Assembly: GCA_963716985.1 (NCBI GenBank)
Contig: OY970323.1
Span: forward strand, 768,001 to 832,000
Origin: an uncultured bacterium
GTDB lineage: Bacteria > Chlamydiota > Chlamydiia > Chlamydiales > SM23-39
Direction of reading: 5' to 3'
DNA: 64,000 nt
In this document: piece by piece, positions 1 to 64,000 of the stretch
Layout of the letters: each line of letters opens with the position of its first letter
How positions within the stretch are numbered: the first letter of the stretch is position 1
The notes under the pieces: model-generated
Database searches by the model: none
What the model was told of the DNA's origin: nothing
Seen by the model: only the letters and a program-made list of their open reading frames with translations
Made by a program: the position numbers and the translations under genes

Positions 1-78
1 AATCCCTCTTCGAGACCAAGCGTTCGCTTGTCAAAAAAATGAGAAAGAGCGGTTAAGATCGCCTTTCTTGATTAATGA

Positions 79-447
79 TTAGGTTTTTGCCTTTTTGATC
101 AAGCTGATCGCCACGATCCCCGCGCCAAGAATAACAGCAGCAATTCCTCCCACATAGAGCCTATGGGCCATTTGTTCATAGGATTGGACCTGCTGCTCTC
201 CTTCCTTTATTTTTTCCTGGCCCGCGTCAGTGACTTGCTTGCCCACTTCTTTTGCAACGGGGTTGAGTGAAAAGAGAGTGTTTGCCTGATTGATCTGCTT
301 TTGCGCCTTGGAAATTTTGTTCTTTCCGGCATGGACTTGTTCGGTTATGTAATTGGAAAAAAGATACATAGATATACCGGCTATAAGAATGATGATTCCT
401 AAAATTCTTTTCAAATTCATGGCCTCTCCTGTAAAGCTTGCACTCAT
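79..447 (-). CDS. Hypothetical membrane protein (two TM helices flanking a coiled region)
   Basis: 122-aa ORF with hydrophobic segments ILGIIILIAGISMYLF and LYVGGIAAVILGAGIVAISLI; start probably at MNLKR. Confidence 0.7.
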   Translation of the reverse strand: MSASFTGEAMNLKRILGIIILIAGISMYLFSNYITEQVHAGKNKISKAQKQINQANTLFSLNPVAKEVGKQVTDAGQEKIKEGEQQVQSYEQMAHRLYVGGIAAVILGAGIVAISLIKKAKT

Positions 448-659
448 TTCTTTATTTATCGAAGGAGTGTTAAAAAGTAAAGCGATCGCTGGTTTTTGAG
501 CAGATTTTTTTGGCCATTTTCACAATTTCGTCACTTGATGTCTTGGTACCCATCCCATTCTGTCCTCGAGACTTGCGAGCTCGGAATGATGGTTGATGAC
601 GAAATGATGAAAGAGGCCCAATGAGACGATGGTGCTTTCTTTCAGACGAAATGAAGGAT

Positions 660-956
660 CTACTGGCTTTCAAGAAACTGGGAAAGTAATTTTTTTCCCT
701 TTTCCAGAGAGAGATCGGTGAGTAGGATTCGTTTCAGCCGGGAGGTGTGTCCTTTGAGGACATGGACACTCGATTTAGGAAGTGCAAAGACAGAGGCAAG
801 AAGCTCGACCAACTCCTCGTTTGCCCGGTTTTTTTCCGGGGCTGCGTGAAGTCTAATTTTGAGATGATCCCTCTCCCATCCGAGGATCTTTTTTTGTTGG
901 GAATGGGGTGTTATTTTTACTAAAAATTCAACCCCGCGATTGGTTGCTTGCAGCAT
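660..956 (-). CDS. yggU: DUF167/UPF0235 (YggU-like) protein
   Basis: Motifs VKITPHS, LKIRLHAAPEKNRANEELVELLA, KGHTSRLK; start refined to ATG at 956 within ORF 660..1139. Confidence 0.85.
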   Translation of the reverse strand: MLQATNRGVEFLVKITPHSQQKKILGWERDHLKIRLHAAPEKNRANEELVELLASVFALPKSSVHVLKGHTSRLKRILLTDLSLEKGKKLLSQFLESQ

Positions 957-961
957 AATCT

Positions 962-991
962 TTGACACAACTGTTTTTCTTATGATATACT
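962..991 (+). promoter_or_regulatory. Sigma70/sigma66-type promoter for the tyrP leader
   Basis: TTGACA (962-967), 18-bp spacer, TG-n-TATACT (986-991). Confidence 0.6.
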
Positions 992-1015
992 TTAGAAAAT
1001 TTTTTGAGTAAAAAC

Positions 1016-1095
1016 ATGGATTTATTTTCTTTTTCCTTTTGGGCTCATTATCATCCCCGGTAGGGGGCCGTTCTTTTTTTCTTCTCTCTTTTCGA
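1016..1095 (+). promoter_or_regulatory. Aromatic-residue-rich leader peptide (MDLFSFSFWAHYHPR*) with hairpin and U-tract: putative attenuator
   Basis: ATG 1016 to TAG 1063 with 3 Phe, Trp, Tyr, 2 His; CCCC-GGTA-GGGG hairpin followed by TTCTTTTTTT, directly upstream of the permease. Confidence 0.65.
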
Positions 1096-1121
1096 TCATT
1101 TTTAACAATTAGGAAAAAGCA

Positions 1122-2312
1122 ATGAAAAACATGCAACAAATTATCAGTTCTTCTCTCTTGATTGCCGGATGTGCAATCGGAGCGGGAATGCTTGGCATTC
1201 CTTTGATTACGCAGTCGGTGGGATTTGTTCCTGCCATGGCCATCACCTCGGCTGTTTGGCTTTTCATGATGATGACGGGCTTATTATTTCTCGAAGCCAC
1301 TCTTTGGATGCCGCCGGGCGCCAACATTCTTTCTATGACCCACCGTTTTTTGGGAAGAGGAGGAAAGATCCTGAGCGGCGCGACATTTCTCTTTCTTTAT
1401 TACTGCTTGATGGTGGCCTATTTTTCTGCAGGCTCGCCCCTTTTAGGCTCTTTTTTAACGATGGTCACAGGAGCTGAGCTTGGGGGATTCTCTTTGAATC
1501 TTTTCTATGGCGCGCTTTTTGCATTTCTTGTGGGGGCCGGGTTGAAATGGATCGATCGGGCCAACTATGTTCTCATGCTTGGCCTGATCGCTTCTTATGT
1601 GGGCCTTATCGTTGTAGGATCTCCTGCCGTAGAAACAAAAAGGCTGATGGGACAAAACTGGTCGCAAATCTTATGGGCGACTCCCATCCTATTTTCTGCT
1701 TTTGGCTATCACAATGTGATTCCCTCTCTAACGACCCACTTTGAGAGCAAGGGAAGGGTGATGCGCCTTTCGATCTTTTTCGGAACGTTGTTGACCCTGG
1801 TTGTCTATGCTCTCTGGCAATGGCTGATCATCGGCTCCGTTCCGGAAGAGCTCCTCAAAGAATCTCTCCAAAAAGGAGAGCCGGTGACCTTTGCGCTTGT
1901 GAGACTAACAGGCCATCGCTGGATCGTAAGTCTTGGCAGCGCATTTAGTTTTTTTGCCATCGTGACTTCGATGCTTGGGGTCTCTTTTTCACTGGTCGAT
2001 TTTTTGGGAGACGGGCTCAAAATGAGAAGAAAAGGAATGCATCGCTGGATTTTGTGCGCTGCCACTTACATCCCCCCATTGATCGTGACCTCCTTGAACC
2101 CTTCGCTGTTTCTTTTGGCGATCGGTATTGCGGGGGGTTTTGGAGAAGCCTTTTTGAATGGCATCCTGCCTGTTTGGCTTGTTTGGCAGGGGCGCTACAA
2201 ACAAAAATTGGCCTCTGAAGTTCGTTTGGGAGGAAAGGCTTTTTTATTGTTTCTCTTGATCGCGGGAGCGGTTGTGATGGTGGTAGAATTTTTTGCTCTT
2301 CTGCATTTTTAA
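1122..2312 (+). CDS. tyrP: Aromatic amino acid permease, TyrP/Mtr (HAAAP) family
   Basis: LIAGCAIGAGMLGIP N-terminal motif, FGYHNVIPSL, AIVTSMLGVS; about 11 TM helices. Confidence 0.85.
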   Translation: MKNMQQIISSSLLIAGCAIGAGMLGIPLITQSVGFVPAMAITSAVWLFMMMTGLLFLEATLWMPPGANILSMTHRFLGRGGKILSGATFLFLYYCLMVAYFSAGSPLLGSFLTMVTGAELGGFSLNLFYGALFAFLVGAGLKWIDRANYVLMLGLIASYVGLIVVGSPAVETKRLMGQNWSQILWATPILFSAFGYHNVIPSLTTHFESKGRVMRLSIFFGTLLTLVVYALWQWLIIGSVPEELLKESLQKGEPVTFALVRLTGHRWIVSLGSAFSFFAIVTSMLGVSFSLVDFLGDGLKMRRKGMHRWILCAATYIPPLIVTSLNPSLFLLAIGIAGGFGEAFLNGILPVWLVWQGRYKQKLASEVRLGGKAFLLFLLIAGAVVMVVEFFALLHF

Positions 2313-3664
2313 GGCTTTCTACTTTCCGGAGAGAAAAAGAGGGTCACTCGGCCCTCTTTGTCGATCTGATAGGCGGCTTGATTCAAATCGAGCGGGTGTT
2401 CGTTTGCAAATTGCGATGCTTTCTGAAAATCGAGGGAGATCTTTGGATCCAATAGACCGAGCTCTACTCTCTCGTATGCATCTTTGAGAATTTGCGCCAG
2501 AAGAGGGAGCGCAAGGCCTACGGTATTTTTCAACTTTTCTTTTGTGGTGGATCCGGAAGAGGGACTGTTGAACACGTTCATGAGAAAATGCGACAAGCAG
2601 GTGGGTGCGGCTTGCAATGCTTTTTTTTCCTGGAATTGCAAAAGGATCGATTCTCTTTGGGCATAAGAAAGCCCGTGAAAGGCTTCTTTTAAAAGAGCTC
2701 CTTCATGAGGGGAAAAAAGGCGCAAGAGAGCGGCAATGCGGACGAAGGAATAATCGGAGGATTTTTTGAGCTCCAGGTGGAGCTGGTTTGTTCTTTTCTC
2801 GATGCAATAAAAGTAGGCGTCCTCCTCTTGTTTTTTGGGAAGTAGAAGCAAACGGCAGCTTTCTCGAGTGGTTTGGAATGCAAGATAGGCCTCTTCCGTA
2901 AGCGCGAGGGAAGAAGAGGTGTCGAAATGGGCGAGTCCTCCTGCAAGGGTGCAGAGATAGACCAGGAGGCTGAAATCAAACGAGAGACATCCGTTTTTTT
3001 GCGAAGAGAGCTTTTCTTTGATGGACCGGAACATCTCTTTGCCCCCTTCCAGGTAAAAGATCGGGCCAAAATTGCCAAAGTGGGCAGAGGCGGAAAAAAA
3101 CTCGCTCTCCTCTTCGGAAAAGAGAGAAAATGAGGGGAAAAGCGTAGGCTTTTGCCGACATGCGGAAAGAAATGCTTTTGGGAAGCTATCGGAGGCGTTT
3201 ATACCAAAAGATGCGCGGAATTTTTCACTTTTTTCCAGGCCTTGCAGCAAAAGCGCTTTTTCGAACAGGGATTGCATTGTAGCTTTCGACAATTTTGGAT
3301 GGCCTTGAAGGATTTGAAGAGATAGCCGATGGAGGGCTAAAAAGTTCTCTTTTTGCAGGCAAAAAGAGGCAGGCTGGCCATGCGTCATCGCTTCATAGGA
3401 TCTGTCGCTTCCCTCTATTATCCACTCAAAACATCTGAGCGACAACAAGATCTGGCCCCATTCGACGCATTCTTGGGAAAGGTTTTCTTCTTTGGGCAAG
3501 GAGCTTTCAGTTCCCTTGAGAAACAAGAGTTCGGGCATCTTCTGAAAATAGGAACAGGTGTTTGTCGTTTGCTCTGCAGCCGGTGGTGTTTTCTCAATCG
3601 GAAGAGGAAGCGTGCAAAGCGTTAAAAAAAGAAACATGGCCGACTTCCTATTTGCTAAAGCCAT
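2309..3664 (-). CDS. Hypothetical protein
   Basis: 451-aa open frame with possible N-terminal signal; no family recognised. Confidence 0.65.
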   Translation of the reverse strand: MALANRKSAMFLFLTLCTLPLPIEKTPPAAEQTTNTCSYFQKMPELLFLKGTESSLPKEENLSQECVEWGQILLSLRCFEWIIEGSDRSYEAMTHGQPASFCLQKENFLALHRLSLQILQGHPKLSKATMQSLFEKALLLQGLEKSEKFRASFGINASDSFPKAFLSACRQKPTLFPSFSLFSEEESEFFSASAHFGNFGPIFYLEGGKEMFRSIKEKLSSQKNGCLSFDFSLLVYLCTLAGGLAHFDTSSSLALTEEAYLAFQTTRESCRLLLLPKKQEEDAYFYCIEKRTNQLHLELKKSSDYSFVRIAALLRLFSPHEGALLKEAFHGLSYAQRESILLQFQEKKALQAAPTCLSHFLMNVFNSPSSGSTTKEKLKNTVGLALPLLAQILKDAYERVELGLLDPKISLDFQKASQFANEHPLDLNQAAYQIDKEGRVTLFFSPESRKP

Positions 3665-3771
3665 TGTAGAAAAGAGTTTTTTTTTGTCGAAGAGAAGTTT
3701 TTGAAAAAATTTTATAGGAGGAAAGTTGTCTTAAGGTTATTTTAAGAAAAAAAGAGAAAAAGGTAGATGCC

Positions 3772-4119
3772 ATGGACCATCTGGAAAATTACGGACATAT
3801 TCTAGGACAAAATCCCCACAAGTATTTTCATAACCTATGTATTGAATTTAAAAAGATCCTGCAGAAATCCAAAGATCCCGCTCTATTGGAAATTGAAATG
3901 GAAAAATTGATCAATGCAAGTAAGCAGATGAAGTGGAAGACAGAAAAAAAAGAAATCTGGAAAAAGGACGAAGGGGAAAAAGTCCTTTGTAAGGTTTGGA
4001 ATGAATTTTCTCGTTACATGCAAGAGCTCAAGAAAAATCCCAAAAATGCGGTGGCCAAAGACCTGATGGACTCCCTTTGGGAAGTGGAGCGTTTGCTTGC
4101 GAGTTTAAAGGTTGTTTGA
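3772..4119 (+). CDS. Hypothetical helical protein
   Basis: 115-aa ORF with AAGGT RBS-like sequence, upstream of hcp. Confidence 0.6.
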   Translation: MDHLENYGHILGQNPHKYFHNLCIEFKKILQKSKDPALLEIEMEKLINASKQMKWKTEKKEIWKKDEGEKVLCKVWNEFSRYMQELKKNPKNAVAKDLMDSLWEVERLLASLKVV

Positions 4120-4145
4120 GTCTTTTTGAACAAATGGAGTTCTCT

Positions 4146-5777
4146 ATGTTTTGCTATCAGTGTGAACAGGCGTTTGAAGGAAAAGGATGCAGGGTTTCGG
4201 GAGTTTGCGGCAAAGATCCCACAACCGCAGCGCTGCAAGATCTTTTAGTCTATGCCGTAAAAGGGGTCGCGCAATATGCCCATCGAGCCGCTGCATTTCG
4301 GATTCGAGACATAGAGGTGGATAATTTCATCATTCAGGCGCTCTTTGCAACTGTTACCAATGTGGATTTCGACCCCAGAAGAATTGCTGATTTGATTATG
4401 CAAGCGGCCCGGATGAGAAAGAAGATCGAATCTTTGTACAAAGAAGGGGCTCCAATTGCCGAAAAACTCGTGGGGCCGGCAGCCCTTGAAGTGAAGGACT
4501 CGATCGATGCAATGCTCGATCTTGCCAAGGAGATTTCTATCCCCAAAAGAGAAGAAAAGTGGGGAAGCGAGTTTTCTGCGCTTGCGGAGCTGATTACCTA
4601 TGGCTTGAAGGGGGCGTGCTCCTATTTGCATCATGCCCTGATCTTCGGAAGAAGAGACATTCATGCCTATGCGATCCTTTGCGAAGCGCTCGATTTCCTT
4701 AGCTCCGAGCAGTTCACGCAAGCAAATCTTATGTCCTGGGTCTTCAAAACGGGGGATCTCAATTATCGCGCCATGGAGCTTTTAGATCGCTCCCACGTTG
4801 AGAGCTACGGTCATCAAAGACCGACCTCCGTCCGCATCACTCCCGTAAAGGGAAAGGCCATTGTCATCTCCGGCCACGACATGAAAGATCTCGAAGATCT
4901 TTTGAAACAGACGGAAGGCAGAGGCATTAATATCTATACTCATGGAGAGATGCTTCCTGGCCACGCCTATCCAACGTTAAAAAAATATTCTCATCTCGTC
5001 GGTAACTATGGAGGCGCTTGGCAAAATCAGCACAAGGAATTTTCCGAGTTTCCGGGATCGATTCTCATGACGACCAACTGCTTGCAAAGGCCGCAACAGG
5101 TATATCATGATCGTATTTTTACAAAAGGACTTGTGGGTTGGTCTGGCGTGCGTCATATTCCTGATGGAAATCTGTCCCCTTTGATTGAATCGGCGTTAAA
5201 ACAAAAAGGGTTTGAAAAAGAGGAAAAGCCGGAGTTTATCACCATCGGATATGCAAGAGGGAGTGTCCTATCCTCCCTCGATCGCATTGCCTCCCTTATA
5301 CAATCGAAGAAGATTCGCCATTTTTTCATGATCGGCGGATGCGACGGCGCCAAAATGGGGCGAAGCTATTATACCGACTTTGCCAAGTTAGTGCCAAAAG
5401 ACTGTATGATTTTCACACTCGCCTGCGGAAAATATCGTTTCAATAAACTCGCATTTGGAAAAATAGAAGAGTTTCCCCGTCTTCTAGACGTAGGTCAATG
5501 CAACGATGCCTATTCTGCACTGCAAATTGCAAGTGCGCTTGCGGCCAGGCTCAAGTGCAGCCTCAATGAGCTCCCTCTTTCCTTTATCTTTTCCTGGTAT
5601 GAACAGAAAGCGGTCGCGATTCTTTTGACTCTTTTGAGTCTCGGCATTCGCAATATTCGCTTGGGGCCCTCGCTTCCCGCCTTCATGACTCCGAGCCTAT
5701 TGAAGCTCTTGCATGAGAAGTTTCAGATAACGCCGATTACAACAGCAGAGGCGGATCTTCGCTCGATTTTGAAATGA
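4146..5777 (+). CDS. hcp: Hybrid cluster protein / hydroxylamine reductase
   Basis: MFCYQCEQ...GC...GVCGK N-terminus, SGHD, YTHGEMLPGH, TTNC, GGCDG, LACGKYRFN, DVGQCNDAYS, SWYEQKAV. Confidence 0.97.
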   Translation: MFCYQCEQAFEGKGCRVSGVCGKDPTTAALQDLLVYAVKGVAQYAHRAAAFRIRDIEVDNFIIQALFATVTNVDFDPRRIADLIMQAARMRKKIESLYKEGAPIAEKLVGPAALEVKDSIDAMLDLAKEISIPKREEKWGSEFSALAELITYGLKGACSYLHHALIFGRRDIHAYAILCEALDFLSSEQFTQANLMSWVFKTGDLNYRAMELLDRSHVESYGHQRPTSVRITPVKGKAIVISGHDMKDLEDLLKQTEGRGINIYTHGEMLPGHAYPTLKKYSHLVGNYGGAWQNQHKEFSEFPGSILMTTNCLQRPQQVYHDRIFTKGLVGWSGVRHIPDGNLSPLIESALKQKGFEKEEKPEFITIGYARGSVLSSLDRIASLIQSKKIRHFFMIGGCDGAKMGRSYYTDFAKLVPKDCMIFTLACGKYRFNKLAFGKIEEFPRLLDVGQCNDAYSALQIASALAARLKCSLNELPLSFIFSWYEQKAVAILLTLLSLGIRNIRLGPSLPAFMTPSLLKLLHEKFQITPITTAEADLRSILK

Positions 5778-5842
5778 TCAGAGAAGTTTTTGCTTTTCTT
5801 TGCCTCAAAGAGATATAGTTCCTCATGACTTTTGGAGTTTTT

Positions 5843-7378
5843 ATGCAACTGATCCTGGATGAATATTTTCAAAAAGCGCTCTCTTTTTTAGAACAATCGC
5901 AAGAGAGTCTTTTCTTGACGGGAAGGGCCGGGACCGGAAAGTCCACCCTTCTTTCCTATTTTATCGAGAAGACAAAAAAAAATATCGTGGTCCTGGCCCC
6001 GACGGGGGTCGCAGCTCTGAATGTAAAGGGAGAAACGATCCACTCCTTTTTTCATTTCAAGCCCGGGGTGACATCTGAAGATGCGAAAAGGGAGGCAAAA
6101 AAGATCAAAAAGGTAGGTTTTTATCGATCGATTGAGATCATCATCATTGATGAAATTTCGATGGTCAGGGCCGACCTTCTCGATTGCGCGGATATCTTTT
6201 TAAAGACCCTCTTTTCGAGCAAAAAACCCTTTGGAGGCATACGCATGGTCTTCATAGGCGATCTCTACCAGCTTCCTCCACCTGTTTCAAAGGAAGATCG
6301 TGAATATTTTGAGGAGTTTTATGAAACTCCCTATTTCTTTTCTGCCCAAGTGATGAAGGATCGCTCCTTTTGTCCGCATTTTATCGAGCTGGAAAAGATT
6401 TATCGACAGAGCGATGAGACCTTCATCTCCCTCCTCAACAGCATTCGTAAAAATTCTCTTTCCGAAGAAGAACTGACCCTTCTAAACAAGCGCTTTCTTC
6501 TGCCCGAAAAGGACGACGGGTGTCTCTATTTGACCACCACCAACGCACAGGCAACCAAAATCAACGAAGAAAAATTATGCGCTTTAAAGGGCAAGCTCTA
6601 TGAATATGTTGCAGATATAGAAGGGAATTTCGATGCAAAAGCATTGCCGACCGATTGCTCTCTTAAGCTAAAGGTGGGTGCGCAGGTGATCTTTTTGACC
6701 AATCAGAGCGAAGGTCTTTGGGTCAATGGAACCATTGGAAAAGTGATGGGCATCGACCAAGATCGGATTTTTGTCGAAACGGAAGGGGGGAAAGAGGTCC
6801 AAGTCAAACGATTCAACTGGACGCTTTACAAATATGAGTTTGATGCAAAATCAAAAAAGATGTTCCAGGAAGAGGCGGGATCTTTTCATCAATATCCCTT
6901 AAAACTTGCCTGGGCGCTGACCATTCACAAAGCGCAAGGAAAAAGCTTTGACAAGGTCATTCTGGATTTAGAGAGGGGCTCTTTTGCCCACGGCCAGACC
7001 TATGTCGCGCTCAGCCGCTGTCGAACGATGGAGGGGCTCTTTTTAAAAAAACCGCTGCAAAGGGGGCATATCCTTATGGATCTGCGAGTGGTGAAGTTTT
7101 TGACGCAGTATCAGTATGCACGTGCGGAAGAGATCTGCTCGACGGAGGAAAAAGTCGCTCTCATTCAACAAGCCATCCAAGAAAAAAAATTCCTTCAGAT
7201 GGTCTATTTGAAAAGCGACGATCAAAAATCCTTTCGAAAAATTCTTCCCCATTTTGTAGGCGATATGGAGTATCAAAACAAAAAATATCTAGGCATGGAA
7301 GCCTTTTGTTCCGAGCGAAATGAAAATCGCGTTTTTCGGATCGATCGCATTTTGGAATTAACTATTGCCGGAACTTAA
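5843..7378 (+). CDS. PIF1/RecD-like SF1B helicase with C-terminal WYL domain
   Basis: TGRAGTGKST, APTGVAA, DEISMVR, GDLYQLPP, LAWALTIHKAQGKSFD, YVALSR; C-terminal AFC..RNENRVFRIDRI is WYL-like. Confidence 0.9.
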   Translation: MQLILDEYFQKALSFLEQSQESLFLTGRAGTGKSTLLSYFIEKTKKNIVVLAPTGVAALNVKGETIHSFFHFKPGVTSEDAKREAKKIKKVGFYRSIEIIIIDEISMVRADLLDCADIFLKTLFSSKKPFGGIRMVFIGDLYQLPPPVSKEDREYFEEFYETPYFFSAQVMKDRSFCPHFIELEKIYRQSDETFISLLNSIRKNSLSEEELTLLNKRFLLPEKDDGCLYLTTTNAQATKINEEKLCALKGKLYEYVADIEGNFDAKALPTDCSLKLKVGAQVIFLTNQSEGLWVNGTIGKVMGIDQDRIFVETEGGKEVQVKRFNWTLYKYEFDAKSKKMFQEEAGSFHQYPLKLAWALTIHKAQGKSFDKVILDLERGSFAHGQTYVALSRCRTMEGLFLKKPLQRGHILMDLRVVKFLTQYQYARAEEICSTEEKVALIQQAIQEKKFLQMVYLKSDDQKSFRKILPHFVGDMEYQNKKYLGMEAFCSERNENRVFRIDRILELTIAGT

Positions 7379-7386
7379 AAGAGTTT

Positions 7387-9141
7387 TTAGCGCACGTTTT
7401 TTTGTTTCTTGAGATAGGCCTGTATTTTAGCTACTTTAAGCGTGTTGAGGACATCCTCTTTTCGAAGCCATCCTTTTCGAGCAATTTTAACGCCGCTTTG
7501 AACGAATGCAAGATCCTCGGTAGAGTGCGCATCGGGGTTGATCATTGTTTTTAGCCCCTTGTCTCTTGCTTTATGCCAGAGGCGCCAGTCCATATCGAGC
7601 CGCATCGGGTGGCCATTGAGTTCGATGATTTTTCCATTGGCGATGCAGGCATCGATGATTTTGGCCGCGTTGATCTGATAGGGCTCTCTTTCCAATAAGA
7701 GCCTGCCTGTCAAATGGCCGACGATGGTGGAATAGGGATTCTCAATGGCTTTGATCATGCGCGCTGTCATGGTTTTTTCATCTAATTGAAAGGATCTGTG
7801 GATCGAGATGATGACAAAGTCGAGCTCTTTGAGAACATCATTTGGAAAATCAAGCTTTCCGTCATTTAAAACGTCGCACTCGATCCCGGAAAAGATGTAG
7901 GGAGAAAATTTTTTTAACCGATTGATCTTGTCGATTTTTTCGGCCTGCTCGATCAGAGACTTTTTTCGCATTCCATTGGCTTGGAAACTCGACTCGGAAT
8001 GGTCGGAGATCCCGATATACTCCCAGCCCATTTCTTCAGCGGCTTTGACCATTTCTTCCAAGGTGTTGTGGCCATCGGAGCTAGTGGTATGGCAGTGAAA
8101 AGCGCCCCGAAGATCCGTCTCTTCGACCAAACGGGGAATTTTGGCTTTTCCCGCAGCTTCTATTTCACCCATGTTTTCGCGAATCTCCGGAGGAATATAG
8201 CAAAGTCCCAAAGCTCGATAGATCGCCTTTTCTGTTGGGGCTTTTTTTAGGTTTTTAGGAAATAGGGGTCGATGGTCTTTATCCAAAGGATCTAGACCAT
8301 ATTCACTGAGAATATAGCCGCGCTCTCTTGCGCGGCGCCGCAGTTCAATATTATGCTCTTTAGATCCCGTAAAATAGAGCAGGCCAAAACCAAACTCCTT
8401 TTCGGGCAATATCCGAAGATCTACCTGGATTTCATCTTTTAATCGCACCGAGGCTTTGGTGGGCCCCTTGGCCAGAATTTTCTTGATGAAGGGCTGTTTG
8501 GTAAACCATTCCATGACTTGTAGAGGCTTAGATGATGCGACTAAAATGTCCAGATCTCCCACCGTTTCAAGCCCTCTGCGAAAACTTCCGGCAATTTCCA
8601 CTTTTTTTACATTCTTTACATGCAAAAAATCCTCGATGATCGGCCCTGCGATGGTTTGGGCATCCCACCAGAGCATCCGCTTTCCATAGATTTTGATCTT
8701 TGCAATACCATTCAATAAATTACTTTGCGTTTTTTCGCCGAACCCCGACAATTGGGCCACCTTTCCCAATTTGCAGGCTTTTGTCAGGTCCTTTACGGAC
8801 CGAATGTTGAGTTTTTCATAGAGAATTTTTACTTTTTTGGCGCCCAGTCCCGGTATGTTCAACAGCTCGAGCAGGGGAGGCGGTATGGACTTTTTTAATT
8901 TTTGATAAGCGGGAAGAGTGCCCGTTGTGACGAGCGTAGTAATTTTTTGTGCAATCCTTTGTCCGATCCCCGGGATATTTTCCAGCTTTTTTTCAGAGAC
9001 CAAGGTTTCAATATCTTCATTTAATGCTTCGACGGCCCTTGCCGCATTATGGTAGGCGCGAATTTTGAAGGGATTGTCGCCTTTGAGGGCAAGAAGCGTG
9101 CCCATTTCATCCAAAATATCTGCAATTTCATGTTTGTCCAT
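7387..9141 (-). CDS. polX: DNA polymerase X with C-terminal PHP domain
   Basis: NPFKIRAY, HhH GIG/GLG motifs, AGSFRR, GDLDIL, YFTGSKEHN, HCHTTSSDG, ISDHS, NPDAH. Confidence 0.95.
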   Translation of the reverse strand: MDKHEIADILDEMGTLLALKGDNPFKIRAYHNAARAVEALNEDIETLVSEKKLENIPGIGQRIAQKITTLVTTGTLPAYQKLKKSIPPPLLELLNIPGLGAKKVKILYEKLNIRSVKDLTKACKLGKVAQLSGFGEKTQSNLLNGIAKIKIYGKRMLWWDAQTIAGPIIEDFLHVKNVKKVEIAGSFRRGLETVGDLDILVASSKPLQVMEWFTKQPFIKKILAKGPTKASVRLKDEIQVDLRILPEKEFGFGLLYFTGSKEHNIELRRRARERGYILSEYGLDPLDKDHRPLFPKNLKKAPTEKAIYRALGLCYIPPEIRENMGEIEAAGKAKIPRLVEETDLRGAFHCHTTSSDGHNTLEEMVKAAEEMGWEYIGISDHSESSFQANGMRKKSLIEQAEKIDKINRLKKFSPYIFSGIECDVLNDGKLDFPNDVLKELDFVIISIHRSFQLDEKTMTARMIKAIENPYSTIVGHLTGRLLLEREPYQINAAKIIDACIANGKIIELNGHPMRLDMDWRLWHKARDKGLKTMINPDAHSTEDLAFVQSGVKIARKGWLRKEDVLNTLKVAKIQAYLKKQKNVR

Positions 9142-9371
9142 GAGCAACACCACGCGATGGGTCTTTTTTCTACGTATAAACGTACGTATAAACGTAAGGG
9201 CGCTCTCTCTTCAATAAAAATCAAAAATTTAGAACTGTGGAATGGAAATTTTTTTTGTTGATGATTTTCTTGGGACAGTTGTCCATCTTAAGCATTATTT
9301 GTAAAAACAAAATTTTTTTGTTAATTACAATTTCCTTTTTCTGTGTTAATTTTTTTAAAAGACAGGTCTTC

Positions 9372-9400
9372 TTGACTATATGTTTGTTATTTGCTATTCT
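9372..9400 (+). promoter_or_regulatory. Putative promoter, conserved in both duplicate copies (second at 10417-10445)
   Basis: TTGACT-17bp-TATTCT in both copies. Confidence 0.6.
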
Positions 9401-9443
9401 TATTAAGAAATAACCAAAAACCAACAATAAAAGAGGTTTTTTT

Positions 9444-10046
9444 ATGTCAAGTATAGCAAATAAACTTAACTTTTTGGGACCTCTCGCGGGTTCTTCCTGG
9501 ACAAATCCTTGGTATCGTCCATTTACGCCGCAAGCAGAAAAAGCAGGTATGTCTTATGGATTGCATGCGGCAACGGATCTTTCACGTCATGCGAACAATA
9601 TGAAAGATGGACATGTTAAAACCATGGCGAGAGTAGTTGCCTTTGCAGTCGACTGTTTCACATCGATCTTCGGCAATCCGGTTGCTCTCTTGTATAACGG
9701 TACAATTGGAGCTGCTAGAAACATGCTCATTCGTAGGGACAATAGAAAAAGTGAAAGAAAAGTCCTAGAAGCGAGAACATCTTGGAAGCCTACTTCTTAT
9801 AGAGCGTTTGCTACTTATACTGTTTTAGCCGCTGCTGGAATTGTTCTGGCTGTTGCAGCAATGAAAATGAATGCTACACACACTACACCTTCTAATAATA
9901 CTACACACACTACACCTTCTAATAATACTACACTTCCTACGCCTCCTAAGACTCTGTGTGTACCTAAAACTACATGCTCGAGACCTCATTGGTATTCATC
10001 ACTTTCTACTACCAAATGTGTAACAACTGTGTGCCCAAAAGTATAA
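9444..10046 (+). CDS. Orphan membrane protein with Thr/Pro/Asn-rich stalk and Cys-rich tail, copy 1
   Basis: TM segment around residues 121-140, 27-bp tandem repeat (THTTPSNNT x2), 4 Cys at the C-terminus; AGAGG RBS. Confidence 0.85.
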   Translation: MSSIANKLNFLGPLAGSSWTNPWYRPFTPQAEKAGMSYGLHAATDLSRHANNMKDGHVKTMARVVAFAVDCFTSIFGNPVALLYNGTIGAARNMLIRRDNRKSERKVLEARTSWKPTSYRAFATYTVLAAAGIVLAVAAMKMNATHTTPSNNTTHTTPSNNTTLPTPPKTLCVPKTTCSRPHWYSSLSTTKCVTTVCPKV

Positions 10047-10089
10047 TTTGTCCTTGACCACAGTCGAGGCAAAGAATCGTTAAAAGAAG

Positions 10090-10117
10090 AAAGCCAACCA
10101 TTAGGGTTGGCTTTTTT
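10090..10117. terminator. Intrinsic (probably bidirectional) terminator
   Basis: AAAGCCAACC-attag-GGTTGGCTTT with T-run downstream and A-rich run upstream. Confidence 0.8.
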
Positions 10118-10285
10118 ATTGTCCGTATTTTTGCCATGACATTCGTTGCAGACGTTTAAGGGGGATTTTGATTCCTTGGCCAATTGCCCGCCTCTCCTGA
10201 GGGCGTTGTAGGGGATGGCGACGTCCAAAAGAGATTTGGTGTCATAGTTGAGAAGGCGTTTTTCCGATTCGGTTTGCCACTGTTG
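10101..10285 (-). pseudogene. Decayed duplicate of the 3' end of the efflux outer-membrane-factor gene
   Basis: Translates to ...DVAIPYNALRRGGQLAKESKSPLNVCNECHGKNTDNKK, versus DVVILYKALGGGWQSAKESQSLLNVCKEYTGKNTDNKK in 11146..12684. Confidence 0.85.
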
Positions 10286-10489
10286 AATAAAAATTTTTTA
10301 TTATTATTGTTTTTTTTGTCTCCAAGCACATCTCAGGATAATTTGTAAAAACAATTTTTTTTATTAACTATATCTTCATTGTTTATTTGTTAATTTTTTT
10401 TAAAACACAAGTTCTCTTGACTATATGTTTGTTGTTTGCTATTCTTTATTAAGAAATAGCCAAAAACCAACAATAAAAGGGGTTTTTTT

Positions 10490-11092
10490 ATGTCAAGTAT
10501 AGCAAATAAACTTAATTTTTTAGGGCCTCTCGCGGGTTCTTCCTGGACAAATCCTTGGTACCGTCCATTTACGCCACAAGCAGAAAAAGCAGGCATGTCT
10601 TATGGATTGCATGCGGCAACGGATCTTTTACGTCGTGCGAACAATATGAAAGACGGATATGTTAAAACCATGGCGAAAGTATTTGCCGTTGCTATCGACT
10701 GTTTCACATCGATCTTCGGCAATCCGGTTGCTCTCTTGTATAACGGTACAATTGGAGCTGCTAGAAACATGCTCATTCGTAGGGACAATAGAAAAAGTGA
10801 AAGAAAAGTCCTAGAAGCGAGAACATCTTGGAAGCCTACTTCTTATAGAGCGTTTGCTACTTATACTGTTTTAGCCGCTGCTGGAATTGTTCTGGCTGTT
10901 GCAGCAATGAAAATGAATGCTACACACACTACACCTTCTAATAATACTACATACACTATACCTTCTAATAATACTACACTTCCTACGCCTCCTAAGACTC
11001 TGTGTGTACCTAAAACTACATGCTCGAGACCTCATTGGTATTCATCACTTTTTACTACCAAATGTGTAACAACTGTGTGCCCAAAAGTATAA
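10490..11092 (+). CDS. Orphan membrane protein, copy 2
   Basis: 200 aa, about 10 residue differences from 9444..10046. Confidence 0.85.
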   Translation: MSSIANKLNFLGPLAGSSWTNPWYRPFTPQAEKAGMSYGLHAATDLLRRANNMKDGYVKTMAKVFAVAIDCFTSIFGNPVALLYNGTIGAARNMLIRRDNRKSERKVLEARTSWKPTSYRAFATYTVLAAAGIVLAVAAMKMNATHTTPSNNTTYTIPSNNTTLPTPPKTLCVPKTTCSRPHWYSSLFTTKCVTTVCPKV

Positions 11093-11135
11093 TTTGTCCT
11101 TGAGCACAGTCGAGGCAAAGAATCGTTAAAAGAAG

Positions 11136-11163
11136 AAAGCCAACCTTAGGGTTGGCTTTTTTT
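11136..11163. terminator. Bidirectional terminator overlapping the stop codon of the outer-membrane-factor gene
   Basis: AAAGCCAACC-ttag-GGTTGGCTTT followed by T-run. Confidence 0.8.
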
Positions 11164-12684
11164 ATTGTCCGTGTTTTTGCCTGTATATTCTTTGCAAACG
11201 TTTAAGAGGGATTGTGATTCCTTGGCCGATTGCCAGCCTCCCCCGAGGGCTTTATAGAGGATCACGACGTCCAAAAGAGATTTGGTATCATAGTTGAGAA
11301 GGATTTTTTCCGACTCGATCAGCTTCTGTTCGGCAGTGAGATAATCGATCACGTTCACGAGGCCCTTTGTATAGCGCGCATTGGAGAGGTCTGCAAAATT
11401 TAGGTTTTTTTCTACGCTCATTTTTTGATTTTTAGAGGTAGACAGATCCTCTTGATAGTTTTTTATGGCGCTTTCCGTTTCGGAAAGAGCGTTCAAGATG
11501 GTTTGCTGATAGGTATAGGCCGTCATAGCCGTTTCGGCTCTTGCAACTTTTAGATTGCCCACGAGCTTTCCTCCTTTAAAAATAGGAAGGTTGATATCTC
11601 CCCCGTACATCCAAGTCTTGCTGGGCAGTTGAAAAAAATTGCTCAGCTTTAAAGATTGAAGACCGGCATCTAGCCCTAAGACAATCGTGGGGTAAAAATC
11701 AGCAACGGCCACTCCGATGTTGGCAACGGCCTCAGCGAGATCCCTTTCTGCTTTTCGGATGTCCGGACGGCGTCGCAAAAGATCGGACCTGATCCCGATT
11801 GCAATGGCAACGGGTGCTTGAGGCAGAGGTTTTTCTAAGAGAAGCTCTTTTGTAAAGGTTTCGGGCAGCTCTCCTGTAAGAGTAGAAAGTGTATAGATAG
11901 ACTGATAGATTTGAGCGATCAAAATGGGCAGATCCGCCCGAGCGGCTGCCAGCTCTGCTTCAAAGCTGTCTAGATCGAGAAGATTTTTGTATCCATCTTG
12001 GTAGCTTTTTTTCAGCACACTTACGCTTTGCTCGAGAATGGAAATGTTCTTTTCTACCAAATTTTTCTGTTTTTGAAAGCTTCTGATTTCGATGTAATTT
12101 CTCGCAATTTCTCCCATCACGGAAATGAGTATGTCGTTTCTCTGTTCGATCGAGCTGCCGATGGCGGCAGAAGCTGCTTGCACCGATCTTCGGGTTTTGC
12201 CGAAGAGATCGAGTTCCCACGATACGTCGAAAAGCGCATTGAACAGATTTTGGATCTGAAAAGCGTGTGCTGTCGGAGCCGCAGCTCCTGCTTCCGTGAC
12301 GATGGGTCCATTTTTACTATATTCGGTTCTCGATCCATTGGCATCAAAACCTACTTGGGGATAGAATTTTGAGGCTGCCACTTGGCGTTGCGCTCTTGCT
12401 TTCAGGATGTTGGCCTCTGCTCTGAGCAGATCTTTATTGTTTTCCATTCCACGCTCTATGTATTTGGTGAGCAGAGGGTCTTGAAACACTGTCCACCACG
12501 CTGCGCTGGGCTCTTCTTTTAAGAAAGAGACCTCCGGGCTATTTTCTTCCTGCCAGTCTTTGGAAATATTGTTGGCGGGTTTTTTGTAGTTAGGGCCGAC
12601 CATACACCCGCTCATCGCAGCGCTGAAAGAAATGAGCATGCAGGTGATTTTCAAAGAATGTTTTTTGATAGAATTGAGCTTCAT
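11146..12684 (-). CDS. Efflux outer membrane factor lipoprotein (NodT/OprM family)
   Basis: Lipobox MSGC-MVGPNY, WWTVFQDP, SWELDLFG, LLRRRPDIR, LYKALGGGW. Confidence 0.95.
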   Translation of the reverse strand: MKLNSIKKHSLKITCMLISFSAAMSGCMVGPNYKKPANNISKDWQEENSPEVSFLKEEPSAAWWTVFQDPLLTKYIERGMENNKDLLRAEANILKARAQRQVAASKFYPQVGFDANGSRTEYSKNGPIVTEAGAAAPTAHAFQIQNLFNALFDVSWELDLFGKTRRSVQAASAAIGSSIEQRNDILISVMGEIARNYIEIRSFQKQKNLVEKNISILEQSVSVLKKSYQDGYKNLLDLDSFEAELAAARADLPILIAQIYQSIYTLSTLTGELPETFTKELLLEKPLPQAPVAIAIGIRSDLLRRRPDIRKAERDLAEAVANIGVAVADFYPTIVLGLDAGLQSLKLSNFFQLPSKTWMYGGDINLPIFKGGKLVGNLKVARAETAMTAYTYQQTILNALSETESAIKNYQEDLSTSKNQKMSVEKNLNFADLSNARYTKGLVNVIDYLTAEQKLIESEKILLNYDTKSLLDVVILYKALGGGWQSAKESQSLLNVCKEYTGKNTDNKKSQP

Positions 12685-13790
12685 TCCAATCTCCTTCGGA
12701 AAAAAAAGCCGGAAAATACAATGTTAAAAAAGCCGATCACAACCATCGGCCATAGATTGCTGAGCACAATGCCAAGCGGCATCTGTTTGAAAAAAATGCC
12801 CTTGGAAATGACCAGCATGTATTTCATGGGAATCAAATAGGTGATCGGCTGCAGCCAAGCGGGCATGTTCTCGATGGGTGTTGCAAATCCGGACAAGATG
12901 ACGGCGGGCGTGAGGAAGAGAAAACTGCCAAGAAGCGCTTGCTGCTGTGTTCTCGATAGAGAAGAGATAAAGAGTCCGATTCCGCTGATGGAAGCAACAA
13001 AGATGAGCAAACTGAAGAGGTATAGGAGAATTGATCCCGTGAAGGGTACCTGCAGAATGAGAGTGCCGATTGACAGCATCGCGCATCCTTCGATGCTGGC
13101 GATCAGTATGCCGGGAAGGATTTTGCCGATGACAATTTCAATCGGGACCAGAGGGGAGACCAGAAGCTGGTCGAAAGTGCCGAGCTCTCTTTCGCGGGCC
13201 ACCGATTGCCCGGTAACCACAAGGCAGGTTACCATGGACAAAAGCACGACAAGAGAGGCGATATTGTACCAATAGTAGATGATGTTTGGATTGTACCAGT
13301 TTCTAGGCTCCAGCCGGACGTTTTCTTGAAAGATCTCTTCTCTGGCCTCGATATCATTATTGAACTGATAGAGAATGCTTGTTGCATAGCCCGCTAAAAT
13401 CTGTGCCGTGTTGGATTTTCTTCCATCCATGATGAGCTGCACATTGGCAGGCTTTCTTGCGTCGAGATTGCGGGAAAACTGTTCATCGATCGACACAACC
13501 ATTACTCCTTTTTGATTGTCGATAAAGGGAGCGATCTCTTCGACTCCCTTCAAATAGATGATGCGGCTGAAGATGGGAGATCCTTGGAATCGCTCCGTGA
13601 GCTCAAATCCCTGCTCTCCATTGTCGCGATTCAAAATGCCGATGGGAACGTTTTTTACGTCGAGTGTGGCCGCATAGGCAAAAATCAAGAGTTGCACGAG
13701 AGGAGGAAGGAAAATGGAGAATCGGCTTTTCGGATCGCGCAAAACGGCTAAAATTTCTTTCCAAATCAGAGATCGAATGCGATTCCACAT
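12681..13790 (-). CDS. ybhR: ABC-2 permease, YbhR-like
   Basis: KEILAVLRDPKSR, RERELGTFDQLLVSPL, LSGFATPIENMP. Confidence 0.9.
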   Translation of the reverse strand: MWNRIRSLIWKEILAVLRDPKSRFSIFLPPLVQLLIFAYAATLDVKNVPIGILNRDNGEQGFELTERFQGSPIFSRIIYLKGVEEIAPFIDNQKGVMVVSIDEQFSRNLDARKPANVQLIMDGRKSNTAQILAGYATSILYQFNNDIEAREEIFQENVRLEPRNWYNPNIIYYWYNIASLVVLLSMVTCLVVTGQSVARERELGTFDQLLVSPLVPIEIVIGKILPGILIASIEGCAMLSIGTLILQVPFTGSILLYLFSLLIFVASISGIGLFISSLSRTQQQALLGSFLFLTPAVILSGFATPIENMPAWLQPITYLIPMKYMLVISKGIFFKQMPLGIVLSNLWPMVVIGFFNIVFSGFFFRRRLE

Positions 13791-13791
13791 A

Positions 13792-14967
13792 TCAGTCCAG
13801 CCTTTTCACTGTTTTCCGAGCCACGAAAAGCAAAAAAACAACTCCGATAAAGGTCATGACGGCCATATTGTAGAAGAACATCGACCAGACATTGCCGACC
13901 AGAAAGATGGTTTGCAGGCATTGGACAAAGTATTTTGCGGGAATCAGATAGGTGAACAGTTGAATCGGAAAGGGCATGCTGTAGATTTCGAAAAGAAATC
14001 CGGACAAGATATAGGAGGGCATGAAGGCGGCAATCAGTGCAATTTGCGAGGCGATCATCTGGTTTTTGGCAAGCGTTGATACCAAAAGGCCAAATCCAAG
14101 CGCCGTGAATAGGAATATAGATGAAATGAGTCCAAGCACGAGATAGGACCCGCGCATCGGAAGTCCAAATCCTAAGACCGAGATGGCGGTGCAAAGGGCC
14201 ATGGAAAGCATTCCCAGAAAAAAGTAGGGAATGATTTTTCCGAGAACGAGCTCTACGATTCCAACGGGCGTGGACATCATCGATTCCATCGTTCCTCTCT
14301 CCCATTCTTTGGCGACGACCATCGCCGTTAAAAGCGTGCCGATCAGAGTCATGATAATGGCTAAAGCTCCCGAGAGGAGAAAATAACGGCTCTCCAGCTC
14401 TTCATTGTACCAATATCGTGGCTGTGGGTTGATCAGCGGATATCCGTGAAAATTGCGCGTCAGCACCTCCTGCTGCATCCAGTTTTGAAAAACTCCTTGC
14501 GCATAATTTTGTACGAAATTTGCCGTATTGGGCTCGCTGCCGTCGCCAACGACCTGGATGGGGGCAACTCGATCGGATCGATGTCTAAAAGCGGAAAAAT
14601 AGGAGGGAACAACGATGAATCCCCGAATGTCTCCTCGAATGATTGCGTCCCCGAGCTCGCCTCTCTGGCGGACCATTGTGACGTCGAAGTAGCGAGAATC
14701 GGTGATCGATTTTGCAAAGCTCTGCACATCGGGCGCCGTATCTTCTAACACGAGGCCGATGCGCAGGTGGTTCATATCTAAGGAAACGCCATAGGCATAT
14801 AAAAAAAGCAAAAGTATGGGCAAAAAAATGCTAATCAGGAAAGTGCTTGGATCCCGAAGCATTTGAAACGCTTCTTTTTTGATCAAGGCCCTCAGCCGTC
14901 GTTTACGGCCCTTCGAGAGTTCTTTTAAAAGTGGGTCAGAGGGGGTTTTTTGCATCATGCTCTTCAA
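13792..14967 (-). CDS. ybhS: ABC-2 permease, YbhS-like
   Basis: KEAFQMLRDPST, DGSEPNTANFV, KEWERGTMES. Confidence 0.9.
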   Translation of the reverse strand: MKSMMQKTPSDPLLKELSKGRKRRLRALIKKEAFQMLRDPSTFLISIFLPILLLFLYAYGVSLDMNHLRIGLVLEDTAPDVQSFAKSITDSRYFDVTMVRQRGELGDAIIRGDIRGFIVVPSYFSAFRHRSDRVAPIQVVGDGSEPNTANFVQNYAQGVFQNWMQQEVLTRNFHGYPLINPQPRYWYNEELESRYFLLSGALAIIMTLIGTLLTAMVVAKEWERGTMESMMSTPVGIVELVLGKIIPYFFLGMLSMALCTAISVLGFGLPMRGSYLVLGLISSIFLFTALGFGLLVSTLAKNQMIASQIALIAAFMPSYILSGFLFEIYSMPFPIQLFTYLIPAKYFVQCLQTIFLVGNVWSMFFYNMAVMTFIGVVFLLFVARKTVKRLD

Positions 14968-16669
14968 TTAGTTTGATGAACGCGTCTTTTAATGTTGGAT
15001 TGGGATTTTCTTCTGTTTTGGAAACATCCTTCAAATCATCGGGATTTCCCATATAAACGATTTTGCTTCGATAGACGAGAGCGATGCGATCGCAATATTC
15101 TGCCTCGTCCATGAAGTGGGTGGTGACCATAACCGTAATGCCCTTTTCCACAAGGGCATTGATGTGGTTCCAAAATTCTCTTCGAGTCAACGGATCGACG
15201 CCCGAGGTGGGCTCGTCTAAGAACAAAATTTCCGGGCGGTGCATGCAGGAACAGGCCAGGGCAAGCCGTTGCTTGAAGCCGAGAGGCAAAGATTCCGCTG
15301 TAGTATTGAGATATGGATCGAAGTTGAAAATGTGGATCATCTCGTCGATTGCCTTTTTTTGTGTGGGTCCGGAGAGGTTGTAGACGCCGGAAAAAAAGAT
15401 CAGATTTTGCATCACGCTCAAGCTGCCGTAGAGAGAAAATTTTTGCGCCATATAACCGATTTGCGCGCGCGCTTTCCCCGGAGCTTTTTGCAAATCCAGA
15501 TCATTCACCGAAGCTTTTCCTTCTGTGGGTTTGAGCAGTCCGCACATCATTTTAAAAGTGGTCGACTTCCCGGCGCCGTTGGGACCGAGCAGGCCGAAAA
15601 TTTCTCCTCTCCGTATTTGAAAGGAGATTTGCGAGGCGGCGGTAAAAGAGCCAAATTTTTTCGTAAGATTTTCTGTGACTATGACGATTTTGGATTTGTT
15701 GTTGATCGAAGGAAGTAGAGTCGCAAGTTCTGATTTTCCTCCGGGACCTCCTCCTAAAATATCGATGAAGGCATCCTCAAACCTTGGGGCGGCATCTTCC
15801 AGCTTCGCATCGCCATTGACATGGAGTTCTCGAATGTTGAAAGAAGAGGGATCGGGGATTTTTAGCACAACGCGGACGTCTTTGCCTTGAATGACTCCAT
15901 CGATCACGTTTTTTTGGCACAGAGCTTTGGACAAAACTTGGCGGCGCCCTTTTGCGATGTTAGTGATTTTAAAGACGCGGCCCTCGACTCTTCTTGTCAG
16001 ATCCTGCGGCCTGCCACTATAGAGCAGATGCCCTTCATTTAATAAAAGGACGGTATTGCACTCTTCGGCCTCATCCAAATAGGAGGTGCTCCACAAAACC
16101 GTGATGCCCTGGTGCAAAAGATCTTGGACCATCTTCCAGAGCTCTTTTCTGGAAACGGGGTCTACGCCGGCGCTGGGCTCGTCTAATAGCAAAAGCTTTG
16201 GTTTTCGGAGAAGGGCGCAGGCAAGTCCGAGTTTTTGCTTCATACCGCCCGAAAGATCGCCTGCGAGTCTTTTGGTAAAAGGCTCAAGATTGGTAAATTT
16301 TAAGAGTTGTTTAAAGGAGGCGATGCGCTTTTCCCCGACGACTCCGCTCAAATCGGCATAGAGATTTAGATTTTGGAGAACCGTCAAATCTTCGTAGAGG
16401 CCGAATTTTTGGGGCATATAGCCTGTCAGATAGTGGATATGATTGGAATCCTTGATGCTGTCATGCCCCTGAACGGTAATATGGCCCTGCGTGGGCAGTA
16501 AAAGTCCGGCCATCAGGCGGATCAAAGTGGTTTTTCCGGCGCCGTCCGGCCCTACGAGTCCTACGATTTCGCCCTTTGGAATGGAGGCGGTAATTTCTTT
16601 TAGCGCAGGCGTTAATTGGGAGGAAAATTGCTTGGAAAGGTTGTGAATTTGGACGAAATCCTCACTCAC
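14936..16669 (-). CDS. ybhF: Dual-domain ABC ATPase, YbhF-like
   Basis: Two Walker A motifs (GPDGAGKTT, GPNGAGKST), LSGGMKQK, LPLGFKQR, DEPTSGVDP. Confidence 0.93.
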   Translation of the reverse strand: MSEDFVQIHNLSKQFSSQLTPALKEITASIPKGEIVGLVGPDGAGKTTLIRLMAGLLLPTQGHITVQGHDSIKDSNHIHYLTGYMPQKFGLYEDLTVLQNLNLYADLSGVVGEKRIASFKQLLKFTNLEPFTKRLAGDLSGGMKQKLGLACALLRKPKLLLLDEPSAGVDPVSRKELWKMVQDLLHQGITVLWSTSYLDEAEECNTVLLLNEGHLLYSGRPQDLTRRVEGRVFKITNIAKGRRQVLSKALCQKNVIDGVIQGKDVRVVLKIPDPSSFNIRELHVNGDAKLEDAAPRFEDAFIDILGGGPGGKSELATLLPSINNKSKIVIVTENLTKKFGSFTAASQISFQIRRGEIFGLLGPNGAGKSTTFKMMCGLLKPTEGKASVNDLDLQKAPGKARAQIGYMAQKFSLYGSLSVMQNLIFFSGVYNLSGPTQKKAIDEMIHIFNFDPYLNTTAESLPLGFKQRLALACSCMHRPEILFLDEPTSGVDPLTRREFWNHINALVEKGITVMVTTHFMDEAEYCDRIALVYRSKIVYMGNPDDLKDVSKTEENPNPTLKDAFIKLIEEHDAKNPL

Positions 16670-17520
16670 TTGTCCTCCCCTTGATTTTTTTCAATATTCA
16701 GCTTCACCGTGACGGGCATTCCCTGCTTCAGGAAATGATCGGGATTGTCCACGTAGATGCGCAAGCGATAGACAAGGTCGGTGCGCAGAGAGGTTGTTTG
16801 CACTGTTTTTGGCGTGAATTCCGCCTCGGGAGAGATAAAGCCGATCTTCCCTTTATAGATCGGGCCGCCTTTGGTATCGGTGATGATTGCAGCGCTCATG
16901 CCATAATAGATTTGGCCCAAGTGGGGCTCTTCCACATAGGCGCGAATCCAAACGGGAGAGGCGACGGAAAGAGTGTAGACGGGTTCTGATGGCTGCAGGA
17001 CGGATCCCGGCTCTCGTATGCGAGTGAGGATGGTGCCGTCCGTTGGCGCGAATGCTTGCGTGTATCCAAGATTGTCGAGCGCGACTTGTAATTCGGCTTC
17101 TGCCGCAGTTAAATTGGCTGCGAGTGCATCGCGGCTTGCTGTAGCGTCATCCAGATCCTCTTGAGAAACGCCGCCGAGGCCGATCAAATTTTGTCTTCGA
17201 TCGACCAGCACCTCGGCATTTTTCAAATTGACCCGGACTGCCTCTGCATTGGCAGACGCGAGCCGTACCTGGCTGTTATAAGGGGTTTTGTCCAGTTGGG
17301 TCATCAAGGCTCCCTTTGTAACGAAATCTCCTTCTTCAAAAACGAGCTCTTCGACCTGTCCTGGGACGCGGAAGGCGATATCGACCTGCCGCACGTCGAC
17401 GTTCCCATAGAGGAAGAGTTCCTTTTCGTTGCGCAGTGTCTTGGAAAAAAAATAATAGGTGAGGCCAACCGCCCCTGCGATGGAAACCAAAAAAATGAGA
17501 ATGATGAACATGCGCTTCAT
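16666..17520 (-). CDS. ybhG: HlyD-family periplasmic adaptor, YbhG-like
   Basis: LYGNVDVRQVDIAFRV, AEFTPKTVQT, LKQGMPVTV. Confidence 0.9.
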   Translation of the reverse strand: MKRMFIILIFLVSIAGAVGLTYYFFSKTLRNEKELFLYGNVDVRQVDIAFRVPGQVEELVFEEGDFVTKGALMTQLDKTPYNSQVRLASANAEAVRVNLKNAEVLVDRRQNLIGLGGVSQEDLDDATASRDALAANLTAAEAELQVALDNLGYTQAFAPTDGTILTRIREPGSVLQPSEPVYTLSVASPVWIRAYVEEPHLGQIYYGMSAAIITDTKGGPIYKGKIGFISPEAEFTPKTVQTTSLRTDLVYRLRIYVDNPDHFLKQGMPVTVKLNIEKNQGEDK

Positions 17521-17744
17521 CTTAAAATCATGAATGTGTCGACTTAATTGTTCTCATATAAGGATATTAGAATGTTTTCAATGATTTTTTTGCATTTTTT
17601 TTAAGCTTGCTAAAAATGTTTTCGCATTAGATTAAAAAATATCAAGAATGTTGATTGCCGAAAAGATCTCGATTTTTCATTTGTAAATAATCTAAGCAAA
17701 TAATAATTAAAAGAGATGAAGGCAACGTCCCAAGAGGTAGAGGC

Positions 17745-19130
17745 ATCGCGAACCTTTTTGTTAAGAAGACACCCGCCCATCTGAATCGGTCTGCGAAAGA
17801 AGGATCGCTGAAGAAGTGTTTGTCTGCTTTTGATTTGGCGGCGATTGGATTCGGCTCGGTGGTCGGAACGGGAATTTTTGTGGCCACGGGGCAGGGAGCC
17901 CATCTTGCTGGTCCGGCCGTTTTGATCTCTTTTATCATTGCTGCGGTCACGGCGGGGCTTTGTGCTTTAACCTATTCCGAACTCGCTTCCATGTTCCCAT
18001 CGGCCGGAAGTACCTATTCCTATGCCTACGTGGCCTTTGGCGAAATCATTGCCTGGATGATCGGCTGGAACTTGATTCTGGAATATTTAGTCGCGGCAAG
18101 CGCCGTTGCTTCGGCTTGGTCGGCGATTGTTGTGAGTCTTTTGAGAAATGCCGGAATTCCTATTCCAAACCTCATTTCGGATTCACCCCTCGATGGCGGA
18201 ATTGTGGATCTCTTTGCAGTGCTTGTCACTTTTTTTGTGACGGCTCTTTTGTATATTGGCATTAAAGAGAGCGCTCGAGCAAACAACTTGATCGTGATAT
18301 TGAAGATTTTGGTCATCCTTCTATTTGTTGTTTTGGGATTTTCCCATATCGAGCTGCCCCATTTCAAGCCGTTTACTCCTCTTGGATGGCAGGGGGTGAT
18401 GCAGGGAGCTGCGATTATCTTCTTTACCTATTTGGGATTCGATGCAGTTTCTACTGCGTCTGAGGAGACAAGAAATCCCAAACGCGACGTTCCGATGGGA
18501 CTGATGCTCTGTTTGGCTGGTGTGATTGTGATTTATATTTTGGTTGCAATCACTCTTGTAGGAATGGTTCCCTATCAGCTCATCGACGTCAAAAATGCTC
18601 TGCCCTCGGCTCTTGCAAGAGCGGGCATCCAATGGGGAAGCGCCCTTGTGGCGGTTGGCGCCATTGTGGGAATGATTTCCACTCTTCTCATCACGCTTTA
18701 CGGACAGGTCCGCATTTTCATGGTCATGGCGCGAGACGGTCTTCTGCCCAAAACCTTTGCAAAAATTCACCCGCGCTACAAAACGCCTCATATTTGTACG
18801 GTGGTCTCGGGTCTTGTTGCGGCGATCATTGCGGGAGTGCTTCCGCTTCCTTTGATCATTGACCTTTGCAATATCGGCACCCTTTCGGCATTTATCGTGG
18901 TTTCCATCGGCGTGATCGTGCTTCGCAGAACGATGCCCAATTTTGAGAGGAAGTTTCGCTGTCCCGGCGTGCCCTATACTCCTTTGATCACCAGCTTTTT
19001 TTGCCTTTTCCTGATGGTCCATCTACAAAAGATTACCTGGATCAACTTCACACTCTGGCTCATTGTTGGCCTTTTCATCTACTTCTTCTACGGAATGCGC
19101 CGCAGTCACCTGCAAAAAAAACAAAAATAA
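17745..19130 (+). CDS. APC-family amino acid permease (YfnA-like)
   Basis: G.GSVVGTGIFV, YSELASMFPSAGSTYSY, GFDAVSTASEE; the conserved N-terminus extends upstream of the ORF-track start (17820) to an in-frame ATC at 17745. Confidence 0.9.
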   Translation: MANLFVKKTPAHLNRSAKEGSLKKCLSAFDLAAIGFGSVVGTGIFVATGQGAHLAGPAVLISFIIAAVTAGLCALTYSELASMFPSAGSTYSYAYVAFGEIIAWMIGWNLILEYLVAASAVASAWSAIVVSLLRNAGIPIPNLISDSPLDGGIVDLFAVLVTFFVTALLYIGIKESARANNLIVILKILVILLFVVLGFSHIELPHFKPFTPLGWQGVMQGAAIIFFTYLGFDAVSTASEETRNPKRDVPMGLMLCLAGVIVIYILVAITLVGMVPYQLIDVKNALPSALARAGIQWGSALVAVGAIVGMISTLLITLYGQVRIFMVMARDGLLPKTFAKIHPRYKTPHICTVVSGLVAAIIAGVLPLPLIIDLCNIGTLSAFIVVSIGVIVLRRTMPNFERKFRCPGVPYTPLITSFFCLFLMVHLQKITWINFTLWLIVGLFIYFFYGMRRSHLQKKQK

Positions 19131-19297
19131 TCTGAAAAAAATCCGGGGAAAACTCTCCGGACAGAACGAGCTTTTTTCTTTCTTTAAAAATCCCCTTTAT
19201 TTTCTTATCAAATTTTTAAAAAAATCTTTATGAATTGACAAACAAAAATTTATTTTTTACTTTTTTTGCGTTTCAATTTTTCACAAAGGAGGGTGTT

Positions 19298-19702
19298 ATG
19301 GATATTGATGTAATAAGTTCAGATTCGATTCAAGACACAAGCTATGGTGAAGAAGTACAAAAAGAGGATTTCGAAGAAAAAACTTCCTCGATTTCTTCTT
19401 TTGCAAAAAAACGCATTGAGGCGAGTGTGCATCCGGCAGGTTCCTTGAAAGCTCCGGTTGTTTTATGCGCATCGAGTCGAGAAGAGAATCGCAGGGATTG
19501 GGATTGGGAATGGGATGCTGGCTTGGGTTGGGACCATAAAAACGGCGATAGCTTCAAAAATGATCGAAAAGAACTAGATGTTGGAGTGACCGCATCCCAT
19601 AAAAATGAAAAAGGGGATACCGATATGAAAGGTAGTGTGACCTTTGGAAGAGATAATCAGGGGAATATGTCGGGCCGAGTGGATATTGGAAGCAAATATT
19701 AA
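19298..19702 (+). CDS. Hypothetical protein, Ser-rich N-terminus and Gly-rich beta-strand C-terminus
   Basis: AGGAGG RBS before ATG 19298; followed by a terminator hairpin. Confidence 0.7.
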   Translation: MDIDVISSDSIQDTSYGEEVQKEDFEEKTSSISSFAKKRIEASVHPAGSLKAPVVLCASSREENRRDWDWEWDAGLGWDHKNGDSFKNDRKELDVGVTASHKNEKGDTDMKGSVTFGRDNQGNMSGRVDIGSKY

Positions 19703-19721
19703 TTTCCGATTGAACTGAAAA

Positions 19722-19751
19722 ATTTAGGGGTGAATGATTTCACCCCTAAAT
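19722..19751. terminator. Perfect 13-bp stem-loop
   Basis: ATTTAGGGGTGAA-tgat-TTCACCCCTAAAT. Confidence 0.7.
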
Positions 19752-19778
19752 GGAATCAAAAAAAGGAGAGGAAAATAG

Positions 19779-20696
19779 ATGAAAAAAAATTATGTTCGCC
19801 TCGCTGGCCTCCTCATTGTTTTAGGGTTTTTTTCATTGATCGCGTGGTATATTTTTGCTCCGAGAAATGTTTGTAATATTCCCATTGAGTTTTTAGACGA
19901 TTATGATGCGGCCTATACAACCATAAAGATAGAAGGTCAAAAATATTTTCTTCTATTTGATACAGGATCGTCTTACCACTCTTCACTTAAAAAAGAGATT
20001 TTGGAAAAACTAAAAAAAACACCGCATGGAACGATTTTTTGGTACGACTTTAAAGGAAACCGATATGAATCGCCCAACTATATCCTCCCCAAGATCTCTA
20101 TTGGGAAAGCCGTTTTTACCAATATGTGGGCGCGTGAGCGTAGTATGGAGTGTGTTCGAAATAGGAGGCATTCAAAAGATCCCAGAGCATATGAAGAATA
20201 TGACAAGAAGATTGACGGCTCTTTGGGACCCGATTTATTTGCAGCAGTACATTTTTCGCTCTTTTTGGATCTGGGCCAAAAAAAAGCCTTCTTGATCAAG
20301 GATATTCACCGCTTTCATGAAGACGGAATTTCTATTAAAAATATGATCAAAGTTCCAATAAAAAACATGTATTCCGGGCTTTGCATCCAAGTGGAGACAG
20401 ATGCGGGAAAAAAATATTTCGTTTTAGATACCGGCGCTACGAGAAATTTTATTAAAGATTCCCTTGCGGAAACGAAGCTTTATAAAGAATCTCATCCGGA
20501 AGAGAAAAATTTCACCTATTCCAAGTTTGTGATTGGCGATAAGGATTTTGGCGGCGAGAAGTTTTATCTTTTAAATATTGGTCCTCACGTAGAAGGCGTT
20601 GATGGAGCTTTGGGAATGAGTTTTTTTAAGAAATATGTCGTTTTATTCGATTTCCCAAACAGCGTTGTCTATATCGGACCGAGTCAAAAAAAATAA
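19779..20696 (+). CDS. Membrane-anchored double retropepsin-like aspartyl protease
   Basis: N-terminal TM; two DTG motifs (LFDTGSS, VLDTGAT), each followed by DGxLG. Confidence 0.85.
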   Translation: MKKNYVRLAGLLIVLGFFSLIAWYIFAPRNVCNIPIEFLDDYDAAYTTIKIEGQKYFLLFDTGSSYHSSLKKEILEKLKKTPHGTIFWYDFKGNRYESPNYILPKISIGKAVFTNMWARERSMECVRNRRHSKDPRAYEEYDKKIDGSLGPDLFAAVHFSLFLDLGQKKAFLIKDIHRFHEDGISIKNMIKVPIKNMYSGLCIQVETDAGKKYFVLDTGATRNFIKDSLAETKLYKESHPEEKNFTYSKFVIGDKDFGGEKFYLLNIGPHVEGVDGALGMSFFKKYVVLFDFPNSVVYIGPSQKK

Positions 20697-20828
20697 AAGA
20701 GGCTGTTTTGAATTTCATTGGGAAACATTGTGGTGGACTGCGGTTGCAGGTAAGTTTTGCAGCGCAAGAAGCTGGCAAAGATTACATTCGACTGCTTGCT
20801 TTGATTCGATTTCCTGATGAAAATTTTT

Positions 20829-21932
20829 TCATGAACTTCGAGCAGTAAGATTTAATCTATAACGAGTATGGCGAAGTTCGCCTGTTTTCACTAGCGCACC
20901 TTTTTCGACAAGATCTGTTAAATCGCGTGTAGCTGTTGCTCTTGTGGTTTTTGTGATTGCGATATAATTTTCGGCACTCAGCCCCCCCTGAAAGCCATTT
21001 GGACCTTCGGCAAACATTCTTAGCAGAACCTTTGTTTGACGTGGATTGATTTGTCCGGAAAGAGCATGCAGCATCTTTGATTTTTCGATTAAGAAATAAA
21101 GCAGGCTCATCGATTCTTCATGTGCTTGTAAAACTGCATGGGCAAAAAATTCTACCCAATGTTGCACTTCCAAAGTTCGGTTACACTTTTCAAGGGCAGA
21201 GTAGTACTCTTTTTTCTGCTTTTCTAACATCTTGGAGATGGCAATCAAAATGGGTTGCCCCACGCCTTGAGAAAGAATCTTTTCTGCCAGAACACGGCCC
21301 ATTCTTCCATTGCCATCTTCGAAGGGGTGAATGCTTTCGAAATACATATGGGCAATGGCTGCCTGTGCCAGAATTGATCCGGAGGGGCTTGCAGAATGAA
21401 ACCAATCAATAAATGCTTCCATTTCAGAGAAGACTCTTTTTGAAGGGGGAGCTTCAAAGAAAACTCTCGAAGAATCATAACGATTGGAAACGATTTGCAT
21501 CGTCTCTGCATGAGTGCGATACTTTCCGCAATCGGTAATGCTGGATGAATCTTTAAATAGCATTGAATGCCACTGCCAGAGCATTTCATGCGTCAGCGGC
21601 TTATCAAATGTTTCATACACATTGCAAAGAAGTTGCGCCATCCGAGATTCTTTATCATTTTCTTGCCTTAGGGTAGTAGGGAATCCGAGGTGCTGCTTGA
21701 TGGAGGATTGCAAACTTTCTCGATTCAGGACTTCTCCTTCAATTCGGGAGCTTTCAAGACCTTCCGAACAAAGAATTTCAACGATAAAATGATTGTATTC
21801 TTGCTTCTCTATCGTTTTTAGATATGCAAATGCGCTGCCCACCCCCAAAAGAAATTGTCTTTCCAGTGCGGATATTTGATCAGGATCAAAATGAAATTTT
21901 GGCCAATCGGGCAGCTCCCAGTTCCAAGGCAT
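20829..21932 (-). CDS. Fic-family protein (DUF4172 + Fic + C-terminal HTH)
   Basis: WNWELPDWP, HPFEDGNGRMGR, TATRDLTDLVEKG. Confidence 0.92.
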   Translation of the reverse strand: MPWNWELPDWPKFHFDPDQISALERQFLLGVGSAFAYLKTIEKQEYNHFIVEILCSEGLESSRIEGEVLNRESLQSSIKQHLGFPTTLRQENDKESRMAQLLCNVYETFDKPLTHEMLWQWHSMLFKDSSSITDCGKYRTHAETMQIVSNRYDSSRVFFEAPPSKRVFSEMEAFIDWFHSASPSGSILAQAAIAHMYFESIHPFEDGNGRMGRVLAEKILSQGVGQPILIAISKMLEKQKKEYYSALEKCNRTLEVQHWVEFFAHAVLQAHEESMSLLYFLIEKSKMLHALSGQINPRQTKVLLRMFAEGPNGFQGGLSAENYIAITKTTRATATRDLTDLVEKGALVKTGELRHTRYRLNLTARSS

Positions 21933-21950
21933 GAGTGATAGACCTCTCTT

Positions 21951-21985
21951 CTATAACTCATTTTGTACATAAAAATGAGTTATAG
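21951..21985. promoter_or_regulatory. Inverted repeat upstream of fic (possible operator)
   Basis: CTATAACTCATTTT-7bp-AAAATGAGTTATAG, perfect 14-bp arms. Confidence 0.5.
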
Positions 21986-22127
21986 GGCAAGATTTTATGA
22001 ATCATCGGCTGTGTGTTGATCATAAGCCTTTTATATTCTGTTTGATGCAAAATTATAAATGAAGCTTTTCTGCAGAAAAAAGGGATTATTCGGGAATATG
22101 AAGCGAGCAGGAGATGAATCTAAATTG

Positions 22128-22592
22128 CTAAGATCGAATCTTTTTAACAAATTCTTCTAATTTGCTCATATAGGTCCCGCTGTCAATTGTTTTGGCTTGA
22201 AAATCGACCTTGGCGACCACTTGCCCAATTAACAATTCCATTTGCGATAAAGCTTTCTCGCAACCGGGCGCTCCTTGAGTGCAAAAAATAGCGACTTTTT
22301 TGAAGTTTTTTTGATTTTCTTCAATATAGGTTCTCATGGCGGGAGTCATCGTGTTTGCCCAGACAGGAGTGCCCAAAATGACGAGATCATATTTTTGAGG
22401 ATCTTTGTGAAATTCGATCGTGGTTTTGTTTTTTCTATACGCATCTTTCCCGGAGACAAGCCAATTCCAGAAACCCTTTCGATTTTTCTTGTCGATGATT
22501 TCTTCTGTATCGGCGCGGAGGTGCTCAGCAAGAGCGTTTCCTACTGTTTTTGTATGGGATGTTCTGGAATACCAAACGACCAAATATGACAT
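22128..22592 (-). CDS. Flavodoxin-like protein
   Basis: VVWYSRTSHTK, YDLVILGTPVW, AIFCTQG; start refined to ATG 22592. Confidence 0.85.
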   Translation of the reverse strand: MSYLVVWYSRTSHTKTVGNALAEHLRADTEEIIDKKNRKGFWNWLVSGKDAYRKNKTTIEFHKDPQKYDLVILGTPVWANTMTPAMRTYIEENQKNFKKVAIFCTQGAPGCEKALSQMELLIGQVVAKVDFQAKTIDSGTYMSKLEEFVKKIRS

Positions 22593-22689
22593 AAAGCTTT
22601 CCGCAAGATTTGTTTTGCTTCTAAATAAGTTCACATGTGGGTCTCCTGTCCATGGTTACACAAACTTTCTTTAAACTTGCTCATCACTC

Positions 22690-22830
22690 TATACTGCGCA
22701 CTCTTCTAAAACGGGATGATCGTCGGTCTTACGACAAACGATCTCACCAATGATGTTATCGGTGATGATGCAGACCAAGCTTATAATCGGGCGTTTAGCA
22801 CCAATGCATTTCCGGCCTTTAAAGTCGTTG
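22690..22830 (-). ncRNA. Candidate bridge/seek RNA of the IS110 element
   Basis: Non-coding, hairpin GATCGT...ACGATC with inner GTCG/CGAC, CACCAATG repeated at 22745 and 22799; lies directly 3' of the transposase. Confidence 0.5.
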
Positions 22831-22873
22831 AAAGTTTGCTTGATTACCTGTAAGTTTTAGTTGATTTTTGTTT

Positions 22874-24283
22874 TTAGCAAGCTACTAGCCCATATCCTAG
22901 TTCTCGTGCTCGTTTCTGCAATGACAATAGCTGTCTTTCTTTATATGCCTGTTCGTATGCAGCTTGTCCAACTTCTGTAAAATTTTTGCGCTCTTTCAGC
23001 ATCGTATACAGAATTTTTGCAAGTTTATGTGCTGTCGCTGTGATCGCTTTTGGAGCACCGAGTCTTGATCGCATCCTACGAAAATAGGCGCCGAGGGCTG
23101 TTTTGGAGCGGTAAAGGGCATTGGCTGCTAAGCGTAATGCTTGTGCTGCCCTGTTGGCAGTTGGCTTGGTCTTGCCGCTCAAAATCTTGCCACCGGAAAT
23201 TTTGTTGCCGGGACAAAGCCCAAGCCAAGAAGCAAAATGTTTCGCACTCGGCCATTTGGACATATCCATGCCAATCTCTCCTAGAATTTTTATAATCCCA
23301 TTCACGTCCAGTCCGGGAATGTCAGTCAAGTTGACGTGAAGAATTCTTTCGAGAGAACCTTCTGCTTCAAAGTGATATGGACTGAGGTTGTATTTCGTCT
23401 TTTTCTGTGTTCCTCGCCCATTTTTACTTGAATGTTCTGCAGGAGTCGATCTTGGAGCCGGCATATTTTTTTTCGGTTGCGCTTCTTCCCATTTCTTCAG
23501 TACTTGCTCTATAGCCTCTTCGCACTCCAAAGCCTGTTGATGGAAAAAATCATAGGCTGCAAGAGCGTGTTTCAGCGCCAGTAGATGTTCCTCCCGATAG
23601 TTGCCATCGAGAGCTTTTGCAATTTCTTTTTCATCTTTTTTGCATCGACGATCTCGATATTTTGCTAAGACTAAGGGAGATCGTTCTCCAGAGACAATCG
23701 CTCGTATAATATTCATGCCTGTAGCGCCCGTAATGTCACTCACTACGTGATTGAGTTGGAGATTCATTTGCACGAGGGCTTTGTGCATCAATTGTACCTG
23801 CTGAGAGGCCAATTCAAACAAGCGACTTCTCTGTCTCACATATCCGCGAAGTATGACTCCTTCATCATCGGGGCGAAATGATCCTCTAAGTAATCCGTAG
23901 GCGTGTAACTGTTGGATCCATTGGCAATCTTTTACATCGGTTTTTCTACCCGGGACTGTTTTGAGGTAATATGCATTTACCAGCATGACATCTATCCCTG
24001 CCTGGGCCAAGATATCGTAAACCGGAATCCAGTATACTCCGGTAGATTCCATTGCTACGCTCCGGATCTCATTCTGTTGGATCCAGGCAAGCATGTTCTT
24101 GAGATCCTCTGTGAAGGTTAAATACTCGCGTATTTCTTGGTGCCCATCGGGAAAACCGATACAAATGAATACAGAGCTGGCTCCAATGTCTATACCGGCA
24201 ACACACGGATTTATGGGAGCCAATCTAAAATTAGATGCAGATGCAGGTTGAGTTTTTGGATATTTTTTGGTATTTTTTTTCAT
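22874..24283 (-). CDS. IS110-family DEDD transposase/recombinase
   Basis: GIDIG, MESTGVYW, GRKTDVKDCQW, WLGLCPGNKISGG, AITATAHKLA; ATG at 24283 with AGAGG RBS. Confidence 0.95.
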   Translation of the reverse strand: MKKNTKKYPKTQPASASNFRLAPINPCVAGIDIGASSVFICIGFPDGHQEIREYLTFTEDLKNMLAWIQQNEIRSVAMESTGVYWIPVYDILAQAGIDVMLVNAYYLKTVPGRKTDVKDCQWIQQLHAYGLLRGSFRPDDEGVILRGYVRQRSRLFELASQQVQLMHKALVQMNLQLNHVVSDITGATGMNIIRAIVSGERSPLVLAKYRDRRCKKDEKEIAKALDGNYREEHLLALKHALAAYDFFHQQALECEEAIEQVLKKWEEAQPKKNMPAPRSTPAEHSSKNGRGTQKKTKYNLSPYHFEAEGSLERILHVNLTDIPGLDVNGIIKILGEIGMDMSKWPSAKHFASWLGLCPGNKISGGKILSGKTKPTANRAAQALRLAANALYRSKTALGAYFRRMRSRLGAPKAITATAHKLAKILYTMLKERKNFTEVGQAAYEQAYKERQLLSLQKRARELGYGLVAC

Positions 24284-24444
24284 GACAAACCTCTTTAGTT
24301 GATGTTGTTTCAAATAATCGCGTCGATCATTCTACAGAGGTTTGTCATTTTTTGGGGGTTTTACCGTATTCTTGTGACCTCACTTATTTTTAGATGTTGC
24401 CAGAGACACAGTCCCGGTGAGGAGCTTATAAGGATAACACAACC

Positions 24445-24792
24445 CTATTCTTTTTCGATGCCAATAAATATATCGAAAACAATTTTTTGTTCATCCGCTG
24501 CTCTTTCATCGTAGATTTCGTAATCGGTATCATAACAACGCTTTCCACCCAATTCTTTCGGGGACATTTTCCAAATTTCATTCCATGCCTTTACGAGAAC
24601 GTCCGGCATTGGAGCCGGACCGGGGTGAATTTTGCGTAGCTTTGTTTAGGGATCGTTAGTTTCACAAATCCTTTGGGCAAAGCTTCATCAAATGATCCAA
24701 CCTTTCATTGTATCAAGCTCTTGTTGATAGCTGGTGTGTACACAAATTCCAACCAATTGAATTTCAGGCTTCTCTATTATGGCTTGCCGCAT
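24445..24792 (-). pseudogene. GyrI-like small-molecule-binding protein, disrupted
   Basis: MRQAIIEKPEIQLVGI... stops early; downstream frames give LPKGFVKLTIPKQSYAKF and PMPDVLVKAWNEIW...DYEIYDERA...DIFIGI, implying internal deletion and frameshift. Confidence 0.75.
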
Positions 24793-24943
24793 GGTTTGAT
24801 TCCTTTTAGTTGGACAACTCTTTGACGAGTAGACCAAGTGCAGAATTTCAGGTTTGATGAACTTCCTTGCAAGGTCTAGTTGTCGATGCGATTCTTTAAT
24901 AGAAACCAGATTCTTGGAAATATAAAAACCCTGTTCAATTTCT

Positions 24944-25651
24944 TTAAAAAAAGCGATCGTAGACATACCTGGGCATCCACTTCAAGATCCATGCGATGAG
25001 TCTCCATCTTGGGGTAATGTATGCATGAACCTTTTTCCTTCGAATCGCTTGGAAGATCATCTCTGCTGCTTGTTTGACGGGAGTTACCCAAAATAAACCT
25101 TCGCCCTTCGCCATTGCTGTATCAACAAAACCGGGTTGGATATCAGTTACGAACACCTGCTTGTTTTGCTTAAAAACCTGATGCCGAAGACCCTCCAAGT
25201 AGTTCGAAACAAAGGCTTTGGAAGCACTATAACTTCCCCCTCCTCGAAGAGCTGCAATCGAGGAAATGCCCACTAAATGGCCTTTTCCTTGTTTCAAAAA
25301 ATGCTGCATAAAAACATTGGCTATTGAGCAAAAACCCAGAACGTTCACTTCGATTGTCTGCCTTTCTTTCTCCCAATCGAGTTCTGGATTCAAAAACCCC
25401 ACGCCTGAGCTCAAAATAGCAAGATTCACGCCTCCTATTTCTTGAATGAGGGCTTTCACCTGATCCATTGCTTCTTCTGTATGAGAAATATCCACTTGTT
25501 TGATGGTTATTTGCGACGGAAATTCCTTTTGTAGGGAAAGAAGAAGCTCTTTGCGGCGGGCGATCACACCTATTTCATAGCCCTCTTTAGCGAGAATTTC
25601 TGCAAGTTCTCGTCCCATTCCCGAAGAAGCGCCAATGATGATTGCTTTCAT
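24944..25651 (-). CDS. Short-chain dehydrogenase/reductase
   Basis: IIGASSGMG, YSASK, QPGFVDT. Confidence 0.92.
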   Translation of the reverse strand: MKAIIIGASSGMGRELAEILAKEGYEIGVIARRKELLLSLQKEFPSQITIKQVDISHTEEAMDQVKALIQEIGGVNLAILSSGVGFLNPELDWEKERQTIEVNVLGFCSIANVFMQHFLKQGKGHLVGISSIAALRGGGSYSASKAFVSNYLEGLRHQVFKQNKQVFVTDIQPGFVDTAMAKGEGLFWVTPVKQAAEMIFQAIRRKKVHAYITPRWRLIAWILKWMPRYVYDRFF

Positions 25652-25839
25652 CCTATTTGACAGCGCGAAAAACCCATTCTTTCAAGGACTGGGAAAGCGC
25701 TGCTCCACTGTTTATCAGTTTATCAAACATACCAGATCACTGCTCGAGTTTTATTTTCAGATTTATTTTTAAAGCGATGATTTCTACGTTGAATGGATGT
25801 AGCATTGCCTTGATAAGGAATCAGAGTGGGAAATGAAGC

Positions 25840-27987
25840 ATGAGAATATCGGTGCGAACATGGATCCTATCCTTTTTGCTGATTGAATCCATTCATGCAG
25901 AAAATGTGAATTTCGCGATTGTCGGCGGCGGCAGTGGCAGCGGGGTTGGCTATGCAGGCGTTTTGGGGCCTCATAGCACGACATCTCCCCAGGCAATCCT
26001 TCTTCCGCCAAATACTCCCTCGGTCCGAACGGTTGCGATCAATCATGCCGGCATTTGCCTCATCGGCTGCGGCAATGCGAGCGGAAACAGCTATGCCGCC
26101 AGGATCTTGCCCAGTAGCGTAATTCCCCAAACACTGAATCTACCTGTGAATAATCTAGCCCGGGGTGTGGCGATCAACAATTTGGGAGTTGGTTTTGTCG
26201 GCTGCGGCGATGTGAGTAATGGGTATGCTGCCCGCATCGGGCCAAATAGCATAGATCCTCAGGTAATCAATCTTCCTCCTGGCACGAATGGCATCCGGAG
26301 AGTTGCGATCAATGATGCCGGCCTTGCCATCATTGGCGGATCCAACCAATTAAGTCCAAATACCGGATATGCTGCTTATGTTTTGTCCGATAGCACAACT
26401 CCACAGCAGATCGGGGGAACGGACAACATCAACTACGTTGCGATCAATCATGCCGGCACAGCTCTCATTGGCGGTGGCGACCCTAACGGTTATGCCGCTT
26501 TTTTTGTGCCGTATAATAGCACACCTCTCCAAACGTTTACACCTTCTGCGGTTATTTATGCTGTTGCAATCAATGACGCCGGCATTGGCATCATCGGTGG
26601 CTACGACGGCTCCAATGGATACGCCGCATTTGTGGTGCCAAATAGCAGGTATCCCCAGGTGATTGCAACCAATATTCCCATTTGGGGCGCCGACATCAAC
26701 CGGGCCGGTGTAGGGATCATTGGCGGCGGTACAACGCGTGGTTATGCTGCACTTGTTGCTCCAGATGGCACTGTAACTTCGCTCGCGCTTCCCGATACCG
26801 TTACTTATCCCATTCTGGACGTTGCGATTAATGACCAAGGTGTCAGCATCATCGGCGGCGAGGACTTGAATGGCAACAGCTATTGTGCGCTTGTTGCGCC
26901 CAACGGGACTCTTACGCCATTGACTCTCCCACCTGGAAGCGGCGTCAATTTTGTTGCGATCAATGATTCATTTATTTCATCTGTCGGACCTTACTCGAGC
27001 GCGGTGAATACACAATTGGCTGCTATCTATGCTCTGGAAACGCGGCTCATGATGCAAAAATTGGAGATGCCCAACGTGTCCGGCGAGATCGGCTATCTTC
27101 TGGCCGACGCAAATGATGACATGAGCGCCATCTATCGAGAAAAGCCGCAGCGCAAAAAATCCATTTGGACCACTTCTTTTGGCGATCATGTGCATTTCAA
27201 AGAAAGGGGAAAAATCCCTTCTTTTTCAAATGAAATCGGGGGGATATTAGCGGCTCTCGATTACCATGAGCCCGATCTATTGCTCGGCGGCGCCTTGGGG
27301 TATGCGTTTAATTATATTCATTATGGAGAAGGCCAGGGCCACGGTCATCTGCAAGAAGAAACAGCTTGCTTTTATAGCGCGTTTAAAAAAAGCGTTGCCA
27401 GGATCCAGGCTGTATTATGGGGAGGGTATTATCAGGTATATAACGAACGCCATGTGCTTTCGGTGATTACCTCAACAGCGCATTTTTCCGGATGGATTTT
27501 AGCGCCTCAGGTCGAAATCGCGCTGCCGTTTGCCCTTACGCACAATCGCCTGGGTTGGATCGAGCCTTTTGTCATGATGAATTGGGTCAATGGCTGGCAG
27601 GATCATTTTACGGAAAAAGGCGCTTCTGGCTTTAACCTTGTCATGAAAAGCCTCTACTCTTCTCTTTTGCAAAGTGAACTTGGACTGCGTTTTTATGAAC
27701 ATTTTGATTACAGCTGGGGCAGATTTTCTCTCGTTGAGAAGCTGAGCTATGTCAACCAAGTGCCTTTTCATATTCGAAGAGCCAATACTTACTTTCTGAT
27801 CCCAACTTCTCCATTTCCAATCGAAACCGGCAATTCGCGGATACAAAATCTTGGCGGAATCCAGCTATGCGGCCAATTCTCGCCAAATAATTCATCTTAT
27901 CCTTCAGGAAGCCTGTCATTCCAGGGATTGCTCGGCTCTTCTTATCAATCCTATTTTGTGAATTTGGAGGTCAGGAAAAACTTTTGA
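25840..27987 (+). CDS. Autotransporter with repeat (probable beta-propeller) passenger
   Basis: Signal peptide; about 8 repeats of VAINxAG...IGG...GYAA; C-terminal beta-barrel ending in F. Confidence 0.8.
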   Translation: MRISVRTWILSFLLIESIHAENVNFAIVGGGSGSGVGYAGVLGPHSTTSPQAILLPPNTPSVRTVAINHAGICLIGCGNASGNSYAARILPSSVIPQTLNLPVNNLARGVAINNLGVGFVGCGDVSNGYAARIGPNSIDPQVINLPPGTNGIRRVAINDAGLAIIGGSNQLSPNTGYAAYVLSDSTTPQQIGGTDNINYVAINHAGTALIGGGDPNGYAAFFVPYNSTPLQTFTPSAVIYAVAINDAGIGIIGGYDGSNGYAAFVVPNSRYPQVIATNIPIWGADINRAGVGIIGGGTTRGYAALVAPDGTVTSLALPDTVTYPILDVAINDQGVSIIGGEDLNGNSYCALVAPNGTLTPLTLPPGSGVNFVAINDSFISSVGPYSSAVNTQLAAIYALETRLMMQKLEMPNVSGEIGYLLADANDDMSAIYREKPQRKKSIWTTSFGDHVHFKERGKIPSFSNEIGGILAALDYHEPDLLLGGALGYAFNYIHYGEGQGHGHLQEETACFYSAFKKSVARIQAVLWGGYYQVYNERHVLSVITSTAHFSGWILAPQVEIALPFALTHNRLGWIEPFVMMNWVNGWQDHFTEKGASGFNLVMKSLYSSLLQSELGLRFYEHFDYSWGRFSLVEKLSYVNQVPFHIRRANTYFLIPTSPFPIETGNSRIQNLGGIQLCGQFSPNNSSYPSGSLSFQGLLGSSYQSYFVNLEVRKNF

Positions 27988-28020
27988 GGGCAATCAACTA
28001 AGGAATTGTGACAAAACAAG

Positions 28021-28671
28021 TTAAAAACTTTTAGCTGTGTCCTGTGTGAGTGCAGCGATAAGAAATTTCATTGCATATTCCCAGTTAGCCGAAAGTGCCC
28101 TTTTCGCAGCATCTTCATTTCCGTCCCGGAGTGAAGTAATAATGTTCTGATGATGTTTGTATGAGTGTTCAAGCTGTTCGCTTTTTGCCATATAGCAATG
28201 CTCGTAGCAGCTAATCCGCAGGCGCAGTTCAGCGATCATTCGTAGAAGGGTTTTGTTTCTGCATAGTTCTGTAAGTCGACGATGAAATTCACGATCAGCG
28301 AGCGACGCTTCATGCGGAGATTTACGCTTGCGATATAGGGTTTCGTTGATCATCTCTAATTCTTTTATTTGAGTTTGTATAAGCGGAAATGCCAGGAGCA
28401 TCGCGTGGGTTTCAAGAAGAATAAGAAGGGGATAAAGATCTTCGATTTCTTTTACGCTCAGTTCCTTGATCGTATATCCGACGTTTGGCTCGGATTTCAC
28501 AAGTCCTGATGTCTCTAGCGAAATGAGCGCTTCGCGCAACGGAGTGCGGCTGACCTTAAGAATGTGCGTGAGTGAAATTTCCTTTACGCGCTCTCCGGGC
28601 TTCAGCTTTCCAGAGAGTATGAGTTCAATCATCTTTTCGCGAACAGAGTCTCTTAAAACTTCATAGTCCAT
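28021..28671 (-). CDS. GntR-family (FCD) transcriptional regulator
   Basis: ILSGKLKPGERV, VSRTPLREAL, DREFH; ATG 28671 overlaps the upstream stop codon region by 11 nt. Confidence 0.9.
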   Translation of the reverse strand: MDYEVLRDSVREKMIELILSGKLKPGERVKEISLTHILKVSRTPLREALISLETSGLVKSEPNVGYTIKELSVKEIEDLYPLLILLETHAMLLAFPLIQTQIKELEMINETLYRKRKSPHEASLADREFHRRLTELCRNKTLLRMIAELRLRISCYEHCYMAKSEQLEHSYKHHQNIITSLRDGNEDAAKRALSANWEYAMKFLIAALTQDTAKSF

Positions 28672-29599
28672 ATCGTCCTGGCAGTATTGTTTGCTTCCAA
28701 TCGTTTGCTCGTAATTGCTTGTGGGATACGCAGGGCACACTCAACAAAGCTGCGGCTTGTCGTGCATATTCTTTATATGCCGACTTTAGTCCAGTGTGAA
28801 AGACAATAAGCTCTGGCGCATGCAAACAGCTTTTTGCTGCGGCAACTAATTTTGCTTCTGCTCCAGGTAGATTGTACTCACCGCAAGCGAGCCATTGATT
28901 GGGAAGATGGTGTTCGATCACAGCGCCACTTTGAAAAATAATTTCAGTTGCGCTGGGCTCAAAATGGATTCCGCCAAGATAAATTGCTCGGGGTCTATTA
29001 AGCTTGCAAAACTCTGCAATTCTTCCGAGAGCTCTTACCAATACGCCTTGGGCGCTAGCATTCGTCCAATCATCGGGAGAAGATCCTATTTCAAAATCGA
29101 ATACCGGTGCTTTCACCTGCAAAAGTTCTGCTGCTGGGCGCTCATACACAAGACCCGACCAATGGCTTGCCTCAAAAAGAGTTCGAAAATCTGTAAGATT
29201 AGCGGAAGCTCGCTCATCTTCTATTGCCATAAGGGTTGCAGCGAGTAGCTCTCCACAAGTTGCACCGAATATTCCAGATGGGACATCGGCAGTGCTGTGT
29301 GCACAGAATATTTTTGTCGGAGAGTTTGTACCCGCATGCCAATTGACAAGTCCGATCATATCGACGTCGGGAAATTGCGCGTTTAATTCACCGGCAATCT
29401 CTGGATATAACGCACTCGCTACGTGGCGTGTTTCTGCAAAAAAGAGTTGGTGGCCGTTGACTTGTGTGCGAAAGACATTTTTTCCTCCGACAATAATCGG
29501 CGTTGCGAAAGCTGCATAATGATCTTTTACTTGGTGAAGTAGAGCGGGGGCCACTGGATCAATGGTTGGATTGGAACAAAAAAGAAAAAGAAATTTCAT
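28661..29599 (-). CDS. D-aminoacyl-tRNA deacylase, DTD2 (archaeal DtdA/plant GEK1)-like
   Basis: NWHAG..P..FCAH, FEASHW, FEIGSS..DW, LGGIHF align to the DTD2 pattern SxH..P..TxH, ExTHH, EIGS...W, GGxHY. Confidence 0.7.
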   Translation of the reverse strand: MKFLFLFCSNPTIDPVAPALLHQVKDHYAAFATPIIVGGKNVFRTQVNGHQLFFAETRHVASALYPEIAGELNAQFPDVDMIGLVNWHAGTNSPTKIFCAHSTADVPSGIFGATCGELLAATLMAIEDERASANLTDFRTLFEASHWSGLVYERPAAELLQVKAPVFDFEIGSSPDDWTNASAQGVLVRALGRIAEFCKLNRPRAIYLGGIHFEPSATEIIFQSGAVIEHHLPNQWLACGEYNLPGAEAKLVAAAKSCLHAPELIVFHTGLKSAYKEYARQAAALLSVPCVSHKQLRANDWKQTILPGRYGL

Positions 29600-29611
29600 G
29601 AATTCCTCTCG

Positions 29612-29644
29612 ATTGTATGCAATATGCAAGAATTGTATACAATT
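29612..29644. promoter_or_regulatory. Tandem GntR-type operators
   Basis: Perfect palindrome AATTGTATACAATT (29631-29644) and near-copy ATTGTATGCAAT (29612-29623) upstream of the operon. Confidence 0.7.
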
Positions 29645-30008
29645 TAAGAGTTCGAGGCAAGCTGGTTTTGGAGCGAATCGCTCTTATTGGCCATGTTCAC
29701 TTCTTCGGTCAGTTGTTAATGCAACTGACTTTGTTTTTCAATGATGAGGGCGACTTTGCTGACTTGTGCCATCCACTGATCGAAAGTTTTCCCTCTCGAA
29801 GTGAACAAGGCCCTCTTATTGTGTGAGATTGTGCAAGGTGGTTGGTATTGGATAGAGATTGAATTACTGCACCAATTAACTTCTCGTAACTTTTTCAAGA
29901 AGAATCTGTTGGAAAAAACTGAGACCAATTGGAAGGCTGTTTTTATATCTTTGAGGCAATAACACAAGTCATTGATTATCAGGTAAGTAATTGTTTAGAT
30001 ATGAGTGG

Positions 30009-30038
30009 TTGACCGACTGTCGGTCGGTAATGTATAAT
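30009..30038 (+). promoter_or_regulatory. Promoter with overlapping TetR operator
   Basis: TTGACC-18bp-TATAAT with palindrome GACCGAC-t-GTCGGTC (30011-30025). Confidence 0.7.
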
Positions 30039-30061
30039 TGCGCCCATCTAAAAGGAGCGTT

Positions 30062-30682
30062 ATGGTAAGAGTGGTAAAAAAGCCAGAGGAACGGCGTCGT
30101 GAGATTGTGTCCGCTGGTCGGAATCTGTTTCTCAAGCAAGACTTTGAAAATACGACGATGCAGGATGTAATGACAAAGCTGCAGATCGCTAAGGGAACGG
30201 TTTATCATTACTTCAAATCCAAAGAGGAGTTGTTGAAAGCTGTCGTTGAGGATATGGTAGATGAATACATCGCCGTGGTGGAGAAGGCGTTGAACGAATG
30301 CCAAGGCAGCGCTCTCGATAAAATGCGAGTGGTATTTGCTGCTGGAAAAGTCGCTCCTTGCCAGATGGAAACAATGGATAATCTGCATCGTACTGGCAAC
30401 ATAGGAATGCACGTGCGTCTCTTGGCTGTCACTCTGTCCAGGTTGGCCCCGCTCTACGCTCGCATGATCTCTCAGGGATGTAAGGAAGGACTTTTTCGTA
30501 CAGACCATCCACTCGAGTGCGCAGAAATTCTGTTAGCGGGTATCCAATTTGTTACGGATGTGGGTTGCTACCCATGGAGTCAGCAAAATTTAGACCGTCG
30601 GGCTCAAGCCATTCCTGCATTGATTGAAAATCAGCTGCAGGCGCCGAAAAACGCCTTTAGTTTTTTGATCAAACAAAATTAG
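30062..30682 (+). CDS. TetR/AcrR-family regulator
   Basis: KKPEERRREIV, TTMQDV...IAKGTVYHYFKSKEEL; AAGGAG RBS. Confidence 0.93.
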   Translation: MVRVVKKPEERRREIVSAGRNLFLKQDFENTTMQDVMTKLQIAKGTVYHYFKSKEELLKAVVEDMVDEYIAVVEKALNECQGSALDKMRVVFAAGKVAPCQMETMDNLHRTGNIGMHVRLLAVTLSRLAPLYARMISQGCKEGLFRTDHPLECAEILLAGIQFVTDVGCYPWSQQNLDRRAQAIPALIENQLQAPKNAFSFLIKQN

Positions 30683-30689
30683 CTCAAAA

Positions 30690-31257
30690 ATGAGGCTTGT
30701 CATGAATCTTTCTTATTCCTACCATCCAATGCCGCTTCTTCTGATTACAATTTTAATACCGTTAGCTCATTGCTTCATTGCAGCTTACTTGAGCTGCAAG
30801 GGATGGGAACAATTTCAGACGTTCCTTGTGCTTTTTGGTATGTGTGTGCCATGCATTGCCGCGCTTGTTATGATTTTTGCTTCACATAACGACATGCTCA
30901 TTCGGGATTTTTGGGAGAGGCTTCTGTTCTTCAAAATTAGCTCCGGCTACCTCATGATAATCCTATTACTGCCTCTATGCACTGTTTTATTGGCTACAGG
31001 TTTATCATTGTTTTTTGGTTATTCTACCGATCAATTTTCACTCGCGAGTGATTGCAGCGTTAAGAAAGGATGGCATATTCTCGGCATAGCCATGCCTTTA
31101 TTATTGGCTCCCTTCATTGAAGAGCTAGGCTGGCGGGGGTATTGGGTGGACAGTCTTAGAGCCTATTTTAATTTATTTACAACATCAGCAATATTTGGCT
31201 TTCTTTGGTCCGTGTGGCATCTGCATCTGTTCTTCGTTAAAGGGTACTATCAAGATC
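30690..31257 (+). pseudogene. CPBP (CAAX/Abi) intramembrane metalloprotease, truncated by IS
   Basis: EELGWRGY and WSVWHL motifs present; the frame runs into the IS end at 31258 and the final His-motif region is absent. Confidence 0.8.
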
Positions 31258-32779
31258 CTCGACTTTGCAACTTTTAGCGGCTTAGTTCAGGCCGCCTGAA
31301 GCACTCGTCTTACTATATCATCCATCCAATCCACCATTTCTGGAGTAATATTTTCCACGGAAGGGGTGATTTTAGCCTTCCCGGAAATTAAATTATCCCT
31401 CCATATTACCATGCGCACGGCCCTCAACATATCGGAAAATGTGACGTGCTCTTTTTGGTGCCAAGCAGTTGCCTCTACCTTAAGCAAATTTACCTGTCCC
31501 AATCGATTTGCCATTAGGCATACGCAACTATATAACCCCATCAGTATGGGGGTCGATCGGGCTATCGCTCGATCCGACCATTGCCGCTGAGTCTCTACGC
31601 CAAGATGTTCACGTGTTTCTTCGAATGTGACCTCAAGTCCCCAGCGATCGATAAATAACTCTATCATACGTTCTGGCGTCATGCGTGGATCTGTGCTCAT
31701 AAGAGGTAGAGGGTCGAGTTTTCCTGTAGGATCTACCACCAAAACCCATCGGATGGGTATAGGAGTTGCTCCATCGGCTCCCCACATACATGTGTTAGAC
31801 AGCACGCGAGCTACCCGTTTCTCTCCGCCGTAACCGACTACTTCCATTTCTTTCCAGGGCAATCCCTTCAGAGATAGCATCTCTTTAAAATTTTTCAATT
31901 TGACGCCTTTCTGTGCAGTACGTCCCCTTTGGCCGGGACGCTTTTCGGCCGGGAAATCGAACAGGGCTGCATTCATTTTCAGTCGCGAAACAAGAGTCAC
32001 CCCAGAACAGATACAGTTCAGAGCCAACTGTCCCGCAGCATATCCTCCATCGCCAACAAGAATTAGTGATCGCGCCTTACCTACCCATCGACGCACCTGT
32101 AAGACCATCTGACTCGCCCATTTTAATGAGGTTTTGTGCCGACGTTTCTTCGCTTCATCACATTTTTTAGAAGGCTCCAGTGCACTCAAAAAAGGCAATG
32201 CAAGTGCTCTCGACATAAACGGCAATTTCACAGAGAGCGCCATAACCTGCCACTTCAAACCCATGGCTTTGACCACTCGAGACTGTGACGATCGAACCGC
32301 ATCTCGATAATAGCCCTTTGCTTTTATCTTCTTGCCACGCCTGCGCTCCAATGTCTCGTCAATGAGCAGAACCAAAGGATGCTGATCGGAGACAAAGATA
32401 AGCAACATAAAGAATAGGATTTTCGCTGCCTTGAGTGACGACCATTCCGCCCGGTTTAAAAGGTGATGGTACTTTGAAAAACCCGACTGATGCTCAAGAC
32501 CCATTGCGCGCAGAGCCGCACACACGGTTCTCTTGCCAGTGCATAAAAGCGTGCCAAGTAATAAGGTCAGGGCTTTTTTCCAAGAAGGATTTGAAAAAAG
32601 TACTGAAAAAGGGGTGAGTACTGCTAAAATGTTTGACGATAGAGAGTCCATGAGAGCCTGCCATTTTGTTTTACTGAACCAAATAGTATGCGCGAAGCGG
32701 CACTCTCTATCAACTTTTTATTTTACAGATTGAAGCAAATGACTTTGGGCTATCAGATCAAAAAATGTACAAAGTCGAG
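31258..32779 (-). mobile_element. IS701-like insertion sequence, 1522 bp
   Basis: Terminal inverted repeats CTCGACTTTG / CAAAGTCGAG flanking a DDE transposase; no target duplication visible. Confidence 0.85.
31287..32651 (-). CDS. DDE transposase (IS701-like)
   Basis: LIDETLERR, VGDGGYA, RWGLEVTFEETREHLG. Confidence 0.9.
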   Translation of the reverse strand: MDSLSSNILAVLTPFSVLFSNPSWKKALTLLLGTLLCTGKRTVCAALRAMGLEHQSGFSKYHHLLNRAEWSSLKAAKILFFMLLIFVSDQHPLVLLIDETLERRRGKKIKAKGYYRDAVRSSQSRVVKAMGLKWQVMALSVKLPFMSRALALPFLSALEPSKKCDEAKKRRHKTSLKWASQMVLQVRRWVGKARSLILVGDGGYAAGQLALNCICSGVTLVSRLKMNAALFDFPAEKRPGQRGRTAQKGVKLKNFKEMLSLKGLPWKEMEVVGYGGEKRVARVLSNTCMWGADGATPIPIRWVLVVDPTGKLDPLPLMSTDPRMTPERMIELFIDRWGLEVTFEETREHLGVETQRQWSDRAIARSTPILMGLYSCVCLMANRLGQVNLLKVEATAWHQKEHVTFSDMLRAVRMVIWRDNLISGKAKITPSVENITPEMVDWMDDIVRRVLQAA

Positions 32780-32786
32780 ATAGTTC

Positions 32787-33089
32787 ATGAGTATGCAAAA
32801 TGCGGCTCGCGTAGTCCTCATTCTTTTAACAATTTTAAGTGCAGGGCTTTTGTTATCAACCAGTGAGGAGGCGTGTTCTCAGATGAAGGGATTGAATCAA
32901 CTTCTAACATGTGAGCTCGAAAGGCTGCAAAACCAGTATGGCTTTCCGGGAGCAACAGTCGCATATGTGTTGCTCGACGGGACCGTGGGCGAGGTTGCAA
33001 GTGGATTTGCAGATATCGAAACTCAAGAACCTATGACCACCAAGTCTCGGATGCTGGCAGCCAGCATTGGAAAAACCTTCGTTGCTGCA
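32787..33089 (+). pseudogene. Serine hydrolase / beta-lactamase-like protein, 5' fragment
   Basis: Signal peptide, YGFPGATVA, SxxK motif ASIGKTFVAA, then the frame runs into antisense portal sequence. Confidence 0.8.
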
Positions 33090-34090
33090 TTGAGCCCCGC
33101 CGCACTTCGCCCGAAGAGCAAGGAGACAGGCACCCCAGACACTGCAGATAAAGCCAGCATGAAACGATCCAAAAGTTCAGGAATGCCGACGATGTTGGTT
33201 GAAGATTTCTCATATTTTTCTGCAGCATCTAAAATCATCGTATTGGTTGCACTTTTGGTCATATTGAGCAGGTCGAGCCGCTTCATCACCTGGTTGTCAG
33301 CGCATTGCGAAGCGATTAATTCAGCTAGGTTTGGAATCGACAGGGTATAATTGACAAAATCCTGCATAATGAGGCCTGCATTGGCAAAGGCGGTTGAGTA
33401 ATTCCTCAACTCATCATAAATCGATTGGATCAGTGGATCTCCCCATCCATTATTGAAATTTTGCTGCCGGGGAGGCAGGATCGACCAATCGATCCGCAGA
33501 ATGCGGGAATGGTGCACATAGAACAAAGCTCCTGTTCGTGTATCATTGACGGTATACACATTTGGAAAACCGTAATTGGGACTATTGAGATCCTTTTCAA
33601 AGGTGCCGTCCCTGCTAAACGATTGATATCGATCAAAAACATGGAGCCATTTCACATCGCGAATGTTTTTCTCATCGACCGGTTCTTCAAGGGGCAACCC
33701 ATCTGCAATCCCCATGACGCATAGAGCGCCTCCATACAAACGGGCCCATCTGAGGAGCGTGATTAAATTGAAATTGGCCTTAATGGTCTCCAGCGCGGCA
33801 TTAGTTTTTTGGTCCGAATCTCCCTCGATTTCCCATCCTTGCCGCACCATTTCGGCTGGGATGATGTCCATAATCCGTCGCGTCACTCCATCGGATCGAT
33901 AGAGCTGATCCAGTTCTGCCTGCTCGAATATCTTTTCCAAGCGGAACTGCGCATGCACATTTTTATCTCTGCCGCGCAACCCAAGTCCCGTGAGGACGTT
34001 GATCCAGCCATCCGACTTAACCGCACCATCGTGATGTGCGATTCGGCTTTGTTCTTCCGAAGATTTCTTTTTGAAATTGTAAGTACCCAT
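33086..34090 (-). pseudogene. Phage portal protein, DUF1073 family, C-terminally truncated
   Basis: DGWINVLTGLG, WARLYGGA, VHHSRIL, SGVPVSLLFGRSAAGLNA, then homology stops (ORF track 33023..34090). Confidence 0.8.
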
Positions 34091-34454
34091 TTTTTCCCGG
34101 ATTAAGAAGGCGCTGCATTGGGAAATTGGGTCTCAACGGCGTATGAAAAGCCGCTTTAGAATAGATGGGTCATTGCAGATCTGAAGATCTGAATAAAATT
34201 CACCTTATCATATGGAAATAAAAAAGAATAGCTTATGTTTTAAATGCGAACCCGCTTTTACAGACCATAAGGGGAACTTGATTTTTCGCGCGGCGTTTAA
34301 CGACAAGAAAGGCCGCGCGATAAGATTGATTTTTGGTTTGTTGCGCGGGCTATATGTTTAATTATTTGATGCTCAATTGGTTGGGAATGGCGTGAACAGC
34401 AGCTTACTATAATTTGTCTTGGCGATTTGCCGCTATTTTCTGTGCTCAAATATC

Positions 34455-36115
34455 CATCCCCATGCCGGAAGAATGCATTTTAGGGATTAAAAAAATCGCC
34501 TAAAAACAGATCCCCAAAATGGAAATCTCTTGTTTGGGGATGGATTTTATTGCCGCTTTCTGCTTATCATATAGGCATGATTAATCGGGTGTAAAAAATG
34601 ACAAATCCTCCATTCATTGGCCGTGAGCCAGAAATTGCTAGACTGAAGGGGCTCTTAAGTAAAAAAAGCGCAAGCCTCATTGTCGTTCGAGGACGACGAA
34701 GGATTGGCAAAAGCAGATTGCTTGCAGAGTTTGGGAAAGAAATGAAAAGCTTTTTCTTCTCAGGAATGCCTCCCATAAAAAAAACCAATGCTCGGCTGCA
34801 AAGAGAAGAATTTGCAGGTCAAATGGAAAGAATGGGGTTGCCTGGGGCTAAATCTGACGACTGGAGCAACCTTTTCTGGTCTTTATCAAAACATACTCAA
34901 AAGGGTCGTATCCTTGTCGTCTTTGATGAGATATCATGGATGGGGGGAAAGGATCCTGCATTTCTAGGAAAATTAAAAACTGCTTGGGATATGTATTTTA
35001 GCAAAAACCCCCACCTGATTATGGCTCTGTGCGGATCTATCTCTTCTTGGATTGAAGAAAATATCCTCAGCAGCACTGGATTTGTTGGAAGAGTCACTAT
35101 AGATCTTGTCTTAGAAGAGCTTCCCTTGAATGTTTGTAATGCTTTTTGGCGACCTAAAGAAAAACTCATTTCTGCTTATGAGAAATTTAAACTTTTGTCA
35201 ATCACTGGCGGAGTGCCACGCTATCTTGAAGAAATTAATCCTGAGTTGCCCGCAGAAAAAAATATTCAAAATCTTTGCTTTACTCGTGGAGGATTGCTCG
35301 TGCGAGAATTTGATGAGATTTTTTCTGACCTGTTTTCACGCCGTAGTACAAGTTATAAAGAAATAGTCACGTGTCTTGCAGAAGGACCTAGAGAGCTTTT
35401 GGAAATCTGTAAAGAACTTAAACAAACTCGTGGGGGACTGCGTAGTAAATATCTTGATGATTTGGTCAAAGCTGGATTTATTCAGAGAGATTTTTCTTGG
35501 CATCTACAGGATGAGAAGGAGACTAAAATAAGCCGCTTTCGCTTGAGTGATAATTATCTTCGGTTTTATTTGAAGTATATCTCTCGCAATCGTTCTAAAA
35601 TTCAAAAAGGAGATTTTACTCCCTCTGCATTGACAAATTTTCCTGGTTGGGAGGGCATCATGGGATTGCAGTTTGAAAATCTTGTCGTCCATAACCGAAA
35701 AACTGTTTTGAAGTTAATAGGAATATCTCCTGAAGAAGTAGTTATGGATGGTCCATTTTTTCAAAGGTCAACAAAAAAGCTTCCTGGATGTCAAATCGAC
35801 TATATGATTCAAACACGTTTTTCTACTTTATACATCTGCGAAATCAAATTTTCTAAGGATTCTATAGGAAAAAAAGTCATCGAAGAAATGAAAGAAAAAA
35901 TAAGTCGATTAAAATTACCTAAGCGCTTTTCTATTAGACCCATTCTTATCCATGTAAATGGAGTAGAGAGCGCTATGTTAGATGAAGGATATTTTGATAA
36001 GGTGATTGATTTCGGGCAGTTTTTAGAGTGAAATCCGCCTTATATTCTCATCCCGAAACGAGCAAAAGCTATTTGGGGGATTAAAAATTTAGCTCAAAAA
36101 TACATCCCCAGAATG
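34455..36115. repeat. Degenerate direct repeats of ATCCCC/GGGAT boxes flanking the ATPase gene
   Basis: 34478-34521 versus 36072-36115 match at 34 of 44 positions by manual alignment. Confidence 0.6.
34598..36031 (+). CDS. Archaeal-type AAA ATPase with wHTH and C-terminal PD-(D/E)XK-like domain
   Basis: FIGREPE, GRRRIGKS, VFDEISW, TGGVPRYL, QIDYMI...ICEIKF. Confidence 0.88.
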   Translation: MTNPPFIGREPEIARLKGLLSKKSASLIVVRGRRRIGKSRLLAEFGKEMKSFFFSGMPPIKKTNARLQREEFAGQMERMGLPGAKSDDWSNLFWSLSKHTQKGRILVVFDEISWMGGKDPAFLGKLKTAWDMYFSKNPHLIMALCGSISSWIEENILSSTGFVGRVTIDLVLEELPLNVCNAFWRPKEKLISAYEKFKLLSITGGVPRYLEEINPELPAEKNIQNLCFTRGGLLVREFDEIFSDLFSRRSTSYKEIVTCLAEGPRELLEICKELKQTRGGLRSKYLDDLVKAGFIQRDFSWHLQDEKETKISRFRLSDNYLRFYLKYISRNRSKIQKGDFTPSALTNFPGWEGIMGLQFENLVVHNRKTVLKLIGISPEEVVMDGPFFQRSTKKLPGCQIDYMIQTRFSTLYICEIKFSKDSIGKKVIEEMKEKISRLKLPKRFSIRPILIHVNGVESAMLDEGYFDKVIDFGQFLE

Positions 36116-36411
36116 ATATTTGTAGATTTACATATGTTTTTTATGACGAAAAAATATATCCGTAAATCGACTTTTTTCGATTTGGGGATGTCTTTTGTGC
36201 TCGAAAAATCCATCAGCAAACAGACATTTTGCTATTTGCGGATGGATTGCACCAATTTTTATAGACAAACTAGAGCGGAGCAGAAGCGAGAAAACAGCTT
36301 TCTGCCGCGCTTGATAACGAGATTTGTGTCTGTCGCGCGAAGTTGAGAAACATAAAACCCGCGCGATACGCTAGCCTAACAAAATAGGGAAACAGCTGCT
36401 TCCCAATTGAG

Positions 36412-37389
36412 CTACGAGATTAGATTGACCTTTTTGCTGGCATTCTCTGCGCGAGAGGATTTGTCATAAGCATGCACCATTTCAGAAGTAGAGTGACCGG
36501 TCACTCGCATGATGTCGCTGTCTTGGAATCCTTGTTGTTTCAGATAGGTGACAGCAGAAGCCCGAAGGACATGTGGGGAGATTTTGAAGGAGATACCGGC
36601 GGCTTTCCCTGCCTTCGCAAAGGTGATAGCCACTTGATTGATCATGACTGGTTTTCCGGATCTCGTCACGAATACGTGCCCCTGTCGCTCTCCAATGTAA
36701 GCTCTCAAAGCTTTCATAATGCTATCGGGGTAGGTGATAACGGTTTCCTTGTGGAGCTTCCTTGTTTTGGATTGCGTGAATGTAATCTCGCATTGCTCCC
36801 AGTCGATCTGGTGCGTTTGTAAGAAAAGAACCTCATTTACTCGCTTGCCGCCCTGCAGGATAATTTTGCCAATGAGACAATCTCTCAAGTTGATCTTTTC
36901 GAGCTCCTTGAAAAAGAGAAGCCATTGCGCTTGAGTCATGGCTTTGGTTTTGACTTTCTCATAGAGATTGAAAAACGTTTTTGTGCCTCCTTCTTTGCTA
37001 GGAATGGCTTTTCTGATCACTCCTTGAAGGCGTCTGCTGAGAAATCCTGTGAATGAAATATAGCAAGCAGCTCTGGCCTGTTTCGTGGTCTCTGCCCATT
37101 TTGAAAATAGCTTGATCTGATCGATGATTCCTTCGTGGTTGATCACGGCAAATGCTTGTAAATTGAGCAGGGGATTGAGCCATCCAAACTCGATCAGCTT
37201 TCTGATTCCGGATCGGTAGTTGATTTGCGTTTTTTGTCCAAGTGTAGAAAGCCAATGATCAATCGCTTGTTCGACGGAGGTCTCTGCCAGCTTTTCCCAA
37301 ATCAAGTTCGTTTTGGCGGAGGCAACCTGTTCGTACGTTTGTAAGCCATGAAGCATTGGCAACCCATGAACGGTAGGAACTAAACTCAT
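36412..37389 (-). CDS. Tyrosine recombinase, chlamydial plasmid integrase pGP8-like
   Basis: TKQARAACYISFTGFL, LQGGKRVNEV, QSKT, PHVLRASAVT, VTGH...YDK. Confidence 0.85.
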   Translation of the reverse strand: MSLVPTVHGLPMLHGLQTYEQVASAKTNLIWEKLAETSVEQAIDHWLSTLGQKTQINYRSGIRKLIEFGWLNPLLNLQAFAVINHEGIIDQIKLFSKWAETTKQARAACYISFTGFLSRRLQGVIRKAIPSKEGGTKTFFNLYEKVKTKAMTQAQWLLFFKELEKINLRDCLIGKIILQGGKRVNEVLFLQTHQIDWEQCEITFTQSKTRKLHKETVITYPDSIMKALRAYIGERQGHVFVTRSGKPVMINQVAITFAKAGKAAGISFKISPHVLRASAVTYLKQQGFQDSDIMRVTGHSTSEMVHAYDKSSRAENASKKVNLIS

Positions 37390-37489
37390 GTTTTTCGCTC
37401 CGGCCCAAAATAATGGGCTTTTTTAGTTTTTGGCATCTGCTGATCCGATTTTAGCGTTTGAGGGCTCGGGCCCTTCATACAGCCTTCGA

Positions 37490-37517
37490 ATTGTTTATAA
37501 CTCGATTTATAAACAAT
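37490..37517. other. dif/res-like tyrosine recombinase site (11-6-11)
   Basis: ATTGTTTATAA-CTCGAT-TTATAAACAAT, perfect arms, 100 bp upstream of the recombinase start. Confidence 0.7.
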
Positions 37518-37636
37518 AAAATGTAGCTCCAAATTTCTTTCCTGGCAACACGAAGTTTTGGCGATCTACCTTATTTAGCGGCAAGTCATCTTAGCTCCTT
37601 TCGTGTGAAAGGCAACATAATGCAACGTCAATAAGT

Positions 37637-37948
37637 ATGTGTGTTGACAATCCGGACCATAATCATTTATACGTTATATTGTCAAAGCAACAAAGAGGGA
37701 ATGTGAATAGGCAAGATCAAGCGGTAATGCAGCAAAGCGACCAAGAGATAAATGGACAAATTACCTCAAATCGAACCAAGAAAAAGATCAAAGCAACCAT
37801 TTATTTGACGGAAGATGCAGAACAAGCGTTTACCGAGCTTTATATTCATCGATTGCGCAAAGACAGAAAGATCGATCGTTCAATGATCGCCTGCGATGCG
37901 ATTCAGGCGCTCTTCGAAAAAGAATGTATGGGAGTAAAGCAGAACTAA
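37637..37948 (+). CDS. Small putative ribbon-helix-helix DNA-binding protein (plasmid partition/copy-control-like)
   Basis: KIKATIYLTE beta-strand followed by two helices (RSMIACDAIQAL); start uncertain. Confidence 0.55.
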   Translation: MCVDNPDHNHLYVILSKQQRGNVNRQDQAVMQQSDQEINGQITSNRTKKKIKATIYLTEDAEQAFTELYIHRLRKDRKIDRSMIACDAIQALFEKECMGVKQN

Positions 37949-37987
37949 ACAGTTGTTTTTCGCTTAGCTATCGATCGCGATTACAAT

Positions 37988-38030
37988 GTAACACAGACAC
38001 CCATCTCGATCAAACGGGTGTCTATGTTAC
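37988..38030. terminator. Stem-loop downstream of the RHH gene
   Basis: GTAACACAGACACCC / GGGTGTCTATGTTAC, one mismatch. Confidence 0.5.
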
Positions 38031-38078
38031 GTCTGTGCACGACAGAAAATAAATGAAAATCATGCTATGAGGTGAGAT

Positions 38079-38567
38079 ATGAAAAAAAGCCGTCTTTTTA
38101 AGATTAGAGTGGCCATTCCTACTGATGTTCCTGTAATTTTGCAGATGATAAAAGAACTAGCAGATTTTGAAAAAATTGAAGCGACGGTCACTGAAAAAAA
38201 TCTCCGTGAGGTTCTTTTTCATGATCCAAAAGGACCAGAAGCTTTGGTGGCTGAAGAAGATTCTGTTCCCATAGGATATCTCATTTTTTATCAAACTTTC
38301 TCCGGAAGTTTGGGGAAAAGAGGAATTTATATCGAAGATGTTTATATCAAAGAGCCTTACCGAAAAAAAGGTTATGGAACGCTTTTTTTTAAAGAAGTTG
38401 CACAAATAGCCAAAGCAAGAAAATGCGGAGGGTTTTTCTGGTCGGTGTTCAACTGGAATGAAAATGCCATTAGATTTTATCAAAAAATAGGCGGCATTCC
38501 TATGAACGATCAGACCGTTTATCGCCTAACGGAGAAAGCTTTGGATATTTTTCTTGAGAAAAAATGA
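38079..38567 (+). CDS. GNAT acetyltransferase (diamine acetyltransferase-like)
   Basis: IKELADFEK, IYIEDVYI...YRKKGYG, WNENAIRFY. Confidence 0.9.
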   Translation: MKKSRLFKIRVAIPTDVPVILQMIKELADFEKIEATVTEKNLREVLFHDPKGPEALVAEEDSVPIGYLIFYQTFSGSLGKRGIYIEDVYIKEPYRKKGYGTLFFKEVAQIAKARKCGGFFWSVFNWNENAIRFYQKIGGIPMNDQTVYRLTEKALDIFLEKK

Positions 38568-38644
38568 GCTTTTTAGAGATCAAATTTTTTCGTGTACAGA
38601 GATGTGTTACATTAAAAACACATTAAATAGCTCATCTTAAGTAT

Positions 38645-39994
38645 TTAAAATGTCGTTAAAGCCGATAGATCGTAAGCGGCATTCGTGAGCATCAAAAACG
38701 CTCCGCTGAAAGCATCCACGATATCGTCGTGGCTGCCTTCGGGGAAATTTTCCAGCTCCCTTAAGAAATCGTCATTCCAAGGAGCCTGAAGGATTTTAAT
38801 ATTGCCAGCTTCTGCTTGGGAAGAAACAGGGAGCGCTCGGGTCACTTTATCTTGGGTCGCTTTGACGGTTTTCACATTGTAGCCTTGGAGCATTCGGAGC
38901 AGATAATCGGCTTCACTGACTCCTGCCTGGCCTGGATCTTGTTCAATGCCGATTCTGACGGCGATTCCATCTTGGCTCGCTGTATTTTTGATCGCTGTTT
39001 GTACGCCAAGAGGGCTTTGTTGAATTCGCACCATGTCAGTGACATACAAGATGTTATTTCTGTCTTTTTCGAGTCGAAGCCCAACGGTATAATCCGGATC
39101 ATTGTTCTCGATTTTTTTGGTGGCCGCACGGTCCCAATAACGGACTGCTTTTGTCCCGCTCTTGGGAATGGCTTTGACGATCTCGAAAAAGCATCGTTGA
39201 AAAAACATGCCGGCCGTAGGACGTACATTCCAGTTGCCCATCAGCAACTGTTCTCTTTCAAAACGGGGAAGGGCTTTCAAATTGGCGAGATAGCCAGGGT
39301 CTTTTTCCAGGAGGATTTTATTATCATGTACCGTAGACGCGACGAAGGAGACACTTTTGGGAAGACATGTCGGATTTTTTTCTATGAGCTCTTCACGGCT
39401 CGATGCCCAGATTGTTTCGTCGTTTTGGATGATGAACCAACGTATTTTACCGCTTCTGGAATGAATGGGATACCCCGATTGGTCATCGATCCACCAAGAG
39501 ATGAATTGCCTGACCCAGGATTCTGAATCAGGATTTGTCGTCGCTCGAATGTAGGGCTTCACTCCACAAGTTGATCGGTTTCTCGACAGCATATAAACGA
39601 ATTGCGACCAAGAAAAATGACTCAGCTCATCAAATCCAATAAAAGAGATTTGGGCGCCTTGCCAATCGAATCGCGTTTTATCATGTTCGAGATGGGCAAA
39701 TTTGACTTTTCCTTTACCCCGGAAATCCCATTCGAGCGTTGATTCTTTGGGGATGCCGTTGGCGTGAGGAAAGATTTCGCAGCTTGTGTCCCATAGTCCG
39801 CCCGGATTGCGCACCTGGGTACTATTTCGTCGAAAAATGACGGCGAAAAATCCGGTGACATTTCGATGGCGTAAACATTCCAAGAGGAGCGCATATGTTT
39901 TACCGCCTCCCGCAGCTCCTCCATAAATCACGATATCAGCAGGGGAGTCTAAAAACTGGTGCTGAGGTCCTTGTTGTGGCATGATTTTAGACAT
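38645..39994 (-). CDS. terL: Phage terminase large subunit
   Basis: YGGAAGGGKT, GFDELSHF, ATTNP, RYWDRAAT, DYTVG, HDDIVDA. Confidence 0.92.
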   Translation of the reverse strand: MSKIMPQQGPQHQFLDSPADIVIYGGAAGGGKTYALLLECLRHRNVTGFFAVIFRRNSTQVRNPGGLWDTSCEIFPHANGIPKESTLEWDFRGKGKVKFAHLEHDKTRFDWQGAQISFIGFDELSHFSWSQFVYMLSRNRSTCGVKPYIRATTNPDSESWVRQFISWWIDDQSGYPIHSRSGKIRWFIIQNDETIWASSREELIEKNPTCLPKSVSFVASTVHDNKILLEKDPGYLANLKALPRFEREQLLMGNWNVRPTAGMFFQRCFFEIVKAIPKSGTKAVRYWDRAATKKIENNDPDYTVGLRLEKDRNNILYVTDMVRIQQSPLGVQTAIKNTASQDGIAVRIGIEQDPGQAGVSEADYLLRMLQGYNVKTVKATQDKVTRALPVSSQAEAGNIKILQAPWNDDFLRELENFPEGSHDDIVDAFSGAFLMLTNAAYDLSALTTF

Positions 39995-40475
39995 TTGGAT
40001 CGTCCGTTTTTGCTTCTATGCAATCGCCTCTTCCATTATCGGGAATATAAATCTGCACAGGATCTTCTCCTTTGACGATCGTTTCCGTAACAATGGTTTC
40101 TCTTTGGCCGAGCCATATCTTTCCAAGCCAGATTGCCATCGTTGCACTTCGTTCGGCTTGTTGAAATTGATACCTTCGGAGGGAGAGTTTATGAAGCCCA
40201 TTGCACCTTTTTCTTAACTCCGCAAAACCCATACCAAAAGCCTCCCTCAACCTTCGATCCAAAGTGTCTACACTGATTCGAAAAGCGCCTGCGATTTCTT
40301 CGGCTGTTGCTTGCAATTCGGTCCAATAGAGCACTTGATCGAGATTGATTTCTTTTTCTGGAATTGTCCCTTTCCATTCAGAAGGAGGGGCTTTAGGATC
40401 TGCGGGAGGCTTAACTGTCTTTTTCGGCCGGCCATTCGGTCTTCCCGTTGGTTTTCTAGGCATAGACTTCACCAT
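39987..40475 (-). CDS. Putative terminase small subunit
   Basis: GRP N-terminus, HTH (AEEIAGAFRISVDTLDRR), MAIWLGKIWLGQ; overlaps the terL start. Confidence 0.75.
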   Translation of the reverse strand: MVKSMPRKPTGRPNGRPKKTVKPPADPKAPPSEWKGTIPEKEINLDQVLYWTELQATAEEIAGAFRISVDTLDRRLREAFGMGFAELRKRCNGLHKLSLRRYQFQQAERSATMAIWLGKIWLGQRETIVTETIVKGEDPVQIYIPDNGRGDCIEAKTDDPNV

Positions 40476-41745
40476 TCCGCTTGATTTCGCAAACCTCGTT
40501 TCTTTGCATCTTGAATTTTCTGTAGCGGGTGACGATCACATCACAATATCTTGGATCCAATTCGCATCCAAAACAACGGCGCCCGAGCTGCTCCGCCGCG
40601 ATCAGCGTGCTGCCAGAGCCCAGAAAGAAGTCAAAAACAAGATCGTCCCTTTTCGAGCTGTTATTGATCAGATAGCCAATCAAAGGGATCGGTTTCATGG
40701 TTGGATGCTCGGCATTTCTCTGGGGGCGATCAAATTTCAAAAGAGTCGTCTGTTTGCGATTGCTATACCAACGGTGTTTCTCCCCCTCTTTCCACCCATA
40801 AAGCACGGGGTCATGATCCGTATATTCCTTCCCTCCAAACAGAATCGGCTCATGCTGCCATTGATAGTCTTGCCTTCCGAGAACAAACGAGTTCTTGAGC
40901 CAGATCAAGCATTGCGTCATCTTCAAATTCGCTTCCCGGAAAAACCGTCGGAATCGTTCTCCTTCCGAGTCTGCGTGAAAGACATAAATTCCAGCGCCCT
41001 CCTTCATAAAGATGTAAGCATTCGTGTAGAAATCCCTTAAAAGCGATTCAAATTCCTCATGAGAAAGATCATCGTTTTTGATGGTGAGTGCATCCCTTGT
41101 TTTTCCCTTGTAAGCCACATTATAGGGAGGATCGGTAATGACAAGATCGATCAGATGGGATTTCAGCACTTTTTCTATATCTCCGTGAAGGGTCGCAGAT
41201 CCGCAAATAAGTCGATGCCGGCCGAGTTCATAAATGTCGCCCGGCTTCGTCTTGGGTTCCTCTGGCAGCTCTTCTTCGTAGCCATCGTCTACAGCTTCGA
41301 TTTTTTCAGGATCCTTGAATTGCAACTCATCTTCTGTAAATCCCCAATTGAATAGATCAGTGACTTCCCATTCATTGGCCAGCCGTTCCCAATCCCACTC
41401 GCCTGAGTTTTTGTTGCTGCGAATGAGATATTCTTCCGCCTCCTTTTCGGTTAGCTGGCGATTGGGTGTCCTCACCTCGATTTCTTCATTGCCACGACCC
41501 AATGCCTTCATTGCTCGCACCCGCATATGACCTGCCAAAATAGTGTTATCCGAATTGATGACAATGGTCTCAACGTAGTTAAAGCTTCGAATCGATTGCT
41601 TGAGCTTTTCCATTTGCTCTGCTGTGATTTTTCGCGGATTTTTCTGATGTTCTTTTAAGTCATTGACTTTTCTAAGTTTGGTGTGCCAAATCAGGTCGCT
41701 CCCTTGTTTTGAGGAGCCTTTGTGATTGGTTGTTTTATTGGTCAT
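40456..41745 (-). CDS. ParB-N-terminal phage DNA methyltransferase (N6/N4)
   Basis: NPRKI...ILAGHMR, TDPPYNV, HPTMKP, DFFLGSGSTL. Confidence 0.92.
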   Translation of the reverse strand: MTNKTTNHKGSSKQGSDLIWHTKLRKVNDLKEHQKNPRKITAEQMEKLKQSIRSFNYVETIVINSDNTILAGHMRVRAMKALGRGNEEIEVRTPNRQLTEKEAEEYLIRSNKNSGEWDWERLANEWEVTDLFNWGFTEDELQFKDPEKIEAVDDGYEEELPEEPKTKPGDIYELGRHRLICGSATLHGDIEKVLKSHLIDLVITDPPYNVAYKGKTRDALTIKNDDLSHEEFESLLRDFYTNAYIFMKEGAGIYVFHADSEGERFRRFFREANLKMTQCLIWLKNSFVLGRQDYQWQHEPILFGGKEYTDHDPVLYGWKEGEKHRWYSNRKQTTLLKFDRPQRNAEHPTMKPIPLIGYLINNSSKRDDLVFDFFLGSGSTLIAAEQLGRRCFGCELDPRYCDVIVTRYRKFKMQRNEVCEIKRNGEVYA

Positions 41746-41870
41746 TCAATTTCTCTTTTTTGAAGTTTTTCAGTCGAAATTTTCCTTGCAATAGCAAGGA
41801 TCGCTTTCAAATCAAAAAGGGGTGATTGAGAAACTGGGTAAGTGGGTAGAAGCCTGCCGGCTTAGGAAAG

Positions 41871-42212
41871 TCACGCTTTAGTGACGATTTCGATCGTAAT
41901 GGGATAAAGTTCTTCGACCATTTTTCTTTTCGTCTGGCTTAGGGCAGTATCTTTGCCTTTCGTGTCGACGAAGCTAATATCTCCATTCGAATAAAACACC
42001 TGAAAATCACAGACATAACGGGTCCTGCCGGGCAGATCGAAAGGGATCTGTCGCAAGAAAAACAACACCTGTCCATTATTTTGTAATAGGCGCAGCCTGT
42101 CGTAATATCTGGCCTCGAGTTTGGAGGGGAATTTTTTCCCGTCGCGTTCGCAGCGAACCGCGCCAAATTTATGTTTTGACCTGGGCCGCTGTTTGAAAAT
42201 CTGGAATGCCAT
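41871..42212 (-). CDS. DUF1064-family phage PD-(D/E)XK nuclease-like protein
   Basis: KFGA...DGKKFPSKLEARYY, YVCDF, VDTKG. Confidence 0.8.
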   Translation of the reverse strand: MAFQIFKQRPRSKHKFGAVRCERDGKKFPSKLEARYYDRLRLLQNNGQVLFFLRQIPFDLPGRTRYVCDFQVFYSNGDISFVDTKGKDTALSQTKRKMVEELYPITIEIVTKA

Positions 42213-42364
42213 TTTGGTTTCGACCTCCTGTAAGTTGCTGGGTCATTCGGCATTTTGTCAAAAAATTTCATTTATTTGAACCTTCAACTTTTACAGACAA
42301 AAGGTAAAGTCTATATGTAAACTTTTTACTGAGGTTTCGAAAAGCAAGGCTTTTGAAATCCTGC

Positions 42365-42396
42365 TTGACCCTCACGTATACGTCATTCCTTATTAT
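42365..42396 (+). promoter_or_regulatory. MerR-type long-spacer promoter with dyad operator
   Basis: TTGACC, 20-bp spacer containing palindrome ACGTATACGT, TATTAT; resembles TipA/Mta operators. Confidence 0.75.
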
Positions 42397-42443
42397 GGGG
42401 CCATCCTTTAAAATCAAAGAGATATTAAAGGAGAAAGGAATCG

Positions 42444-43217
42444 ATGGCATATACAGTAAAAAAGTTAAGCGAACTTTCCGGAGTAACAGTCAGGACCCTC
42501 CATTTTTACGAAGAAGCCGCTCTTCTCAAGCCGGCTTATTATGGATCCAACGGGTATCGCTACTACGAAGAAAAGCAGCTTTTACAACTTCAGCAGATTC
42601 TCTTCTTCAAGGAACTGGGTTTTTCTCTGAAGCAAATCCAAAAGATTGTAGGGAAAAGCGACTTTGATCAGCTCGCTGCCCTCCATTCGCATAGAAAAGC
42701 CTTGAGCCGCGAGCGCGAGAAAATTGGAGTGTTACTGAAAACTATCGATAAGACAATCAAACATTTAAATGGAAAAAAGAAAATGAAAGACAAGGAAATG
42801 TTCGATGGGTTCAACATCACATTAGTAAAGGCAACGGAAGGCAGGTCCTATTCCGCAGCTGAAAAACTCGTTGCTCAAAGCGTTAAGCATCCGACCAAAG
42901 GTGCGCAAGATGTTGAGAAACGAGGCAAGGCCTATTATGACAATATCGCCAAAACAGCCCATGCGCTATTTGAAGAATTGGTTCGCTGCATTGAAAAAGG
43001 ACTCGATCCTGGAGCCGATGAAGTGCAAAAGATCGTGAAAAAACATCATGTATTCATGAAACAAACGCATGCAGTAACCAAAGATGTGTATGAGGCTATG
43101 GCTCAATTGTATGCGGAACATCCAGATTTCCGAAAACAGCTCGATCCATTTCATCCCAAATTGGCTGAATTTATGACAGCTGCGATGAAAGTTTTTGCCG
43201 ATCGGAAACTATCATAG
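42444..43217 (+). CDS. MerR-family regulator with TipAS-like ligand domain (TipA/Mta type)
   Basis: YTVKKLSELSGVTVRTLHFYE, NGYRYY, LQQILFFKELGFSL, YAEHPDFRK. Confidence 0.9.
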   Translation: MAYTVKKLSELSGVTVRTLHFYEEAALLKPAYYGSNGYRYYEEKQLLQLQQILFFKELGFSLKQIQKIVGKSDFDQLAALHSHRKALSREREKIGVLLKTIDKTIKHLNGKKKMKDKEMFDGFNITLVKATEGRSYSAAEKLVAQSVKHPTKGAQDVEKRGKAYYDNIAKTAHALFEELVRCIEKGLDPGADEVQKIVKKHHVFMKQTHAVTKDVYEAMAQLYAEHPDFRKQLDPFHPKLAEFMTAAMKVFADRKLS

Positions 43218-43227
43218 TATTAACACG

Positions 43228-43257
43228 ACCTCTCTTCAGCGATGAGGGGAGGTCGAA
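43228..43257. terminator. Stem-loop after merR
   Basis: CGACCTCTCTTCA-gcga-TGAGGGGAGGTCG with G-U pairs. Confidence 0.6.
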
Positions 43258-43263
43258 AATCAA

Positions 43264-43350
43264 TCATTTTCCAGCGTTCTTATTCAAGCGCATCATAACA
43301 TGTGGCTTACGCTCATGCGACGGAATAAATTCGCCAACAATATTCATCAT
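43264..43350 (-). pseudogene. 3' remnant of a GNAT paralogous to 45900..46442
   Basis: IVGEFIPSHERKPHVMMRLN versus IVEEFVPSHSTQLHYMMRLN. Confidence 0.7.
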
Positions 43351-43576
43351 GGAGTATTGGCTGTGGTCTTCCGAACGAACCTATCAGAATTAGGCTAAAG
43401 GACTTGGTTTCTTTAATTCATCCAAAAATTGTCAGCGTCGCCGTTGTACAATAATCGCACGCGTGTGCTATACTCATACAGTTTCAATCATTTATGCCCC
43501 TAAGAAAGAGGCGTTGATCATGAATGTGCTAATAATAGCAGATCAACAATGGTGATCGACTAAAACTAGGTAATTT

Positions 43577-44365
43577 ATGAAAAAATTTGTCAGTTTACTC
43601 TTTGCTATTTCGGCTTGCTGCGGATATGCAGAAATTCAAGCAGAAAACCCCTCCAAAGATTGGATGATTGGGGGAAAGATCCACTTCGAAGAGCAAAGCT
43701 CTGCTGATTATATCGGGACAATAAAGATTAATGAATTAACTCGAAATGCGATCAAAGATTTTTTCGACGTTCAAATCGATTCATGCGCTCACAATGCAAA
43801 AGCATTACTCAAAAAAGAAAACAATCAGGTCATTCTCACTCACAGGGAAGAACGATCCAAACCAGGCATTGGAGAAGAGATGCACGCGACCCTGTTGTAT
43901 ACGAGCAAGCGGGTCGAGAATGGGCATGAAACTCTTCGCGATATTTATGAAAATCTGAGAGACGCGGACGCAAGCTTGCCACAAGATCGAGCTCCAACTG
44001 TTGAACAAATAGCAAACGCCTATCAAAAGATCATAAAACCTGATTGGAAATTTCAGGTTGTCGATGTCGTATTTATCAGCGGCAAAACGGGAAGTGGCAT
44101 TGTGGCCAAATTACAATTGGATGGCCAAGACGAAATATCAAACAATCAAGGCAATCCGATTTCGGGTAGCTTTTTGCACGTATCGCTAGCAATGATAGAC
44201 GCTTCAATGACTTCGGAAATGGAAAAAATACAACTCGTGGCCTCCGCATTAAAAGACAATTTGTCCGGTAAAATGGTAAAAATCGGCAATAGAAATGGTC
44301 TGGCAGATCTAGAATTCGGGATCTCCGGATCGGCAGATCGCATCAGACCACTGCTCATTGAATAG
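43577..44365 (+). CDS. Secreted protein, candidate 2H phosphoesterase
   Basis: Signal peptide MKKFVSLLFAISACCGYA; MHATLLY and LHVSLA motifs about 98 aa apart. Confidence 0.6.
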   Translation: MKKFVSLLFAISACCGYAEIQAENPSKDWMIGGKIHFEEQSSADYIGTIKINELTRNAIKDFFDVQIDSCAHNAKALLKKENNQVILTHREERSKPGIGEEMHATLLYTSKRVENGHETLRDIYENLRDADASLPQDRAPTVEQIANAYQKIIKPDWKFQVVDVVFISGKTGSGIVAKLQLDGQDEISNNQGNPISGSFLHVSLAMIDASMTSEMEKIQLVASALKDNLSGKMVKIGNRNGLADLEFGISGSADRIRPLLIE

Positions 44366-44371
44366 GAGCGT

Positions 44372-44881
44372 ATGAATTTAATTTCAAAAAGTCAGTTGCG
44401 TTTATATTTTGCAGGCCCACTTTTTAATCAGGCTGAACGCCAGTTCAATGAACGACTTTGCCTAAGATTAGAAGATCTTGGTATTAGCGTGTTTTTGCCG
44501 CAAAGAGATGGCATTGAAAGCTCTAAGCCGCCATACAAAGAAATGTCAAAAGATGATCGCAGGCGAGCGATGTTTACAATGGATCGGGACCAAATTTTAG
44601 CGGCGGAGATCTTTTTGTTTGTCCTTGATGGGAGAGTGCCTGATGAAGGCGCATGCGTTGAGCTGGGCGTCGCCTACGGACAGCGATTTTTGACTCAGCA
44701 AAAAAAGACGTTAGTTGGATTAAAAACGGATAATAGAACAGCCTTTGCAGAAGCCATGCTAAATCCAATGATTTCTCAAGCTTTGGATAAGATCTGTCTG
44801 AAAGAAGAAGAATTGCTTGACTATCTGAGGCAGGTGCTGAAAGATTGCGCACCCACCTTAGCAATCCATGCGCCTTGTTGA
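44372..44881 (+). CDS. Nucleoside 2-deoxyribosyltransferase-family protein
   Basis: LYFAGPLF, VFLPQRD, DGRVPDEGACVELGVAY. Confidence 0.88.
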   Translation: MNLISKSQLRLYFAGPLFNQAERQFNERLCLRLEDLGISVFLPQRDGIESSKPPYKEMSKDDRRRAMFTMDRDQILAAEIFLFVLDGRVPDEGACVELGVAYGQRFLTQQKKTLVGLKTDNRTAFAEAMLNPMISQALDKICLKEEELLDYLRQVLKDCAPTLAIHAPC

Positions 44882-44928
44882 TATTTGGCATATGGCCTTT
44901 TTTTATCGCCCATTATATAGTCTGGCTT

Positions 44929-45915
44929 ATGGATTTGAAAAAGTTTCATTCACTTGAAGTGTCTGGATTGGGCCTCGGTTGCATGGGGATGACTGGTTTT
45001 TATGGCTCCGTGAACAAAAATCAATGCGTTCAAGCGATTCGAACAGCGCTTGAAAATGGCATCACCTTGTTAGATACCGCAGATAACTATGGATTCGGGG
45101 AAAACGAGACCCTTATAGGAACTGCCATTGCTTCACTTCGCAAAAATGTCCATATTGCCACCAAAGTTGGTGTTGTCCGTCAAAAAGAAAAGCCGGAATT
45201 GTTTTCCATCAACGGGACTCCGCAATATATCAAGCAGCAATGTGTCAATAGCTTAAAGCGATTAGGGGTTCCTGTTATTGATCTATACTACCTTCATCAT
45301 GTTGATCCCAATACACCGATCGAAGAAACGATGCATGCTATGGCAGAGCTTGTAACAGCCGGTCTGGTGCGACACATCGGACTTTATGAGATGGGAGCAC
45401 AATACATTCGCCGAGCCCATGCGGTGCACCCAATCACGGCTGTTCAAGCAGAATATTCCCTATTTTCAAGAGAGGCTGAAGAGCAGATCATTCCGCTCTG
45501 TAAGGAGCTTGGGATTGGATTTATCGCCTGTAGTCCTATTTGCAGGGGACTTCTTAGTGGAGCAATCACTTCATTTCAAAATTTGGCGCCAGATGATTTT
45601 CGTCGAAATTTCCCTCGATTTCAAAATGAAAATCTTAGCCATAATCTTTCGATTGTCAGCTCTCTTCAGAAACTGGCAAAAGAAAAGTCTTGTTCGCTAT
45701 CCCAATTGGCTTTGGCTTGGGTTGCGGCTCAATCACCTTCATTTCTCCCTCTTTTTGGGGCGACGCAATCGACTCATGTATTGGAAAACATCAACAGCGC
45801 AAAAATCCAGCTCACACAACGTGAAATAGATCAGATCAATGAAATCGTCGCCAAAGGAATGGTTCGCGGAGACCGGCATCCTAAAATGGTCCAACAGCTC
45901 TACAAGTCATCCTGA
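44929..45915 (+). CDS. Aldo/keto reductase
   Basis: LGLGCMGM, DTADNYG, IATKVG, IDLYYLH, QAEYSLFSR. Confidence 0.92.
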   Translation: MDLKKFHSLEVSGLGLGCMGMTGFYGSVNKNQCVQAIRTALENGITLLDTADNYGFGENETLIGTAIASLRKNVHIATKVGVVRQKEKPELFSINGTPQYIKQQCVNSLKRLGVPVIDLYYLHHVDPNTPIEETMHAMAELVTAGLVRHIGLYEMGAQYIRRAHAVHPITAVQAEYSLFSREAEEQIIPLCKELGIGFIACSPICRGLLSGAITSFQNLAPDDFRRNFPRFQNENLSHNLSIVSSLQKLAKEKSCSLSQLALAWVAAQSPSFLPLFGATQSTHVLENINSAKIQLTQREIDQINEIVAKGMVRGDRHPKMVQQLYKSS

Positions 45916-46442
45916 TCAGGAGCCAAAAGCTCGCTCATGTTTAAACGCATCATGTAATGAAGCTGAGTGCTATGCGACGGAACAAATTCTTCAACGATTT
46001 TAAAACCCGCCTTTTTATAAACGTGGATCGCTCGCAAGTTGGTCGTATCCGGATCGATGAGAACCTCTTTCACACGAGCGAATTGACTCACGAGAAAGTC
46101 TTGAATCAATCGATGCGCGAGCCCTTTTCCAAGATAATTCGAATCGCCGATCAATATATCGAGTGTAATCGCATCACCGGATTCGCTGCACCATCGGGTC
46201 AATTCATCATTTGGTTTATTAACAGAAGAGGTGATCAGTAGGACGAATGGATGGTTTTGATCGAATGCGAGCCAATATTGCCAGGGCGACGAGCCCTGAA
46301 TGAATGCATCCAACTGCTTGATGGTGTTTTCTAATCCTTGGCCGCAGAACCATTGCATCACATGAGGCTGCTGTAGCCAAGAAAGGATCAGTTCTTGATG
46401 TTTTATTGTTGCCAACTCAAAAGCGAATTGCTTTGTTTTCAT
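45900..46442 (-). CDS. GNAT acetyltransferase (AAC(6')-Ib/siderophore acetyltransferase-like)
   Basis: WLQQPHVMQW, YLGKGLA, IDPDTTNLRAIHVYKKAGF. Confidence 0.85.
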   Translation of the reverse strand: MKTKQFAFELATIKHQELILSWLQQPHVMQWFCGQGLENTIKQLDAFIQGSSPWQYWLAFDQNHPFVLLITSSVNKPNDELTRWCSESGDAITLDILIGDSNYLGKGLAHRLIQDFLVSQFARVKEVLIDPDTTNLRAIHVYKKAGFKIVEEFVPSHSTQLHYMMRLNMSELLAPDQDDL

Positions 46443-46452
46443 TATTTTGCCG

Positions 46453-46680
46453 TTAACAAGTTTGTTTTAAAACATTAGTTTTTATTTGTTTCAATTCATC
46501 CTGGATTTCGATTAATTGCCCTTTATGCAATTTATATAGTAGAGGAATCACACCGCAATTTTCACAAACGCCCCAATTACATTTCCCAGCATTTTTTTGG
46601 CAAAGCTGTCTACATAAGGCAAGTTCTTGGTCGAATACTTCTTTGGGAATAAGCTCTTTTTTTAACATATTGTTTTTCAA
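46453..46680 (-). CDS. Small Cys-rich hypothetical protein
   Basis: C..LC......CNWG.C..CGVIP; 4-nt overlap with the upstream gene. Confidence 0.65.
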   Translation of the reverse strand: MKNNMLKKELIPKEVFDQELALCRQLCQKNAGKCNWGVCENCGVIPLLYKLHKGQLIEIQDELKQIKTNVLKQTC

Positions 46681-47591
46681 CTCGTTGATTCCTTTCGGTG
46701 ATTTTTCAAATGATCTACAACTAATTGAGCGATGCGCTTTTCCAAATCATAATTAAAGAAAACATGTCCCATGCCATGAATTACGACAAACCGAGAGTTT
46801 GGAATTGCATCAGCCACGGCTTTACCATGCCTCAATAAAACAATCGGATCCTTATCTCCATGAATGACCAAAGTAGGCTGAGTGATTTTGGAAAGGGTAT
46901 TCGATTGTTTCATCTGTGCGAGGAATTCCTGCATCATGAGATCGTGATTTTGGGCGTTTTTATTTTTGGTGCGGGTCAGAAAATCGATTGTGAAAGCTTT
47001 GGCCATCTCTTCATCAAATGGAATTTCTGCATTTGCATGACGCCAAACAGGCAAAAGATTTTGAACAGTTTCATCTACCGTTTTCCCATTTTTGACTGAA
47101 AGAAACATCTTCGTCATGCGATCTAAAAACTCTTGTTCAACCGCTGTTAGATCCATCAAACCTTCTTTCGTTATTTCAATCGGTCCTGCAGAGATAATGA
47201 CCAGACTAAGAACTTTTTCAGGATAATCTACACCGATTCTTTGACAAATCCATCCTCCCATCGAATCGCCAATGAAATGCGCTTTTTTAATGCCATAACC
47301 GTCGATCACAGAAATAGCATCTTTGGCGAGATCCGACATGGTATACGGCGCTTTTTGCCAGTCAATTTCAGAAGACTTGCCCACATCACGATGATCATAG
47401 CGAATAATGAAAAAACCCTGGCTGGCAAGGTATTGGCAAAAAGCATCGGTCCAAAATCTCGCCGTGCTCATTTTTCCGGCAATGAGAACGCAAGCAGGGT
47501 TTGATGATTTCCCAAAAGATTCGGTGTGTAGTTTTAGATGGTTGACAAAGATATCTTTCTTAGAAAATCCAGACATTTTACCCCTCTTCAA
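46677..47591 (-). CDS. Alpha/beta hydrolase
   Basis: IRYDHRDVGKS, GDSMGG, IHGDKDP, GMGH. Confidence 0.9.
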   Translation of the reverse strand: MKRGKMSGFSKKDIFVNHLKLHTESFGKSSNPACVLIAGKMSTARFWTDAFCQYLASQGFFIIRYDHRDVGKSSEIDWQKAPYTMSDLAKDAISVIDGYGIKKAHFIGDSMGGWICQRIGVDYPEKVLSLVIISAGPIEITKEGLMDLTAVEQEFLDRMTKMFLSVKNGKTVDETVQNLLPVWRHANAEIPFDEEMAKAFTIDFLTRTKNKNAQNHDLMMQEFLAQMKQSNTLSKITQPTLVIHGDKDPIVLLRHGKAVADAIPNSRFVVIHGMGHVFFNYDLEKRIAQLVVDHLKNHRKESTS

Positions 47592-49579
47592 TTTTTATGT
47601 AACCGAAGCTGATTTAACCGCTCTAATCTACTGATTTCGAGTTTTTTAAACCACTCGTCTTTGGAAAGGTTTTTGTACGCCGTTTCAGCAAAAAATTCCG
47701 CTTTTGTGGAGTAGATTTCGGCGAGCTCTTCACAAACCAAACCCCGCGCGGTATCGAGCACCTCTTTTGGCATGTCCAGTTCATTGCGTTTCATCATGGA
47801 GTCATATTCATTATCCAGCGCGAGTAAGATATCTAAGGCTTCGTTGCTTCGATTTAGCAAACGCAATGCTCGAGCGACCGCCCATTTTGCCACCCTTACA
47901 TTAGGAAGATATCCTTCCATTTCTCGAAACTTTTGTGCCTGCTGCAAGGTAGTTAGCGCCTTTTCGTATTGCCGGGCTTCTATGTAGGCCTGCCCCAGGT
48001 TATTATATAACGAACCTACCCAAGCTTGAGCGCGCCTGATCTTGGACTTTTCAGCCAATTCGATGGCGTGAAGATTCCATGCGATCTTTTCTTCGGGCGT
48101 AACGGCTACGATGGCGATCATATGAGCAGCATTACAGGTATGATAATCAAAATGATGCGCTGCACTGAGATCAAAAGATTGCTTAAACAAAGGAAGGGCC
48201 GCCTCATTATTTCCTGCTTGCATCCACACCCGTCCGCGCTCTAGAAGAATGCGTACCCGAGCGAGATGATCTTGAGACGTTAAAAATTTTTCGGCGGCGT
48301 TGAGAGTCTCATGCGCAGCATCAAATTTCTTTTGCATCGCTTGAGCCAATGCGATCTGCGACATGATTTGTATATAGATCGACTTATTTTCTAAGGCAAA
48401 AGCTTGAGGCAGAAGCTCTTTTAGGTTTTTTTCAATTTGAGCGGGATCGCCCACAAAAAGTTCATCGAAGTTCTCAAGTTTTGATCGATCATCAGATAGA
48501 GGGGATTTGTTCACGTCGGGTCTCTCATTTTTTACAGAATCCGATAAGCTATTTGGATTCGAGTCTGTCGTTTTATTGTTTTCAATCATTCGTTTTACAG
48601 CTTCCACAATTATTTCTGGCTGGTGCAAAGGGATCATGTGATCGCTGTTTTCTGCAATGATCAAATTCCCGTTCGAAGATCGCGTGGCCAAATCCTGTTG
48701 AAGAAGCCTCCATGCGGGTAAGAATTTTTGGAAATACTGAACCCAAGCATCAGGCATCCCATCCGTATTAGGTGCTTGGCCGGCCGCTATTACAGTCAGT
48801 GGCAAGCTTCCAAAAGATAACTGAGCTTTTTTCAATTGTTGAAGATTGTCTGGAAAATTGAAATTTTCCTGAAAGCTCGCTCTTGCCTGCTTGGTAGTAC
48901 TTTGATGCGCAAGTATCGCATTTCTCGTCGTCTCGGGAATATTGAGCGCCTGTTCGCTGCCAGAAGAATGCACCAATAAACGATAAACTCCTAATTGGCT
49001 TGCAAATATCCAAATCCGCGGAGAGCAAAGCATTTTTTCTAACCAACTTTGCTTGGGATCTGGGGGCAGCCATTCAATGCTCTTTTCGTGAGCAGAATCC
49101 ACCAATACAAGACCGAATACTTCATTGGGATATCGTTTTGCGTATAGCTGGACATTGAGGCCGCCAAACGAGTGTCCCACGAGAATAAAGGGGGGACGTA
49201 TATTCGACCGGCTCAATAAAGCATGCAGTTCCTCAACAATTTGTTCGCTTGTTCTTGGATAAGGGCTTTCTTCGCTCCATCCATAACCTGCACGATCATA
49301 ACTGCAAACTTTTGCAAATTGGGCAATTTCCGGTTGCACAAGCGCCCATTCCAAGGAATCACATCCAAGTCCTGCATCCAACACAACTGTTGGCGTGCCG
49401 TCTCCCATGCAATGGATATGAAGTTTGTATCCGTCCATGTCGACCAATTGTCCGGGAGGAGGGTATCGTTTTTCATCGAGTTTAGTGCTAATCCATTGAT
49501 ATACAGCTCCGGTCGCGCAAATAAGAGTGACCAGACCAAGAAGACCAAGCCCGATCATTTTACACCATTTCCAAAACAT
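47588..49579 (-). CDS. Alpha/beta hydrolase fused to a TPR domain
   Basis: N-terminal TM, YDRAGYGWS, GHSFGG, SDHMI; C-terminal LERGR, SLYNNLG TPR helices. Confidence 0.85.
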   Translation of the reverse strand: MFWKWCKMIGLGLLGLVTLICATGAVYQWISTKLDEKRYPPPGQLVDMDGYKLHIHCMGDGTPTVVLDAGLGCDSLEWALVQPEIAQFAKVCSYDRAGYGWSEESPYPRTSEQIVEELHALLSRSNIRPPFILVGHSFGGLNVQLYAKRYPNEVFGLVLVDSAHEKSIEWLPPDPKQSWLEKMLCSPRIWIFASQLGVYRLLVHSSGSEQALNIPETTRNAILAHQSTTKQARASFQENFNFPDNLQQLKKAQLSFGSLPLTVIAAGQAPNTDGMPDAWVQYFQKFLPAWRLLQQDLATRSSNGNLIIAENSDHMIPLHQPEIIVEAVKRMIENNKTTDSNPNSLSDSVKNERPDVNKSPLSDDRSKLENFDELFVGDPAQIEKNLKELLPQAFALENKSIYIQIMSQIALAQAMQKKFDAAHETLNAAEKFLTSQDHLARVRILLERGRVWMQAGNNEAALPLFKQSFDLSAAHHFDYHTCNAAHMIAIVAVTPEEKIAWNLHAIELAEKSKIRRAQAWVGSLYNNLGQAYIEARQYEKALTTLQQAQKFREMEGYLPNVRVAKWAVARALRLLNRSNEALDILLALDNEYDSMMKRNELDMPKEVLDTARGLVCEELAEIYSTKAEFFAETAYKNLSKDEWFKKLEISRLERLNQLRLHKN

Positions 49580-49587
49580 GCTCCTCC

Positions 49588-50094
49588 TTATAAAGGGTGC
49601 GAATCATTTTCATTTTGATCGATAACCTTGACCATATAGAGACATGGATTGTTCTCATCCCATATGGTTTTAAACTCTTCGAGAGGAAAAAAACCATTGG
49701 CCTGATAAAAACGTCTCGTTTTTGCATAATTTTCATCTTCAATAGAAGGTGAAAGGGTCTTGACGGTTAAAAACTTGAAACCTTTTTTGCGCAGGTATTC
49801 CTCGGATTTTTCGAGCAGCGCCTTTCCAATACCTTTTCTTTGATGTTCCTTCACTACCCCCATCACAGAAATTTCCGCAGCAGAGGAGGTATGTATTTTT
49901 AAAGTGAGAAATCCAACGATCTTATTATCCATCTTTGCGGCAAAAGTGGGGAGTTTTTCTGCTTGGAGCGCATAATCCTGAATGGACTTTTCTATCTGAA
50001 ACCATTCAGGGAGTGCGTGCAAAATGTTGCTGCAAACCAATCCCTTATCTTCGATTAGCTCTTCAATTTTCATACGCCCCCTTTTGAAATTCAA
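49588..50094 (-). CDS. GNAT acetyltransferase
   Basis: LPEWF, HQRKGIGKALL, TRRFYQANGF. Confidence 0.88.
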   Translation of the reverse strand: MNFKRGRMKIEELIEDKGLVCSNILHALPEWFQIEKSIQDYALQAEKLPTFAAKMDNKIVGFLTLKIHTSSAAEISVMGVVKEHQRKGIGKALLEKSEEYLRKKGFKFLTVKTLSPSIEDENYAKTRRFYQANGFFPLEEFKTIWDENNPCLYMVKVIDQNENDSHPL

Positions 50095-50503
50095 TGAGTT
50101 CGATCAGAGCGCCATCATTAACAATCATAGCCGTTCGAACACCGCTCGATGGAGCACCAGGGGGTAACAAGACCTCTTTTCCTTTCAGCGCCTCATCCAT
50201 GTCATTCACTTCAAAAGCAATATGCGGCACTTTTCGAAGAATATCCGGAACAGGACAATCTGGTTCAAATCGCATCCATTCGATTCCGTAAGGACTTGTT
50301 TCGAATCCCATCACAAACACTTTCAAATGTTTGTGATGCGTTTCTCCAGGACGAGGATCCTCATATGGAATTCCCAGGTGATGATACTTCCATCCCCATT
50401 TTGCAACTGCAACAGGAGGTTCGTGGGATAATCGTTTATTCATGGGCAAATCCTTTCGTTTATTGAACGCAATCCAGTCTCTTGGATAGGCGCCGAATCG
50501 CAT
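50063..50503 (-). CDS. VOC/glyoxalase-family protein
   Basis: YHHLGIP, PHIAFEV, GALIELIEF; true start probably at MNKRL. Confidence 0.8.
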   Translation of the reverse strand: MRFGAYPRDWIAFNKRKDLPMNKRLSHEPPVAVAKWGWKYHHLGIPYEDPRPGETHHKHLKVFVMGFETSPYGIEWMRFEPDCPVPDILRKVPHIAFEVNDMDEALKGKEVLLPPGAPSSGVRTAMIVNDGALIELIEFQKGAYEN

Positions 50504-51272
50504 CCCATCCCAAAAGCAGAGTAAATAATATTAATGCAAGAACGCTCATTCCAAAGGGAAGATAGCCGGATGGCCCAAGCATAGCGGATCGCATTCCCTC
50601 CATCACGTACATTAACGGGTTCAACAGGGTAAGGTAGCCCGCCGTATGCGACAACCCATAGACCGCGGTCCATGAGAAAAAATAGCCCCCAAACATGTAC
50701 AAGGGATTAATCACACGCACAAAGAGATGCGAGAGGCTGCTCATTTTTTTAAAAACACTCGACAGCCACAATGCAAAAAAGCCAAACATGAGATTACTTA
50801 AAACAAAAATGATGGGAATTTTCCAGAGGCTGATTTGTCCCAAATCGAATTGAGAAAACAATAGCAACTTACCCAAGGGAAATAAGGTGAGGCTAATGAT
50901 TGACGAAAGCAAGGCCCAAGAAAGCCCGTAATAAACAAAGACCAACCAGGCAGGAATCGGCAAGGACAAGATGTACAGAATCGTTCGATATTTTTCCAAA
51001 TCGACAATCATTGAACTGACCCGTCCTATGACCTCAAAAAAACCAAAGCTGGCGATTGCTCCAACGAGAATGAAGCTACCATAGTTGGACGCAAGTCCAT
51101 ATGTGGGCAGCAAACGGCCAAAGATCAGCACGGTGATGACGAGTCCAATCGCGGCATCTAGGCATTTACCCCAAAACTGTTCCTTGAATATCCGCAAATC
51201 GCGGCGAATCAATTGAACTACCGTGAAAAAATATCTCGAATATCGAGACTTTTGAATGCTATTTTTCTTCAT
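50460..51272 (-). CDS. ABC-2 transporter permease
   Basis: Six TM helices, LLNPLMYVMEGMRSA. Confidence 0.88.
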   Translation of the reverse strand: MKKNSIQKSRYSRYFFTVVQLIRRDLRIFKEQFWGKCLDAAIGLVITVLIFGRLLPTYGLASNYGSFILVGAIASFGFFEVIGRVSSMIVDLEKYRTILYILSLPIPAWLVFVYYGLSWALLSSIISLTLFPLGKLLLFSQFDLGQISLWKIPIIFVLSNLMFGFFALWLSSVFKKMSSLSHLFVRVINPLYMFGGYFFSWTAVYGLSHTAGYLTLLNPLMYVMEGMRSAMLGPSGYLPFGMSVLALILFTLLLGWDAIRRLSKRLDCVQ

Positions 51273-52023
51273 GATCGGACTCTTGGATTAATTTGATAAA
51301 TACCTCTTCCAAACGCCCTTTTTGGTGGAGTTTCATGAGGTTGCTCGGAGTATCGATCGTTTTGACGACCCCCGCATCGATGATGCACACCCGATCCGAC
51401 AGGTACTCAGCCTCGTCTAGGTAGTGTGTTGTGAGCAAAATGGACGATCCATTTCGTTTGAGCTCGACTATTTGATCCCACAATTGATGGCGAATGTGAG
51501 GATCCAAGCCTACGGTCGGCTCATCCAAAATGATCAATTGAGGTCGATGCATGAGAGTGCGGGCAATCAAAAACCGCTGCTTGTAGCCGCCCGATAGGAC
51601 GCTGGCCTTTGCATGCGCATACTCACGCAAATGGAATTGATCCATGAGTTCGTTTACACGTTCATGGATATCGCGCTCTGTCATGAGATGATACCGGCCG
51701 GCAAACATGAGGTTGTCCGCCAGCGTCAATTCCAAATCGAGGTTTAGATTTTGCGGACAAAAGCCAACGATCGTTCGATAAGAAACGATGTCTTCATAAA
51801 TCGATCGGTTTTGATATAAAACGTCCCCAGAAGTGGGCGGATGAAGTCCCGCTACAATCGTCGATAGGGTTGTTTTTCCAGCCCCATTCACGCCGAGAAG
51901 CGAAAAAATCTCCCCTTCCTGAATGTCTAAAGAAATTCCTTTCAGAGCCTCTTTGACGTAACCCTTGCTGCGAAATTGCTTATGTATGGCCCGAATTTGA
52001 ACCAATGTGTGTGTCATAAACAC
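51259..52023 (-). CDS. ABC transporter ATP-binding protein (DrrA/NodI-like)
   Basis: GVNGAGKTT, LSGGYKQR, DEPTVGLDP, TTHYLDEAE. Confidence 0.93.
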   Translation of the reverse strand: MFMTHTLVQIRAIHKQFRSKGYVKEALKGISLDIQEGEIFSLLGVNGAGKTTLSTIVAGLHPPTSGDVLYQNRSIYEDIVSYRTIVGFCPQNLNLDLELTLADNLMFAGRYHLMTERDIHERVNELMDQFHLREYAHAKASVLSGGYKQRFLIARTLMHRPQLIILDEPTVGLDPHIRHQLWDQIVELKRNGSSILLTTHYLDEAEYLSDRVCIIDAGVVKTIDTPSNLMKLHQKGRLEEVFIKLIQESDHEEK

Positions 52024-52039
52024 CTAAAACAAAAATGTA

Positions 52040-52151
52040 TAAAAAAATCGACAAGATGGTCGAAGCGTAAAAATTCTCTAGTTAGAGAATTTTATGATGC
52101 TACCCGGTCGGCCGGGTCAGCTAAAAAGAAGTGTTAACGATCTGTTCTCAT
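52040..52151 (-). promoter_or_regulatory. Putative attenuator leader: uORF MRTDR* with three hairpins
   Basis: uORF 52151-52134; hairpins at 52102-52117, 52070-52093 and 52048-52063, the last followed by U7 on the minus strand. Confidence 0.55.
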
Positions 52152-52206
52152 ATGACACACAATATGATATGGATTGTAGCCGTTTTGCCAAATAACGGTC
52201 AATCAT

Positions 52207-53790
52207 TTACAGCGAAATTTGTCTTGTCGCGATTTTTGCGATAAATGTCTCGTCGTGAGAGATAGCCAAGATGGCCCCTGAAAAATTCAGCAGGGCAGTT
52301 TCCAGGGCTTCCAGCGTCAAAAGATCCAAATGATTGGTCGGTTCATCGAGAAGAATGACATTGGGTCTAGCCAGGATCAGGGAAAGGATCATCAAGCGTT
52401 TTCTTTGACCGGCGCTCATCGACTGAAAGGGCAGGGTCAAGAGATCGGCCCCATCTAAACCAGCTTTATGCAACTCACAGCGAATCTGAGTTTCATCGAG
52501 GCCAAATCTTTGAGATAGATAGTCCAAAGGCGTTTGATCGAAAGGCAGCATTTCGCCATCTTGATCGAGATAACCAATGCGCACTGAAGGATTGATGCGA
52601 ATAGTTCCCGTGTCTGGAACCAGTTCTTTGAGGAGACATTTTAAGAGCGTCGTTTTACCAGAGCCGTTGGGCCCTGTCACAATGAGCCGTTCGTTGGCCC
52701 TCAAGGCATTTGTTTGGTCCTGGACAACGATCTTGCCATCGAAAGATTTAGATAAATGTTCCCATTCGATAGCGATCGGCGCTGAAAACGACGAATCATG
52801 AAAAACGATCCCAGTAACGGATTTAGGGCGTGGATGAACAAGAGGATCTGCATCAATCTTCTCCAGACGGTCTTTCATCTGGTCAAGCCGATGTTTCACC
52901 GAGCGCTGGTGTGATTCGCCCCATTGGTCATATGCCATAATATTGCGGTCCTTGGGAGGAGGCGGTTTCCCCTTGGAAAATGTCGTTGCTCGAATTTGTT
53001 GAACGAGATGGGAACGCTCTTCTTGCTGCTCTTCAAACGCTCGAATTTGCTGTTCAATCAATCGATTGCGCTCTGTCACATAAAAATCATAATTGCCGCC
53101 AAACCGCGTCAATCGTTGATTTTTCAATTCGATCAATCGATTGCAGGTATCATTGATAAAACGGCGATCATGCGAAACGATAATTGTAGCGCCCTTGCGC
53201 TGCTTCAAGTGGCCTTTCAGCCAGTCAATGCTATGATGGTCGAGATGATTGGTTGGCTCGTCGAGCAGCAACAGATCTGGATTGTCTAAAAGCACTTTGG
53301 CCAGATCAACACGACGCCGTTCGCCACAGCTTAACGTGTTCAGGAAACGATCCAGGTCAATTTGTAATGATAATCCATGAACCATTTCATCGAGCGTGGA
53401 CGAATAGCCGCCTTTTCGTTCGAATTCTTCATGAAGAGCCGCCCATTGCTCCAAGATTACCGGGTCGTCCAAACCATCCTGCAGTGATTCCATCGTTTGT
53501 TCGATCTGATGCAGTGAGCTGAAAAGATATTCCCGTACCGTTTGCGTTAAAGAATCGGGAGGTTCTTGGGAAAGATATCCAATTGAAAGCTCTTTGGAAC
53601 GTTCTACCGTTCCCTCATCAGGAACATCAATCGATGCTAAAAGACGCAAAAGGGTTGTTTTTCCCGATCCATTTTCGCCGACTAAAGCAAAGCATTCGCC
53701 GCGACTGATGGACAAAGAGATACCATCGAAGATTTTCTTCGGGCCAAAAGACTTGAAAATATTACGTAAATGAATAAGAAGCTGAGACAT
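52207..53790 (-). CDS. ABC-F ribosome-associated ATPase (antibiotic-resistance ABC-F-like)
   Basis: Two ABC domains (GENGSGKTT, GPNGSGKTT), DEPTNHLD twice, FGGNYDFY, long interdomain linker, no TM. Confidence 0.9.
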   Translation of the reverse strand: MSQLLIHLRNIFKSFGPKKIFDGISLSISRGECFALVGENGSGKTTLLRLLASIDVPDEGTVERSKELSIGYLSQEPPDSLTQTVREYLFSSLHQIEQTMESLQDGLDDPVILEQWAALHEEFERKGGYSSTLDEMVHGLSLQIDLDRFLNTLSCGERRRVDLAKVLLDNPDLLLLDEPTNHLDHHSIDWLKGHLKQRKGATIIVSHDRRFINDTCNRLIELKNQRLTRFGGNYDFYVTERNRLIEQQIRAFEEQQEERSHLVQQIRATTFSKGKPPPPKDRNIMAYDQWGESHQRSVKHRLDQMKDRLEKIDADPLVHPRPKSVTGIVFHDSSFSAPIAIEWEHLSKSFDGKIVVQDQTNALRANERLIVTGPNGSGKTTLLKCLLKELVPDTGTIRINPSVRIGYLDQDGEMLPFDQTPLDYLSQRFGLDETQIRCELHKAGLDGADLLTLPFQSMSAGQRKRLMILSLILARPNVILLDEPTNHLDLLTLEALETALLNFSGAILAISHDETFIAKIATRQISL

Positions 53791-53900
53791 AAGTTTGTTC
53801 CGTAGTTAAGGTTAATGATGGAATCAAACTTATTTGCGCATGGGTGCACAGTCTCCGTAAATATATTCTTAATTATAGCATACAACGCAGTTTCACGCAA
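53789..53900 (-). promoter_or_regulatory. Promoter, uORF MRK* and start-sequestering hairpin upstream of ABC-F
   Basis: TTGCGT-17bp-TATAAT; uORF 53841-53830; 53820-53833 pairs with 53789-53801 (one bulge), covering the initiation region. Confidence 0.7.
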
Positions 53901-54065
53901 CAGCGACCGATTTTATCCATGTTTTCAATAAAATTTTTATTAACACACTCAAAGACTTGTTAAAAACATCACGCCCGACCAAACGAACCGAGTTTATTAA
54001 AATCTGCTGTTTTTAATAAAGAATGTTAAAACCGACTTCTGTATAATTACTAACAAACAACAACT

Positions 54066-55151
54066 TTGTATAAAAAATTTATGGGAACGATGCATCGCTG
54101 GCTGATATCGGTTTGCAGCATATTCTGCTGTTTTGTAAGCTGCACATCCGATCATGCGCCTCAAACGATCAATCGCAAAGATGCTGCTAATGTCGTACAA
54201 AATGCCCTTAAAATTGACGAGCCAATCATTACCGATGAAATTCTCAGTGGACATTCGGGAAATCAACTCTTTTTAGCCACTGCCGGAAACAATAAATATG
54301 TCATACGTTTTTTTAAATATCCCTCACGAGCTGGTCAAGAAATTGATTGTCAACGCATTGCTTCTGAGTTTGGGTATGGCCCTCATGTTTTTGCTGCAGA
54401 TCCCGATCAAAGTTATATTGTGATGGAATACTTACCCCAATATGCGGTAGATCAAAATCAGTTTTCATCGAGCCAGCGTTATCAAGCATTAGGGGAAGCT
54501 TTATTCAAAATGCACCACGGACCCAAATTCCCCGAAAAAGGGGACTCTATCTTTGAAGATATTCATTCACGGATTCGAAAATTGAAAAAACGAACATCTT
54601 TTGAACTGATTGCAACACGCTTAGAAGAGATGATTTTCGATATTCAGAAAAACCTTTCTTTTTTTCCGAACAACAAAGCTTCGTGTCACAATGACCTTCA
54701 TCCCGGGAACCTGATTTTTTCAGGCTCATCATTCAAAATCATTGATTTTGGAGACGCGACTCAAGACGATCCCTATTTTGATCTTGCAACGGTGATTGTG
54801 TTCAATTGTTTTCAGCCAGAGCAAGAAGAGGCAGTATTAATGTCTTATTTCAAACGTCCGATCAAGCCGGAAGAAAAAGCAAAACTGGAGTTGATGAAAC
54901 AAGCGGTTTTTATTTGTTGGGCTACTCGAGGTTTTTTAGAAAATGGCCAAGCCTATGATGAAAGAATTGAATCTAAAATTGCGTCTGAAAATTTTCAGAG
55001 TTTATTGAAAAAATCCCAGATTGGAGACGATCTTGCTAAACAAGAGGTAAAATCTCTAGCTCCCTACATTTTTTTAAGAGAAGCTGACAATCGCTTTCAA
55101 TCTCAGCACACCTATGTGAGTGAGCTATCGAATGCGCCTATCCATCATTAG
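54066..55151 (+). CDS. APH/choline-kinase-family phosphotransferase, possible lipoprotein
   Basis: HNDLHPGN, IIDFGD, DPYFDLA; N-terminal FVSC. Confidence 0.85.
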   Translation: MYKKFMGTMHRWLISVCSIFCCFVSCTSDHAPQTINRKDAANVVQNALKIDEPIITDEILSGHSGNQLFLATAGNNKYVIRFFKYPSRAGQEIDCQRIASEFGYGPHVFAADPDQSYIVMEYLPQYAVDQNQFSSSQRYQALGEALFKMHHGPKFPEKGDSIFEDIHSRIRKLKKRTSFELIATRLEEMIFDIQKNLSFFPNNKASCHNDLHPGNLIFSGSSFKIIDFGDATQDDPYFDLATVIVFNCFQPEQEEAVLMSYFKRPIKPEEKAKLELMKQAVFICWATRGFLENGQAYDERIESKIASENFQSLLKKSQIGDDLAKQEVKSLAPYIFLREADNRFQSQHTYVSELSNAPIHH

Positions 55152-55213
55152 CGAAAAATGTTAAGATTCAAAGCACAAACTAAAAAAACGATCGACGAAA
55201 AACTTTTTGAAAA

Positions 55214-56260
55214 GTGGAAGAAACGGTGAAAAAAATTTTAGAGAAAAGCAAAATTCCAGGAGTTAGCTACATCTTCAACAAGCAGGGTATCGAGCTGCCA
55301 ATTATCGATATCACGCACCCTGCTTTTGCTATAAAAATGAATGCAGAACAACTGAAGGCCGTTGTCGATAAATTCACTGTTGAGTCGAATAAATTAGAAA
55401 AAACACCTAAGTTTCTCCAGCGACTCCTTTTCTTTTTTTTCCTTCGACGCTCGATTTTGGGTCGAGGATTATTGGCTGCGGAAAAAGGCTTTTTAAGTGC
55501 CATGAACACTTATTTAATGAAAATTGGAGCGGACAATTTGGGCGCAAGCTATGCGGGAGTACTGGATCGCAAAAGAGCTCAATCCTTACCAGCTTTATCC
55601 GTCCGTCTGCGCCTTGAAGATATCGTTCATCTCTTGGTAGAGGGAACACTGCCCCTTCTGAAAGCAAAACCAAACATCCCATTGCATTTCATCAATATCG
55701 CAGGAGGTCCCGCAATTGATAGTCTCAATGCCTTGATCTTGATTCAGAAAGAAAACCCTCACCTGCTGCGCTCTCGCAGAATTGAGATGCATATCCTGGA
55801 TTTAGAAGAAGAAGGGCCTCAGTTTGGCGAACAAGCTGTCGCTGCCTTACAAATGGAAAAAAGACCCCTCGCAGGACTTGATCTTCATTTCCACTATCTA
55901 AAATATGATTGGTCCAACACAACCATGTTAACGAATTTTATAAATACCCTGTCCAACGAGCCTAAAATTGTAGTTGCTTCGTCAGAAGGCGGCCTTTTTG
56001 AGTACGGCTCAGATGAATCCATCATCGCTAATCTCAAAGCTTTGAACCATAGCGCCTCTCTCTTTGTCGGTTCCGTCGTTCGCGCTGACGGACCAACTGG
56101 TCTTTCACACGCCAAGGGGCAGAATGTTTTACAACTGTTAATTCGACTAAAGACACTTGAATCTTTCCGCACATTGGTTGAACAAGCAGGCTGGAAGATC
56201 GCACGAGTGCTCGAACAGCCCATGCATTACAACGTGACTTTGATCTCACGCAATCTTTAG
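55214..56260 (+). CDS. Hypothetical protein, possible class I SAM-dependent methyltransferase fold
   Basis: FINIAGGPA, HILDLE, SSEGGLFEY. Confidence 0.6.
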   Translation: MEETVKKILEKSKIPGVSYIFNKQGIELPIIDITHPAFAIKMNAEQLKAVVDKFTVESNKLEKTPKFLQRLLFFFFLRRSILGRGLLAAEKGFLSAMNTYLMKIGADNLGASYAGVLDRKRAQSLPALSVRLRLEDIVHLLVEGTLPLLKAKPNIPLHFINIAGGPAIDSLNALILIQKENPHLLRSRRIEMHILDLEEEGPQFGEQAVAALQMEKRPLAGLDLHFHYLKYDWSNTTMLTNFINTLSNEPKIVVASSEGGLFEYGSDESIIANLKALNHSASLFVGSVVRADGPTGLSHAKGQNVLQLLIRLKTLESFRTLVEQAGWKIARVLEQPMHYNVTLISRNL

Positions 56261-57234
56261 TTCTGAAGAGATCTCAAGAATTTTAATATTTCACGAGAGG
56301 CAATCGTGTGCACTCTCATTGCATCGGATAGAGATTTTTCCCCCACAAGGTAATCGCGGAATGGTTGATCTGTGAAGTCCATATGGACAGCACCCTGGAT
56401 GACTTGTTTATCAGAATGCGGAGAGTTGCGATGAAGCGTTTCATATTCTTCCTGCCATTGTCTCTCGAATTTTGCAAATCGTCTCATTTCAGCATCAGGA
56501 TGTTGTTCATCCTCACCGATTTTTTTTTGATAGTCGCCAATGAGCATCAGAAGAGGTTGCGGCAAAGCATCTGTTTTTTCTGCACCGCCTTTTAAAGAAC
56601 CATCCAAATTCACACATCCTAAAATCGCTGGGTCGCTTCTAGAGACCATAATCGAAGCTGCCCCTCCCAAAGAATGACCCATTAATATGATTCTGTTCGG
56701 ATCGCCAGTAATCTTTAATGCTCCATTTCGGACCCTGTTAAGCACATATTGGATATTCTTCACCATCACAGCGGCAAGCTCGTCTGTTCGTGCTTCTGCT
56801 TGCTCTAGGGAGGCCCATTCTTCATCTTCAGCACTCGATGGATGAGTTAAGCTTAAAACTGTATACCCGTGACTGGCCAACTCTCCCAAAAAAGGTCTGT
56901 ATTTACCGGGCTGTCCAAATCCGTGAGAAAAAATCAGTATTGGGGGGTTCTCATCGTCAGTGGCTGCAGCAAAAATTTCGATGTCGATACATGGGTCCGT
57001 TTTAAGACTTTTCGGCGGGTTTAGAGATGCGCTGGTAATGCATACAATATTCCGTCCTGTGAAATTGGTTGCTATCTGAGAGAAGTGCTTAGCTGCATAT
57101 TTAGCTCGTTCTAGCGACCGCCTCGCTACTTCGTTGCAAACTGATTCCAAATGAGCCTTCATCGAAATGTGCGGCAATGTTGGATCATATAGAACAACAG
57201 CTGTCTCTGTAACGGGACTTAAAAATGACGTCAT
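56257..57234 (-). CDS. Alpha/beta hydrolase (PAF-acetylhydrolase-like) with novel N-terminal leader
   Basis: IFSHGFG, LASHGY, GHSLGG, NLDGS, HMDFTD; start refined to ATG 57234. Confidence 0.85.
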   Translation of the reverse strand: MTSFLSPVTETAVVLYDPTLPHISMKAHLESVCNEVARRSLERAKYAAKHFSQIATNFTGRNIVCITSASLNPPKSLKTDPCIDIEIFAAATDDENPPILIFSHGFGQPGKYRPFLGELASHGYTVLSLTHPSSAEDEEWASLEQAEARTDELAAVMVKNIQYVLNRVRNGALKITGDPNRIILMGHSLGGAASIMVSRSDPAILGCVNLDGSLKGGAEKTDALPQPLLMLIGDYQKKIGEDEQHPDAEMRRFAKFERQWQEEYETLHRNSPHSDKQVIQGAVHMDFTDQPFRDYLVGEKSLSDAMRVHTIASREILKFLRSLQN

Positions 57235-57406
57235 AATTATTTCAGTATGAGCAATATTCAACTATTTTCTATTATTATTTTACCATTTTTAAATTAACAT
57301 TTCAACCCACAATGCCACTATTGTGCGCCTAATTGCTTAATAATTTGACAATTAAGGCGTTATATTGTAAAATTATAATTAATAGACATAATAATTTGGA
57401 GTTAAA

Positions 57407-58300
57407 ATGACTTCTAAAGCCGTAACCCCATGTCAAGAATTGGTTGTTTACCAACCGCGTCCAACAATTCAGTCTTTGTTGGAAAAAGCTGTCGATGAGA
57501 CTTATAGACGCTCTTTAGAAGCACAAAGAGCTGATTACGGACATTTCCACCGCTGGGGAAGAGGTGATGTGATTGTTCTTGCAGGCACATCTACGGCTGG
57601 CAAATCTTCCATCGTCGAATCGTTAAAACGGCTCGAGCCGGAGCGCATTGAAGAAGACCTGGATTTACGGCGTGACCCGCGAATTATGACTCGCCCAGGA
57701 GATCAACAGCAAATGATCGACGATGTGATTGATCATTCCCTGCAGGGCAGAAATGTGGTAGTCCATGTTGACCAAGGGTACAAAGTAATCCAGCGCTTAT
57801 TTGAAAGAAATGTATCCGTTCCGCTGAGAGTTGTTTTAGCATTTTGCCCTTTTCATGAACTGTCAAAACGTTTGATCGAACGTAATGCAAAAGCTAGACT
57901 GCCAGGCGGAGACATCAAAAATATTCGCGATCCTTTGATGCCGATTGCCAATTTTGCCGAACTTTACACCCAAAAACAGGGTGCCGAACCAGGCTTGGAA
58001 AGGATCACAAAACTGCAAGCCACAATAGCATTTAATACTCACTTTGATGAAATGATCAAATTCGCCAGAGAACAGGGCCATCCTTTGCCGTCAGATGAAC
58101 AAATCGCAATTGATAAGACTGCTTCTCTTCAAGAATTCTTAGTGAATTTGGGATTTAAAGGCGATGTGGATACAGTCGAAATCGATCCCAGAAATAAAGC
58201 TGACTATCATTTCATTTTCAACACTTACGAGCATAGAGACCAGGCAGGTCTTGATGAAATTGCAAGAATTCTTCACACAGGAACTTATAAACGAATATGA
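57407..58300 (+). CDS. P-loop kinase-like protein with novel N-terminal leader
   Basis: VIVLAGTSTAGKSS Walker A, FCPFHELSKRLIERN lid; GGAG RBS. Confidence 0.75.
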   Translation: MTSKAVTPCQELVVYQPRPTIQSLLEKAVDETYRRSLEAQRADYGHFHRWGRGDVIVLAGTSTAGKSSIVESLKRLEPERIEEDLDLRRDPRIMTRPGDQQQMIDDVIDHSLQGRNVVVHVDQGYKVIQRLFERNVSVPLRVVLAFCPFHELSKRLIERNAKARLPGGDIKNIRDPLMPIANFAELYTQKQGAEPGLERITKLQATIAFNTHFDEMIKFAREQGHPLPSDEQIAIDKTASLQEFLVNLGFKGDVDTVEIDPRNKADYHFIFNTYEHRDQAGLDEIARILHTGTYKRI

Positions 58301-58322
58301 TACGCAAATCGCGGATACGCTT

Positions 58323-59363
58323 TTATTCGTGAACAGTTTCTTTTAACTGCTCTTGTAGAAAAGATCGAATATCGCTTCTCACTTGATCAAAGAGCTTGAT
58401 CCTTTCATCAGTGTCGCCATAAAACCAGCCCATTTGAGGGGATAGGGGGCATTCGATATTGAAATAGGCGGCATCGACAAAGCTTCCATGATGGGTCTGT
58501 TTGTAATAAACAAACTTGTGGCCCAAACGTTTCATAAAATCCAATTCGCCGGAATTTTTTTGCTCTAACTCCCGTTTTTCTGAAAAAAGCATGAATGCAG
58601 GATAGCGATTGCTCAAAGGAAAGGGGAAAAGCTGTGGATCGATCGCCACAATGCATTCCTTGGCGTCCGTTGATTCATGGGGAAATAGGGTAGCAGAGGG
58701 ATTCCCATAGCCATTCGATGCAAAAAGCACGATGGAATTGGCTCCCATGGAATAGCCAATGCATCCTACGCGCTGCAAATTCAGAGAATCATAAAATTCA
58801 TTTTCATTGTTCTTTTTGAGCCAATCAAAAACAAAACGCATATTATTGATAACGCGGGCATATTTTATCAGATTTGTTTCTTTGTCATTTTTTAACTGAT
58901 GCTGAATCGCAATCACAACATAGCCATGGCTCGCCAAATCCTCAGCAATATAGGCCAGATCGGATAATAGACATCCATTCCCATGATTGAGAAAAATGAT
59001 CGGGTGTTTCCTCGTGTTTTTTAAAAAGCTGAGATCAGCTTCTCTTTTGCCAAATACGCTGTCATTTAATTGTTTCCATGTGGTGAGGAAATCGAAAATA
59101 TCCAATGCCCTCTCTTCTAAAAATTTTGGACAGGGGATTTGCGGTCCCTCTTGCTTGGGGAAATAGACCCAAATAGGCACCAGCCTGCCATTCGGATATT
59201 CCGGCTCTGTACGCCCCTGGTCGATCAAATCGAACGGTTTGATTCCTACTTGATAAGCTCCTGTAGGCACAGGCAGTTGATGCAGCTCGCTTTTGATTTC
59301 CGCAGAAAATCCCACAATGGAAATGATTGTGAAAATTAACAGGAAAAAACGATTTGTTTTCAT
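58323..59363 (-). CDS. Secreted PAF-acetylhydrolase-like alpha/beta hydrolase
   Basis: Signal peptide, LPVPTGAYQVG, LASHGYVV, GYSMGA, HGSFVD. Confidence 0.85.
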   Translation of the reverse strand: MKTNRFFLLIFTIISIVGFSAEIKSELHQLPVPTGAYQVGIKPFDLIDQGRTEPEYPNGRLVPIWVYFPKQEGPQIPCPKFLEERALDIFDFLTTWKQLNDSVFGKREADLSFLKNTRKHPIIFLNHGNGCLLSDLAYIAEDLASHGYVVIAIQHQLKNDKETNLIKYARVINNMRFVFDWLKKNNENEFYDSLNLQRVGCIGYSMGANSIVLFASNGYGNPSATLFPHESTDAKECIVAIDPQLFPFPLSNRYPAFMLFSEKRELEQKNSGELDFMKRLGHKFVYYKQTHHGSFVDAAYFNIECPLSPQMGWFYGDTDERIKLFDQVRSDIRSFLQEQLKETVHE

Positions 59364-59369
59364 ACTTAC

Positions 59370-60206
59370 CTAACATCGGCTAAGAGGGGAAATCATAAAT
59401 GGCTGATCGCAAGGAAACGCTCCATGAACCATGAGATAGCCATCATCGTACTTAAATGGCTCAGGCATCGCATCCCCACTCAAACGATCCGGAGAAAAAT
59501 AAAAATAAATGTCGTCAATAGGCTCGGAAAAATGATCAAGGATCGACTCAAGGGCAGGCAGCTTGCAGGCAACGACATCGAATAAATGCAGCGTTCGATT
59601 TTCCAATTGAAAAGAGATAAATCCATCCATCTGTTGGCTGTAATGCAAAGACCAATAGGCGGGATAGGAGGCAGCATACAGCATATTGAATAAAGCAATG
59701 CGTCCATCATCTTCGATCCATACGCGATGCGACAAAGGCTCTCTTTCACGAAAACATCGTAAAAAAAGAGAATCATCGGCGGGAGAAACCACCGGTCTTA
59801 AGGCTTGGCGTCCTTTTGTGTGCCGGCAGGGCAAATGGAATCGATGTTCTGGAACATTGCGAAATGACAGTTTCTGATAAAAATCCGAAAGATCGGTGAA
59901 TAGAATCGTAAAATCGCAGTGTTTTTCAGACCATTGCATTGCTTCGCGTATCAACTCAGAAGCATAACCCCGGCCGCGATGAGTCGTTTTCGTGCAAATA
60001 GCATGCAAAGCGCCTGCTTTTTGTCTTTTGCCGTTGATAAGTATGGAGCATTCGAAAAAACCCACGTAGGAAAGGACAGCGTCATTTTCTTCTTTAGTAA
60101 AGATTCGTCCCGATCCCCATGAAAATCCAAGATTTTCGTATCGGACAATACGGGTTTTAATCCCAGGAAACGCTTCTTCCAGTAAATTTAGATAAGGTTT
60201 GTCCAT
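59370..60206 (-). CDS. GNAT acetyltransferase
   Basis: ICTKTTHRGRGYASELI, FYQKLSF. Confidence 0.85.
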   Translation of the reverse strand: MDKPYLNLLEEAFPGIKTRIVRYENLGFSWGSGRIFTKEENDAVLSYVGFFECSILINGKRQKAGALHAICTKTTHRGRGYASELIREAMQWSEKHCDFTILFTDLSDFYQKLSFRNVPEHRFHLPCRHTKGRQALRPVVSPADDSLFLRCFREREPLSHRVWIEDDGRIALFNMLYAASYPAYWSLHYSQQMDGFISFQLENRTLHLFDVVACKLPALESILDHFSEPIDDIYFYFSPDRLSGDAMPEPFKYDDGYLMVHGAFPCDQPFMISPLSRC

Positions 60207-60402
60207 TCTTGGCGCCTAAAAACTGCGGCCATTTTACCATGAGCGGCATTCTTATGGAAAGGGGCTAATAATTTTTAAAATTTCTAATTGATATGATTTT
60301 GATCTGCAAATATGTATTAATAAAGTTTTTATATTACTACCGCTATTATTACCCTTATATTGATTCCTCTTTCGCAGTGTTTTTCAAATGGATTCGTTCA
60401 GC

Positions 60403-61635
60403 TCATGAAAAAGGCACGATTTGCTGGCAGTTTTTGCAGATCTTATCGATGGTTTGAGCAAATCTCTGTTTTTCGTCGTCCGGAATATTGTGAAACACAA
60501 TTTGCTCGGCCAGTTCGTGAATGAACCAGATTTTTGCAATCGCTTCCCTGCCTTTCTCTGAAAGGGACAGCTGCTTGCCGTTTTGCAACACAAAGCCATG
60601 CTCAATCAACGGCTTAAGTTCAGATTGCACATTGATCAAAGGGGAAAGGCCGGCATCATGAGAGAGCTTTTCAGCATTCGAGATCTCATCGCATTGCAAA
60701 ATCATCATCATGATCGCTTGGTCGGCGTTAAACGGCGTGGTTTCTTTCAGCTTGGCGTCGAAGACCAATCGCCCCCATCTGGAAGCGCAATACAGATGGT
60801 TTCCTAACGATTCTTGAATTTTTTTGGTAAGCATGGCCAAGGTCCATTTGATTTTCATTTCATAGATGCTAATTCCAGCCGCGACCCCAACGTTCAATGA
60901 TTCGATCGCTTTGCTCATCGGAATTTGAATTTTGATATCCGCAAGATCGGCTACTTCTGCGCTCACGCCATTTGTTTCATTGCCAAATACAATGGCGAGG
61001 GGTTTGGGCTGAACGTTTGCAAATGATTGCATTGTGCTGCCTTGCAGGGTGGTAACTGCGATTTGATAGCCTTGTTTTTTTAAATGCTGAATAGCTTCAA
61101 TCCCCGTTAGAAAGCGCTGCAGATGAGCGTGGAAAACAGTTCCTCTGGAAGCATCTATCGTCTTTTTGTAGAAAAAATCTTGGGTTTCTTTTGTCGAAAC
61201 AAACTCCTGAATATCAAAAGCTGCTGCCGTACGAATAATCGTCCCAACGTTGCCAAAATCATTCACTTCATCCAAAACGATGACGCAGTCGCTTTTATGC
61301 ACATCAATCGAAGGAAAGCGCGCAACTCCGACAATAGGAATTAGATAGGATGTATCGGTAATCTTTTTGAGAATGCCATCCGTCATAAAAAAGAGGGGGA
61401 TGTTTTTCGTTTTCAATGTGGCAAGAACCGGCGCATTGGACTGCTGATCGTGAACAAATACATGCTCGATCTTGCATGGGCTCTCGAGGGCCCACAATAT
61501 TTGTTCTTCTCCCTCTAGAAGAAATTTCTGAGCGGCCAACCGTCCTGCGGCAGAATGAAGAGATCGAGCCTCGACAATTCGATCATCTTTGATGGAGGTG
61601 ATTTTCGAGTCCATAATCCATCCGCCTAAGTACAA
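60403..61635 (-). CDS. TrmH/SpoU RNA methyltransferase fused to a C-terminal MarR-like winged helix
   Basis: DFGNVGTIIRTA, VFGNETNGVS, IPM...ESLNVGVAAGI; C-terminal LIEHGFV...LSLSEKG. Confidence 0.85.
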   Translation of the reverse strand: MYLGGWIMDSKITSIKDDRIVEARSLHSAAGRLAAQKFLLEGEEQILWALESPCKIEHVFVHDQQSNAPVLATLKTKNIPLFFMTDGILKKITDTSYLIPIVGVARFPSIDVHKSDCVIVLDEVNDFGNVGTIIRTAAAFDIQEFVSTKETQDFFYKKTIDASRGTVFHAHLQRFLTGIEAIQHLKKQGYQIAVTTLQGSTMQSFANVQPKPLAIVFGNETNGVSAEVADLADIKIQIPMSKAIESLNVGVAAGISIYEMKIKWTLAMLTKKIQESLGNHLYCASRWGRLVFDAKLKETTPFNADQAIMMMILQCDEISNAEKLSHDAGLSPLINVQSELKPLIEHGFVLQNGKQLSLSEKGREAIAKIWFIHELAEQIVFHNIPDDEKQRFAQTIDKICKNCQQIVPFS

Positions 61636-62600
61636 ACCAGCAATCGCTCGGACCCTAAGCCGCTAATCAAAAAGCGCTCTTTTTGATTGCTGAGCAGCTG
61701 TCTAGTCCAATTTGTAAACCCACCATCCACGAGCAGTAAATCATTGCCAGCAGCATCTTTAGCAAAAATATGATAACAAGCGTCGGAGTAATACCCGCGC
61801 CCCGTTTCACGTTTTTGATCAAATTCTATTCTCACATGGCTATGTTCTGCAGCCAAACGATTCAATACCTTTTGCTGCAGCATATCTATGCGGCTTTCAT
61901 CTAACGCTGTCACATGCACCGACAAATCCCGCACTTTGATGCCCAGCTCATGAGATTTGAGTAATAACTGAATGAAAAAAGAGATGTGCTCAAACAGAGC
62001 CTCAGTTTCAAAGATGAATGAACCCTCGTCTAAACCTGCAGTCGTTAAAGCCAGCAATCGAAAATGAGAAAAAAAAGCAGCCCCCTCAAATTTTTGGCAC
62101 CGCACCACCCTTTGACTAGCGCATAGCTTGATTTTGGAGGGATCGCCCCCTTCTTTTTTGAGCCGCTGTTTTCTGGCAGCCGACTCCAAAGCCAAAACGT
62201 TGGTGGGATCCGAGCAAACCTCGACATTCCGGATCGTTGATAAGGCGTTATTTTGATCGACAGCTGCGATTACGGAGTTGGCTCCCAGCGGCGCTAAGGG
62301 CGAAAGCTCGATCATTTCAAAATCTTTGGGAAGAAGCGTTGCAGCGAACAAATCAAACTTCATCGCCTCGCAAACATTGGCTTTGGCAGGTTGGACAAAA
62401 CGGTTATTCGTGTATTGCTGCAATAAGAGTTTAGGAGTGACCTTTTTGGTTTTTTCGCGATAGACCTCTAACAAGAGAGAAGTCAAATCAGGAAATGAAC
62501 ATTTTTCGACCAAATTTTCGAATAAATGAGGGCTTTGCAATTCGGTTTCAATTCTTTGAACGATTTTTTTCTGCATGTTTCTCCTATTGAACCGGCTCAA
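61626..62600 (-). CDS. Hypothetical protein with class II aminoacyl-tRNA-synthetase-like core
   Basis: SDPTNVLAL, QRVVR.Q.F...HF (motif-2-like), DGGF, ISGLGSERL (motif-3-like). Confidence 0.6.
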   Translation of the reverse strand: MSRFNRRNMQKKIVQRIETELQSPHLFENLVEKCSFPDLTSLLLEVYREKTKKVTPKLLLQQYTNNRFVQPAKANVCEAMKFDLFAATLLPKDFEMIELSPLAPLGANSVIAAVDQNNALSTIRNVEVCSDPTNVLALESAARKQRLKKEGGDPSKIKLCASQRVVRCQKFEGAAFFSHFRLLALTTAGLDEGSFIFETEALFEHISFFIQLLLKSHELGIKVRDLSVHVTALDESRIDMLQQKVLNRLAAEHSHVRIEFDQKRETGRGYYSDACYHIFAKDAAGNDLLLVDGGFTNWTRQLLSNQKERFLISGLGSERLLVCT

Positions 62601-63411
62601 ACAGGCCCACGTAATAGCCGTCAGTCATTTCAAAACCTAAATCCAGATAGCATTTTCGGGCTGCAATATTTTCTCTACCGGTGAAAATCACTACTTTCTG
62701 AGCCCCTTTTTTCTGCATAAACTGGATGAGATGCGAGCACAGCGCCTTGGCATATCCTCTTCGTTGGTAAACAGGATCTGTGGCTACGCCTAAAAATTGA
62801 AACGCATGAATGGCGAGGCCGTTGCTCGTCGCCACCGCCACAATTTTTCCGTCTACTTCCAAACAAAACGATGCATCACAGGCGCGCACTTTTATTCGCT
62901 CTTCTTCAGTAATCGGAGCATCCATGGTGACATGATGGATTAAACGCTGCAATCGAGCGACTGTATCGACATCCTTATCTGCTACTGGACGAATAGATAC
63001 CTTCGGCAAAGAAAATGGCTTAAAATGCTCCATCACCAGTTCGAAAAAATCCATTTCAGGGGGATTAATTGGCTTGCGTCCCGATGCTACAAACTCAGCA
63101 TATGCTGGCTCAATCATCTTGGACATTCCAAGCAATGCATTCACCGAAGAATGCTCTTTCAATACGATTCGAGCGAATGCCCTTGATGCCTCGGAGCTCT
63201 CAGAAAAAATCGTGCAGGATTGAAAGGTGGGGTAGTACCCACATACACCAACGATCCGGTTATTTTCTTTGGCGATATAAATAAAAGCCGGCTGGAAATG
63301 GCTTTGCAAATTGCCCAAAAGAAACAGCGCCTGTGCTTCATGAGGCGCAAGATAGGCGATGAGTTCTTTTCGCGCTGATTCTTGATTGCCATCGAATTGA
63401 GTAATTTTCAT
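62584..63411 (-). CDS. GNAT acetyltransferase (tandem-domain type)
   Basis: GVATDPVYQRRGYA, NIAARKCYLDLGF. Confidence 0.85.
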   Translation of the reverse strand: MKITQFDGNQESARKELIAYLAPHEAQALFLLGNLQSHFQPAFIYIAKENNRIVGVCGYYPTFQSCTIFSESSEASRAFARIVLKEHSSVNALLGMSKMIEPAYAEFVASGRKPINPPEMDFFELVMEHFKPFSLPKVSIRPVADKDVDTVARLQRLIHHVTMDAPITEEERIKVRACDASFCLEVDGKIVAVATSNGLAIHAFQFLGVATDPVYQRRGYAKALCSHLIQFMQKKGAQKVVIFTGRENIAARKCYLDLGFEMTDGYYVGLFEPVQ

Positions 63412-63418
63412 ATTAGTT

Positions 63419-64000
63419 TTACCGCATCCATTTCCAAATTTTTTGCCTCAAAGAAAAATGAGGATACCATGCGAAAAAAACAAATGCCGATATGAGCATA
63501 ATCAATCCGCCGCCCCATATAGGCAAGGTGGGATGAGCGCCCACAAGCGATCCGGAAAATAAAGAGCTCACAATGGCAGATAGTCCCCAAATCGATCCCA
63601 AAATTCCTAGAGCTTCCCCTTGAATTTGCGGCGATGCTTGGTTGGATATTAATGTGCTAAATGACGGTAAAACATAAGCTAAAAATGAGAACTTCAAAAT
63701 GATCATTACCCACATCCATAAAAGAGAAGCATTTAACAATATGGCTAAAATGGAAATCCCGCCAAAAAACAATCCGCCGAACACCAATGTTTCTACTTTC
63801 AGCCATTTAGATATAGGACGGATGAGAATGCCGCTATTGAAGGCATAAACGCCGCTGGCAATGCCAAAGAAAACACCCAAATCCTTGGATGAAAAGTGGT
63901 ATTGATCGATCAAATATACGGGAATGAATTCAACAAATAAGGTCCAGGCAAAATTGGCAAGAAAACACGCTAGAAAAACGATTTGCAACCCTTCTAGATG
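63419..64000 (-). CDS. MFS transporter (TetA/DHA1-like), 5' part outside the window
   Basis: Multiple TM helices, LISNQASPQIQGEALG; frame is open to the window edge. Confidence 0.85.
   Translation of the reverse strand, partial: HLEGLQIVFLACFLANFAWTLFVEFIPVYLIDQYHFSSKDLGVFFGIASGVYAFNSGILIRPISKWLKVETLVFGGLFFGGISILAILLNASLLWMWVMIILKFSFLAYVLPSFSTLISNQASPQIQGEALGILGSIWGLSAIVSSLFSGSLVGAHPTLPIWGGGLIMLISAFVFFAWYPHFSLRQKIWKWMR

Follow-up and report, generated by a model that had tools for sequence, protein, structure and literature searches.

The window, a stretch of 64,000 nucleotides, carries on one strand genes for a DUF1064 nuclease, a ParB_N-fused methylase, TerS, TerL and a portal, with a recombinase, its candidate site, a small RHH-like protein, a GNAT and an ATPase between the last two, all at the positions originally predicted (Table 1). 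The portal gene (PF06381, E 9e-62 over 33023–34090, minus strand) aligns to residues 1–336 of the 485 amino acid portal of plasmid pCS1 (87% identity) and its reading frame extends 20 codons into foreign sequence past the breakpoint; it is indeed broken, as had been proposed. The 103 amino acid open reading frame taken for an RHH protein is present, but a profile search gave no Pfam RHH match; its look and its 44% identity over 45 amino acids to the protein adjoining ParA in pCS1 suggest an RHH-like, DNA-binding protein. TerS also lacked a Pfam match in the profile search. PHROG 309 matched 11 of 15 aligned members of its family (best E 1e-10), but the copy in the window at no better than E 0.005. 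The GNAT occupies a slot filled by an AbiE pair in many relatives and has a paralog at genome position 846416. Copies of the ATPase (71–75%) were found in four of nine elements searched, and paralogs elsewhere in the window's genome; the two imperfect hairpin repeats flanking it were rejected as marks of a cassette array on examining the repeats. The right boundary first placed at 42212 was too short, as the element runs approximately 37 kb further.

Table 1. Features of the locus (window positions unless marked as genome positions)
Feature	Position	Strand	Remarks
Serine hydrolase (PF00144) gene, 5' piece	32787–33085	+	truncated at left breakpoint
Portal, DUF1073/PF06381	33086–34090	-	first 336 of 485 codons; profile match
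Archaeal-type ATPase, PF01637	34598–36031	+	cargo often adjoining portal
pGP8-like tyrosine recombinase, PF00589	36412–37389	-	profile match and catalytic residues
11-6-11 palindrome, candidate recombination site	37490–37517	none	sequence conservation
Small RHH-like protein, 103 aa ORF	37637–37948	+	divergent from recombinase
GNAT acetyltransferase	38079–38567	+	variable cargo
TerL, PF03237 and PF17289	38645–39994	-	ATPase and nuclease motifs present
TerS	39987–40475	-	PHROG 309 (terminase small subunit)
ParB_N-fused N6/N4 DNA methylase, PF01555	40456–41745	-	profile match
DUF1064 nuclease (PHROG 190, Holliday junction resolvase)	41871–42212	-	profile match
Large cargo region of element	42213–64000 and on to genome 847300	none	MerR, GNATs, hydrolases, ABC-F, kinase, MFS
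Two further family core genes	genome 847303–847970		directly after cargo region

A chlamydial host was confirmed by Hc1 (E 6e-17; this profile also matches in one of 14 controls), three full-length TLC nucleotide transporters and a match, with 0–1 mismatch, to Chlamydiales 16S primer sequences. A profile search of the window's genome did not find the Chlamydia-specific Pfam families OMP6 and DUF1137. This genome is a single contig, 99.5% complete, and contains no capsid, head or tail gene anywhere, for which reason a GTA or scattered structural genes were rejected.

Among the closest known relatives is the circular plasmid pCS1 of Criblamydia sequanensis (NZ_LK031773, 89.5 kb), which typifies the family, with 86% identity in TerL, 78% in the recombinase and the same order. 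pCS1 and the "phage group" plasmids of Protochlamydia massiliensis (92 kb) and of Rubidus massiliensis (pRm2, 80.9 kb) possess the same genes, order, strand and site, with 77–92% protein identity; the copy in the window differs from all three in being chromosomal, in its cargo, and in lacking head, tail and replicon. The order portal-[cargo]-recombinase-site-RHH-[cargo]-terL-terS-methylase-DUF1064-[cargo]-early genes-replicon-tail-head is common to pCS1 and nine assembled relatives, and its terS-terL-RHH-site-recombinase-portal block is present in the window, collinear and at high identity. Complete versions with capsid and tail genes, as sought by the synteny comparison, thus exist, and the integrase-terminase adjacency is not unique to this genome: 17 of 19 close loci have the recombinase after terL, and the remaining two stop short of it. 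That phage and plasmid genes occur together is native to the family and not an accident of the window's genome; "interleaved" was a misleading term, since recombinase, site and RHH-like gene belong to the element as constant components.

Exact k-mer end overlaps revealed closed circles in five of eight whole contigs, and 2–3 plasmid copies per chromosome have been reported (PMC4791399, PMC5583166). The family occurs in at least five host families, some loci standing under non-chlamydial titles and MAG binning being able to misplace plasmids. No relaxase was found: pCS1 is non-mobilizable, and two relaxase families gave no match in five genomes. In the TerL tree the 24 family rows form one clade (support 98/98). 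The recombinase tree, a quick tree with long outgroup branches from which one locus (L046) was left out as too short, recovers three TerL subgroups, though with some rows paired in another way, so that the congruence of the two is partial.

We conclude that the locus is almost certainly a broken chromosomal relic of this pCS1-like family of circular plasmids. It spans approximately 47 kb, from 33086 to past the end of the window, including 37 kb of cargo. What the genome retains of the element runs between portal codon 336 and the first early genes; the missing head, tail and replicon modules mark it as a relic and not a whole family member, in keeping with the remnant originally proposed. The choice then offered between phage, phage-plasmid and GTA-like element falls to the phage-plasmid, the GTA-like option having found no support in this genome. 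From DUF1064 to the first early gene the spacing is 37.1 kb in the relic against 37.1 (G001) and 36.5 kb (G005) in two relatives. Family homologs exist for six of the 36 cargo ORFs, versus a median of zero in control windows of equal size; as one control window held five, later host insertions could account for some of the 37 kb. The GC skew of the relic is -0.017 versus +0.07 on both flanks.

The 3' piece of the hydrolase gene lies inverted at genome positions 849754–850670, adjoining an IS21 end. The last five bases of the left piece recur as the first five of the right one, and another copy of the same IS21 is flanked by a 5-base target duplication. It would appear that an IS21-linked inversion cut the portal and fused it to the hydrolase gene. 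Misassembly of a co-resident plasmid with the chromosome might be invoked in so IS-rich a neighbourhood, its junctions being known from the assembly alone, but the five bases common to both gene halves, the IS21 end lying exactly at one of them, the duplication at the other IS21 copy and the absence of the element's missing half from the assembly leave it scarcely credible. Integration via the palindrome was rejected: the whole genome has a single such site, internal to the element, and no two hybrid att sites flank the relic. In another member, G010, the break that opens the complete element falls within parA and not at the palindrome.

The reported intactness of terS, terL and the methylase stands as far as open frames and catalytic motifs go, but need not mean function in this host. 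These features, and the dN/dS of 0.04–0.06 for the block versus its nearest relative, are what would be expected had the host domesticated it for a GTA-like or other function. Against this, pairwise dN/dS mostly reflects the time before integration, capsid and tail genes are lacking, other chromosomal scraps of the family are decayed, and, among the genomes searched, the block is missing from the only one of the same genus and from 61 of the 68 of the same family; we consider domestication highly improbable. The relic is dead and of modest interest by itself.

The recombinase contains all of the catalytic residues (R, H-x-x-R, H, Y) and resembles C. muridarum pGP8 over its full length (49% identity); it is 38% identical to pGP7 and 29% to the host Xer. 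By sequence it is likely a resolvase or cyclase; Pgp7 and Pgp8 are believed to resolve plasmid multimers (PMC11577247). The palindrome is perfect in the window, and across the family its arms are invariant and its spacer variable, with a conserved stretch of approximately 50 bases adjoining. Each of the 23 sequences examined has one copy, 2.2–6.2 kb from the terS start; among the 11 sequences with both genes the site lies 0.4–2.9 kb from terL versus 3.1–23.7 kb from the portal. The exact pattern was located in 16 of 401 genomes of the phylum, 12 of them with a close TerL, and the reversed control in none. Perfect palindromes with spacers of 6–8 are not in themselves rare (51 in the window's genome), and what distinguishes this one is its conservation in the family. 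The conservation centres on the palindrome, which makes the ORF annotated across it in pCS1 (RS00070) look spurious. In Waddlia pWc the same palindrome lies just upstream of the gene for a recombinase 56% identical to the window's; in the C. muridarum plasmid, the interval between pGP7 and pGP8 shows no more than a looser core of such a palindrome. Very probably, the recombinase resolves at the palindrome.

The morphogenesis genes of pCS1 specify portal, protease, cement, capsid, neck, terminator, sheath, tube, chaperone, tape measure, hub, spike, wedge and fibres; with the packaging genes this is a full, myovirus-like set, found together with ParA, primase-helicase and a conserved 548 amino acid gene in nine of ten contig stretches. 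Capsid protein dN is 0.02 at dS 0.5–0.9, indicating purifying selection, and the best matches of 27 genes across nine elements contain no stop codon. From these data the family plasmids are likely working tailed phages, and particle formation is probable. Alternatively, and in keeping with a published reading of "putative prophage" genes on plasmids (PMC7846284), they would be ordinary plasmids with a prophage block, decaying or serving as a DNA-free contractile weapon, the terminase beside the pGP8-like gene being a frozen accident. This alternative would accommodate the split head genes of some members (the minor head of G002, several in G010) and the core ORFs scanned, among which there was no holin, endolysin or confident repressor, only one borderline Cro/C1 HTH (E 2e-4). 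We think it very unlikely, since gene order is fixed in all members and the genes for terminase, portal, protease and capsid, none of which a tailocin needs, rank with the most conserved (dN/dS about 0.03). Of 24 sequencing runs listed, 14 had at least half of the words, none of these being surely RNA; the runs with structural genes are DNA or probably DNA, and none was marked as a virome.

Genome size introduces a tension, since kin with the same capsid type pack 40–60 kb, half the element. Besides pCS1, elements measure 91.3, 96.4, 93.2, 73.5 and 70.1 kb (range 70–96 kb), and published family plasmids 80.9 and 92.1 kb (PMC4791399, PMC5583166). Particles might thus be made with heads of the ancestral capacity of about 45–50 kb, carrying part of the plasmid or host DNA in a transducing or GTA-like manner, while the transfer of entire plasmids would take multiple infection or some other route. 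Such a reading draws on the genome sizes of cultured phages with this capsid family (of 60 sampled, 56 measure 44–62 kb and only two exceed 70 kb), on 38–44 kb sister phages with 68–77% capsid identity and similar protein lengths, on the short pCS1 tape measure (368 amino acids) and on the variation in element size. It is opposed by the ceiling near 96 kb despite unrelated cargo, by a size trade-off between the two cargo slots (rho -0.71, n 8, p 0.047; p 0.094 without the window, the members being related to each other), by near-identical whole elements in different host families, by a 79 kb phage with a full-length 309 amino acid capsid homolog, and by the fixed closeness of site and terS, which makes sense for whole-genome circularisation. 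We judge it rather unlikely; whether the whole genome is packed in one head seems evenly balanced.

Overall, the locus is probably an immobile relic of chlamydial plasmids with a complete myovirus-like head and tail, likely temperate phage-plasmids, in which the pGP8-like recombinase and the palindrome by the terminase form a predicted P1-style module for circularisation and dimer resolution. The ancestor would have been a compact 41–44 kb myovirus, terL adjoining portal, that gained the pGP8 module, ParA and a primase-helicase replicon. If headful packaging starts near terS, with pac assumed in or near that gene, the terminal redundancy would include the site 2–6 kb away, and cargo would accordingly pile up on the far side of that site; the recombinase may then close injected DNA and resolve plasmid dimers. 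One copy presumably entered the window's chromosome by a route other than the palindrome and shed its replicon, head and tail genes; the inversion at the portal may have been caused by an IS21 end. More tentatively, and on balance slightly doubtful as a whole, chlamydial tailed temperate phages would live as 70–96 kb plasmids: a 42 kb myovirus captured the chlamydial pGP8 recombinase, set it with its site next to the packaging start in the manner of P1, doubled genome and capsid, and shuttles metal- and drug-detoxification cargo between chlamydial families inside amoebae; the palindrome would be the long-missing target of pGP8-type enzymes, and cultured strains should release particles.

Earlier reports mention 7% phage proteins for these plasmids (PMC4208316), 20 phage proteins (PMC4791399) and a terminase (PMC7846284); the terms "capsid", "portal" and "sheath" are absent from five supplements of the latter. 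The main text of a phage-plasmid survey (PMC7969092) lacks "chlamydi", and pCS1 may be in its supplement. Literature searches turned up no account of a complete phage-plasmid, or of any tailed phage, in chlamydiae. To our knowledge the described chlamydial phages are only small single-stranded ones, which is why tailed phages likely working in this group matter. If real, they would provide a vehicle for DNA exchange across chlamydial families without conjugation genes, and would explain the published transfer of pCS1-type plasmids and the terminase scraps on chlamydial chromosomes. For pGP8-type recombinases, which are only presumed to act as resolvases, the palindrome is a concrete candidate substrate. 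With three carriers in culture the proposal is directly testable, and the capsid-size answer is informative either way, pointing to capsid expansion between close relatives or to a plasmid that outgrew its head.

The predicted link to the chlamydial plasmid lineage holds via pGP8, but the rest of the backbone is not the Chlamydiaceae core, whose other pGP genes are absent or remote in this family. ParA (PF13614, E 3e-53) is 29% identical to pGP5, and its adjoining RHH-like protein is presumably its partition partner; the clear primase-helicase is 29% identical to pGP1 over its C-terminal part only, and blastp gave no match to pGP2, pGP4 or pGP6. A pGP1/2/5/6 backbone was dropped, only remote ParA and DnaB likeness being seen. 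The 548 amino acid replicon protein, the candidate replication initiator, had no family match and, in its predicted structure (pLDDT 46), no fold match; its atlas matches were HTH-type clusters only. Chlamydiamicrovirus (Microviridae) comprises small ssDNA viruses without terminase, portal or tail, unrelated to the family. In PMC5010888 these too are phages of Chlamydiae.

The closest phage kin are uncultured 38–44 kb IMG/VR myoviruses (L051–L056, L059; TerL 66–75% identical to the window's), which share collinear head-tail genes and DUF1064 with the family, but are half its size and have terL abutting the portal (seven loci); integrase, primase-helicase and ParA were found in none of five whole records. 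A parallel is the phage-plasmid P1 (Punavirus). P1 did not appear in the TerL or capsid matches listed, and it differs in its terminase, portal, capsid and replicon families and in having a 13-8-13 site versus the family's 11-6-11. Both are circular low-copy plasmids of approximately 90–95 kb with myovirus genes, ParA and toxin-antitoxin pairs, and both have the order terS-terL-small regulators-site-tyrosine recombinase within about 4 kb; in P1, pac lies in pacA at 90806 and lox at 94800, followed by cre, annotated "cyclization recombinase". The likeness is one of architecture only: the family "works like" P1, with no homology implied.

The nine ORFs of the original prediction are all there, with the families stated for them. 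The portal gene is broken as described: its match to the portal of pCS1, the Criblamydia sequanensis plasmid, ends at codon 336 of 485, and the break abuts an oppositely oriented 5' fragment of a serine hydrolase gene. The chlamydial identity proposed for the host also held. Its genome is a single contig of 2.07 Mb, estimated as 99.5% complete. Genes for Hc1 and for three TLC transporters of full length are present, and Chlamydiales 16S primers match; two Chlamydia-specific Pfam families (OMP6 and DUF1137) were not found in it. The host is taken as an environmental chlamydia.

Among plasmids, pCS1 (circular, 89.5 kb) is the best match to TerL (86%) as well as to the recombinase (78%), and its DUF1064, methylase, terS, terL, RHH-like, recombinase and portal genes follow the order of the window. 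It further carries head genes (head morphogenesis protein, protease, cement and major capsid), neck and tail genes (neck, terminator, sheath, tube, chaperone, tape measure, hub, spike, wedge and fibre-like) and, beside these phage genes, a replicon side with ParA and a DnaG-DnaB fusion. A genome search yielded 23 loci, 19 of them with TerL at 86-88%; terL is followed by the recombinase in 17 of these 19, the other two stopping too early to tell. Ten contigs or contig stretches of the family were examined; in nine, a complete head-tail module and the replicon follow the pCS1 order, the tenth being a chromosomal scrap. Of the eight whole contigs, five overlap exactly at their ends, by 55 or 77 bases, which marks them as closed circles (70-96 kb).

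Across a draw of 401 Chlamydiota genomes, a close full-length TerL was present in 13 and the capsid gene of the family in 11. Ten of the latter are close and span five host families; the eleventh genome holds an unrelated 39 kb phage. The structural genes are intact and constrained: capsid dN is 0.02 at dS 0.5-0.9 among elements, and for 27 genes the best matches across nine elements contain no stop codon; the exceptions are an interrupted minor head gene in genome G002 and several split genes in the integrated copy of genome G010. DNA close to pCS1-type structural genes was detected in groundwater, wastewater and drinking-water metagenomes (at least half of the words matched in 14 of the 24 runs listed).

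The window copy is a dead chromosomal relic. Beyond the window end, homology to the family returns in two early genes which in relatives come after the big cargo slot. The intervening gap measures 37.1 kb (37.1 and 36.5 kb in family members G001 and G005), and 6 of its 36 ORFs have family homologs, among them MerR at 81%; the median for 55 equal control windows was 0, one window being as high as 5. GC skew is -0.017 in the relic and about +0.07 outside. The cargo is rich in GNATs and hydrolases, and includes an ABC-F protein passing the NCBIfam cut-off for ribosomal-protection-like proteins, together with AadS-like and beta-lactamase-fold proteins falling under theirs. The rest of the split hydrolase gene is inverted, directly at an IS21 end, both pieces share the same five bases, and another copy of that IS has a 5-base duplication. 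The likeliest reading of the wreckage is an inversion promoted by IS21 in which the portal gene lost its 3' part. Whole-genome searches of the assembly found no head, tail or replicon genes. Against the nearest relative, terL, terS and the methylase gene have a pairwise dN/dS of 0.04-0.06, most of which goes back to the time preceding integration. Six or more of the other genomes drawn contain decayed scraps of this block.

Features and side observations, by position (genome, whole contig OY970323.1)
Feature	Sequence	Position	Remark
Two tandem near-identical 200-aa ORFs	window	9444-10046; 10490-11092	
IS110 and IS701-like transposases	window	22874-24313; 31287-32651	
715-aa autotransporter-domain protein (PF03797)	window	25840-27987	
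Imperfect hairpin repeats	window	34449-34548; 36049-36243	either side of ATPase gene; weaker copies near ATPase paralogs and in relatives
Palindrome	window	37490-37517	invariant arms, variable 6-base spacer
Flat GC skew	genome	790-880 kb	broader than relic
Two early genes	genome	847089-847970	
Inverted hydrolase piece	genome	849754-850670	
IS graveyard	genome	850874-857100	past right breakpoint
Second recombinase 3' fragment	genome	1836180-1836350	96.5% identical; between IS701-like transposase and ATPase gene
Whole ~94 kb element	G010:C2 (L081-L085)	~65700-159700	inside 350 kb contig; split genes from decay or long-read error
Repeated triplet of ~245-aa paralogs	L026; L027 (G001:C6)	19281-20000; 19281-25479	ends tail module; differs between members; possible receptor-binding set
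More distant myovirus contig, 39 kb	L100 (G298:C2)		capsid 52%, TerL 27%; same-order genome; putative host link
Exact palindrome, no close TerL or capsid	G054:C2; G065:C1; G335:C35	371; 2324000; 28889	may mark other pGP8-type modules
Palindrome, C. muridarum plasmid	L093	1013-1034	same ATAA-N6-TTAT core, between converging pGP7 and pGP8; candidate resolution site

As to the origin of the family, terL adjoins portal in the 7 loci of uncultured IMG/VR sister phages with both genes, and capsid identity is 68-77%. The five whole sister records are of 38-44 kb (90-100% complete), and none of the five shows an integrase, the primase-helicase or ParA. In the TerL tree, the 24 family rows form one clade (98/98) with the sister phages alongside. 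From this we infer that a compact myovirus acquired plasmid modules. The recombinase (49% identity to pGP8, 38% to pGP7 and 56% to a Waddlia protein) is, alone of the backbone, clearly of chlamydial-plasmid stock; sequence comparison led us to reject a pGP core for the remainder.

Size is a point against the phage-plasmid reading. Among 60 cultured phages sampled across the capsid family, 56 have genomes of 44-62 kb and 2 have genomes above 70 kb, so that to package 90 kb the head would have to be larger than in its kin. A size limit near 100 kb is favoured by element sizes, which stop at 96 kb, and by a trade-off between the two cargo slots (n 8, rho -0.71, p 0.047). Leaving out the window raises p to 0.094, and the members are related. 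No lysis genes were seen among the core ORFs scanned, no sure replication initiator in profile and fold searches of the family, and no relaxases of the two families tested in five genomes; pCS1 is non-mobilizable.

Phage origin has been reported for 7% of pCS1 proteins (PMC4208316). Other papers describe circular pRm2, with 20 phage proteins and >70% identity to pCS1 (PMC4791399), a circular 92 kb plasmid in two copies (PMC5583166), a chromosomal island with a terminase (PMC5010888), 'phage group' plasmids with terminase, putative prophage transfer and pgp7/8 of phage origin (PMC7846284), and phage-plasmid sizes peaking near 50 and 100 kb (PMC7969092). In the portions available, the supplements of PMC7846284 name no capsid, portal or sheath, and the main text of PMC7969092 no chlamydiae. 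Nothing in the literature searched, which covers few subscription journals, describes a complete phage-plasmid of chlamydiae. The family is an under-recognised Chlamydiae group with an anatomy like that of a tailed phage-plasmid.

The palindrome beside the recombinase gene occurs once per sequence in 23 of 23 sequences, which were picked for holding the recombinase and include close kin. In most of them the recombinase starts no more than 210 bases away, and the distance to the start of terS is 2.2-6.2 kb. The palindrome is also found upstream of the Waddlia pWc recombinase. The exact pattern is present in 16 of the 401 genomes, 12 of them with a close TerL (reversed control, 0), and this distribution rules out a chromosomal dif site. 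Integration via the palindrome was likewise rejected, because the relic has one site, which is internal, and the whole G010 element was opened inside parA. Cargo grows between site and portal (3-24 kb) and hardly at all between site and terminase (0.4-2.9 kb).

The terminase would start headful packaging at a predicted pac near terS, and the recombinase would act at the palindrome, held beside the packaging genes. Pgp7/8 are believed to resolve multimers, with Pgp8 required for plasmid maintenance (PMC11577247); in the Punavirus phage-plasmid P1, Cre closes the linear DNA that comes out of the head (PMC2841073). Given these roles and the P1 architecture, the recombinase is probably a resolvase/cyclase, not an integrase. 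In P1 the matching architecture is pac inside pacA, then lox 4.0 kb further, and then cre.

Follow-up and report, generated by a model that had tools for sequence, protein, structure and literature searches.

A predicted core recombination site next to a Pgp8-type plasmid recombinase in a chlamydial phage-plasmid remnant

Annotations have for many years presented the chlamydial plasmid proteins Pgp7 and Pgp8 (CDS1/CDS2) as multimer resolvases of XerC/D type, to our knowledge without a known substrate. The family itself is well described (PMC7846284, PMC7259575, PMC7143637, PMC11577247, PMC5871946), and one of these papers gives resolution of plasmid multimers as its presumed role (PMC11577247). 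Searches of open-access full texts returned no description of a Pgp7/Pgp8 target; subscription papers, older papers and supplements might mention the dyad. Here, we ask what is the role of a palindrome lying upstream of a recombinase gene of this family in an uncultured chlamydial bacterium. The DNA analysed (64 kb in full, called the window below) covers 768–832 kb of a single 2.07-Mb contig.

The initial annotation had described the palindrome as a perfect 11-6-11 inverted repeat, and this description holds: the repeat occupies positions 37490–37517 and ends 100 bp ahead of the recombinase ATG (37389). The region is organized as follows.

36387..36404, minus strand: terminator-like hairpin after the recombinase, from sequence
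36412..37389, minus strand: Pgp8-type tyrosine recombinase, 325 aa, with R183-K208-H273-R276-H299-Y308 intact
37386..37478, minus strand: 30-codon ORF between site and recombinase, read from sequence; its stop overlaps the recombinase start
37490..37517, no strand: predicted core recombination site with two perfectly symmetric 11-bp arms and an asymmetric 6-bp spacer
37520..37548, minus strand: sigma-70-like promoter, a consensus match only; its -10 box stops 2 bp short of the site

The transcription start predicted from the promoter, which is conserved in the close clade as a consensus match, falls within the first arm. The short ORF is about 60 codons long in several relatives. Downstream of the recombinase, at 36097–36196, there is a long imperfect inverted repeat, where contigs of other samples match.

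Perfect 11-6-11 repeats of arbitrary sequence are fairly common (21 in the source genome), and 37490–37517 is the only repeat of the genome that combines the Xer-type inner motif with symmetry at 10 or more of 11 positions. The site has no other match with 3 or fewer mismatches in the 64-kb window (0 in 100 shuffles). A search for second copies, proposed in the initial annotation, returned none in the 2.07-Mb genome, the next best arm match with a 6-bp spacer having 5 mismatches. Another perfect 11-6-11 inverted repeat is present in the source genome in seven copies, including those at 503188, 517972, 660610 and 854097, and is probably part of a mobile element.

We next characterized the enzyme. 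The window recombinase scores 82.8 bits against PF00589 (Pfam), above the cut-off, as expected of a tyrosine recombinase, and is 78.5% identical to the integrase of the Criblamydia plasmid, 56% to that of Waddlia pWc and 47–49% to Chlamydia pGP8. Identity to pGP7 is lower (39–43%). The protein resembles the chlamydial plasmid integrases over its full length and groups with them in a quick, midpoint-rooted tree, which makes it a member of the Pgp7/Pgp8 family; it lies outside the Pgp7 clade and keeps the catalytic Arg and His, which assigns it by sequence to the Pgp8 rather than the Pgp7 branch. It does not reach the cut-offs of the XerC and XerD models (45 and 37 bits against 335 and 330), nor those of XerA (78 against 220) and XerS (29.5 against 267). 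The predicted structure (pLDDT 85.5) consists of a core-binding and a catalytic domain; an arm-binding domain was looked for in this model and none was found. In structure comparison the model matches the folds of XerA, lambda integrase core, XerH and Cre, with XerA being the best match in both sequence and fold. Catalytic residues are invariant across environmental and pGP8 rows of the alignment, except for one H>Q change and truncated rows. The Pgp7 active site is degenerate, the first Arg being replaced by Lys and the second His by Leu or Phe, each in 17 of 19 rows, so that Chlamydia pgp7 genes (e.g. L006 6421–7338) lack both residues in most species. This loss calls into question the stated redundancy of Pgp7 with Pgp8. 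The source genome also contains a small fragment of a second Pgp8-type gene (1,836,171–1,836,320; matching the Criblamydia C-terminus at 86%) and, at 878–970 kb, a cluster of six more tyrosine recombinases of 362–390 aa beside a GC-skew plateau.

Since the geometry and inner bases of the palindrome are those of Xer sites and the host encodes both XerC and XerD, the site could be a target of host XerCD, either the chromosomal dif, as the initial annotation had warned, or a plasmid site resembling cer/pdif. The palindrome and the chromosomal dif are distinct. A dif of canonical chlamydial form (PMC3025954) is located at 1,204,727–1,204,754, close to the peak of the cumulative GC skew (1,213,632) and some 400 kb away from the window site, and its XerC arm is identical to that of Chlamydia chromosomes. 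The window arm matches the host dif arms at only 6 (XerC) and 5 (XerD) of 11 positions, and the site lies 63% along the replichore, so neither its position nor its XerD-arm match is that of a chromosomal XerCD/dif system. Host XerD (1,098 kb), which passes the cut-off, and XerC (348 kb), which narrowly misses it, are both encoded away from the site. Finally, the host dif pattern is kept in all five other recombinase-carrying genomes tested, whereas the arms of the palindrome vary with the Pgp8 clade. We therefore regard a host XerCD target as highly improbable. A local GC-skew turn in the window was considered as a sign of the terminus and dismissed, the genome peak being at 1.21 Mb. Replacement of dif by a chromosomal copy was likewise considered and rejected: a Pgp8-type copy is near dif in only one of five chromosomes (G214), and canonical dif is intact in all five. 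In that genome, the copy and its site (G214:C2 1,607 kb, L055) are about 23 kb from dif.

The genes surrounding the recombinase point to the origin of the locus.

33023–34090, minus strand: shortened portal gene, on the far side of the recombinase
34598–36031, plus strand: AAA-ATPase cargo, with the portal gene on the far side of the recombinase
37637..37948, plus strand: divergent small ORF, ribbon-helix-helix-like (a lead only; no Pfam hit)
38079..38567, plus strand: GNAT acetyltransferase at a variable cargo position, where relatives have toxin-antitoxin genes
38645..42212, minus strand: terminase large subunit, small-terminase-like ORF, DNA methylase and DUF1064, syntenic with the Criblamydia phage-plasmid

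Synteny with the Criblamydia phage-plasmid, established by tblastx with score filters, covers 33.1–42.2 kb of the window. The phage-plasmid remnant looks truncated: its portal gene encodes 355 aa, compared to 485 in L012, and is near a DDE transposase gene (31287–32651). With phage-plasmid genes on both sides, the site sits intact inside the integrated remnant, away from its edge, and, as the chromosome offers it no partner, it is probably a passenger of this remnant (33.0–42.2 kb). The 89.5-kb Criblamydia plasmid has one such site with these arms, and sites are also found on Waddlia and Chlamydia plasmids; none was seen in the 12 kb scanned of the Simkania plasmid. A single site per replicon beside the gene of its enzyme, on plasmids, is the arrangement of replicon-encoded multimer resolution. 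A palindrome adjoining an integrase-family gene of a phage-plasmid, with copies in chromosomes, might instead be a phage attP through which the element integrates. This would be expected to leave a split attL/attR pair, which was sought in 5 genomes and found in none; in 4 of the 5 every recombinase copy comes with one exact site, and here the site is single and uninterrupted. The structure model, having no arm-binding domain, also departs from what is predicted for a lambda-type integrase with attP. The attP explanation thus appears as remote as the XerCD one.

If the palindrome is the target of the adjacent enzyme, it should accompany homologues of this enzyme elsewhere. Among 401 genomes of a phylum sample, 63 matched at E≤1e-40, and genomes, plasmids, MAGs and viral contigs together gave 109 near-full matches, or 96 distinct rows, 94 of which had at least 300 bp upstream and were scanned for symmetry over 400 bp. 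Using a motif-free criterion (9/11 symmetric positions, 5 inner pairs, spacer of 6), we recovered the similar sites beside homologues that the initial annotation had anticipated: they are present in 38 of 60 environmental rows (shuffles: mean 2.55, maximum 5) and upstream of 16 of 17 Chlamydia pgp8 genes (shuffles 0.55). Seven of 17 pgp7 rows also passed, all due to an origin repeat without fixed spacer. A downstream control gave 11 of 58 environmental rows, mostly terminator-like, and changing the spacer to 5 or 7 left 1/60 and 6/60. When the inner motif was required, the counts were 49/60 for environmental rows, 17/17 for Chlamydia pgp8 and 1/19 for pgp7; the loci are related by descent and the counts are therefore not independent. 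The 11 environmental misses comprise two loci where inserted cargo puts the site 2.6 kb upstream, five broken genes, one contig ending 3.4 kb upstream (L030, with no site as far as the contig end) and three intact genes, L037, L041 (Simkania plasmid) and L060, with no site in ~8 kb upstream. The cargo of about 2.6 kb separates site and recombinase in L014 and L029/L089; in L014 it is made of four ORFs resembling toxin-antitoxin and kinase genes. In L010 and L012, apparent second sites 3 kb upstream are inside methylase coding sequence and were discarded as chance matches. In the reverse test, which started from the bare DNA pattern, 31 of the 78 matches in metagenomes were accompanied by a pGP8-like gene, and in each of these the site is upstream of the gene's start; the other 47 had no pGP8-like gene on the available contig DNA, some of these contigs being short and many matches A/T-rich. 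Judging from these sequences, the site is an attribute of the Pgp8 branch and not of Pgp7.

The anatomy of the site was analysed on 48 distinct sequences, which were partly chosen for symmetry and are mutually related; one site wrapping a record end and one origin palindrome were left out. In this set 91% of arm positions pair (31–45% in slid controls), 9 of 11 pairs have two-sided changes, and 11 distinct symmetric arm types can be told apart. The symmetry covers positions 4–14 from the centre, drops to background from position 15 and is below column expectation within the spacer. None of the 34 distinct spacers is palindromic; taken alone, this asymmetry is borderline (P = 0.055). Four reverse-complement pairs were found among the 34 spacers, with about 0.14 expected by a uniform estimate; in these pairs only the spacer is inverted, and its flanks have stayed as they were. 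Arms of 11 bp around a short spacer, tied to a single recombinase gene, are characteristic of XerA/XerS/XerH-type systems. The compensatory changes in the arms are also compatible with base pairing in a hairpin formed by the recombinase mRNA at its 5′ end, or in a DNA cruciform, and indeed the strand folds (z about -3 to -4) and the site is at the predicted transcript start. Yet the asymmetric arm positions (G-T 12, A-C 8, other 38) have no wobble preference, the loop is 6 long throughout and closed by invariant A-T pairs, and transcription would begin within the left arm. Altogether, an RNA hairpin or cruciform seems very unlikely.

A site used for recombination may leave traces in the form of mosaic flanks. 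In 29 close relatives, distances in the 60-bp block left of the site correlate with those of gene blocks at only ~0–0.2, compared to 0.5–0.9 among gene blocks and 0.2–0.7 among left blocks; blocks farther left (-120, -180) correlate with the gene at 0.2–0.45, more than the nearest one. Sharp pairwise steps over 36 loci fall within 70 bp of the site centre in 18 of 27 cases. Two mosaics are particularly clear. L022 is L009-like on the left and L138-like on the right at every informative position (~80 on either side), changing over between -14 and +31, and L168 switches from L148 (left) to the type of this window (right) between -20 and +26; all partners in both mosaics have the same spacer. A triplet scan at strict settings gave two breakpoints, both spanning the spacer (probably one event), with 3 of 7 at intermediate and 3 of 15 at looser settings; at the loosest, 15 of 51 breakpoints overlap the 28-bp site out of ~1,550 bp scanned, by eye count. 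Results of these scans are not independent, and the alignments are anchored on the site. Moreover, the site is inside the longest identical run for two of three parent pairs (43/238 and 43/99 bp in runs of at least 20), and a shared run of 43 bp means that homologous crossover or assembly chimeras could mimic the breakpoints. The four-gamete test was saturated at 0.58–0.72 and set aside, and low-depth contigs of the sequencing runs contained no joint at the site, which argues in neither direction.

Published data on Chlamydia plasmids offer a second view of exchange at the site. A plasmid swap of C. trachomatis with C. muridarum was mapped to a 27-bp identical run (Wang 2014, PMC4314687), with no mention of palindromes or site-specific recombination. 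In our own alignment a 27-bp run is located at L185 5363–5389, on the predicted Chlamydia site, and a 26-bp run at 6448–6473; they are 1,058 bp apart and are two of 16 identical runs of at least 26 bp. By its length, position and the 1,058-bp distance, the published 27-bp run is the site predicted here. The swapped region was favoured by selection, and the clones may be siblings. The 26-bp run (L185 6448–6473 and equivalents) coincides with another dif-like element, its spacer being 6 bp, at the pgp7 stop, present in 16 of 17 Chlamydia plasmids, which overlaps an antisense promoter and the pgp7 stop and has its spacer flipped in the trachomatis group. We treat this element as a second site as a lead only. 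In G140 (L073), an element of the same type forms a perfect 11-6-11 and is located upstream of another recombinase. The small plasmids of G140 and G156 (L073 and L074) carry a distant recombinase (~30% identity) between pgp7 and the helicase gene; it is in tandem orientation, whereas Chlamydia pgp8 is inverted. Two further candidates were set aside: an A/T-rich inverted repeat before the Chlamydia iterons, tried as a Pgp7 site, has a variable spacer length, and the 44-bp duplication of nvCT, tried as a recombination scar, copies the promoter and only the outer left arm and is uninformative.

Both breakpoints of the published CDS2 swap fall on the Pgp8 site and the pgp7-stop element. A bolder scheme can be drawn from this, in which Chlamydia pgp8 would be a cassette between two Xer-type cores, the CDS2 swap a site-specific double crossover, Pgp7 a dead-paralogue regulator, and the family a collection of at least 11 enzyme/28-bp site pairs with different specificities; we consider this scheme conceivable and, as a whole, rather doubtful.

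The same plasmids also bear on a reading of the palindrome as an operator. The start of C. trachomatis pgp8 is mapped at -58, according to the transcript data quoted from PMC2817459, and by coordinates this is the third base of the left arm, provided that the annotated start codon is the same. The palindrome may thus be an autoregulatory operator only, where the recombinase or another dimer represses the promoter, the crossover site being elsewhere or lost. Along with the overlap with both the mapped start and the one predicted here, the in-place flips that produced four reverse-complement pairs among the 34 spacers fit an operator. So do the genetics: PMC4314687 (citing Gong 2013) and PMC6180227 (on sRNA-2) report that Pgp8 protein is unnecessary for C. 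trachomatis plasmid replication or otherwise not required; C. psittaci with pgp8 deleted is reported to have been passaged stably, its authors allowing for effects on copy number and on stability (PMC13711795); and Pgp8 is reported as a negative transcription regulator in PMC13711795 and PMC4314687. An operator alone, however, does not call for an 11-6-11 Xer geometry that stays constant and keeps its inner bases, for invariant catalytic residues or for breakpoints on the site between same-spacer partners, and a homologue of the divergent ribbon-helix-helix-like ORF is found at just 22 of 66 site-bearing loci. A purely regulatory role is, in our view, improbable, though the least so of the single alternatives to recombination.

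We conclude that the palindrome is quite probably the cognate core of a single, catalytically intact Pgp8-type recombinase, serving multimer resolution and probably autorepression. According to the standard tyrosine-recombinase model, described in a section of PMC5357621 with a homotetramer on two sites, one Pgp8 subunit would bind each arm, and two sites would synapse as a homotetramer with strand exchange across the 6-bp spacer. The asymmetric spacer would set the direction and confine recombination to sites with the same spacer, a rule that would also let related plasmids exchange flanks. In this way multimers of the source (phage-)plasmid would be resolved at the site by the adjacent recombinase; given one site per replicon, we infer dimer resolution as the product. 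Bound over the start site, the recombinase would likely repress its own promoter. Both the symmetric arms and the degeneracy of the Pgp7 active site favour Pgp8 acting alone over an XerC/XerD-like Pgp7/Pgp8 pair. As to the initial annotation, its cognate-site reading is supported at the sequence level by similar sites beside homologues and by the window site not being dif, while the role suggested here is nearer to plasmid resolution than to the chromosomal XerS/XerH systems to which it had been compared.

The genetics of Pgp7/Pgp8 are in conflict, with an essential locus and a dispensable protein. A target overlapping the pgp8 start offers a cis-acting reading of the importance of this region. 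With a defined 28-bp target, whose position is kept all the way from phage-plasmids of environmental origin to the plasmid of C. trachomatis, function becomes directly testable; the prediction is that Pgp8 acts alone and that Pgp7 provides no catalytic back-up. The family may also yield compact recombinases with varied short targets.

Among known systems, the window protein belongs with the Pgp7/Pgp8 integrases of chlamydial plasmids. Replicon-encoded tyrosine recombinases that act in multimer resolution at a symmetric site upstream are represented by Cre/loxP of phage-plasmid P1, ResD/rfsF of F and TnpI/IRS of Tn4430. The window recombinase has a weak fold match to Cre, but is only ~12% identical to it, and its site is 11-6-11 with dif-like inner bases, in contrast to the 13-8-13 geometry of loxP. 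Archaeal XerA/dif is similar in having a single recombinase and an 11-6-11 site, gene and site sometimes forming one module (as outlined in PMC5357621); XerA, however, is chromosomal and acts at the terminus, whereas the window protein is plasmid-derived and encoded far from it. XerS/difSL and XerH/difH also rely on one enzyme, with xerS directly beside its own site (same source, in its account of these systems), but their sites are imperfect and chromosomal, and the centre of difSL is 11 bp. The palindrome is a real, conserved element and most likely represents single-enzyme plasmid resolution in a new form.

Follow-up and report, generated by a model that had tools for sequence, protein, structure and literature searches.

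In terminal reassortment (Stavrinides, Ma and Guttman 2006, as cited in PMC2669295 and PMC6460904), a 5' secretion unit is joined to unrelated open reading frames. In Salmonella, the N-terminal WEK(I/M)xxFF region of SopD2, SifA, SseJ and SspH2 is tied to translocation and localisation (PMC3896991), and in Xanthomonas the TrM motif governs effector export and chaperone dependence (PMC6638074). For C. trachomatis about 100 type III substrates have been estimated, and the same report describes the known clients of the chaperone Slc1 as having no common sequence motif (PMC3576375), while tested members of the NEX/PEX families of Parachlamydiaceae carry working type III signals (PMC4209131). The leader described here is a real, previously undescribed protein module of Chlamydiota, found on two divergent genes of one locus and on unrelated enzymes elsewhere in the phylum.

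Identification of a common leader on divergent genes

The window, i.e., the whole stretch of 64,000 nucleotides analysed, includes a leader-bearing hydrolase gene (56257..57234, minus strand; 325 aa), running from ATG 57234 to the stop at 56257, and a leader-bearing P-loop kinase gene (57407..58300, plus strand; 297 aa). An alternative TTG start of the hydrolase lies upstream at 57261, and ATG 57234 agrees with the homologues. The first-pass annotation had claimed that both enzymes share an N-terminal leader, and its reading frames, positions and pattern were confirmed. The local alignment of the hydrolase leader (residues 1-51; 57082..57234, minus strand) and the kinase leader (residues 1-47; 57407..57547, plus strand) scored 48, a value reached by none of 20,000 shuffles (maximum 46), indicating that the likeness is significant against shuffled controls. 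A six-frame translation of the genome gave 13,189 ORFs, of which exactly two, the leader genes themselves, fit the pattern LE-x4-E-x2-RRSLE-x7-HF. The RRSLE...HF motif stressed in that annotation is present in both, but the best-conserved part is an upstream core, S-T-A-[LIV]-[VI]-P-Y-x-P.

An independent HMM, trained on the leaders of 27 hydrolases from elsewhere with the kinases and the window's protein left out, ranked the window genes first (hydrolase, E 2.4e-25) and second (kinase, E 2e-6) of the 13,189 ORFs, the next ORF having E 0.09. Profile A3, which includes the window's own leader, matched the hydrolase leader with E 8.6e-18. Likewise, an 11-column PSSM made without the window's proteins placed the two leaders first and second among about 606,000 genome positions, with scores of 23.0 at the core motif of the hydrolase (residues 10-18; 57181..57207, minus strand) and 12.8 at the degenerate core of the kinase (57431-57457, plus strand). 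By HMM, PSSM and core search, these two genes are the only carriers of the genome. A contig of run X2, possibly the source sample, covers both leaders with zero differences, and contigs of run X4, from another study, show the same two-leader arrangement in a diverged strain. The window leaders are 38% identical to each other and each is closer to leaders elsewhere, which together with the lack of a blastn self-match rules out a recent local duplication.

The neighbouring PAF-AH-type hydrolase (58323..59363, minus strand; PF03403, E 1.7e-8) serves as a natural contrast. As first noted in the annotation, it has a hydrophobic Sec-type start instead of the leader, and neither the leader HMM nor the PSSM matched it; its identity to the leader-bearing hydrolase is only 23% over 105 aa. 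Next to it lies a GNAT acetyltransferase gene (59370..60206, minus strand), 58% identical over 278 aa to its homologue L143:1184-2047, which in a different genome stands next to an operon of four leader genes.

Organization of the leader

The leader of about 45-50 residues consists of a variable Ser/Thr/Pro-rich stretch of 7-10 residues, the core S-T-A-L/I-V/I-P-Y-x-P and an amphipathic helix, and RRSLE...HF marks one of three subtypes in the family. The core Ala and Tyr are each present in 91% of carriers. The leader is N-terminal in 137 of the 141 non-redundant carriers, with the motif Tyr at median position 16; in four carriers it lies 21-47 residues in from the start, and five carry two copies as tandem duplicates. 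Compared with 1,186 ORFs of the genome, leader residues 2-15 were rich in S+T+P (45% vs 18%) and poor in K/R (4% vs 15%), D/E (3% vs 8%) and L (7% vs 12%), a test that is partly circular, since the core itself has S and T, and that was made on carriers related to each other. The stretch ahead of the core alone contained 29% S, 11% T and 10% P. Within the genome, the S+T+P content of the hydrolase stood at the 94th percentile and that of the kinase at the 76th, so that the kinase alone is unremarkable.

In AF2 models, hydrolase residues 1-60 had pLDDT 37-76, with a helix at 25-55 and the first core strand at 64, and kinase residues 1-19 had pLDDT below 50, followed by a helix at 21-46. The first 20 or so leader residues are thus modelled as unstructured, and both catalytic folds start past the leader. 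The net charges of the window leaders are +3 and -1, with neither a lipidation site nor a basic patch. The leader helix has a hydrophobic moment of 0.51-0.56 and medium AF2 confidence (58-76). This confidence, and the retention of the second half of the helix in relatives that have lost the core, could be taken to mean that each leader belongs to its catalytic fold or that the leaders resemble each other by chance. Such an explanation is scarcely credible, because one leader stands on about ten unrelated folds, solved kinases align only from model residue 48 or so onward (residue 1 of chloramphenicol phosphotransferase included), and independent profiles recover both genes.

No family of Pfam, NCBIfam or PHROGs was matched by more than one of the 28 leaders of A3; Rad54_N was rejected as the leader family, its match being below cut-off (E 0.0016) and in only one of the 28. 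Searching PDB sequences with the profile of the leader gave nothing under E 1, the resemblance of the helix to FAF1 (E 3.3) being at chance level, and the ESM Atlas search returned no usable match. A UIM-like pattern was discarded, as it occurs in only one of 141 carriers. No description of the leader was found in a search of mainly open-access article texts that included the core motif spelled out.

Cargo enzymes and exchange of the leader

The leader heads about ten named or unnamed cargo families, including kinase-like, ankyrin, NTAN1/CheD-like and Lp-PLA2-like domains, S41 proteins, beta-lactamase-like hydrolases and a Cys/His/Asp family for which no Pfam or PDB match was found. From its sequence and modelled fold, the hydrolase of the window is assigned to the PAF-acetylhydrolase/Lp-PLA2-like alpha/beta hydrolases: PF03403 matched over the cut-off (E 8.8e-13), a GxSxG nucleophile elbow is present, and Foldseek ranked ferulic acid esterase and the human Lp-PLA2 highest, with E of about 1e-14. 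In the putative triad Ser188-Asp211-His284, S188 and D211 are invariant and H284 is nearly so among 42 homologues. The second cargo is a predicted small-molecule kinase of NMP-kinase fold, with Walker A at residues 60-68. VIA-align gave Z 13.8 with APS kinase and Z 12.3 with chloramphenicol phosphotransferase (CPT), the rows covering model residues 48-297, and model residues 47-295 align with CPT chain residues 1-178. The specific assignment as CPT was rejected: PF07931 stayed under its cut-off (E 2.3e-4; 21.4 bits vs 22) and matched at profile positions 1-26 only, not across the domain, and the fold is common to many NMP-type kinases at 10-19% identity.

The view that the leader is a portable module fused to unrelated, complete enzyme domains, as the first-pass annotation had suggested, is strongly supported. 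Leaders on different cargo families are up to 79% identical, and 35 of 105 leaders have their nearest counterpart on another cargo. The leader tree (48 columns) is mostly unresolved. In seven of the eight cross-cargo pairs aligned, DNA homology ends at +107 to +159. The same N-terminus is therefore joined to unrelated C-termini with homology ending at the leader end, as in chimeras made by terminal reassortment. A crude comparison of signal peptides detected a Sec-like hydrophobic start in none of eight leader-bearing S41 proteins vs 83 of 112 others, and in one of 49 near hydrolases vs 10 of 14 distant ones.

Is the peptide merely a passenger of a promoter-RBS-start cassette, or of another DNA or RNA element, that switches on acquired genes? 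By consensus matches alone (8 such sites found vs 5.4 expected in shuffles), sigma-70/66-type promoter-like sites precede the hydrolase (57277..57305, minus strand; TTGAAA-17-TAAAAT, 10/12 matches) and the kinase (TTGACA-17-TAAAAT, 11/12 matches, then TATAATTAA; 57345..57382, plus strand). In favour of a cassette, the TATAATTAA motif precedes 10 of 36 leader genes (0.6 on average in shuffles) vs 6 of 245 AT-rich control starts, and 5 of 17 leader genes vs 3 of 40 AT-matched neighbours, and in some cross-cargo pairs the DNA alignment reaches 20-115 bases upstream. However, the motif was picked after inspection and lies anywhere within 5-67 bases of the start, the upstream alignments are AT-rich and weak, and common upstream 14-15-mers among leader genes, also considered, were at chance level. 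More decisively, pN was below pS in all 39 cross-cargo pairs (0.24 vs 0.56), indicating that the leader, at the codon level, is under purifying selection; internal operon genes, coupled in translation and lacking a promoter, also retain the leader. Because of the codon-level selection, an expression cassette as the sole explanation is already largely refuted, and we regard it as very unlikely.

Distribution among Chlamydiota

The module was found in 33 of 400 phylum genomes (about 8%) and in 77 of 78 protein-cluster matches, with 1-4 copies per carrier genome. At least nine chlamydial families are represented among the carriers, and the named carriers are chlamydial; one of them (P0110) is the named species Ca. 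Rubidus massiliensis, which has been cultured in amoebae. The expectation that a profile search would find further carriers held for other Chlamydiota and for diverse cargo, but not for many carriers in the proteome of the window's own genome. Two non-chlamydial matches of the species-genome scan (L118 and L119), lying outside a long ORF or inside a large protein, were set aside as chance matches, and P0115 (ankyrin repeats) as a false one. No match was detected in a plasmid collection searched with two leader subtypes. Kinases named Trichorickettsia nest among the leader-bearing kinases and have lost the core; Rickettsiales are not known to have type III secretion. Some S41 and kinase relatives persist without the core, the second half of the leader helix surviving there.

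By sequence comparison alone (all-against-all BLAST), 16 carrier regions had no common secretion, chaperone or mobile-element gene adjoining. In G436, all four genes of one operon are leader-headed, and pairs of leader genes occur in G022, G157, G164 and G279. This clustering, the location of the islets among GNATs, transporters and phosphotransferases resembling detoxification genes, and the possible use of cytoplasmic small molecules by the CPT-like kinase and the beta-lactamase-like hydrolases would agree with a role inside the bacterium for proteins that are not exported, the leader tagging accessory-islet enzymes for oligomerisation, co-assembly, membrane tethering or degradation. On the other hand, many carriers stand singly among core genes and cargo sets vary between islets. 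Shell (PF00936), encapsulin (PF04454) and contractile-sheath (PF04984) proteins were absent from all five carrier genomes searched, four of which are at least 95% complete (positive controls matched in 2-3 of 14). It would also leave unexplained why the leader has a composition like that of type III signals and why it replaces Sec signals. We consider such an intrabacterial role distinctly unlikely.

Proposed type III export of leader-bearing enzymes

That the leader is a type III export or chaperone-binding module spread by terminal reassortment is the main reading, to which we give a probability of roughly one half. As a family, the leaders have the Ser/Thr/Pro-rich, unstructured N-terminus, poor in Leu and charge and without a Sec signal, expected of type III effectors, and a start of such composition has been reported as typical of type III signals (PMC2669295). 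Non-flagellar SctV (TIGR01399) was over the cut-off in all five carriers tested, G000 included; G000 has three CesT-family chaperones (Slc1-, Scc1- and Scc4-like), and an Slc1-like chaperone, 56-84% identical, occurs in 40 of 40 phylum genomes. With a type III system in every chlamydia, co-occurrence with the leader cannot discriminate. Complex prediction for an Slc1-like dimer with the leader gave 0.01, 0.66 and 0.69 in three runs, and 0.50 for one unrelated control. The proteobacterial chaperone-binding CCBD pattern (LMIF)xxx(IV)xx(IV)xN, defined in PMC3576375, was found within the first 70 residues of only one of 141 carriers, and the class II chaperone anchor P/VxLxxP (PMC13466201) in 10 of 141.

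Further observations run against this reading. Each carrier genome has only 1-4 carriers, in about 8% of genomes, compared with the estimate for C. trachomatis; type III signals usually lack sequence conservation; the two-copy carriers and those with an internal leader fit a binding module, not a pure terminal signal; and some S41 and kinase relatives do without the core.

Alternatively, the enzymes could be effectors exported by their first 10 or so variable residues, the core and amphipathic helix forming a module for host localisation or adaptor binding, comparable to the Salmonella WEK(I/M)xxFF region or to membrane-localisation domains. The almost fixed Ala and Tyr suggest a defined pocket, tandem copies and the amphipathic helix would suit such a module, and a patchy distribution at low copy number agrees with a single, optional target in the host; shared N-terminal targeting motifs, and the overlap of chaperone binding and membrane localisation in CT694, are precedents. 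Against this, the likely substrates of the cargo (lipid, small molecule, protein) are very different, the many carrier families probably infect different hosts, and the leader offers no lipidation site, basic patch or significant PDB match. We consider this alternative doubtful, though a serious one.

The type III export reading starts from two steps that the data show: the N-terminal unit is fused to unrelated, complete enzymes and swapped between genes and families by 5'-end recombination, and, by the crude test above, in two normally Sec-exported families it occupies the place of the signal peptide. The unstructured first residues would then act as the secretion signal, and the core would dock as an added beta-strand on a conserved chlamydial component, around which the helix would wrap. 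The most plausible partner would be Slc1 or another class I chaperone that serves several cargoes and hands the enzyme to the injectisome. The cargo, here a phospholipase/esterase-like hydrolase and a small-molecule kinase, would act inside the host, which is probably a protist. We propose that, as in terminal reassortment, a single recombination onto the leader could turn an acquired enzyme into an effector. More tentatively, and with somewhat less than even odds, one leader docking on a single conserved partner may have been recombined onto acquired enzymes in place of Sec signals, with effector islets traded across chlamydial families.

Signals of type III substrates are alike in composition and not in sequence, and the leader offers a defined sequence to mutate for the study of substrate choice. 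As a conserved 48-residue element on unrelated enzymes, it is also a bait for finding its partner, and since one carrier belongs to a named species, the export idea is testable. With the leader profile, more than 100 proteins that are otherwise only 'hypothetical' in uncultured chlamydiae become candidate effectors, among them undescribed enzyme families (NTAN1/CheD-like amidohydrolases and the Cys/His/Asp family). Effector evolution by 5'-end fusion may be seen here at work, where an earlier survey saw no regular sign of it (PMC2669295). If the reading is true, chlamydial type III systems, or an undescribed export route, would have in the leader their first sequence motif for recognising substrates, and the birth of effectors by fusion would be seen directly at phylum scale, with islets of up to four enzymes per operon.

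Comparison with known systems

Like class I chaperone-binding domains and Slc1 clients (PMC13466201, PMC3576375), the leader opens with 20-25 unstructured residues and continues into a region that might supply a beta-strand and a helix to a chaperone dimer. In contrast to the mapped domains (residues 17-85 and 35-139), its core lies at about residues 8-18; the CCBD pattern is practically absent, and Slc1 clients are reported without a common motif. The Salmonella WEK(I/M)xxFF region is likewise a lineage-restricted N-terminal motif on unrelated effector activities (PMC3896991). Its motif is different, however, and has no sequence similarity to the leader. The Salmonella region is also longer, about 140 residues.

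As with the Xanthomonas TrM, which is under the control of the chaperone HpaB (PMC6638074), a short conserved N-terminal motif is common to several proteins, but TrM is proline/arginine-rich and binds cardiolipin, whereas hydrophobic residues and a fixed tyrosine characterise the leader core. NEX/PEX of Parachlamydiaceae (PMC4209131) are also environmental chlamydial proteins with modular N-termini. They have F-box, BTB or RING N-termini, large paralogue expansions and repeat C-termini, whereas the leader is without a Pfam match, low-copy and placed at the head of enzymes. The closest parallel is terminal reassortment, in which families are likewise linked by short N-terminal homology alone. 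Its known cases are in Proteobacteria and are termed singular events (PMC2669295), whereas here, as known from sequence, one leader family of three subtypes heads about ten cargo families across at least nine chlamydial families.

The leader shared by two divergent genes

The two divergent ORFs lie where the first-pass annotation had placed them, and encode a PAF-AH/Lp-PLA2-like hydrolase (56257..57234, minus strand, 325 aa) and a P-loop kinase (57407..58300, plus strand, 297 aa). The alignment of their N-terminal leaders of about 50 residues is significant (score 48, which none of 20,000 shuffles attained). Since this pair had been picked post hoc, two additional tests were performed. An HMM built from the leaders of 27 hydrolases taken from other sources detected the kinase leader with E 2e-6 (rank 2 among 13,189 ORFs), and a PSSM of the leader core, S-T-A-hydrophobic-hydrophobic-P-Y-x-P, trained without the window proteins, ranked the window leaders first and second among about 606,000 positions (1,775 ORFs). 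The expectation of many carriers in the same proteome failed: at the sensitivity of the HMM and PSSM used, a third carrier was absent.

The genome is that of a chlamydia, a single contig of 2.07 Mb (44% GC), and encodes a non-flagellar SctV and three CesT-family chaperones. The region is bridged by contigs from two sequencing runs, one being of a diverged strain from a separate study. A same-order genome has a protein labelled Rhabdochlamydiaceae, and other homologues are labelled Parachlamydiales or Chlamydiae. At 38% identity the two window leaders are too far apart for a recent duplication and represent two family members within a single accessory islet. The 46000-64000 segment looks accessory, with GNATs, an APH/choline-kinase-like gene (54066-55151), ABC genes and hydrolases; a search of its DNA against the same-genus genome G001 was negative. 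A 583-aa six-frame ORF occurs in three identical copies (G000:C1 881314, 932162 and 1679959), probably a repeated mobile element.

Anatomy of the leader

The column frequencies of the core are S 84, T 67, A 91, L/I/V 98, V/I 96, P 62, Y 91, x and P 72%, followed by an amphipathic helix with a conserved Glu (75%). Three subtypes were distinguished by eye in this helix. The RRSLE…HF motif singled out by the first-pass annotation is present in the subtype of both window leaders, which is just one of the three. In AF2 models of both window proteins, the first 20 or so residues are of low confidence and devoid of secondary structure, and the leader forms a single helix (residues 25-55 in the hydrolase, 21-46 in the kinase; pLDDT 58-76) ahead of catalytic cores mostly above pLDDT 85. 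The catalytic triad of the hydrolase, which resembles Lp-PLA2 and esterases, is intact. Solved NMP-type kinases align with the window kinase only from about residue 48, past the leader (APS kinase, Z 13.8, rmsd 2.6, 127 aligned; CPT, Z 12.3, rmsd 2.5, 150 aligned, starting at CPT residue 1), indicating that the leader is not integral to the kinase fold; a leader that is part of the fold, or a chance likeness, is hardly credible. No family in Pfam, NCBIfam, PHROG or PDB covers the leader. A FAF1 coiled-coil likeness of the kinase helix (57467-57544) was at chance level (profile E 3.3).

Distribution and cargo

Homologue searches added a third cargo, beta-lactamase-like hydrolases matched via the leader alone. 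A 28-row leader profile matched 33 of 400 phylum genomes, a count that is not independent, about 25 of the 33 having supplied profile rows and one further genome being unscored; a 4-row profile picked out 28 of the 400 at E 0.01, a part of them through chance. The 28-row profile matched 12 of 103 genomes in the window genome's own family and 0 of 29 in family f20. Against 1.84 billion cluster representatives it gave 78 matches, 77 with an N-terminal copy and one, an ankyrin protein, a false positive. Since a taxon is recorded for only a minority of these matches, confinement to Chlamydiota is likely. In a one-leader scan of 185,579 species genomes, five of seven matches were real (labelled Rhabdochlamydiaceae, Chlamydiae twice, Chlamydia and Verrucomicrobiae once) and two were chance.

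Pooling gave 141 non-redundant carriers at >=18 bits, 137 beginning within 15 residues; this total includes a small number of genes entered twice under differing starts, and the short singletons could be fragments. Several short carriers (P0088, P0089, P0121 and L030) look frameshifted or partial, yet their leader is intact. BLAST clustering of the 105 carriers with at least 100 cargo residues yielded 21 clusters: PAF-AH-type hydrolases (35 carriers), NTAN1/CheD-like amidohydrolases (19; Atlas structure TM 0.54 and 0.43/0.59), beta-lactamase-like proteins (9+3), P-loop kinases (8), an unnamed family with invariant Cys/His/Asp (8), S41 proteases (3), a weak methyltransferase assignment with ankyrins (3), APH-like (2) and protein-kinase-like (2) proteins, and further unnamed clusters. 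The proposal of a portable module on different enzymes is strongly supported, and the diversity of C-terminal domains anticipated in other Chlamydiota was found. Each carrier genome has 1-4 copies.

In the NTAN1/CheD-like proteins (P0140, P0110 and 17 more; alignment A7), the leader and a low-complexity linker, variable and at most about 150 residues long, precede a compact domain in which a Cys and a His are conserved; this chlamydial family is undescribed and its members are candidate deamidase effectors. The Cys/His/Asp family (alignment A8; L012:1501-2637; about 380 aa) has invariant Cys146, His181 and Asp196 and zero matches in Pfam and PDB; papain/transglutaminase likeness is a guess. 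The leader-bearing P0113 (L028:460-1578) matched no family in Pfam and NCBIfam, and contains an H-G stretch that, we presume, recalls ADP-ribosyltransferases.

Exchange and selection

Identity of leaders across unrelated cargo reaches 79%. Of 105 carriers, 35 have their nearest leader on different cargo, but taken as a whole the same-cargo pairs are the more similar ones (median 0.38, against 0.26). The kinase domain of P0004 is 72% identical to the window kinase, yet its leader resembles that of hydrolase P0027. The closest cross-family leader pair has pS 0.35 (39 codons), whereas the lowest value in 55 cross-family pairs of the Slc1-like gene is 0.74, which indicates recent leader exchange. 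DNA homology stops near the leader end in 7 of 8 pairs. TATAATTAA is enriched upstream of leader genes (10/36), which hints, after the fact, that promoters frequently move with the leader, as an expression cassette would. In all 39 cross-cargo pairs with DNA, picked for >=50% identity and >=30 codons and including some duplicates, pN was below pS (0.24 vs 0.56); the leader is thus under selection as a protein, and an expression cassette is very improbable.

Tandem carrier pairs occur in five genomes (G022, G157, G164, G279 and G438). A four-gene operon (L143:2077-6852, G436:C92) encodes a kinase, a Cys/His/Asp protein, a hydrolase and a protein-kinase-like protein, all with the leader, with stop/start overlaps at two junctions and two flanking GNAT-type genes, one 58% identical to a window GNAT. 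Other carriers are lone genes amid core genes. Near two leader-bearing hydrolases, L144:664-9048 (G438:C20) holds a run of roughly twelve genes on one strand; many of them start Ser-rich, and three paralogues start with a stretch faintly recalling the core.

Evidence for a proposed role in export

Compared with 1,186 genome ORFs, residues 2-15 in a set of 135 carriers are enriched in Ser/Thr/Pro and depleted in Leu and charged residues, the composition reported for type III signals in the portion of PMC2669295 available; the type III system is described as core in chlamydiae (PMC8242063, in part). By a crude hydrophobicity rule, a signal peptide is present in 0 of 8 leader-bearing S41 proteases against 83 of 112 other top homologues, and in 1 of 49 near against 10 of 14 distant hydrolase homologues. 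In longer hydrolases the LPxxTG…VG motif that opens the domain follows the leader, as it follows the signal peptide in others. Two kinases labelled Ca. Trichorickettsia mobilis (P0010 and P0011) fall inside the leader-bearing clade, on a starred 14-row branch where long branches meet; they keep the helix tail, half of the leader, and have lost the core, and likely reflect transfer between endosymbiont lineages. We consider an effector leader, whether an export or a host-side module on a secreted protein, to have a probability of roughly three in four. The candidate export module by itself stands about evenly balanced. Against a simple chaperone-binding role are the few carriers per genome, the lack of the CCBD pattern in carriers, and the absence of any shared motif among known Slc1 clients in what was available of PMC3576375. 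Two copies in five carriers (P0084, P0085, P0086, P0103 and P0112) and internal copies in four point to a binding module tolerant of position, as compatible with a site for a chaperone as with one on the host side; the putative host-side module is rather unlikely.

An intrabacterial role is less likely still. Five carrier genomes were searched for genes of a shell, an encapsulin or a sheath, and since none turned up, a loading-peptide reading was discarded.

Comparison with known systems

A description of the leader was not found in the main texts of the literature searched, nor is such a module described in the accessible parts of PMC13466201, PMC3482391 and PMC6925127; the leader is real and apparently undescribed. 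As far as the portions of the following sources extend, it is distinct from the NEX/PEX families (PMC4209131) and, with no sequence in common, would work like terminal reassortment (as cited in PMC2669295 and PMC6460904), the Salmonella WEK(I/M)xxFF region (PMC3896991), shared membrane-localisation domains (PMC3417404) and Xanthomonas TrM (PMC6638074).
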